Shown here: positions 1-32,000 of the stretch, piece by piece
How positions within the stretch are numbered: position 1 is the stretch's first letter
How the letters are laid out: each line of letters begins with the position of its first letter
Assembly (NCBI GenBank): GCA_900234795.1
Contig: LT962688.1
Coordinates: 60,001 to 92,000 of the forward strand
Length of the DNA: 32,000 nucleotides
Source of the DNA: Methylorubrum extorquens
GTDB taxonomy: Bacteria > Pseudomonadota > Alphaproteobacteria > Rhizobiales > Beijerinckiaceae
Direction: 5' to 3'
Translations under genes and position numbers: made by a program
Notes under the pieces: generated by a model
What the model was told of the DNA's origin: nothing
Database searches by the model: none
Seen by the model: the letters and a program-made list of their open reading frames with translations, nothing else

Positions 1-775
1 CCGGCGGAATTCCATCCGCGAATGCGTGAAGTTCAACGGTTGACCACCACGAATTCCAACGGAGCTTCGCCATCGCACGTACGAGGGTGCTGAATTCATC
101 AAAGGCGTATGGCTGGCCCGCGAAGCCTATACGTATGCTTCGCGGCTGAGGGGACTCGGCCGGCGGAAGCGCCAGTGCAGGATCGAGTGCCGGGACAACC
201 GGCACGGCTCGCACGCCGAACTCCCGCCTATATGCATCACCCATTGCCCACGAGGCGGCGGCGCAGCTCCGCGCAGCTCGCAGGACGCATTCGAACTGCT
301 CTATTACGCAGGCAGAGCTTTCGGGATCAACATTATGAGCTCGCAGCCACCATCCGGGCGGGTCCATCACCTGGACGCGAAGCAGAAAATCGGAACTCGC
401 GAGAAGCTGATGGGCAACCCGGATCAAGGTTTGACCTTCGAGGACGATCCAGATCTCCTCGGCGTTCACGTCGCGCGCGAAGGCCATTAGCTCCGAGGTT
501 AGAGACGGAATGATCTTATCAACGACAACCTGCTCTTTACGTCGTACCTCGTCGTCAGGCGGGTAATACATCTCGTTTGGCTTCGCGACGATTTTGATCG
601 GTACGCGCTCTTCGTAGTGGGACGGCACGTGGGGCTTAAGGCTCGGATTCTGGATCGCAAAGATGCCGGCCGGGTAGCCAGATGCAGAAAGGATGCGGTC
701 CAAGAAAAGGCCGCCGCTATAATTCGTGCATGGTGGAACTCCAGCGACAAGAAGTACTCGATCAAGATGCGCCAT
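1..775 (-). CDS. putative glycosyltransferase (GT-B/GT4-like N-terminal half), 3' end lies outside the window
   Basis: Absent from the ORF track because it never reaches a stop inside the window. My own translation of the minus strand from ATG at 775 is open to position 1 (MAHLDRVLLVAGVPPCTNYSGGLFLDRILSASGYPAGIFAIQNPS...AMGDAYRREFGVRAVPVVP...IRIGFAGQPYAFDEFSTLVRAMAKLRW...). The ATG overlaps the stop (762-764) of the upstream gene by 14 nt. Family assignment is weak. Confidence 0.45.
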   Translation of the reverse strand, partial: MAHLDRVLLVAGVPPCTNYSGGLFLDRILSASGYPAGIFAIQNPSLKPHVPSHYEERVPIKIVAKPNEMYYPPDDEVRRKEQVVVDKIIPSLTSELMAFARDVNAEEIWIVLEGQTLIRVAHQLLASSDFLLRVQVMDPPGWWLRAHNVDPESSACVIEQFECVLRAARSCAAASWAMGDAYRREFGVRAVPVVPALDPALALPPAESPQPRSIRIGFAGQPYAFDEFSTLVRAMAKLRWNSWWSTVELHAFADGIPP

Positions 776-3289
776 TAGTGCCCAACCAGTTGAGGTAGTG
801 GGAAGGATCGAGAGATGTCACACTCTGTTCGATGGCCGAATGAGCAGTCTCGTTACGTACAGGAGGCTGGTTAAGAGCCTTGAGAGCTTTGATAACGTCT
901 TCGGCGGTCGGTTTTACAAGGCTAGTGGTGTGAGGGTGCCGGACGAGATCAGAAATGCCCGAACTCCACCCCGTCGTCAGGATGGGTAGTGCCGTGCGCG
1001 TCGCTTCCCGCGCGAGGAGAGCGAGCGAAACTGGATCGGCTGAGGGAAGCCACAGAAGTTGCGCGCGAGTCGCGCCGACATACTCCATGAGTGTTCCCTT
1101 GGACGATTGTTCGGCAAGATGGAGGGAGCGCCGCCGGAGGCAGCTCGGCGAGAGGCGAGGCATCCGGCCAAGTGCTGTGACACTGAAAGGAAGATCGTTC
1201 TCGTCTATGAAGCGGCAAACATCGTCCACCAAGTGGAGCTGCTCGCTGTCCAAAACGCTCGCGAAAATCAAAACGCGACACCGCCCGTCTATGTCGTTCC
1301 GGAATGAGCGAGCAGCAACATGACGCGGACCTGGCAGCCCAGGTAGAGACACTGTCTCGAAGTGCAAAGACGGATAGTCCCCGCAAAGCTTTTCGGAAAA
1401 TTCCCGCGTGGGCACAAGAACTCGCTCAGCACGCTGAAGCGGCTCCGCTAGTCTGCGGCCTTTGCGGCCCAATCGCGTTACACCTTCACTGCCCAGCAAT
1501 GTAATGTCGAACGGGAGTAAAAGGGCATCTAAGAATGAGTCCAGGATGCGCGATTGCCAGGACAATCCGATTACGTCGACACGTGTGACACCCCACTTGC
1601 GCAGCAGTGGACCAAGCCCGGCCGGACCAATGTTAAGCATCCGACGCGGACCCGTATTCACAGCGGTTCCTTGAACGACGAACGAAGGATGTTGGTCCTG
1701 CACGCCGTAAATCGTCAGGATGTTGACGAACCGGCACAACTGCTCGGTAAGCAGCTTGGCATAGAGATCAGCTTCTCGGCTATCATCAAGAACAAGAGCA
1801 AGGCACGGCTGTCCCGGTGGAAGTATCGGTGTGTCCAACGGAGAAAAATGCGAGGATGACTCGGGCGTTGATGATGGCAGTGAAGGAGGAACTACTTCAG
1901 CCCCAGCTGCTGGTCGAGGTGTAACGATGATATCGCCGCAAAGCGCGATCTGCCGAAGTCGGCCCCAACCCTCCCCAATCAGCTCGCGCTTTAGGGCAGC
2001 TTGTACCAATCCAATCCTAGTAACGGCGCCAGAGAACGGACCAAAAACTTTGCTTAATCCATCGTCCTCCAAGACAGCTTCGACTTCGCCTGTGAGAACT
2101 GGATCAAGACGAGCAGTGAACTCGGACCCATTAGAGGGTCTTGAGTCATCCAGAAAGAGGACTACGTCCGAATCTTGGCTGACGTCACAGATCCTCTTGA
2201 GGACCTCGGTCCAGCTAAGACTGTCGCTCAAAGGTAGGACTTTCCCGGAGCGGTGCATCTGAGCGATGTTACGGCAAACGGCTGTCGGGCTGACAGCGGA
2301 CCTCTCTACCGTGAAAAGAAGGCGCGTAGCGCTGTACCCGCTAGCGGCAAGGCGAGCCTGTACCAGCAGCCCCTCCTCCAGGCGCGAGCCTGGTGCAACG
2401 ATGGTCAACACTTGGCGTGCGCGCAACTCGCAGCCCCAACTCTCCAGCCAAGTACCGGCGCCCGGCATAGGCGCCATGTAAGGAGCAGTCTGATGCAGCC
2501 GGGACGAAAGCCGCATTTCGGAAGATTCGACGTGCTGACGTTGATCGCCGGTAATTTCGGCTAGCATCTCCATCCAGAGCGTGCCGGCTTCGTCGAGGTG
2601 CCGGCCGTCTCGGGAGCCCTGGTCCGGGTGCTGTCGGCTCTGGACAAGAACTCCAGGCACCGGAACGAAGCGGAAGTGCCGCGACATTCGGAACCAGAGT
2701 TGGTAATCTTGGGTCGTGGGCAAACTTTCGTCGAAAGTGCCAGCGACTTCAAAGCAAATTCGGGGGATTAACAGCGCACAACCGTTGAGCCTGCCCTCCA
2801 AGACATTCCAAACTGCATGCTCGTTCGCTTTAACAGAGTTTGTAGCGTCGACTGGCTGCAGTATATTTCGAAAGCGGTCGATGAGCACGAAATCGCTGAA
2901 CGCGATTGCCGGCTGCGGCAGCCGTTGCAACGCCTCGACTTGCGTAGCTATTTTCGCAGGGTAGTAAAGATCGTCGTGGCTGAGCCAGCTAAAATAGGCT
3001 CCTGTCATCGCGTGAATGCCAGCATTCAACGCGGAGGCAACGCCGCCGTTCGGTTTGTGGATGTAGCGGATCTGGTCTCTTACGACTCCGCCACTGATCG
3101 CGTTGCGCCATCATCGTTCGATCCATCGTCGACGACGACGACTTCGATGTTCTGCCAAGTCTGAGCCAGAACACTGTCAATAGCTTCAGCCAGCCATTTT
3201 CCACCGTTGAAGACTGGAATGATAACAGAAACGAGTGGTCCACCCCTAACAGACAGCAAGTTCGGGCTCGCTTTGCACGTGTCAGACAC
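762..3289 (-). pseudogene. large multidomain glycosyltransferase (GT2 N-terminal domain, unknown middle, GT4-like C-terminal domain) interrupted by an apparent 1-nt frameshift near 3080-3090
   Basis: ORF 3080..3289 encodes a canonical GT2 start ([50 protein letters not shown]). The frame of ORF 762..3029 is open upstream of its listed TTG start and reads ...RDQIRYIHKPNGGVASALNAGIHAMTGAYFSWLSHDDLYYP, the continuation of the same GT2 core. The two pieces are offset by one base. The C-terminal ~200 aa (RVLIFASV...ALPILTTGWSSGISDLV...) resemble a GT4 Rossmann domain. A sequencing error could mimic the frameshift. Confidence 0.55.
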
Positions 3290-3300
3290 AGGTGACCTCG

Positions 3301-4542
3301 TCAGGACGAACGCGAGGCGCGATTCGCCTCTATCATGGCGGCGTAAGCGCGGAGGACAGGTTCACGATTGAGGGCCGGATCCCAGCGTCGTTCCACCTCC
3401 TCACGGTTGCGAAGGGCGGCGGCATCCACGAGTTCGTCATCCTCGGCAGCACGGATTAGGGCCTGCGCCATCGCGGCCGTGTCGTGCGGATCGACGATAA
3501 AGGCATCGCGGCCGTTGCGTACCCATTCCGACGCACAGGAGGTGTTACCGACGATTGGGAAGGTTCCGACACTCATCGCTTCCAGCAGCGTCGTGCCAAT
3601 CCCATCCGAGATCCCCGCTCCGATGACGATCCGGGCGTCGGCGAGGCGTCGCATGGCGTCTGAATGCCGTTCCAAGTGCGGCGCCGCGTCGATGTCTAGG
3701 CCGGTGGATGTCCGAATTTCGGATATCGCCCGGCTTCCTTGGGAACCTGTGAAGAGCACCTGAATAGGACGTGTCCTAAGCCGAGGCGCAGCCAAATAGA
3801 TGGCCGACAAGATTTGCAGGCCTCGACCGGACCAGCCATGATAACCCTTGACCAGGATCGCCTGGCGTCTGGATGGGGGCAGCGCGCCTTCCTCGGCATC
3901 AATTTGCATGCCGCCTGAAGCAGGCAGAGGATCGAAGGCGGCACCGTTGTAACCGAGCGAGCGCGCCAATGCGACGTCGCGGCCGCATTCCGCCCAATAA
4001 CCGTCAATATGATTAAACAAGCGATGAATTATGGTTCTGTGTCGTGGCAGCTTTATAAACAGCTGGATGTCGCTTCCCCAATTCGACAGAAGCCAGGGTG
4101 GAAACGTTCCACCAATTCTCCGCTTCGCTTCGAGCGTCAGGTAACCTGCGACCTGTACTTCCATACTGTGTACGAGATCCGGATCGAGCGCGCGGATCGC
4201 CGAGGTAACGTGATGGGCGGTGAAGAGTTGGACCGAGCTGGCGAAAGCCGGGTGCTCCTCGCGCTGGAAGCCTGCACCGATCTCCACCGCTCCTGCTTCT
4301 GCCCAAGAGATTGAGCTGTGATCAAAAATGCCCACCTCGCCGGGCTGAAGGGTATGAATGTCATCTTCGCCTCTGACGAAGCGGAACGGCGCGAGTTCCC
4401 CGACAGGAGGGGCGTCCATAACCGGAATCACGATGAAGCGCGTATCGTCGTCGCGAACCATTGCAAGCCATCGGGCGACGTGGATACTGTTGACCATCGC
4501 GACAACCGCAACGACGGGACCGCTCTTCCTCTTCGAGGTCAT
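3301..4542 (-). CDS. glycosyltransferase family 4 (GT-B, group 1)
   Basis: The C-terminal region [55 protein letters not shown] is the typical GT4 E-x7-E donor-binding region. ATG at 4542; a TTG at 4557 is an alternative start. The stop lies 9 nt upstream of the next minus-strand gene. Confidence 0.8.
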
Positions 4543-4547
4543 TGAAA

Positions 4548-5011
4548 TTAGTTCCAAAGGCAGGCAGCAAGAATATTAGCCAGGTGTCGCGTGTCGTGTG
4601 CAGCTCTCGCCGACTTAATCGCCTGTGTCAGCCCCTCGCTACGCAGCGGAAACTGAACTGCGACGATCATCGGGATAGCCCTCATCTCGGCAGCGATCAG
4701 CAAGGGATGCTCGGCGCAATCGAAGGTGACGCTGGCATAGAGATTCGCGCCGATAAGCGCTTTCTCGCCCTCTTCGCCCGCGATGAGACGCACATCAGCC
4801 CCGGTGTCATATCCAAGGACAAGAGCCGCGACGGGTACGACTGGCGCTGTTGCCCTATGACGTCGATGGAGACCTCGCTAAGGCGGGGACCGCACAGGTG
4901 GAGCGACGAGATTAGGTGAAGCGCGCGTCCCTGCTCATCTTCGCGACCATCGATGACAAGACGCACGACCGGTGGGTTGTTATGGCCTTCGGGAGAAGCA
5001 GAAGTGCCCAT
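4548..5011 (-). pseudogene. hypothetical protein, apparently frameshifted (two overlapping ORF pieces)
   Basis: ORF 4697..5032 (…NPPVVRLVIDGREDEQGRALHLISSLHLCGPRLSEVSIDVIGQQRQ) and ORF 4548..4793 overlap. The frame of the latter is open further upstream (…APVVPVAALVLGYDTGADVRLIAGEEGEKALIGANLYASVTFDCAEHPLLIAAEMRAIPMIVAVQF…). Together they look like one ~150-aa gene offset by 1 nt around 4800-4830. The stop at 4548 lies 5 nt from the GT4 ATG, an operon-like spacing. No family recognised. Confidence 0.25.
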
Positions 5012-5399
5012 TTTCAATGCGCTAAGCCTCAATGTGTGCAGACAAACAGCCCGGCCGCTGCATTGTCACCAATGATTTACAGACTGACAACGTCACTGCA
5101 CCTCGTTGTCTCGTCCGAACCATCAAAGGAAAGGTCACGATGGCGCTACATAGCTCGTGCAAGCATCATGCGACAGTGAAGCTTGTCGAGCAGGTGGACC
5201 CTTACGCGATCTTTCCTCGCACGGAAAGCGGGCTGCGCTAACCGGGCGCCCAGGCCGTACCGCACTTAGCAAACCATTGCCGGCGGATGCGGGGCGACAG
5301 TAGGTTCACGTACGGGGGCGCTGGTGGGCTTAGAAGTCAACGGCTCCGGTCTGCGCATCGCTGCTTCACATCCGACCGCCACGAACTTTCAAACGCTAA

Positions 5400-5892
5400 G
5401 ACCGTCACCGGCGATCAGGTGACTGCCACCGTCGAGGTTTACCTCGCAGATCCTGAGGCGGGCGGGTCAACGACAAGCGGTTCGAGTGGATCTGTCGGCG
5501 GGAAGGCCTGAAAGCACCGGCCAGGCAATCCAAGCGTGGACGCATCCGGGACGGGGACGGCTCATGCCTGCGGCTACGGGCAGCCTCTCAACCATCATAG
5601 TCCCGGGGTTTCAGGGGATTAATGCCGCACGCAGATCAGCCGATCAGCCTCAACCCAATCAACGCCACTGTGCTTCTGAGCAGGCCATCCGCTGCACGTC
5701 TTGGCGGCGGATGCCGCCACAGCGAGGCGTAGGCCAATCCCGATGCTGGGCCGGTCGGATGGCTTCCCGCCATTGCCAGATGAAAAGCAGGAACAAAGAT
5801 CCTCACCCCAGTGTTTCGCCGCAACGAGACCATACATCTCGGCGAAATCAGTCGCTTATCGACCACCAGTCCATGAAGGTGCAATAAAATAA
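5400..5892 (+). mobile_element. degenerate IS3-family transposase (OrfB) relic
   Basis: 5466-5600 translates to VNDKRFEWICRREGLKAPARQSKRGRIRDGDGSCLRLRAASQPS*. This matches the conserved ...VNxKRVERIWRREGLKVPxKQPKRGRLWLNDGSCIRLR... stretch of IS3-family (IS407/IS2-like) OrfB as I remember it. The upstream ...TSQILRRAG is in another frame. A second piece ending ...ATRPYISAKSVAYRPPVHEGAIK* (stop 5890-5892) resembles the OrfB C-terminal ...RPHSSLGYRPPAPE motif. The DDE core is missing and stops and frameshifts are present. Confidence 0.6.
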
Positions 5893-5914
5893 CTTAAGTT
5901 ACGAAGCTCGATTT

Positions 5915-5944
5915 TTGAATATATTTGCACGTTTTCTGTAAGCA
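5915..5944 (+). promoter_or_regulatory. candidate sigma-70-type promoter in an AT-rich spacer upstream of the 12-gene operon
   Basis: TTGAAT (5915-5920), 18 nt, TAAGCA (5939-5944), inside the only strongly AT-rich stretch of this region (5880-5963). AGGAG at 5946-5950 precedes the ATG at 5964. Hexamer matches are modest. Confidence 0.2.
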
Positions 5945-5963
5945 CAGGAGTCGTCGCGCAAAT

Positions 5964-7076
5964 ATGAAGAAACTGGCTCTGATCACCGGTGGAGCAGGCT
6001 TTATAGGCCGGCATCTTGCGAGTGCGCTGCTGGCGCGGGGTTACCGAGTCCGCGTGCTCGATAGCCTGATCGAGCAGGTGCATGGCGGCACCGGCCAGCC
6101 CCTCTCTCTCGATCCGGGCGTGGAGTTCGTCGAGGGCGATGTCCGTGACGCCGAGGCGGTGGCGCGGGCGATTGCGGGTGCGACCCATGTCGTCCACCTG
6201 GCGGCGGAGGTCGGCGTCGGGCAGAGCATGTACGCGGTCGAACGCTACGTCTCGGTCAATGATTGTGGGACCGCGACCCTGTTTCAGGCGCTGATCGAGG
6301 CGCCGGTACAGCGCGTCGTCGTCGCTTCCTCCATGAGCATCTACGGCGAGGGCCTCTACCGGACGGAAGCCGATGCCACCGTTGAGGACGCCGTGCGCCC
6401 GCCGCGCCGCCCCGGCGAACCGTGGGATCCGCCCGATCAGCAGGGCCGCCCGATGCGCCCCGTGCCGACCCCAGAATCGAAGCGCCCGGCGCTCGCCTCG
6501 GTCTATGCGCTGACGAAGTACATGCAGGAACGCCTGACGCTCACGCTCGCCCCCGCCTACGGCATGGAGGGCGTGGCGCTCCGCCTTTGGAACGTCTACG
6601 GGCCGGGCCAGGCGCTCTCGAACCCGTATACCGGCGTGCTGGCGATCTTCGCGGCGCGCCTCCTCCACGGACAGCCGCCGATGATCTTCGAGGACGGCGA
6701 GCAGCGGCGCGATTTCGTACATGTCGAGGATGTGGCCCAGGCCTTCGTGCTGGCGCTGGAGCACCCGGCCGCCGCCGGGCAGGTCTACAATGTCGGCTCC
6801 GGCGAGGACCGCACCGTCAACGAGGTGGCGCGTCTGCTCGCCCGCGCCATGGGTCGCGAGGAGATCGCTCCGCAGATTACGGGGCAGGCGCGGGCCGGCG
6901 ACATCCGGCACTGCATCGCGGACATCGGCAAGATCACCCGCGAACTCGGCTACGCGCCAAAGCGCGACTTCGCCGAAGGATTAGCCGAACTCGCGGCATG
7001 GGTTGCCGAGCAGCAGGCGGTCGACCGCGTGGCCGAGGCAAGGCGCGAACTCGAAGCCCGAGGTCTCGTCGCGTGA
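5964..7076 (+). CDS. NAD-dependent epimerase/dehydratase (extended SDR, UDP-hexose 4-epimerase-like)
   Basis: MKKLALITGGAGFIGRHLASALLARGYRVRVLD (GxxGxxG Rossmann fold), a YALTK catalytic YxxxK, and a C-terminal substrate domain. AGGAG lies 13 nt upstream. The start was chosen over the track start 5925 because the Rossmann motif then sits at residues 8-16. Confidence 0.85.
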   Translation: MKKLALITGGAGFIGRHLASALLARGYRVRVLDSLIEQVHGGTGQPLSLDPGVEFVEGDVRDAEAVARAIAGATHVVHLAAEVGVGQSMYAVERYVSVNDCGTATLFQALIEAPVQRVVVASSMSIYGEGLYRTEADATVEDAVRPPRRPGEPWDPPDQQGRPMRPVPTPESKRPALASVYALTKYMQERLTLTLAPAYGMEGVALRLWNVYGPGQALSNPYTGVLAIFAARLLHGQPPMIFEDGEQRRDFVHVEDVAQAFVLALEHPAAAGQVYNVGSGEDRTVNEVARLLARAMGREEIAPQITGQARAGDIRHCIADIGKITRELGYAPKRDFAEGLAELAAWVAEQQAVDRVAEARRELEARGLVA

Positions 7077-8164
7077 GCGGGCCGGCCACGACCGCCACGC
7101 GCCCGGTCCTCGTCACGGGTGGTGCCGGCTTCGTCGGCGCCAACCTCGCCGACCAGCTCGCCGCCGAGGGGCAGACCGTCCTCGTCTACGATGCTCTGAC
7201 GCGTCCCGGCGTCGAGGCGAACCTGGCTTGGCTCACCGAGCGCCACGGCGCGCGGATCGTGCCGGTGATCGCCGACATCCGCGACGGTGCTGAGCTCGCC
7301 CTCGCGGTGCGGGAGGCCGGCGCGGTGTTCCACTTCGCCGCCCAAGTTGCTGTGACGACGAGCATGACCGCGCCTTGGGAGGACATGGAGGTCAATCTCG
7401 GCGGTACGTTGACCCTGCTGGAGGCCCTGCGCGCCCGCCGGGGTGCGGTCCCGTTGCTCTTCGCCTCGACCAACAAGGTCTATGGCGGCTTGCCCGACGT
7501 TGAGCTGGCGGTCGAGGGTGACGCCTACCGGCCGACCGATCCAAACTTGCGCGCCCATGGTGTCGGCGAGGATCGCCCGCTCGATTTTCACACCCCCTAC
7601 GGCTGCTCGAAGGGCGCGGCGGATGCCTACGTGCTCGACTACGCCCGCAGCTACGGCTTGCCGACCGTCGTGATGCGCATGAGCTGCATCTACGGACCCC
7701 GCCAGATGGGCAACGAGGACCAGGGCTGGGTCGCCCATTTCCTGATCCGCGCACTGACGAACCGAACCGTGACCCTCTACGGCGACGGGCGGCAGGTGCG
7801 CGACATCCTTCATGTCCGCGACGCGGTCGCGGCCTACCGAGCGGCGCTGGCGCGGATCGACCGGGTGGCCGGACGAGCGTTCAACCTCGGCGGCGGCCCG
7901 GACAACGCGGTGAGCCTGCGCGGGCTGATCGCCCATCTCGGCACGCTGCTCGGGCGCGAGGTCGGGATCGAAACCGGCGCGTGGCGGCCCGGCGACCAGC
8001 GCTACTACGTCTCCGACACGCGCCGCGCCGCATCGATGCTCGGGCTCGAACCCCCGCTACCCTGGCGCGAGGGTGTGGCCGACCTCGCCGCGTGGCTCAC
8101 GCAATGGCTCGCCGTAGAGGCCACGACGAACCGGGCCGCCCGTCAACCGGAGGCGGTGCTATGA
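7073..8164 (+). CDS. NAD-dependent sugar-nucleotide epimerase, CDP-paratose/tyvelose 2-epimerase-like extended SDR
   Basis: GTG at 7073 overlaps the upstream stop (GTGA). VLVTGGAGFVGANL, STNKVYG, YGCSKGAADAYVLDYARSYGLPTVVMRMSCIYGPRQMGNEDQGWVAHF closely follow the RfbE-type 2-epimerase pattern as I recall it. The 580-aa track ORF start (6422) overlaps the previous gene and is rejected. Confidence 0.85.
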   Translation: MSGPATTATRPVLVTGGAGFVGANLADQLAAEGQTVLVYDALTRPGVEANLAWLTERHGARIVPVIADIRDGAELALAVREAGAVFHFAAQVAVTTSMTAPWEDMEVNLGGTLTLLEALRARRGAVPLLFASTNKVYGGLPDVELAVEGDAYRPTDPNLRAHGVGEDRPLDFHTPYGCSKGAADAYVLDYARSYGLPTVVMRMSCIYGPRQMGNEDQGWVAHFLIRALTNRTVTLYGDGRQVRDILHVRDAVAAYRAALARIDRVAGRAFNLGGGPDNAVSLRGLIAHLGTLLGREVGIETGAWRPGDQRYYVSDTRRAASMLGLEPPLPWREGVADLAAWLTQWLAVEATTNRAARQPEAVL

Positions 8165-9456
8165 GGGTCGCCTTCGTCAATCCGCCCTGGGACTATCGCA
8201 ACAGCATCTATTTCGGCTGCCGCGAGCCCCATCTGCCGCTCGAACTCGGCTACGCCGCCGCTTTGCTGGAGGCGGGCGGCCACGAGACGCTGCTCGTCGA
8301 TTGCCATCTCGAAGGCCTGAGTACCGCGGAGGGCGCTGAGCGGATCGCGGCCTTCGCGCCCGCGATGACCGTGATCACCACGGCGCCCACCTACCTGTTC
8401 TGGCGCTGCGCCCCGCCGGAGATGCGGGTGCCGCGCGCCTTCCTCGAAGCGCTTCAAGGCCGCGGTGGGCGCACCGTCGCGGTCGGCCCACATGGCTCGG
8501 CCACGCCACGACCGACGCTGGAGAAACTCGGTTGCGACGTGGTCGTGCGGGGCGAGTGCGAGGCGATCGTGGCTCGTCTGGCCGAGACGGACGATCTGCG
8601 CAGCCTGCCCGCCCTCGCGTATCGCGATGCAGAGGACCGTGTCGTCGTCGCAGGGCCGCCCCATGCCGGGCGCTTCACCGACTTGCCGGCGCTTGCCTGG
8701 CCCGATGCCTGGATCGCCCGCCACCATCACCATCACCACCGCTTCGACACCGCGCCCGACGGGCCCGGCGCCGAGATCGAGGCCTCGCGCGGCTGCCCCT
8801 ATACTTGCAGCTTCTGCGCGAAGATCGATTTTCGCGATGCCTATCGTCGCCGCGACCTGCCGATCGTCCTTGAGGAGATCGACGGGCTGATCTCCCAGGG
8901 CGTCACCTACCTCTACTTCGTCGACGAGATCTTTCTGCCGCAGAAGCCGCTTCTGGAGGCCCTGGTCGGACGCCAAGTGAAGTTCGGGGTGCAGACCCGG
9001 ATCGATCTGTGGAAGCCCGATATGCTCGACCTGCTCGGGACGGCGGGCTGCGTTTCGATCGAGGCGGGCATCGAGAGTCTGACCGAGGAGGGACGCGCCG
9101 CACTCGACAAGCGCTGCCGCGCCTCGACCGACGACCTCGCCGAGCGCCTGATCCACGCCCGCCGCACCGTGCCATTCGTCCAGGCGAACCTGATCGCGGT
9201 GGCGGGCGACGATCCCGATCTCGTCGCCGCCTGGCGCGACCGGCTGCGCGGCGCGGGGGTCTGGGCGAACGATCCGGTGCCGCTCTACCCCTATCCCAGC
9301 TCACCCGATTACCGGCGGCTCTGGGGCGAGCCGGACGACGCGGCCTGGGAGCGGGCGCACGCCCATTATCTCAGTCAGTTCACCCGCTTCAGCGACATCC
9401 AGGAGGAGCGCCCGCTCCCGCTGCCCGAGTTGGAAGCGACCTGCGGATGCCGCTGA
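8161..9456 (+). CDS. B12-binding domain / radical SAM domain protein (class B radical SAM)
   Basis: ATGA overlap with the upstream gene. The N-terminal cobalamin-binding-like Rossmann region is VAFVNPPW...LGYAAALLEAGGHETLLVDCH...VITTAPTY...VAVGPHGS. The radical SAM cluster motif is EASRGCPYTCSFCAK (CxxxCxxC). Confidence 0.9.
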   Translation: MRVAFVNPPWDYRNSIYFGCREPHLPLELGYAAALLEAGGHETLLVDCHLEGLSTAEGAERIAAFAPAMTVITTAPTYLFWRCAPPEMRVPRAFLEALQGRGGRTVAVGPHGSATPRPTLEKLGCDVVVRGECEAIVARLAETDDLRSLPALAYRDAEDRVVVAGPPHAGRFTDLPALAWPDAWIARHHHHHHRFDTAPDGPGAEIEASRGCPYTCSFCAKIDFRDAYRRRDLPIVLEEIDGLISQGVTYLYFVDEIFLPQKPLLEALVGRQVKFGVQTRIDLWKPDMLDLLGTAGCVSIEAGIESLTEEGRAALDKRCRASTDDLAERLIHARRTVPFVQANLIAVAGDDPDLVAAWRDRLRGAGVWANDPVPLYPYPSSPDYRRLWGEPDDAAWERAHAHYLSQFTRFSDIQEERPLPLPELEATCGCR

Positions 9457-10553
9457 CTGCTGCCCGTCCCCACATCCTGATGAGCGCCGACGCGCTGGGC
9501 GGCGTCTGGCAATACACGCTCGACCTCGCCGCCGGCTTCACCCGCCGGGGCGCCTCCGTCAGCGTCGCCTTGATGGGACCGGCGCCTGCGCCCGAGCGGA
9601 TCGCGCGGGCGCAAGAGATCAGCGGCGCCCGCATTCTCACGACGAACCTGCCCCTCGATTGGACCGCCGAGAGTGCCGCAGAAGTTCGAGATGCATCGGA
9701 CGCGCTCGCCCGCCTCGCGGAGGAGACCGGCGCCGACCTCGTCCACCTGCATAGCTCGGCTCTGGCCCTCGCCGACTTCACCGCGCCGGTCGTGGCGGTC
9801 TGCCATTCCTGCGTTGCGACCTGGTGGGCCACTGTGGGGTCGGGCCCGCTGCCCGCGGATCTGGCGTGGCGGCGCTACCTCAACGCGCAGGGCTGCCGCA
9901 AAGCCGACCGGCTGATCGCCCCGACCCACGCCTTCGCCCGGACGACGCAGGCGGCCTACGGACTGGCGCTGGCGCCCCTCGTCGTGCGCAACGGCCGGAA
10001 TGTCCCCGTCTCGTCCGGGGCGGAACCCGCGTCCCACGTCTTCTCCGCCGGGCGCCTGTGGGACCTTGCCAAGAACGCCGCCGCGCTCGATCGGCTGGCC
10101 GCGCGCCTATCGGTGCCGGTTCGCGCCGCCGGCCCCGTGGCCGGGCCGACCGGCCAACGGGTGACGCTTACCGCCCTCGACTGCCTCGGCCGCCTCGACG
10201 ACGAGGAGATCGCGCGGGAGCTGAGCCTCCGGCCGGTCTTCGTGAGTCTTGCCCGCTACGAGCCTTTCGGCCTCGCGGTGCTGGAGGCAGCGGGCGCCGG
10301 TTGCGCCCTGGTGCTCTCCGACATCGAGAGTTTTCGCGAGTTGTGGGACGACGCAGCGCTGTTCGTCCCGTCCGACGACGATGCGGCGGCGGCCCGCGCC
10401 GTCCAAGGCCTCTTTGCCGACCCGGCCTGCCGCGCGGCGCTCGGCCGGGCCGCCCGCACCCGCGCCGCCGCCTATGGCACCGAGGCCATGGTTGCGGGCG
10501 TGGCCCGTATCGTCCGCGGCCTGCACCCGGCGCTCGACGAGGCGGCGGCATGA
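9447..10553 (+). CDS. glycosyltransferase family 4
   Basis: The ATG at 9447 overlaps the upstream gene by 10 nt. ILMSADALGGVWQYTLDLAAGF is the GT4 N-terminus, and FVSLARYEPFGLAVLEAAGAGCALVLSDIESFRELWDDAALFV is the E-x7-E region. Confidence 0.85.
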   Translation: MPLTAARPHILMSADALGGVWQYTLDLAAGFTRRGASVSVALMGPAPAPERIARAQEISGARILTTNLPLDWTAESAAEVRDASDALARLAEETGADLVHLHSSALALADFTAPVVAVCHSCVATWWATVGSGPLPADLAWRRYLNAQGCRKADRLIAPTHAFARTTQAAYGLALAPLVVRNGRNVPVSSGAEPASHVFSAGRLWDLAKNAAALDRLAARLSVPVRAAGPVAGPTGQRVTLTALDCLGRLDDEEIARELSLRPVFVSLARYEPFGLAVLEAAGAGCALVLSDIESFRELWDDAALFVPSDDDAAAARAVQGLFADPACRAALGRAARTRAAAYGTEAMVAGVARIVRGLHPALDEAAA

Positions 10554-11677
10554 GGATCGTCTACTTCACCCACTCCCTCGCCTCGTGCTGGAATCACGGC
10601 AACGCCCACTTCCTGCGCGGCGTGCTGCGCGAGTTGGCCGGCCTTGGCCATGCAATCGAGGCCTACGAGCCAGAGGGCGCCTGGAGCCGGGAGAACCTGC
10701 TTCGCGACCATGGCCCCGCCGGACTCGAGGCCTCGCTCGCGCCCTATCCTGAGCTGTCGCCGAAGACCTACGCCACGATCGAGGCGGCCGTGGAATACGT
10801 CGAGGGCGCCGACCTCGTCGTCGTCCACGAATGGAACGAGCCGGCTCTGGTCGCTGCGCTCGGTCGGGCCCGGAAGGGCGGCCGCATCGACACGCTTCTG
10901 TTCCACGATACCCATCACCGCGCGGTGAGCGCGCCTGACGCGATGCGCCGTTTCGACCTCTCGGGCTACGACGGCATCCTCGCCTTCGGCGAGACGCTGG
11001 CCGAGGTCTATCGCAGCTGGGGCTGGGGCGCGCGCGCCTACGTCTGGCACGAGGCCGCCGATACGCGCCTGTTCCGGCCACCGGCGGAGACGGAGGCGCC
11101 GCGGGCCGGTCTCGTCTGGATCGGTAACTGGGGCGACGGCGAGCGCACGCAGGAACTTGAGACGTTCCTGTTCCGTCCAGCACAGGCCGCCGGCCTCTCC
11201 CTCGACATCCACGGCGTGCGCTACCCCGCCGAGGCGCTCGCGACGCTCGAACGCTACGGCGCCCGCTATCACGGCTGGGCCCCGAACGCCGCCGCGCCCA
11301 TCCTGTTCGCCCGTGCGCTGGCGACGGTTCACGTGCCGCGCCGCTTCTATGTCGAGGCCTTACCCGGCATCCCGACGATCCGGGTGTTCGAGGCCCTCGC
11401 CTGCGGCCTGCCGCTGGCCTGCGCCCCTTGGAACGATGCCGAAGGGCTGTTCACGCCGGGCTCGGACTACCTGATCGCCCGCGACGGAGAGCAGATGGAG
11501 GCCCACCTGCTGGCGCTGCGCGAGGATGCGAGCCTGCGCCGGTCGCTCGCCGCCCATGGCCTCGCCACGATCCGAGCCCGGCACACCTGCCGGCACCGCG
11601 CCGATGAACTCCTCGCGATCCATGACTCCTTGACCACGTCCTTGAACGTGCCTGCCCGGATGGAGGCCGCCCCGTGA
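10550..11677 (+). CDS. CgeB-like glycosyltransferase (Glyco_trans_1_2/DUF3880-type), paralogue 1 of 3
   Basis: ATGA overlap. The N-terminus is MRIVYFTHSLASCWNHGNAHFLRGVLRELAGLGHAIEAYEP and the C-terminus is ...PTIRVFEALACGLPLACAPWNDAEGLFTPGSDYLIARDGEQM. Both signatures recur in the next two genes. Confidence 0.75.
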   Translation: MRIVYFTHSLASCWNHGNAHFLRGVLRELAGLGHAIEAYEPEGAWSRENLLRDHGPAGLEASLAPYPELSPKTYATIEAAVEYVEGADLVVVHEWNEPALVAALGRARKGGRIDTLLFHDTHHRAVSAPDAMRRFDLSGYDGILAFGETLAEVYRSWGWGARAYVWHEAADTRLFRPPAETEAPRAGLVWIGNWGDGERTQELETFLFRPAQAAGLSLDIHGVRYPAEALATLERYGARYHGWAPNAAAPILFARALATVHVPRRFYVEALPGIPTIRVFEALACGLPLACAPWNDAEGLFTPGSDYLIARDGEQMEAHLLALREDASLRRSLAAHGLATIRARHTCRHRADELLAIHDSLTTSLNVPARMEAAP

Positions 11678-12780
11678 AAATCGCGTTCTACGGCTCCTCC
11701 CTGCTCTCGTCCTACTGGAACGGGGCGGCAACCTATTACCGGGGCATGCTCGCCGACCTCGCAAGGCGCGGCCACCGCATCTCCTTCTACGAGCCGGACG
11801 CCTTCGACCGGCAGAGCCACCGCGACATCGACCCGCCGGACTGGGCCGAAGTACAGGTCTATCCCGCGACCATCGAGGCCGTCCGCGCGGTGATCGCGCA
11901 AGCTGCGGAAGCCGACGTCGTCGTCAAGGCAAGCGGCGTCGGCGTGTTCGACGACGAATTGCTGGAAGGCGTCGTCGCCGCCGCGCGTCCGGACGCCATC
12001 CGCATCTTCTGGGATGTCGACGCGCCCGCGACGCTGGCCGAGATGCGGGCCAACCCGGACCACGCCCTCCACCGGGCGATGCTCGCTCTCGACTTCGTGC
12101 TGACCTATGGCGGCGGCCCGCCGGTGATCGCGGCCTATGAGGGATTCGGAGCGCGTGCCTGCATCCCGGTTTACAACGCGCTGGATTCCGAGACTCACCA
12201 TCCAGTCCCGCCTGATCCGCGCTTCTCGGCCGACCTCGCCTTTCTCGGCAACCGGCTGCCGGACCGTGAGGCGCGGGTCGAGCGCTTCTTCCTCGCGGCC
12301 GCCGCGCGCCTGCCGGAGCGGAGCTTTCTACTCGGCGGCAGCGGCTGGGAAAGCCGCGGGCTTCCGCTTAACGTCCGCCATCTCGGCCACGTCTCGACGC
12401 GCGACCACAATGCCTTCAACGTCAGCCCCCGCGCCGTTCTCAACATCGCCCGCGACAGCATGGCGGCGGTCGGCTTCTCGCCCGCCACCCGCGTGTTCGA
12501 GGCGGCGGGCGCGGGTGCCTGCCTCATCACCGACGCCTGGGAAGGCCTCGGCCTGTTCCTCAAGGAGGGCGAGGAGGTGCTCGTCGCCCGCGACGGGCGC
12601 GACGTCGCCGACCACGTCGCCGCGCTGACGCCGGAGCGCGCCCGCGCCATCGGCGAGGCCGCCCGCCTGCGGATCGCCGCCGAGCACACCTACGCGCGCC
12701 GCGGTGCGCAGGTCGACGCGATTCTCCGGGACGAAAGGGAGCGCCGGGCCTGCGGGGTGCTTCGCCGGAGCGTCGCATGA
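11674..12780 (+). CDS. CgeB-like glycosyltransferase, paralogue 2 of 3
   Basis: GTGA overlap. MKIAFYGSSLLSSYWNGAATYYRGMLADLARRGHRISFYEPD ... SPATRVFEAAGAGACLITDAWEGLGLFLKEGEEVLVARDG. Confidence 0.75.
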   Translation: MKIAFYGSSLLSSYWNGAATYYRGMLADLARRGHRISFYEPDAFDRQSHRDIDPPDWAEVQVYPATIEAVRAVIAQAAEADVVVKASGVGVFDDELLEGVVAAARPDAIRIFWDVDAPATLAEMRANPDHALHRAMLALDFVLTYGGGPPVIAAYEGFGARACIPVYNALDSETHHPVPPDPRFSADLAFLGNRLPDREARVERFFLAAAARLPERSFLLGGSGWESRGLPLNVRHLGHVSTRDHNAFNVSPRAVLNIARDSMAAVGFSPATRVFEAAGAGACLITDAWEGLGLFLKEGEEVLVARDGRDVADHVAALTPERARAIGEAARLRIAAEHTYARRGAQVDAILRDERERRACGVLRRSVA

Positions 12781-13892
12781 CGAGCGCGCCGCTGCGCCTC
12801 GTGGTGCTGGGTCTGAGCCTGTCCTCGTCATGGGGCAACGGCCACGCCACCACCTACCGCGCCCTGCTTCGGGCCTTCGCGGCCCGCGGCCACGATGTCC
12901 TGTTCCTGGAGCGCGACGTGCCCTGGTACGCGGCCCACCGCGACCTCACCGATCCGGACTTCTGCAGACTGGCCCTCTACGCCGACCTCGACGACCTCGA
13001 GGACCACCGCGCAGCGATCGAACAGGCGGATGCCGTCGTCGTCGGCTCCTACGTGCCCGATGGGATCGCGGTGGGTCGCCGCGTCCTCGCCTGGGCGGAG
13101 GGCACCCGCGCCTTCTACGACATCGATACGCCGGTGACGCTGGCGAACCTCGCCGCCGGCACCTGCGCCTATCTCGAAGCCAATCAGATCGAAGCTTACG
13201 ACCTCTATCTCTCCTTCACCGGCGGCCCGACCCTGGAGCGACTGGAGGAGCGCTACGGCTCGCCCGCGGCGCGTGCTCTCTACTGCTCGGTGGATCCGGA
13301 GGCCTATCCGCCGTTTGCAGGAGAAAAAGCCTATGATCTGAGCTATCTCGGCACCTACAGCCCCGACCGGCAACCGATCCTGGAGCAACTGCTGATCGAA
13401 CCGGCCCGCCGCGCGCCCGACCTGCGCTTCGCGGTCACCGGCCCGCAATACCCGGACGGGATCGACTGGCCGGCCAACGTGACCCGCAGCGATCACCTGC
13501 CGCCGGAATCCCATCCGGCCTTCTACGGGCAGAGCCGCTACACCCTGAACGTCACCCGCGCCGACATGACCGCGGCGGGCTACAGCCCGAGCGTGCGCCT
13601 ATTCGAGGCCGCCGCCTGCGCCATCCCGATCCTGAGCGACCGCTGGGACGGCCTCGACACGATCCTCGCGCCTGGCCGCGAGATCCTGTGCCCCGAGGGG
13701 CCGGACGCCGTGCTGGCGATCCTGCGCGACTGGCCTGAACCCGAGCGCCGCCGGATCGGCGAGGCGGGCCGTGCCGCGATCCTCGCCCGGCATTCCGCCG
13801 CCCACCGCGCCGCAGAATTCGAAACGCACCTGCGCGAAGCAGCCGCCCGGCTGGCATTCCTCCGAACGCCGCCTCGAACGGTCACCAACTGA
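12777..13892 (+). CDS. CgeB-like glycosyltransferase, paralogue 3 of 3
   Basis: ATGA overlap. LRLVVLGLSLSSSWGNGHATTYRALLRAFAARGHDVLFLERD ... SPSVRLFEAAACAIPILSDRWDGLDTILAPGREIL. Confidence 0.75.
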   Translation: MTSAPLRLVVLGLSLSSSWGNGHATTYRALLRAFAARGHDVLFLERDVPWYAAHRDLTDPDFCRLALYADLDDLEDHRAAIEQADAVVVGSYVPDGIAVGRRVLAWAEGTRAFYDIDTPVTLANLAAGTCAYLEANQIEAYDLYLSFTGGPTLERLEERYGSPAARALYCSVDPEAYPPFAGEKAYDLSYLGTYSPDRQPILEQLLIEPARRAPDLRFAVTGPQYPDGIDWPANVTRSDHLPPESHPAFYGQSRYTLNVTRADMTAAGYSPSVRLFEAAACAIPILSDRWDGLDTILAPGREILCPEGPDAVLAILRDWPEPERRRIGEAGRAAILARHSAAHRAAEFETHLREAAARLAFLRTPPRTVTN

Positions 13893-13903
13893 GGGCAACA
13901 GCG

Positions 13904-14943
13904 ATGGACAGACAGGCTGAATGGGTGCTCGTCGCTGGTGGGGCCGGCTTCATCGGCTCGCATCTCGTCGATGCTCTGCTGGCGCGGGGCGCACGCGTCG
14001 TCGCCCTCGATAGCCTGCTCACTGGCCGCCGCGACAACCTTGCCCATCTCAGCCGCGAGCCGCGTTTCGAGTTCGTCGAGGCAGACATCACGGAGCCGCT
14101 GCCGCGGCTGCCGCGCTTCGAACGGGTATTCAATCTCGCCTGCGCGGCCTCACCCCCGCACTATCAGGCCGATCCGATCCACACGATGCTGACGAGCGTC
14201 GTCGGAACCCTGCGTCTGCTGGAGCGGGCGCGCAACGAGGGGGCGCGCTTCCTCCAGGCCTCGACCAGCGAGGTCTACGGCGACCCGCTCGTGCATCCGC
14301 AGCCGGAAGCCTATTGGGGCAACGTCAATCCGACCGGCCCGCGCGCCTGCTACGACGAGGGAAAGCGCGCCGCCGAGACGCTGGCCTTCGATTTCGAGCG
14401 GGGCCAGGGGCTGGAAGTCCGGGTCGCGCGCATCTTCAACACCTACGGACCCCGGATGCGGGCCGATGACGGGCGCGTCGTCTCGAACGTGATCTGTCAG
14501 GCGCTCGCCGACGCGCCCGTCACCGTCTACGGCGACGGCGAGCAGACCCGCTCGTTCTGCTACGTCACCGACCTCGTCGAGGGGCTGATGCGGCTCATGG
14601 CGTGCGAGGCCGCGCCGGGCGGCCCGGTCAATCTCGGTAACCCGCGCGAAATGACGGTGGCCGAACTCGTCAGCCTGGTCGCGGAGATGACCGGTACGCG
14701 CTCGCCCGTGGTGCGCCGCCCGCTTCCCGTGGACGACCCGCAGCGTCGCCGCCCGGACATCGCCCGCGCGCAGGCGCTGCTCGGCTGGTCGCCGAAGGTG
14801 GCGCTGGAACAGGGCCTTGAGGCGACAATCGCGTGGTTTGCCGGCGAGATCCGCGCGCCCGAGCAACCCGTCGTGAAGCCCCGATCCATCGGTGGACGCC
14901 ACCTTCGCCCGGTCGAGGCCGCCCTTGCGCGGCAGGCCCCGTG

Positions 14944-14944
<1 letters not shown>
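13904..14944 (+). CDS. UDP-glucuronate decarboxylase (UDP-xylose synthase)
   Basis: [58 protein letters not shown] and [10 protein letters not shown] are hallmark UXS/ArnA-decarboxylase motifs. GAGGG lies 8 nt upstream. This is the only junction in the operon with a spacer (11 nt). Confidence 0.9.
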
Positions 14945-16037
<1,093 letters not shown>

Positions 16038-16041
<4 letters not shown>

Positions 16042-16823
16042 GGCGGGTCTTTCTCGTGCGCCATGCGAGCCACGACCGGCTCGGGAAGGTGCTGTGCGGG
16101 CGAATGCCCGACGTTTCGTTGAGTGCGCAGGGTCGGGCTGAAGCGGAGGCGATGGCGACCGCGCTCGTGCGACGGCTCGCTCCCGACCTCCACACATCGT
16201 CAGCCGAGCAGGATCGCGCGCCTCTCCTCTCCCTCGCGGGGAGGTGGGAGGAGCCGGAGGTGGCTCAGGACGAGGCGCCCCGGTACCCACTGCCCGCCCC
16301 TGACTCGCCGGGAGGAGGGGAGCGCACGCGTCTCGCCCCGGTGATCGGTGGGGAACGAACACCCCGAAGCGGCATCCGAGTCCTCTCGAGCCCACAGACC
16401 CGCAGCCGGGAAACCGCCGCGCCGCTGGCACAGAAGCTCGGCGCCGCGATCGAGACCGCCGACGAGATCGACGAGATCGAGTTCGGCGCCTGGACCGGTC
16501 GCGCCTTTGCCGAGTTCGCCTCCGATCCCGCTTGGGTCGCCTGGAACGCGGAACGCACCACCGCCCGCCCGCCGGGCGGCGAGAGCATGGGCGAGGTGCA
16601 GGCGCGCGCCCTTCGCCTGCTCGACCGCCTCGGCCGCGAGGAGGCCCCGCCCGCGATCCTCGTGAGCCACGCCGACACGATCCGCGCCGCCTTGCTCGGC
16701 GTGTTGGGGCTCAGCCTCGACGCCTATGACCGCCTCGTCGTCGCCCCGGCCTCGTGGAGCGAGCTCGCGCTCTGGCCCGGCGGCGGCCGGGTGGTCTCGA
16801 TCAACGAGCGGGTGAGCCCATGA
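16038..16823 (+). CDS. histidine phosphatase family protein (phosphoglycerate-mutase-like) with an internal insertion
   Basis: ATGA overlap. VFLVRHASH (RHG-type catalytic motif), [15 protein letters not shown], and a C-terminal [13 protein letters not shown] (second catalytic His). At 261 aa it is ~60 aa longer than usual because of the segment at 16188-16373. Confidence 0.8.
16188..16373 (+). other. about 186-nt in-frame insertion inside the histidine phosphatase gene (low-complexity, repeat-like)
   Basis: It separates the RH(A/G) motif (aa 8-10) from the SSPxxRxxxTA motif (aa 117-127). The usual distance is about 40-50 aa. It encodes [62 protein letters not shown]. It contains pyrimidine/purine mirror tracts (cctctcctctccctcgcggggaggtgggaggag at 16221-16253, ccgggaggagggga at 16308-16321). 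Third-position GC is visibly lower than in flanking codons. Confidence 0.4.
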
Positions 16824-17608
16824 CGCGTCTTGCGACGGATGCCCCCAGTTCCGAGGCATTACGCCGGGAGGCCGACGCCCTCGGGCCCTGGTTCCACAAC
16901 ATCGACCTCGGCGGGGTCTGGACTGCGCCCGATCACTTCCTCGGCGATTATCCAGGGTTGAAGTGGCGTCGGTTCGCGTCCGCGCTTCCCGCCGACCTCA
17001 CCGGCAAGTCCGTGCTCGATATTGGCTGCAACGGCGGCTTCTATTCTATCGAGATGAAACGTCGCGGTGCGTCCCGGGTGCTCGGCCTCGATTCCGACGA
17101 GCGCTACCTCGCGCAGGCCCGCTTCGCGGCTGACCACCTTGGCCACGACATCGAGTTCCGCAACCTCTCGGTCTACGATGTTGGGGCTCTGGCCGAGCGC
17201 TTCGACGTGGTTCTCTTCATGGGGGTGCTCTACCACCTGCGCCACCCGCTGCTGGCCCTCGACCTGATCCACGAGCACGTGGCCGGTGATCTCCTGGTGT
17301 TCCAGTCGATGCTGCGCGGATCGTCTCAGGTCGAGCCGGTGGCGGACGATTACGACTTCTGGGACATGGATCAGTTCGAGCGGCCCGGTTACCCGCGGCT
17401 GCACTTCGTCGAGCATTCCTACGCCCATGACTGGACGAACTGGTGGATCCCCAACCGCGCGGGAATGGAGGCGATGCTGCGCGCGAGCGGCTTCACGATC
17501 GAGAGCCGGCCGGAGGCGGAGGTTTATCTCTGTCGGCGGGCGCCCGCACCGGCTGGGGCAGAAGCCGTCTATCCGGCACGCGGGATCAACGGGAGGGAGG
17601 GCCGATGA
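16820..17608 (+). CDS. CmoB-like class I methyltransferase (Methyltransf_9/DUF1698 type)
   Basis: ATGA overlap. GPWFHNIDLGG, VLDIGCNGGFYSIEM (SAM motif I), FDVVLFMGVLYHLRHPLLAL and WWIPNRAGMEAMLRASGF parallel the CmoB signature blocks as I recall them. Confidence 0.85.
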   Translation: MTRLATDAPSSEALRREADALGPWFHNIDLGGVWTAPDHFLGDYPGLKWRRFASALPADLTGKSVLDIGCNGGFYSIEMKRRGASRVLGLDSDERYLAQARFAADHLGHDIEFRNLSVYDVGALAERFDVVLFMGVLYHLRHPLLALDLIHEHVAGDLLVFQSMLRGSSQVEPVADDYDFWDMDQFERPGYPRLHFVEHSYAHDWTNWWIPNRAGMEAMLRASGFTIESRPEAEVYLCRRAPAPAGAEAVYPARGINGREGR

Positions 17609-18543
17609 TCGAAGCGGTCATGCTCTGGAACGAGCCCAATAATAAGTCTCACTGGGATCCGGAGATCGACCCCGACTGGTTTCTGTTCGGCGAGATGGTG
17701 AAGCAGGCCTCCCGCGCGATCCGTGCGGAGGCACCGGACCTGCCCCAGGTGCTCGGCGGCATCTCGCCGATCGATCCGGTGTTCATGCAGCACATGCAGG
17801 CCCGAGGGGTGCTTGATGGGCTCGATGCGGTGGCCGTGCATGGCTTCCCCCTCGACTGGAACCTGTGGCCGATTCACGACTGGCCCCAGAAGATCGCCGA
17901 GATCCGCGCGGTGACTCACCTACCGGTCTGGGTCTCGGAGGTCGGCGTGTCGAGTTTTGGTGCCGAGGAGGTCCAGGCCTGGGGCTGCCGCCGCACCGCG
18001 GAGCTGCTGCGGGGGCAGGCCCCGCGCATCCACTGGTACAGCCTCTACGACCTGCCGCGGGAATGGGAGGCCACCACCCGCCACCGCGAGGCGGAGGGCT
18101 CCTCCTATTACCGCCACTTCCACATGGGCTTGCTGCGCCAGGACGGCACGCCGAAGCTCGCGCTGGAGGAATTCGCCCGCTGCACCCCGGATTTTGGGCT
18201 GTGCCAATGGTTCCACTACCAGGATCATCGCTTGGACGAAGCGGTAGCCTGGATGAAGCGCCTCGGCGTCACCTACCTGCGCACCGGCCTGTCCTGGGCC
18301 GACAGCTTCCGCCCCGACGCCCTCGACTGGTTCGACCGGCAGATGACGGCTCTGCAGGACTTTAAAGTGACGGTGACCTTCTGCTTCACGCCCGAGCACC
18401 GCGGCATCGCCGCCCACCACACCAGCCCGCCGCTGGTTCGAGAAGAGTTCGCGGAGTTTTGCGCCGCGATGGTGCGTCGATACGCGGATCGCCAGCCTGT
18501 CCAGGTCGAAGCCTTGCCGATACCGGAGATGCCGTTTCTATAG
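17605..18543 (+). CDS. clan GH-A-like glycoside hydrolase (annotated-type: beta-xylosidase/GH39- or GH5-like), segment order apparently permuted
   Basis: ATGA overlap. LWNEPNN at aa 8-14 (acid/base NEP motif), AVHGFP, VWVSEVG at aa 109-114 (nucleophile Glu ~102 aa after NEP), IHWYSLYD and MGLLRQDGTPKLA (a typical barrel end). This is followed by LGVTYLRTGLSWAD...KVTVTFCFTPEH...EEFAEFCAAMVRRY, which looks like strands 1-3. Confidence 0.65.
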   Translation: MIEAVMLWNEPNNKSHWDPEIDPDWFLFGEMVKQASRAIRAEAPDLPQVLGGISPIDPVFMQHMQARGVLDGLDAVAVHGFPLDWNLWPIHDWPQKIAEIRAVTHLPVWVSEVGVSSFGAEEVQAWGCRRTAELLRGQAPRIHWYSLYDLPREWEATTRHREAEGSSYYRHFHMGLLRQDGTPKLALEEFARCTPDFGLCQWFHYQDHRLDEAVAWMKRLGVTYLRTGLSWADSFRPDALDWFDRQMTALQDFKVTVTFCFTPEHRGIAAHHTSPPLVREEFAEFCAAMVRRYADRQPVQVEALPIPEMPFL

Positions 18544-18593
18544 TGTAAGGAAATTTTCGCCGAATCGAGTAGCTTCGGACTCCATCAATCGAC

Positions 18594-18790
18594 CTCGTTG
18601 TGTCGGCTGAGAGCTACGGCCGCGACGGCGACCGCAAGATCAGCGCGTGGCTGAAGGCGGTCGGCTGACGGGTCAACGACAAGCGGGTCGAGCGGATCTG
18701 GCGGCGGGAAGGCCGGAAGGTGCCGGCCAAGCGAACCGTCGAGCAAAGACCGAGCCTGCACTGACTTCGAAGTCGGACCACCGCGTGAGG
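18594..18790 (+). mobile_element. degenerate IS3-family transposase (OrfB N-terminal) relic
   Basis: 18594-18764 translates to LVVSAESYGRDGDRKISAWLKAVG*RVNDKRVERIWRREGRKVPAKRTVEQRPSLH*. This is the ...YGRYGYRKITALLKAxGWxVNxKRVERIWRREGLKVP... region of IS3-family OrfB, with TGA replacing the conserved Trp codon. 18669-18732 is 56/64 identical to 5463-5526. Confidence 0.6.
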
Positions 18791-18842
18791 ACCGATCAGC
18801 AGAGCTTCGCATTGGCGTCGCCCCCCTCGGCCGTCCGGGCGG

Positions 18843-20357
18843 TCAGCCGATGGGCCTACCCGCACCGTTGAGTACCCGCTTGAGTGTCGAGCGTGCCGCG
18901 TCGATGGCGACGGTGGCAGCACTCAAGGTCCGCGGTTCGGTTGGCTTGTTCAGGGCGTGGCGTGCGATACTGGCCGCGAGATCATCCACCTCGCCTGCCA
19001 TCGCCTCCAGACGCTCGCGGTCGGTTTCGCGGCGGGCTTCGGAGCGCAGTTCCAGCAGGCGTGCGGTCGCGACCTCGATCCGTTCGCGGCGCTGGCGCCC
19101 GATGCGTTGCCGAAGCCAAGCTGCTGTGGAGCCCAAGCCGCCGCCAAGGATGGCCACGAGGTAGATCCAGCTCTCGTAGCGTTCGATCAACGTCTCCTGC
19201 TCGCGCTCGTAGTAGTCGAGGGCGCCCGGATGAATGGGCAGGCGGGCGCTGGTCGCGTCGGCCGTGTCCTCGTAATCCGGGTGGCTGACGTCCTCCGCGG
19301 CGGGGACCGTCTCCGCCAGCGCCGCGCGCATCTCGAACAGGTGCTGCGTCACCTCCGCGGCCACGCTCCGCGACAGGTTGGCCCGCGCCATCAGGCGGTA
19401 GGACGTGCCTACGGTCGCGACGTCCTCGGCCGGCAGGCGGGGATTGCCGCCGTACAAGGCGGCCGGCACCGTCACCGGCTGCAGGCGGGGCCGCCGCGCC
19501 AGCACCGCTGCGGTATCGGGCAAACCGATCAGCGCGACGTCACCGCCATCGCTCGCCTCGCCCACCAGGGCGACCACCCGCCGCGCGGCCGGAGAGCCGG
19601 GCGTCGTCACGAGAGCCATGGCGTCGATGCGCCCGTCGCGGAGCGCCGTTGTGACATCGGCCTCCTCAATCGGGACCAGCACCACCGCGGTGGTGTTCAC
19701 GGCCCCGGCCGGAGCGTCGGTCAGGAGTTCGAACCCGTAATGGCCGACGAGGTCGTGGAGCAGCGTCCGGTCGGCAGTCCGGCTCGCGAGCATACCCAGC
19801 CGTTTGCCAGCCAGATCCGGGATGTCCTTGATGCCGGAGGCTCCTGGCGCGGCGACGAAGGCGGCGAGCGTCCGCAGGACCGCCAAGGTCAGGCCGTTGC
19901 CCGGCATCGCCACGTCCGGCCGAACCACCGCGAGGTCGGCCTTGCCGGCCTTCAACGCCTCTGCGCTCTCGCGCACCCCGGCGAAGGATATGACCTTCAG
20001 CCGGATGCCGAGGTTCCGCCGGGCGAGCTCGTCGGCGTAGGCGCGCAGCAGTGCCGGTTCGGTGCCGCCGTTGGGGGCGACCGCGATGGTCAGGGTCGTG
20101 GGACGCGTGAGATGGAACGCCGCGACGGCTCCGAGCACGAGCAGAAGCGCCAAGCCCAGGGGGAGAAACACCTCGCGAACACTCGAAAGCCCCAACCGAC
20201 GCACGCCCGCCCCTCGCTTGCTCTGGGCTGGTTCGGCCCTGCTGCCCAGGTGGGCGACGCGCCGCCGGTTTTCGAGGGGATCGGCCTGCCCGCCAGGCGG
20301 AATCCTAACGAAACGCTTATGGGATCGGCTCCGCGACCCGCTCGAACCCTTACGCAT
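18843..20357 (-). CDS. TAXI-family TRAP-type solute-binding protein homologue with N-terminal TM, extra C-terminal TM and cytoplasmic coiled-coil tail
   Basis: LTIAVAPNGGTEPALLRAYADEL...KAGKADLAVVRPDVA...LPIHPGALDYYRE-type ending (IHPGALDYYEREQ) is characteristic of TAXI/NMT1-like receptors. It is followed by WIYLVAILGGGLGSTAAWL (TM) and an Arg/Glu-rich helical tail. The start is uncertain: ATG 20357 was chosen and the track start is 20462. Confidence 0.7.
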   Translation of the reverse strand: MRKGSSGSRSRSHKRFVRIPPGGQADPLENRRRVAHLGSRAEPAQSKRGAGVRRLGLSSVREVFLPLGLALLLVLGAVAAFHLTRPTTLTIAVAPNGGTEPALLRAYADELARRNLGIRLKVISFAGVRESAEALKAGKADLAVVRPDVAMPGNGLTLAVLRTLAAFVAAPGASGIKDIPDLAGKRLGMLASRTADRTLLHDLVGHYGFELLTDAPAGAVNTTAVVLVPIEEADVTTALRDGRIDAMALVTTPGSPAARRVVALVGEASDGGDVALIGLPDTAAVLARRPRLQPVTVPAALYGGNPRLPAEDVATVGTSYRLMARANLSRSVAAEVTQHLFEMRAALAETVPAAEDVSHPDYEDTADATSARLPIHPGALDYYEREQETLIERYESWIYLVAILGGGLGSTAAWLRQRIGRQRRERIEVATARLLELRSEARRETDRERLEAMAGEVDDLAASIARHALNKPTEPRTLSAATVAIDAARSTLKRVLNGAGRPIG

Positions 20358-20413
20358 CCTGGTACAGCTTGAGAGCGCGGTCCCGTGAGGACCGCGTGAA
20401 CCCCAGACATACG

Positions 20414-20647
20414 ATGTCTCCCACCCTCCAAGTCGCCGCCATCCACGCTGACGCTTCCGCAACGGACGCCGACCAGTTCATCGTCGGTCAGGACCCCGCG
20501 GGTCACTGGGTGGCGATCGAGATTCACGGGCGCGCCGGCGGCCTGTTCCGGAGCCGGAAGGACGCTCTCGACTACGCCGAGGACGAGACCGACCACCGGC
20601 CCGACGCCGTGCTCCTGTCCGGCGCCTGCATCGAGCTGCGCATCTGA
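20414..20647 (+). CDS. small hypothetical protein (77 aa)
   Basis: MSPTLQVAAIHADASATDADQFIVGQDPAGHWVAIEIHGRAGGLFRSRKDALDYAEDE... has high GC3 and is divergent from the TAXI gene. It resembles small conserved hypothetical proteins of alphaproteobacteria, from memory only. Confidence 0.4.
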   Translation: MSPTLQVAAIHADASATDADQFIVGQDPAGHWVAIEIHGRAGGLFRSRKDALDYAEDETDHRPDAVLLSGACIELRI

Positions 20648-20895
20648 GGCTGCGGGCGTTGGCCTAGTGCGGCCATGCCTGGCACCCAAATCCCTCCCGT
20701 CATCAGCCGTAGAGGTTTTCAGCATCCACCCGCTCCGTCCGAGCCGGCCGCTGGGCTCGGGATGCTGCCTCGACCGATCACCTGCTCGGTCGGCGCACGG
20801 CCGTTCCGGCTCTCCTCAATGAGCGCGCGACCATTGCCGGAGCGAGGAACGCGTCGAGGGTCATCGTGCCGGTCGATGATGTTTGGAGATCGCGA

Positions 20896-21638
<743 letters not shown>

Positions 21639-21642
<4 letters not shown>

Positions 21643-24356
21643 GCGGCGATATCCCTCGGCGTGGTCCGGGCCGGAACCGGGAGCGTCACGGTGAAGGTGG
21701 CCCCCAACCGATCCCGGCGGTTGCCGGCGGTAACCGTGCCGCCCATGGCTTCGACGAAGCCGCGCGAAATGGCGAGGCCGAGTCCGGTCCCGGCCCGCAC
21801 CCGGTCGCTCTTCCGGATGCGGTAGAACTTGTCGAACACGCGCTCAACGTCGGCCTCCGGGAGCCCGAACCCCTCGTCCAGAACCTCGATGCGCACGGTG
21901 CGGCCGTCCTGCCGGGCGCGCAAAGTGACGGTCGAGTCCTCGGGTGCGTACTTCGCGGCATTGTCGAGCAGGTTGACCAGCACCTGCTCGAACAGGACCG
22001 GATCGAGCCTCAGGGTCGGCAGGTCGGGTGCGATCTCGACTGCGACCTGGTGGCCGGCAAGGATCTTCTGGGTCCGCCGCAGGGCGGTGTCGATGGTCTC
22101 GGCGACATCCTGGAGCCCCAGATTCGGTGCCACGGAGCCAGCCTCCAGCCGCGTCATGTCGAGCAGGTTCACGATGAAGCGGTTCAACCGCTCCGATTCT
22201 TCGATGATGGTCGTCAACAAATCCGCCTTGGCCTCGACCGGGAGGGCGCCGTCGAGGTCCCGCAATGTGCTGGCGGCTCCGAGCACGGAGGCGAGCGGTG
22301 TGCGCAGATCGTGGCTGATCGAGGTCAGCAAAGCCCGGGCGAGGCGGTCGGTCTCGGCGTCACGCTCGGCTCGGTCGAGATCCTCCACGAGGCGCACCCG
22401 CTCGAGGGCGAGCGCGCCCATATCGGCGAGCGCATCGAGCAGGCGCCGACCTTCGGGCGTCAGGATCGGTCCCGTGCCGTCCGCATCGAGGCCGATCACC
22501 CCGATCGTGCCGCGCCCGGTGCGCATCGGCAGGAACAGGCGCTTGGCCCCGGGCAGGGTGTCGGCGCCGCGCCCGGCCGGGCGCTCGTTGTCGAAGGCCC
22601 ACTGCGCCGCCGCCAGGTCGGCCTCGTCCAGCATGTCCTCCGGCGGGTAGCCGGCACGGACGGCGACGGTCTGAGCATCCGGCAGGAGGAGGACGACGCG
22701 GACCCTCAGCATGGCCGCGACCTGCGCGGAGGTCGCCCAGAGCACGTCGTCGAGGGTCCCGCAGGCCGCGAGCTTGCGTGAGAATCCGAAGAGACGCTCT
22801 GTCGCCTTCGCGCGGCCCTGGCTGACCACCGCACTCAGGCGGGCGCGGGCGGCGAGGTTCGAGACGAGCACCGCCACCAGGGTGAAGAGCAGGAAGGCCG
22901 CGACGTTGGTCGGGTCGGCGATGGTGAAGGTGTAGACCGGCGGCAGGAAGAAGAAGTTGTACGACAGCGAGGCCGCGACCACCGCGGCGAGCGAGGGGCC
23001 CAGCCCCCAGCGGACGGCAACCGCCACGACGGCGGTCAGCAGCATGAGGTCGGCGTTCTCGACGCCCGTCGACGGCTCGAGCAGCAGGGCGAGCCCGAGC
23101 CCGGCACCGGTGATGAGCAGCGCCAGGGCGTAGGACCGGGCGTCGAAGGTGGCGGGCGGAGCGGCGGTGGCGACCGCGCGCCGGGACGCCGTCTCGGTTG
23201 GCGCGACCTCGCCCGGCACCACGTGGACGCTGATGTTGCCGCTGCGGCGGACGAGGTCATGCACCACCGAGCCGTTCACCAGCTCGAAGATCCAGGAGCG
23301 TGTCGCCTTGCCCACCACGATGTGGTTGACGTTGGCGGCGCGTGCGTAGGCGAGGATGTCGTCGGCGATGCGCCGGCCGCCCGGCAGGGTGACGGCGTCG
23401 CCGCCGAGCCGGTCGGCGAGCCGCAGGGCCTCGGCCACCCGGTCACGCGCGGCCTCGCTGAGGGAGGCGGCGCGCGGTCCCTCGACCGCCAGGGCGGTCC
23501 AGGGGGCGTGGAGGCGGTCAGCCAGCCGCTTGGCGTAGCGCACGAGGCCTGCCGAGCGCGGATCCTCGCTCACGCAGACGAGCACGCGCTCGCCCGCTGC
23601 CCAGGGGCCGGGAATCGCGTTCGCCCGCATGTGGCTCAGGAGTTCGTCATCGACCCGGTCGGCCGTCCGACGCAGGGCGAGTTCCCGCAGGGCCGTCAGG
23701 TTGCCGCGCGAGAAGTAGTGTTTCAGTGCCCGCTCGGCGTTCGCCGGCACGTAGATCTTGCCCGCCTTCAGGCGCTCGATCAGATCGTCCGGGTTGAGGT
23801 CGACCACCTCGATGTCGTCGGCCCGGTCGAGGATGCTGTCCGGTACGGTTTCGCGCACGCGGATGCGGGTGATGGAGGCCACGACGTCGTTGAGGCTCTC
23901 GACGTGCTGGATGTTCAGCGTCGTCAGGACATCGATGCCGGCATCCAGCAGCTCCTCGACGTCCTGGTAGCGCTTCGGGTGACGCGAGCCGGGCGCATTG
24001 GTGTGGGCGAGCTCGTCGACCAGCGCCAGGGCCGGGCGGCGCGCCAGCAGCGCGTCGAGGTCCATCTCCTCTAGCATGGTGCCATGGTAGGGCACGGCCC
24101 GCCGGGGGATGGTCTCGAAGCCGTCGAGCAGAGCCTCGGTCTCGGCCCGGCCATGGGTCTCGACAACGCCGACCACGACGTCGGCGCCGGCGGTGAGCCG
24201 GGCGCGCCCGATAGTGAGCATCTCGTAGGTCTTGCCGACGCCGGGGGCGGCGCCAAGGAAAACCTTGAGCCGGCCGCGCGTCCGCTCCTCCCGGCGCGCC
24301 GCTTCGAGCAGCGCGTCGGGCGAGGGGCGGTTCGGGTCGCGTCCGGTCCCAGGCAT
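21639..24356 (-). CDS. kdpD: sensor histidine kinase KdpD
   Basis: An N-terminal KdpD domain with P-loop [13 protein letters not shown], a Usp-like region, four TM helices, H-box [11 protein letters not shown] and the ATPase G-box [21 protein letters not shown] 24356 (AAGAG upstream) is preferred over the track start 24395. Confidence 0.9.
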
Positions 24357-24366
24357 GGTTTGCTCT

Positions 24367-24972
24367 TTAGCGCTTGGCGAGGTCGTCCAGGACAAGATTC
24401 AGGGCCAGCACGTTGACACGCGGTTCGCCGAGCAATCCGAGGGTACGGCCCTGGACCTGACCGGCGACGAGGTCGCGGAGCCGATCCTCGGGCAGGTTGC
24501 GGGCCCGGGCGATGCGCGGCACCTGGAACAGGGCCGCTTCGGGCGAGATGTCGGGGTCGAGGCCCGAGCCGCTCGTGGTGACGAGGTCGACCGGCACCGG
24601 ACGGCCTGGGTTCTCGGCCTTCAGCGCGTCGAGGCCGCCCTTCACGCGCTCGGCCAGCGCCGCGCTCGTGGGCCCGAGATTCGAGCCGGCGGAGTTGGCC
24701 GCGTTGTAAGGCGCCGGCACTGTCTTGGAGGCGTCCGCCGGATCGGCCGTATTGGTGGCCGAGGGCCGGCCATGGAAGTAGCCCTCGCCGGTGAAGCTCT
24801 GACCGATCAGGCCGGAACCGACGATCCTGCCATCGCGCTCGATCAAGCTCCCGGCCGCCTTGGCCGGGAAGAGCGCCCCGGCGACGCCGGTGACGGCGAG
24901 GGGGTAGGCGAGGCCCGTGACCGCCGTCAGCGCGACGAGCAGGACGAGAGCGGGACGAAGCTGGTTCAGCAT
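24367..24972 (-). CDS. kdpC: potassium-transporting ATPase subunit KdpC
   Basis: [29 protein letters not shown]...[26 protein letters not shown] is the canonical KdpC pattern. The long track ORF (to 25500) is an out-of-context N-terminal extension overlapping kdpB. Confidence 0.9.
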
Positions 24973-24995
24973 GGGAGGTCTCCGGGACCTGTCGT

Positions 24996-27086
24996 TCAGG
25001 CGAGATGGAGGGCGGTGACGGCGAGGTCGATGGCCTTGATGGCCACGAAGGGCACGAGGATGCCGCCGAGGCCGTAGATCAGCAGGTTGCGCCGCAGGAG
25101 TGAGGCCGCGCCGACCGGGCGGTAGGTCACGCCGCGCAGGGCCAGCGGGATCAGCGCGACGATGACCAGGGCGTTGAAGATGATGGCGGAGAGGATCGCG
25201 CTCTGCGGCGAGGCCAGCCCCATGACGTTGAGTGCTTGAAGCTGCGGGTACAGCGTCAGGAACATCGCCGGGATGATCGCGAAATACTTGGCGACGTCGT
25301 TGGCGATGGAGAACGTCGTCAGGGCACCGCGGGTCATCAGCAACTGCTTGCCGATGCCGACGATCTCGATGAGCTTCGTCGGGTCCGAATCGAGGTCGAC
25401 CATGTTGCCGGCCTCGCGCGCCGCCACCGTGCCGGTGTTCATGGCGACCCCGACATCGGCCTGAGCCAGCGCCGGCGCGTCGTTGGTGCCGTCGCCGCAC
25501 ATCGCCACGAGCTTGCCTTCGGCCTGCTCACGCCGGATCAGCGCCAGCTTGTCCTCGGGGGTCGCCTGGGCGAGAAAGTCGTCAACGCCCGCCTCGGCGG
25601 CGATGGCGGCTGCGGTCATGGGATTGTCGCCGGTGATCATCACCGTGCGGATGCCCATGCGGCGCAGCTCTGCGAAGCGCTCGCGGATCCCGCCCTTTAC
25701 GATGTCCTTCAGGGCAACGACGCCGAGCAGGCGTCCGTCCTTCGCCACCGCGAGCGGCGTGCCGCCGGCCTTGGCGATCTCCTCCGCGATGGTCCGGATC
25801 CCGACCATCACCTCGGTCTCGGCGGCCGGGCGGTAGGCGAGGGCCGCACTGGAACCGCGGGTGGCCATCGGCGGCTCGGAGACGGAGGCGATGACGGCGT
25901 CGACCGCGCCCTTGCGGATCGACGAGCCTTCAAGGTCCACACCCGACATCCGCGACTGCGCGGTGAAAGGCACGAAGGTGGCGTTCAGCCCGGCCATGTC
26001 GCGGGCGCGAATGCCGTAGGTCTCCTTGGCGAGCACGACGATGGAGCGGCCTTCGGGCGTCTCGTCGGCCAGCGAGGCGAGCTGCGCCGCGTCGGCCAGA
26101 TCCTGCTCGGTGACACCACGGACGGGGCGGAACGCGGTGGCTTGGCGGTTGCCGAGCGTGATCGTGCCGGTCTTGTCGAGGAGCAGCGTGTCGATGTCGC
26201 CGGCCGCCTCGACGGCGCGGCCCGACATGGCGAGCACGTTGAAGCGGACCAGACGATCCATGCCGGCGATGCCGATGGCGGAGAGGAGCGCGCCGATGGT
26301 GGTCGGGATCAGCGTCACAAACAGCGCGACCAGCACGATCACGGGAATTGAGCCGCCGGCATAGCTGGCGAAGCTCGGGATGGTCGCCACCGCGAAGACG
26401 AACACGATGGTCAGCCCGGCGAGCAGGATGTTGAGCGCGATCTCGTTCGGGGTCTTCTGGCGCGCGGCGCCCTCGACGAGGGCGATCATGCGGTCGACGA
26501 AGGTCGAGCCCGCCGCGGCCGTGATGCGGACCTTGATCTCGTCCGAGAGCACCTGCGTGCCCCCCGTCACCGCCGAGCGGTCGCCGCCCGACTCGCGGAT
26601 GACCGGGGCCGACTCCCCCGTGATGGCCGCTTCGTTCACGGAGGCCACACCCTCGATGACCTCGCCATCCGAGGGGATGAGGTCGCCGGCCTCGACGAGC
26701 ACCACATCGCCGACCTTGAGGCTGGTGCCGGGCACGGTCTCGTAGGCCCGGCCCTGGCCGGTGAGCCGCTTGGCGGTCATCTCGGTGCGGGTACGCCGTA
26801 GGCTGTCGGCCTGGGCCTTGCCGCGGCCCTCGGCCAGCGCTTCGGCGAAATTGGCGAAGATCAGGGTGAACCAGAGCCAGAGGATGATCTGGCCGGAGAA
26901 GAACAGGTCGCTGCCTCCGGTAACGAGGTCACGGACGAACAGCACGGTGGTGAGCGCGGCCACGACCTCGACCACGAACATGACCGGGTTGCGGATCATG
27001 GCGCGGGGGTCGAGCTTCCTGACGGAGCCGAGGAGCGCGGGTCCGACGAGGGCGGCGCTGAACAGCGATGAGGTCTTGCGGGACAT
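24996..27086 (-). CDS. kdpB: potassium-transporting P-type ATPase subunit KdpB
   Basis: [13 protein letters not shown] (phosphorylation site DKTGT), [14 protein letters not shown] and [20 protein letters not shown]. Confidence 0.95.
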
Positions 27087-27114
27087 GGATTCGGGTGTCC
27101 GGAGAGGGCGAGGA

Positions 27115-27137
27115 GGCCCGGCAAGCGAGGCCGGGCC
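27115..27137 (-). other. GC-rich stem-loop in the spacer between the 62-aa ORF and kdpB
   Basis: ggcccggc (27115-27122) / 7-nt loop / gccgggcc (27130-27137) form a perfect 8-bp inverted repeat. No U-tract follows on the coding (minus) strand, so it is not a canonical intrinsic terminator. Confidence 0.3.
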
Positions 27138-27145
27138 TTGCCGGT

Positions 27146-27334
27146 TCAGGGTGCGGTCGTGCCGGCGGCCAGGGTGAAGGCCGCCGCGAGGACGAGGCCG
27201 CCGAGCAGCGCCACGCCGAAGAGAGCCAGCACGAGGTCCGAGATGCGCACGGGCCGCGCCTCGGCGCCGTGGGACCGGTGGTGCAGCATCGGGTAATGCC
27301 GCGGCACGCGCCGGTTCGGGACAGGGCGCGGCAT
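27146..27334 (-). CDS. small membrane protein (62 aa) encoded between kdpA and kdpB
   Basis: The ATG at 27334 lies 1 nt after the kdpA stop (27336-27338). The sequence is [62 protein letters not shown]: a basic N-terminus plus one C-terminal TM helix. By my count 58 of 62 codons end in G/C, like the surrounding genes. Confidence 0.45.
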
Positions 27335-27335
27335 C

Positions 27336-29051
27336 TCAGCCCCCGGTCGCGAAGGTCTGGCCGGCCGCCCCGGCGAAGTGCTCGACCACCGGGCCGAGCG
27401 CCAGCGCCGGGAAGAAGGTCAGGCCGCCGATGATCAGCACCACGCCGACGAGGAGGCCGACGAACAGCCCGCCATGGGTCGGGAAGGTGCCGGCGGAGGC
27501 CGGAAGCCGCTTCTTGGCGGCGAGCGAGCCGGCGATGGCCAGAACCGGGATCTTTACGAAGAAGCGGCCGACGAGCATGCCGATGGCCAGCGTCGTGTTA
27601 TAGAACAGCGTGTTGGCCGTCAGCCCGCCGAAGGCCGAGCCGTTGTTGGCGGCCGCCGAGGTGTAGGCGTAGAGAATCTCCGAGAAACCGTGCGGGCCGG
27701 CATTCGCGGGCCCGGCGAGACCGGCCGGCACCACCGTGGCAAAAGCCGTGAAGCCCAGCATCATCAGCGGCAGGCAGAGGATGCCGAGCATCGCCATCTT
27801 CACCTCGCGCGCCTCGATCTTCTTGCCGAGATATTCGGGGGTGCGTCCGACCATCAGGCCGGCCACGAAGATCGCGACCACGACGAAGACCAGCATGCCG
27901 TAGAGGCCCGCGCCGACGCCACCGATGATCACTTCGCCGAGCTGCATGTTGAGCAGCGGAATCAGCCCGCCCAGCGCAGTAAAGCTGTCATGCATGGCGT
28001 TGACCGCACCGCAGGAGGCGGCTGTCGTGATCACCGCGAACAGCGCCGAGGCGGCGATGCCGAAGCGGACCTCCTTGCCCTCCATGTTGCCGCCGGTCAG
28101 GCCGAGGTTGGCGAGGACGCCGTGGGCGTTGGCCTCGGCCCAGTAGGTCACGGCGACGCCGGCGATGAAGAGCAGGCCCATCGCGGTGAGGATGGCCCAG
28201 CCTTGCCGCTCGTCCCCGACCATGCGGCCGAAGACGTTGGTGAGCGCGGCGCCGATCACGAAGATCGAGAGCATCTGCAGGAAGTTCGAGAGCGCCGTCG
28301 GGTTCTCGAAAGGGTGCGCGGCGTTGGCATTGAAGAAGCCGCCGCCGTTGGTCCCCAGCATCTTGATGGCGACCTGGCTCGCCACCGGCCCGACCGCGAT
28401 GGTCTGCTTCGCGCCCTCCAGCGTCGTCGCCTCGACGTAGGGCGAGAGCGTCTGCGGCATGCCCTGGGACACGTAGAACAGGGCCAGCACGGTGCAGAGC
28501 GGCAGCAGCACGTAGAGAGTGGCGCGGGTCATATCGACCCAGAAGGAGCCCAGCGTCTTTGTCGAAGCCCGGGCGAAGCCGCGGATCAGTGCGACCGCCA
28601 CCGCCATGCCCGACGCCGCCGAGACGAAGTTCTGGTGCGTCAGCCCCAGCATTTGGCTGAGGTAAGACAGGGTGGTCTCGCCGCCGTAGGACTGCCAGTT
28701 GGTGTTGGTGACGAAGCTCGTCGCGGTGTTGAAGGCGAGGTCGGGCGCCACCGCCGCCTGCTCGGCAGGGTTGAGCGGCAACAGCGCCTGCAGGCGCAGG
28801 AGCGCGTAGAGCAGGACAAAGCCGGCGACGTTGAACAGGACCATCGCCCCTGCGTAGCCGAGCCAAGTCTGCTCCTGGCGCGCGTCGATGCCGGAGACGC
28901 GATAGAGCCCGCGCTCGATCGGGGCGAGGGCGGGCGAGAGAAGCGTGCGCTCGCCGTCGAAGACGCGGGTCATGTACCCGCCGAGTGGCCGCACAAGCGC
29001 CAGCACGACCGCGCCGTACAGCGCGATCTGCATCCAGCCGTTGAGTGTCAT
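27336..29051 (-). CDS. kdpA: potassium-transporting ATPase subunit KdpA
   Basis: [31 protein letters not shown]...[10 protein letters not shown]...[20 protein letters not shown] follows the typical KdpA selectivity-filter-like repeats. 571 aa. Confidence 0.95.
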
Positions 29052-29072
29052 GGAGGTTCGTCCTGGGGCCGC

Positions 29073-29162
29073 TCAGAACCGCTCGGGGCGGACGAGGGCG
29101 TAGGTGAGGTAGACGAGGAGCCCGGTGGTCACGAAGGCGCCGAGGGCGAGGTCGAGGGTCAT
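29073..29162 (-). CDS. kdpF: potassium-transporting ATPase subunit KdpF (29 aa)
   Basis: Not in the ORF track (too short). My translation is MTLDLALGAFVTTGLLVYLTYALVRPERF*. It has one TM helix and the ...YL.YAL..PE.F ending typical of KdpF, and its stop is 21 nt before the kdpA ATG. Confidence 0.75.
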   Translation of the reverse strand: MTLDLALGAFVTTGLLVYLTYALVRPERF

Positions 29163-29173
29163 GGCGGCTTGCC

Positions 29174-29257
29174 TCAGAGACGCTCGCAGAGCGCGGCATA
29201 GCCGGCGGCCAGGCCGAAGAAGGCGAGGCCTCCGAGCAGGAAGACGATGTCGAGCAT
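29174..29257 (-). CDS. KdpF-like small hydrophobic peptide (27 aa) upstream of kdpF
   Basis: My translation is MLDIVFLLGGLAFFGLAAGYAALCERL*. It has one TM helix plus a Y-A-x-x-x-E-R-[LF]-type tail echoing KdpF (TYALVRPERF). 24 of 27 codons end in G/C. The stop is 11 nt before the kdpF ATG. The RBS is weak. Confidence 0.4.
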   Translation of the reverse strand: MLDIVFLLGGLAFFGLAAGYAALCERL

Positions 29258-29362
29258 GGTGTGTCCGTATCCGTTCGGTCCGCCGGACGCGGGTGCCCCG
29301 CGGCTGACCTCGACCGATCCCGAATGTGGACGGGAACCGCGTTAGGGTTCGAGAGGGAAAGG

Positions 29363-29387
29363 AATGCGATCTTATAAGGATCGCATT
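29363..29387. promoter_or_regulatory. inverted repeat with AT-rich core upstream of the kdp operon (candidate operator/promoter element)
   Basis: aatgcgatc (29363-29371) / ttataag / gatcgcatt (29379-29387) form perfect 9-bp arms with a 7-nt spacer. The core cttataag is itself palindromic and could supply a -10-like TATAAG on either strand. It lies ~105 nt upstream of the first kdp small ORF. Confidence 0.25.
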
Positions 29388-29647
29388 AGGATCGGCCTGA
29401 TTCCGGGTTCGTCGCTCTTCTGCTGCGCGTGCCTGGCCGCCAAGCGGCCTGCCGCTCCTGGCAGGCGCCCGAGGCGTCGAGAAGCCTCGACCTGGGACGG
29501 GCGGCGCTGCTGCTCACCTTCATTGATCAGGGCGGCACCGGCGAAAAGCCGGCCACGGCCGCGCGCAAGCACGGCAGCGAGCTGGAGGTCATGAAGCAGC
29601 CCTCGGACTGCTTTTGCGGGGCTGCGCAGGCCCAGACCGAGGCGCGA

Positions 29648-30214
29648 TCAGGTCCCTGCTCGCAGCGTCGCAGGCGAGCGAACCCCTGACCGGAATGCCA
29701 TGCTCGCGAAGACACCATCGCGCCGGATCAGCGCATGCCGCAGCGCCGCTCCGATATGGGCGAGGATCGTGGCGAACAGCCCGTAGGCCAACACCGTGTG
29801 GAGTTCGCGTAACCAAGCGTAGACCATCGGGCTTTGCGGCAGGATCGGCGGCAGCACGAACGGCCCGACAAGCGTCACGGGGTAGCGGGCCGCCGAGAGC
29901 ATCGCCCACCCGACGAGCGGCATGGCCAGCATCAGCCCGTAGAGGACGATGTGTGAGGCATGCGCGGCCCGGCGCTGCCAGACCGGTAGATCCCGCGGCA
30001 GGGGCGGCGGTGGACGACGCCAGCGGTTCGCGAGCCGCAGGATGGCAAGGAGCAGGATCAGGAGGCCGAGCGGACGGTGCAGCGCGACCAGCGCGTGGTA
30101 GTCGGCGAGCGACGTCACCATCGCGACGCCGATCAGCAGCATGGTCAGAATCAGTGCCGCCATGCTCCAGTGGAGCAGACGTGCCGGCAGGTTGAAGCGG
30201 GTTCTGTCCGTCAC
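29648..30214 (-). CDS. cytochrome b561 family protein (Ni_hydr_CYTB-type di-haem membrane protein)
   Basis: RLLHWSMAALILTMLLIG...ALHRPLGLLILLLAILRL...HIVLYGLMLAMPLVGW...LHTVLAYGLFATILAHIGAAL shows four TM helices with conserved His ligands. The GTG start overlaps the upstream stop (GTGA). Confidence 0.85.
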   Translation of the reverse strand: MTDRTRFNLPARLLHWSMAALILTMLLIGVAMVTSLADYHALVALHRPLGLLILLLAILRLANRWRRPPPPLPRDLPVWQRRAAHASHIVLYGLMLAMPLVGWAMLSAARYPVTLVGPFVLPPILPQSPMVYAWLRELHTVLAYGLFATILAHIGAALRHALIRRDGVFASMAFRSGVRSPATLRAGT

Positions 30215-31323
30215 AGTGAGGCTCCATCCGGTGATGTGCCGGCCACGGCGCTGGGCACCTTTTCCTCACCGGCGCGCCGGGTGAAGGATCGGGCATAGGC
30301 CGCCGAGCGGGCGCTCAGCAGCGGATCATCGGAGGGGGCGATGCCGTCCGGCAGGACGAGGGGATCGAAGTTGATGTCCCGGCAAGTGCCGGCGTCCTCC
30401 GGCGCCGCGCCGGTGAGGGTCAGCGTGCCCACGTCCACGCTCTCGCGGTCGGAGGGCCACGGCAGAGTCGCGTCGTCGGTGGCGTCGCTCGCCTGACCCA
30501 GCGTCACGACAAGGTGCCAGTGCAGCGGTTCCTGCCGAAGCTCGGCCGCGAGGGTGTCGAACAGGACGTTCTTGTCGGCCTGCGCCTCCTGCGCGGCGGA
30601 TCCCGGTTCCGGTCGCCGCTCCGGCACGAAAGCCCATCGCACCGGTGTCGTACGGCCATCGCTCGCCACGAACCGGAAGGCGTTCAGGCTCCGGAAGGTG
30701 CTGTCGGCAAAGCCGGCGGTGATCGTGCGCGCCTTGATCAAGGCTGCCGCCTTCGCACTCTCAGGATGCATGGCGAAGAACGCCTTCAGGCGCTCAGGGT
30801 CGGGCTTGCCGGTGGCCGGATCCGGCTTGGCGGCGAGCAACTGCTCGTAGAAGGCCTCCGGCGTGCGCACCGGGAAGACCGGGATGTTGTTCATGCCTGT
30901 CCGCCACTCCTCGCCCTCGGGCAGCCGGAAGCGCAGGGCGAGGCTGCGCACGGTGGCCGCCGCATCGGCCGCGTAGGGCTGCCCGCCCGCGAGCGCGACC
31001 CGTCCCTCAACCGGCGTCACGCGCCCCGCCGAGAACACGCTGGCCTTCGAGAGACGGGCTCCTGCTCCGTTGCTGGCGAAATCGCCGGCCACGCACAGGC
31101 CCTTGGCATGGTTGCGCCGGAAGCCGGGATGGGGACCGTTCACCTGCTCGAAGCGGTCGACGACGCGCGCCGGGGTCAGTGCGTCCGGTGACAACCAGCC
31201 GCCCGCATAGGTGAAGGCTCCGGCCGTTCCGGCGAGCACCGCGCCGATGCCGGCAAGGCGCAGCATCAGGGCGCGCGTGGTCATTCCGGGAGGCGCCCCG
31301 GTCAGGTGGTGCAGCAGGGTCAT
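30211..31323 (-). CDS. catalase-related haem protein (catalase-family peroxidase, small type)
   Basis: GPHPGFRRNHAKGLCVAGDF (distal His region), RSLALRFRLPEGEEWRTGMNNIPVFPVRTPEAF and FRSLNAFRFV follow the catalase core fold motifs. An N-terminal signal/anchor is present (LMLRLAGIGAVLAGTAGA). ATG 31323 was chosen; the track start 31482 would overlap the anti-sigma gene. Confidence 0.8.
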   Translation of the reverse strand: MTLLHHLTGAPPGMTTRALMLRLAGIGAVLAGTAGAFTYAGGWLSPDALTPARVVDRFEQVNGPHPGFRRNHAKGLCVAGDFASNGAGARLSKASVFSAGRVTPVEGRVALAGGQPYAADAAATVRSLALRFRLPEGEEWRTGMNNIPVFPVRTPEAFYEQLLAAKPDPATGKPDPERLKAFFAMHPESAKAAALIKARTITAGFADSTFRSLNAFRFVASDGRTTPVRWAFVPERRPEPGSAAQEAQADKNVLFDTLAAELRQEPLHWHLVVTLGQASDATDDATLPWPSDRESVDVGTLTLTGAAPEDAGTCRDINFDPLVLPDGIAPSDDPLLSARSAAYARSFTRRAGEEKVPSAVAGTSPDGASL

Positions 31324-31330
31324 GGATGCC

Positions 31331-32000
31331 TCAGGTGTTCGTCGCGGTCGTGCGGCGGATCTCGTTGGCCAGGGGATGAAGGACAGCCGGATCGCTGGCA
31401 CCCACAAGGCTGTAGCCGAGCCCGTCCTGGGCCCAGGCGTAGCCGGCGGCCGACCTGGACCGGTGCTCACGCATGGGCGCATCGCCCGGCTGGGCCATGG
31501 GCCGCATCAGCATGACCAGACGCGTGCCATGATGGTCGTCATACATCAGCAGACCTGCCGGACCGTGCGGCGTGGCCACCAGCCGTCCGCCCATTAGCCG
31601 GTAGCCGGAGGAACTTAGGTCCGGCACGCCGACACGGCGGTCGAGCCGGGCAGAGAACCAGCGGGCGAGTTCGTCGCTGTCGCTCGCCGCGAGTTCGACC
31701 GGGCGCAGGCGGTCGGGGGCATAGACGGCGTAGTTCGCGCTCGCCTCCTGGGCCAAGGCATCGACCCCGGTCATCGGCGAAGACAGCGTTCCGCGAAGAC
31801 CCCAGCCGCCCAAACCTCCGAGCGCGAGGAGGACGGCAGCGGCCGCAGCCTGCCAGGTGGGCAGACGCGGGCGCCGCCGTGCCTCGACGAGGTGTGCGAG
31901 GTTGAGCTGGGCCGGAACGGGTTCGGCGGCCACCGGGCCGAAGGCTCCGCGCAGGTCGTCACCGAGTGCGCGCATGCGCTCGACGCGTCGGCTGAGATCG
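31331..32000 (-). CDS. anti-sigma factor (single-pass, periplasmic C-terminal domain), 5' end outside window
   Basis: The frame stays open upstream of the listed Met to the window edge (…DLSRRVERMRALGDDL…). It has a TM segment (WQAAAAAVLLALGGLGGWGL) and then …YAVYAPDRLRPVELAASDSDELARWFSARLDRRVGVPDLSSSGYRLMGGRLV…LLMYDD…, typical of ECF anti-sigma periplasmic domains. Confidence 0.65.
   Translation of the reverse strand, partial: DLSRRVERMRALGDDLRGAFGPVAAEPVPAQLNLAHLVEARRRPRLPTWQAAAAAVLLALGGLGGWGLRGTLSSPMTGVDALAQEASANYAVYAPDRLRPVELAASDSDELARWFSARLDRRVGVPDLSSSGYRLMGGRLVATPHGPAGLLMYDDHHGTRLVMLMRPMAQPGDAPMREHRSRSAAGYAWAQDGLGYSLVGASDPAVLHPLANEIRRTTATNT

Follow-up and report, generated by a model that had tools for sequence, protein, structure and literature searches.

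The twelve-gene radical SAM, glycosyltransferase and inositol phosphate synthase locus of Methylorubrum extorquens is a copy of the conserved "rhizo-twelve" cassette

A bacterial gene cassette that combines a radical S-adenosylmethionine (SAM) protein with an inositol phosphate synthase and glycosyltransferases has entered protein family collections ahead of its product. Two curated families, TIGR04295 for a B12/radical SAM protein and TIGR04290 for a methyltransferase, belong to it, and JGI labels homologues of its members as "of rhizo-twelve system". The locus described here is the Methylorubrum extorquens copy of this conserved cassette, which is already catalogued in databases yet biochemically orphan. 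The original prediction, made from the DNA alone, had pointed to both families, which proved to be real, and named no characterised metabolite; our literature search likewise found no characterised product. PslG, the nearest solved relative of the hydrolase g12, is a periplasmic protein from an exopolysaccharide operon, and bradyrhizose, an O-antigen monomer of photosynthetic Bradyrhizobium, has an inositol-like ring, and its biosynthetic genes are not known (PMC4743980).

Architecture and conservation of the cassette

The window analysed is a 32,000-nucleotide stretch of M. extorquens contig LT962688.1, in which twelve intact genes (g1-g12) occupy positions 5964-18543 of the + strand (Table 1). 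Ten of the eleven junctions overlap, eight by 4 nt (ATGA/GTGA), one by 10 nt and one by 1 nt (TGATG). The remaining junction, between g7 (ending at 13892) and g8 (starting at 13904), is the 11-nt spacer TGAGGGCAACAGCGATG, whose GAGGG motif has its first two bases in common with the preceding stop codon. Gene count, junction types and enzyme families are thus all as originally described. The Pfam expectations also held at the family level, except that PF07994 was not reported and that the PF02310 match of g3 (31.0 bits) lies just under the gathering score of 32.1.

Table 1. Features of the cassette and its upstream region in the window
Feature	Assignment	Coordinates	Strand	Length	AM1 orthologue	Details
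AGGAACAAAGATCCTC	imperfect palindrome, candidate operator	5789..5804	.			~175 nt upstream of g1
EcfG element	sigma-EcfG promoter near-match	5790..5815	+			GGAAC-N17-TGTT; consensus -10 box CGTT
AATAACTTAAGTTACG	palindromic element, TTAAC-N3-5-GTTAA type	5888..5903	.			AT-rich leader
AGGAG	Shine-Dalgarno	5946..5950	+			13 nt ahead of g1 ATG
g1	extended SDR, NDP-sugar 4-epimerase-like	5964..7076	+	370 aa	META1_0148	PF01370, 192 bits
g2	SDR, CDP-tyvelose 2-epimerase-like	7073..8164	+	363 aa	META1_0147	PF01370/PF16363
g3	class B (cobalamin-type) radical SAM protein	8161..9456	+	431 aa	META1_0146	TIGR04295
g4	GT4-family GT-B glycosyltransferase	9447..10553	+	368 aa	META1_0145	PF13439, PF13579, PF00534
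g5	PF13524 (CgeB-like) glycosyltransferase, paralogue a	10550..11677	+	375 aa	META1_0144	114.7 bits
g6	PF13524 glycosyltransferase, paralogue b	11674..12780	+	368 aa	META1_0143	131.6 bits
g7	PF13524 glycosyltransferase, paralogue c	12777..13892	+	371 aa	META1_0142	129.1 bits
g8	UDP-glucuronate decarboxylase (UDP-xylose synthase)	13904..14944	+	346 aa	META1_0141	variable member
g9	myo-inositol-3-phosphate synthase	14944..16041	+	365 aa	META1_0140	PF01658, 120 bits
g10	histidine phosphatase, branch 1	16038..16823	+	261 aa	META1_0139	PF00300, 132.6 bits, two stretches
g11	SAM-dependent methyltransferase	16820..17608	+	262 aa	META1_0138	TIGR04290, PF08003
g12	circularly permuted PslG/GH39-like (clan GH-A) TIM-barrel glycosidase	17605..18543	+	312 aa	META1_0137

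The counterparts of the twelve genes in strain AM1 are META1_0137-0148, and g12 has M. extorquens matches at 100% identity. At least 571 stretches from species-representative genomes were matched that carry a relative of the radical SAM protein, and the hosts comprise hundreds of bacteria from plants and soil, many of them plant-associated. The grouping is more than a chance arrangement, as the gene set was found again in all 80 fetched loci, across many genera. Within these, g1-g7 are complete and colinear in 53 loci, and g9-g12 are found downstream or, in divergent orientation, upstream. Membership of the UDP-xylose synthase gene, correctly placed in the operon here, varies: of the 63 loci with g7, 36 carry it after that gene. 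Versions from Bradyrhizobium, Afipia and Falsiroseomonas carry an extra phosphopentomutase, a nucleotidyltransferase and a fourth PF13524 glycosyltransferase. The cassette occurs in four photosynthetic strains (ORS285, where it has 15 genes, ORS278, ORS375 and STM3809); many non-photosynthetic Bradyrhizobium also carry it, as do Azospirillum, Methylobacterium and Mesorhizobium. In the window it adjoins a low-GC island with two more glycosyltransferase genes, an island not common even to sister species, and mdoGH is found close to the cassette in Azospirillum argentinense Az39.

Predicted functions of the encoded enzymes

All twelve products are predicted to be soluble, as the original prediction held. 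A Kyte-Doolittle scan found no N-terminal signal-like or transmembrane segment in any of them, with 19-residue maximum means of 0.96-1.72 that peak in Rossmann-type core strands. The claimed lack of export functions was also confirmed: the operon encodes neither a Wzx/Wzy/ABC exporter nor a polyprenyl-phosphate or CDP-alcohol transferase, and the regions flanking 84 loci, like 4 further Pfam-listed loci, show no conserved exporter or lipid-carrier family.

The best PDB matches of g1 are UDP-hexose 4-epimerases, each aligned in two stretches, and the protein carries an insert of ~45 aa; the start at 5964 retains the GGAGFIG NAD motif, which the AM1 annotation (1023 nt) would remove. The second gene product matches PDB 9RL0 and 1ORR (245 and 242 bits), and g8 matches human UXS1 (4GLL; 354 bits, E 1e-104). 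The inositol phosphate synthase g9 scores 520 bits against TIGR03450, under the equivalog cutoff of 638, and wherever both were detected, its gene nearly always has that of the phosphatase g10 as a neighbour. The best NCBIfam matches of g10 are TIGR03848 and CobC, and its low-complexity insert of ~60 aa is missing from 198-aa orthologues such as that of ORS285.

Both proteins of the catalogued families score over their curated cutoffs, g3 at 724 bits (cutoff 400) and g11 at 383 bits (cutoff 300). The radical SAM protein also matches PF04055, carries the CxxxCxxC motif (8794-8817) and an invariant histidine run (H188, H190-193; 8722-8739), and is linked to g1-g2 in every case; its orthologues are ~60-89% identical. 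Its AlphaFold2 model (pLDDT 82.8, pTM 0.86) has TsrM, OxsB, AprD4, MgmA and CysS as best Foldseek matches. AprD4 is the sole solved structure reached by sequence, the ring-forming cyclase BchE is the second-best NCBIfam match, and BchE, HpnR, AprD4 and TsrM are roughly equally distant from g3. By these sequence and model comparisons g3 could be a methylase, a diol dehydratase or a catalyst of rearrangement. The closest structures to g11 are ToxA, CmoB, the sugar O-methyltransferase EvdMO1 and WbdD.

The glycosyltransferase g4 had been likened to MshA and GpgS-type synthases, but family models give only weak generic GT4 matches and show no such relation, and none specific to the inositol-phosphate-using MshA; PDB matches are limited to the C-terminal donor domain (SPS-like Tll1590 and PimA). 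PF13524 is the sole family match of g5-g7, which are anciently diverged paralogues: g5 shares 27% full-length identity with g6 and g7, and g6 shares 34% with g7. Orthologues of each across genera are 53-86% identical (59-86% for g6), and the additional, fourth paralogue of Bradyrhizobium-type cassettes shares 44% identity with g7.

The hydrolase g12 has no Pfam or NCBIfam match. Its family profile aligns with PslG in permuted order, residues 3-184 with PslG 132-319 and residues 200-295 with PslG 25-130, and its AlphaFold2 model is an eight-unit beta/alpha barrel (pTM 0.80). The predicted acid/base Glu10 (17632-17634) and nucleophile Glu112 (17938-17940) are invariant among homologues, and the WNEPNN motif forms the start of all 35 motif-matched homologues.

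Stress-dependent expression and upstream elements

In AM1 arrays under ethanol shock, the twelve orthologues were down 1.37-2.9-fold in an ecfG1 ecfG2 double mutant and 1.46-3.1-fold in a sextuple mutant, and the flanking META1_0135 and META1_0149 were unchanged in the same mutants (PMC4814048 S2 Table). This joint shift supports the proposal of one unit at the level of co-regulation. Stoichiometric expression, which was also proposed, is no consequence of overlapping junctions, and g4 and g5 respond less, changing only ~1.5-fold; META1_0140 alone passed the authors' threshold (at least 2-fold, p<0.005) (PMC4814048). Expression of the cassette depends partly on the alphaproteobacterial general-stress sigma factor EcfG, with a modest effect, which is consistent with the stress conditions originally suggested for screening.

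The EcfG dependence may be indirect, as the window has no canonical -10 box and in the sister species the GGAAC box is retained without a -10 match. In other genera, 13 of 130 regions upstream of g1 or g9 contain strict GGAAC-N16-17-CGTT elements (0.33 expected). The 16-mer AGGAACAAAGATCCTC recurs ahead of g1, at comparable spacing, in eight Methylorubrum/Methylobacterium sequences (the window, L001, L002, L004, L006, L008, L009 and L014), with flanks not conserved. Palindromes related to AATAACTTAAGTTACG were recognised by eye 60-90 nt upstream of g1 in L005, L007, L008, L009, L013 and L014.

Candidate products of the cassette

As the best explanation, we tentatively propose a single stress-linked operon of soluble enzymes making a cytoplasmic inositol-anchored glycan, a protectant or storage compound. 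The model is plausible, and its substrate assignments are all inferred. The synthase g9 would convert glucose-6-phosphate to inositol-3-phosphate, and g10 would take off the phosphate, whether ahead of the first glycosylation or later; the order first proposed, in which glycosylation of the inositol phosphate comes before phosphate removal, is conjectural. As donors, g1, g2 and, where present, g8 would provide UDP-xylose and epimerised NDP-hexose, and g4 and g5-g7 would each add one distinct residue to give a hetero-oligosaccharide or short polymer. O-methylation of the glycan may be carried out by g11 and a radical step on sugar or inositol by g3, either C-methylation or an AprD4-like dehydration with SDR reduction; the permuted g12 would trim, size or recycle the product. 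The pentose theme, UDP-xylose synthase here and phosphopentomutase with its companions in other versions, counts in favour of this explanation. Surface-polysaccharide loci also typically carry PslG-like hydrolases, UDP-xylose synthase and NDP-sugar epimerases, which counts against it; genes for export could lie at another site in the genome, and the four to five glycosyltransferases might equally decorate protein or lipid.

A cell-envelope glycan module (LPS, capsule or exopolysaccharide), with priming, flipping and export encoded elsewhere, is a less likely but substantial alternative. Its sugar-nucleotide enzymes are staples of surface-glycan loci, its hydrolase resembles PslG, PF13524 takes its name from the spore-surface protein CgeB, and glycosyltransferase genes or mdoGH lie nearby in the window and in Az39. 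However, an initiating phosphoglycosyltransferase, Wzx/Wzy, ABC-2, OPX/PCP and synthase are absent from the cassette and none is conserved beside the examined loci, g12 lacks a signal peptide, unlike periplasmic PslG, the pairing of inositol phosphate synthase and phosphatase is unusual in surface glycans, and the adjoining island is missing even in sister species.

We consider improbable a secreted or signalling cyclitol-based pseudo-oligosaccharide of the aminoglycoside type. A cyclitol synthase, glycosyltransferases, class B radical SAM protein and methyltransferase do recall aminoglycoside logic, AprD4 is an aminoglycoside enzyme related to g3 by sequence and fold, and many hosts are plant-associated, but aminotransferase, inositol dehydrogenase, resistance gene and transporter are all absent and control of the genes is linked to the general stress response. 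The high conservation of g3 orthologues and the presence of the cassette in hundreds of species make it resemble core physiology and not a patchy secondary-metabolite cluster.

A simple osmolyte (free, methylated or singly glycosylated inositol, comparable to plant ononitol/pinitol or galactinol) appears similarly unlikely. The synthase-phosphatase pair with a methyltransferase would suffice for methyl-inositol, and stress regulation suits an osmolyte; this reading makes the glycosyltransferases redundant, whereas the low mutual identity of g5-g7 beside their conservation across genera points to distinct, individually selected functions, and an endo-type glycosidase with intact catalytic residues suggests an oligomeric or polymeric substrate. 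A bradyrhizose-type inositol-fused or related bicyclic sugar is very improbable: the link, raised by the inositol-like ring, the four photosynthetic strains and the BchE match, was tested and is unsupported, since bradyrhizose is to our knowledge reported from photosynthetic Bradyrhizobium only and the cassette extends to many non-photosynthetic strains and other genera.

Under the favoured reading of a cytoplasmic inositol-anchored glycan, the product would serve these bacteria as an intracellular protectant or storage glycan and may aid tolerance of stresses such as solvent, salt or desiccation.

The cassette and its predicted products

The twelve intact plus-strand genes at 5964-18543 (g1 to g12, in order of transcription; starts set by conserved N-terminal family motifs) belong to the catalogued rhizo-twelve system, as every defining feature tested was found in them. 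Both marker proteins, the radical SAM protein g3 (TIGR04295) and the methyltransferase g11 (TIGR04290), score above curated cutoffs, and gene content and order are those of loci in Methylobacterium, Azospirillum, Bradyrhizobium, Mesorhizobium, Inquilinus and others; no difference from the system was seen, and the window locus is one instance of it. The original prediction had pointed to two such TIGRFAM families, and both proved real; the JGI label on g3 homologues reads 'B12-binding domain/radical SAM domain protein of rhizo-twelve system'. Public annotation already records that the cassette exists, what it is called and where it occurs, and literature searches on the cassette, its marker families and the locus tags of its counterpart in strain AM1 found nothing on a product. 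The present analysis adds a link to the general stress regulon, EcfG-type promoters in other genomes, the lack of conserved export genes and a permuted hydrolase.

Direct reading of all 11 junctions gave eight 4-nt ATGA/GTGA overlaps, a 10-nt overlap at g3/g4, a 1-nt TGATG overlap at g8/g9 and an 11-nt spacer, TGAGGGCAACAGCGATG, at g7/g8, in exact agreement with the pattern first described. The AT-rich leader contains, 13 nt 5' of the g1 ATG, an AGGAG Shine-Dalgarno sequence, and scans of the operon for sigma-70 promoters and terminators returned no more sites than shuffled sequence. The claim that no product carries a hydrophobic segment was also borne out: 19-residue hydropathy means identified no membrane-span or signal-peptide-type segment in any of the 12 products, the highest value (1.72) falling in a Rossmann-type strand.

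The family assignments are collected in the table. The three CgeB-like glycosyltransferases g5, g6 and g7 are old paralogues with mutual identities of 27-34%, and a PDB sequence search with g6 found no meaningful match. Profile matches identify g9 as an inositol-3-phosphate synthase, but its TIGR03450 score of 520 bits falls below the 638-bit cutoff, which keeps it out of the mycothiol-type equivalog. The nearest structures to g11 are ToxA, CmoB, the sugar O-methyltransferase EvdMO1 and WbdD. The phosphatase g10 has 261 residues in M. extorquens versus 198-201 in Bradyrhizobium, Afipia and Falsiroseomonas, owing to a proline/glycine/glutamate-rich insert of ~60 residues after the RHxxH motif, which splits the Pfam match into two stretches.

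Features of the window in order of position
Feature	Position	Strand	Assignment or sequence	Match or remark
GT2-like glycosyltransferase gene	762-3029	-		in low-GC island
ORF	3080-3289	-	N-terminal GT2 domain part	...VVVDDGS
GT1/GT4-like glycosyltransferase gene	3301-4557	-		in low-GC island
Palindrome	5789-5804		AGGAACAAAGATCCTC	~175 nt upstream of g1
EcfG-like motif	5790-5815		GGAAC-N17-TGTT	upstream of cassette
Second palindromic element	5888-5903		TTAAC-N3-5-GTTAA type	upstream of g1
g1		+	extended SDR, UDP-hexose 4-epimerase type	insert ~45 residues
g2		+	CDP-tyvelose 2-epimerase nearest	245 bits to 9RL0, 242 bits to 1ORR
g3		+	B12-binding/radical SAM protein, TIGR04295	724 bits vs cutoff 400, profile positions 1-422 of 422
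g3 histidine run	8722-8739	+	RHxHHHHRF	H188, H190-193
g4		+	GT4 glycosyltransferase	
g5, g6, g7		+	PF13524 (CgeB-like)	sole family match of each
g8		+	UDP-glucuronate decarboxylase	354 bits to human UXS1
g9		+	inositol-3-phosphate synthase	TIGR03450 520 bits, profile positions 1-353 of 355; PF01658 120 bits (gathering score 27)
g10	16038-16823	+	branch-1 histidine phosphatase	
g11		+	TIGR04290 methyltransferase	383.4 bits vs cutoff 300
g12		+		no Pfam or NCBIfam match; orthologues called 'beta-xylosidase' in NCBI annotation
TAXI/NMT1-like solute-binding protein	18843-20462	-		downstream, convergent
kdpE	20896-21642	-		read from translation
kdpD	21639-24395	-		read from translation
kdpC	about 24400-24990	-		read from translation
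kdpB	24996-27086	-		read from translation
kdpA	27336-29051	-		read from translation
Cytochrome b561-like gene	29648-30214			after kdp operon; read from translation
Catalase-related gene	30211-31482			after cytochrome b561-like gene; read from translation
Anti-sigma-factor-like gene	beyond catalase-related gene			read from translation

The radical SAM enzyme and the permuted glycosidase

As in other class B radical SAM enzymes, g3 joins an N-terminal Rossmann/B12-type domain to a radical SAM core with a CxxxCxxC motif, but it is at most 19% identical to any solved member and carries a histidine run of its own (HxHHHH). The cysteines (C212, C216, C219) are invariant across 24 TIGR04295 sequences of 60-86% identity, as is the histidine run ~20 residues ahead of them (24/24), which may be a metal- or cofactor-binding feature; we know of no similar run in other class B radical SAM enzymes. 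The domains score 40 bits (PF04055) and 31.0 bits against a gathering score of 32.1 (PF02310). In the structural model (pLDDT 82.8, pTM 0.86) both superpose on TsrM, OxsB, AprD4, MgmA and CysS with Foldseek TM-scores of 0.61-0.69, normalised to the query, while by profile g3 lies at about equal distance from BchE, HpnR, PhpK and AprD4. Because AprD4 is a cobalamin-independent dehydratase with the same fold, the fold alone does not settle cobalamin binding or methyl transfer by g3, and neither profile nor fold separated a methylase from a dehydratase, TsrM, OxsB, AprD4 and MgmA being all similar. In the loci compared, g3 is always directly linked to the SDR genes g1 and g2, an arrangement that fits either sugar C-methylation or an AprD4/AprD3-like dehydration followed by reduction.

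All 35 motif-matched homologues of g12 start with M/V-I-E-A-x3-WNEPNN, and so begin at the strand-4 acid/base-glutamate motif of clan GH-A barrels. The best solved relative is PslG (GH39) of the Pseudomonas aeruginosa Psl operon, which a 25-member family profile matches as two pieces in swapped order (E 8e-7): g12 residues 3-184 correspond to PslG 132-319, covering the NEP and nucleophile motifs (VSEVG versus STEWG), and residues 200-295 to PslG 25-130. Residues E10 (WNEPN) and E112 (VSEVG) align to the PslG motifs and are invariant in the 25 sequences. An AlphaFold2 model is an eight-unit beta/alpha barrel (pLDDT 75, pTM 0.80) for which Foldseek returned generic TIM barrels only, with TM-scores of 0.3-0.5, as expected when a permuted barrel is aligned sequentially; the sequence profile is the informative result. 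While g12 shares with PslG the clan GH-A signature of a WNEPN acid/base and a downstream nucleophile glutamate, it places strands 4-8 ahead of strands 1-3, is ~100 residues shorter and has no signal peptide, C-terminal beta-sandwich or Pfam match; searches for the canonical beta1-beta8 order and for a curated GH family match (Pfam, NCBIfam) were negative. We conclude that g12 is, as judged from sequence, a PslG-like glycosidase that has undergone circular permutation, keeps both catalytic residues and is predicted to lack a signal peptide.

Distribution, flanking DNA and stress regulation

A scan of species-representative genomes yielded at least 600 pattern matches, at least 571 of which encode a g3 relative. 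The best 80 of these (at least 571) loci come from Methylobacterium/Methylorubrum, Azospirillum, Inquilinus, Belnapia, Falsiroseomonas, Mesorhizobium, Chthonobacter, Lichenihabitans and many metagenome-assembled genomes. Neighbourhood conservation had been proposed as a check on the operon, and tblastn of the 12 proteins against these best 80 loci recovered the same gene set across genera in colinear or divergent layouts. Among the same best 80, g1-g7 are complete and colinear in 53 (the remainder are mostly truncated contigs) and g9 and g10 are adjacent with near constancy. The g9-g12 block lies downstream in Methylobacterium and Mesorhizobium; in Azospirillum, Belnapia and others it is found upstream of g1 as a divergently transcribed operon. 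Of the best 80 loci, 63 contain g7, and g8 follows it in 36 of these and is thus a variable member. Versions in Bradyrhizobium, Afipia, Falsiroseomonas and Belnapia carry in addition a fourth PF13524 glycosyltransferase, a nucleotidyltransferase and a phosphopentomutase. A ~584-residue protein without a Pfam match, absent from the window, adjoins the cassette by g12 or just upstream of g1 in about 12 comparison loci of Azospirillum, Inquilinus, Mesorhizobium and Caulobacteraceae (L023, L029, L043, L047, L048, L052, L055, L059, L068, L073, L077, L082, L089) and may be an accessory pathway enzyme.

Departures from this layout were seen in a few comparison loci. In the Methylobacterium aquaticum group (L015, L016, L019, L020, L021) g1-g5 alone were detected within 10 kb downstream of g3, and the cassette may be interrupted or rearranged there; the related M. 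isbiliense (L022) has g1-g8. In an M. extorquens-like Logan assembly (ERR1103851, L087) an integrase-type gene (Arm-DNA-bind_3) lies ~1 kb upstream of the methyltransferase gene with no phosphatase gene listed between them, which hints at a truncated or rearranged cassette.

The G+C content of the window is 58% before ~6 kb and 70% from there onward, and this low-GC first 6 kb is a strain-specific island with glycosyltransferase genes; blastn of window positions 1-5900 against sister-species loci found no match, and the ~1.4 kb at 4560-5960 holds no convincing gene. Ribosomal or other RNA genes were ruled out as the cause of the low G+C content by the lack of Rfam and tRNA matches. The 5' flank looks like a variable insertion site. 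Low-GC DNA also lies upstream of g1 in M. segetis (L014). Within the island the GT2-like gene is apparently split by a frameshift (762-3289), as ORF 762-3029 begins, in another frame, at Pfam position 74 of the GT2 domain whose N-terminal part is encoded by the ORF ahead of it, representing either a pseudogene or a sequencing error. Downstream of the cassette a complete kdpEDCBA potassium-uptake operon (names from translations) occupies the opposite strand, and none of the window's downstream genes (TAXI/NMT1-like, kdp, cytochrome b561-like, catalase, anti-sigma) is conserved beside the cassette in other genera.

The g12 protein is 100% identical to Methylorubrum extorquens proteins, and the counterparts in strain AM1 run from META1_0137 (g12) to META1_0148 (g1). 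Their annotated lengths equal those of the window in 11 of 12 cases, the exception being g1, for which the AM1 annotation starts later and would drop the NAD-binding motif. Supplementary microarrays of Francez-Charlot et al. 2016 compared AM1 wild type with mutants in ecfG, encoding the alphaproteobacterial general-stress sigma factor, after ethanol addition (PMC4814048). All twelve cassette genes changed by -1.37 to -2.9-fold in the ecfG1 ecfG2 double mutant and by -1.46 to -3.1-fold in the sextuple mutant, with g4 and g5 responding most weakly (about -1.5-fold), and the flanking genes did not follow (META1_0135, +1.3 to +1.4; META1_0149, +1.1) (PMC4814048). The authors' threshold (>=2-fold, p<0.005) was passed only by META1_0140, the inositol-phosphate synthase, the others having p values of 0.005-0.2, and the main text mentions no META1_01xx locus tag (PMC4814048). 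This joint shift provides experimental support for a single co-regulated unit, as the gene arrangement had led the original prediction to propose. The dependence on the general stress response is modest and perhaps indirect.

Of 130 regions searched, 13 carry the strict EcfG-type motif GGAAC-N16-17-CGTT no more than 300 nt upstream of g1 or g9, compared with 0.33 expected from first-order Markov resampling. The 13 derive from Bradyrhizobium ORS285 and sp. 195, Inquilinus, Chthonobacter, Pleomorphomonas, M. frigidaeris and several metagenome-assembled genomes; five antisense matches reflect shared divergent intergenic regions. Upstream of the cassette in the window the canonical motif is missing, and the variant listed in the table is the only related sequence. 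The palindrome AGGAACAAAGATCCTC is identical in 8 Methylorubrum/Methylobacterium species and looks like a candidate operator, and related forms of the second palindromic element occur in several species.

A proposed pathway and competing explanations

Mycobacterial MGLP and MMP are cytoplasmic methylated glycans made by soluble glycosyltransferases, SAM methyltransferase(s) and a dedicated hydrolase; the MMP pathway comprises ManT, methyltransferases and the hydrolase MmpH, and in the MGLP pathway the histidine-phosphatase-type GpgP dephosphorylates the primer. The likeness to mycobacterial methylglucose pathways drawn in the original prediction holds at the level of logic, in that the cassette appears to combine soluble glycosyltransferases, a methyltransferase and a hydrolase in the same way, but does not extend to homologous core enzymes, as NCBIfam and Pfam searches found no GpgS/GT81, ManT or MmpH homologue among the 12 proteins. 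The cassette primer would be inositol rather than the glucosylglycerate of MGLP, the cassette adds a class B radical SAM enzyme, three SDRs and a UDP-xylose synthase, and its hosts are Alphaproteobacteria instead of Actinobacteria. A second comparison is the entry into mycothiol or PIM synthesis (Ino1 with MshA or PimA), since the actinobacterial Ino1 model TIGR03450 is the one nearest to g9, the operon also encodes the GT4 enzyme g4, and the few PDB matches of g4 include PimA. The PimA similarity is, however, confined to the nucleotide-sugar-binding domain, and the cassette contains no MshB/C/D homologues and no PI synthase. At E<=1e-5 g4 matched EpsE (43 bits), MSMEG_0565-type, glgA_Coryne and GlcN-PG synthase models, all far under their cutoffs, and no MshA model; the suggestion that it acts like MshA or GpgS (GT81) was not upheld, and by the features tested the cassette is not an MshA-type system.

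Tentatively, we read the product as a methylated hetero-oligosaccharide or short polymer that is anchored on inositol, stays in the cytoplasm and serves stress tolerance. In the proposed scheme g9 would make inositol-3-phosphate and g10 would remove the phosphate, while g1, g2 and g8 would supply epimerised NDP-hexose and UDP-xylose donors; the phosphopentomutase and nucleotidyltransferase added in other genera again indicate a pentose donor. The glycosyltransferases g4-g7 would each attach a different residue; that each is conserved in its own right between genera, although their mutual identity is low, suggests non-redundant roles. Methylation of the product would fall to g11 and a radical modification to g3, and g12 would trim or recycle it.

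The strongest competing reading is an envelope glycan whose export would rely on unlinked genes. The neighbour survey clustered every ORF of 120 or more residues in 84 loci, with shadow ORFs overlapping cassette genes removed, and no transporter, flippase, polymerase or phosphoglycosyltransferase family recurred in the flanks. No initiating phosphoglycosyltransferase, flippase, polymerase, ABC transporter or synthase is encoded among g1-g12, and the neighbours assigned to Pfam families in ORS285, Inquilinus, Falsiroseomonas and Afipia are unrelated genes, with DUF4142, DUF1003 and an Nramp transporter occasional. The expectation that exporter and lipid-carrier genes are lacking therefore stood for the operon and for conserved neighbours in the 84 surveyed and four Pfam-listed loci. 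By these features, tested on cassette and flanks, the locus is not a surface-polysaccharide locus, the priming and export gene set of Wzx/Wzy-, ABC- or synthase-dependent systems being found neither in nor beside it. The lack of conserved export genes in the cassette and its flanks supports a self-contained soluble pathway, and we regard an exported envelope glycan as the less likely reading. Small DUF genes do recur by the cassette in unrelated genera (DUF4142 in L083 and L089; DUF1003 in L082, L090 and five more loci).

A pseudo-oligosaccharide that is secreted is a quite improbable product, and we give similarly little credence to a simple inositol osmolyte. Least probable is synthesis of bradyrhizose, an inositol-fused sugar forming the O-antigen of photosynthetic Bradyrhizobium (PMC4743980): strains ORS285, ORS278, ORS375 and STM3809 all have the rhizo-twelve cassette, but so do many genera not known to make this sugar, and none of the 15 cassette genes of ORS285 (deposited names include CDP-paratose 2-epimerase, UDP-glucose 4-epimerase, sugar-nucleotide epimerase/dehydratase and putative transglycosidase) bears the gene name given for the Busset et al. 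2016 cluster ('gdh'). Gene number, annotation names and the far broader distribution of the cassette speak against identity of the two, which are probably different clusters.

If the product is the cytoplasmic inositol-anchored glycan that we favour, it might, more doubtfully, represent a new class of intracellular glycan, inositol-primed, xylose- or pentose-containing, O-methylated and radical-SAM-modified, that is a proteobacterial counterpart of the mycobacterial polymethylated polysaccharides and an effector of the general stress response, with g12 founding a permuted GH-A family. Were this true, the effector role would lie in desiccation, solvent or salt tolerance on leaves and roots, and TIGR04295 would act on a carbohydrate through a new cobalamin/radical SAM reaction. 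With at least 571 matched stretches encoding a g3 relative, the cassette is among the more widespread unassigned carbohydrate pathways of plant- and soil-associated Alphaproteobacteria. Genetically tractable models are among its hosts (M. extorquens AM1, Azospirillum brasilense and Bradyrhizobium ORS278/ORS285), and the array data indicate the conditions under which to look, making the problem tractable in a model organism. The identity of the product would explain why these hosts keep an actinobacterial-type inositol-phosphate synthase and would reveal the chemistry of both an orphan cobalamin/radical SAM family and a family of permuted glycosidases. The EcfG general stress response, whose target genes to our knowledge mostly lack a known function, would also gain a concrete effector.
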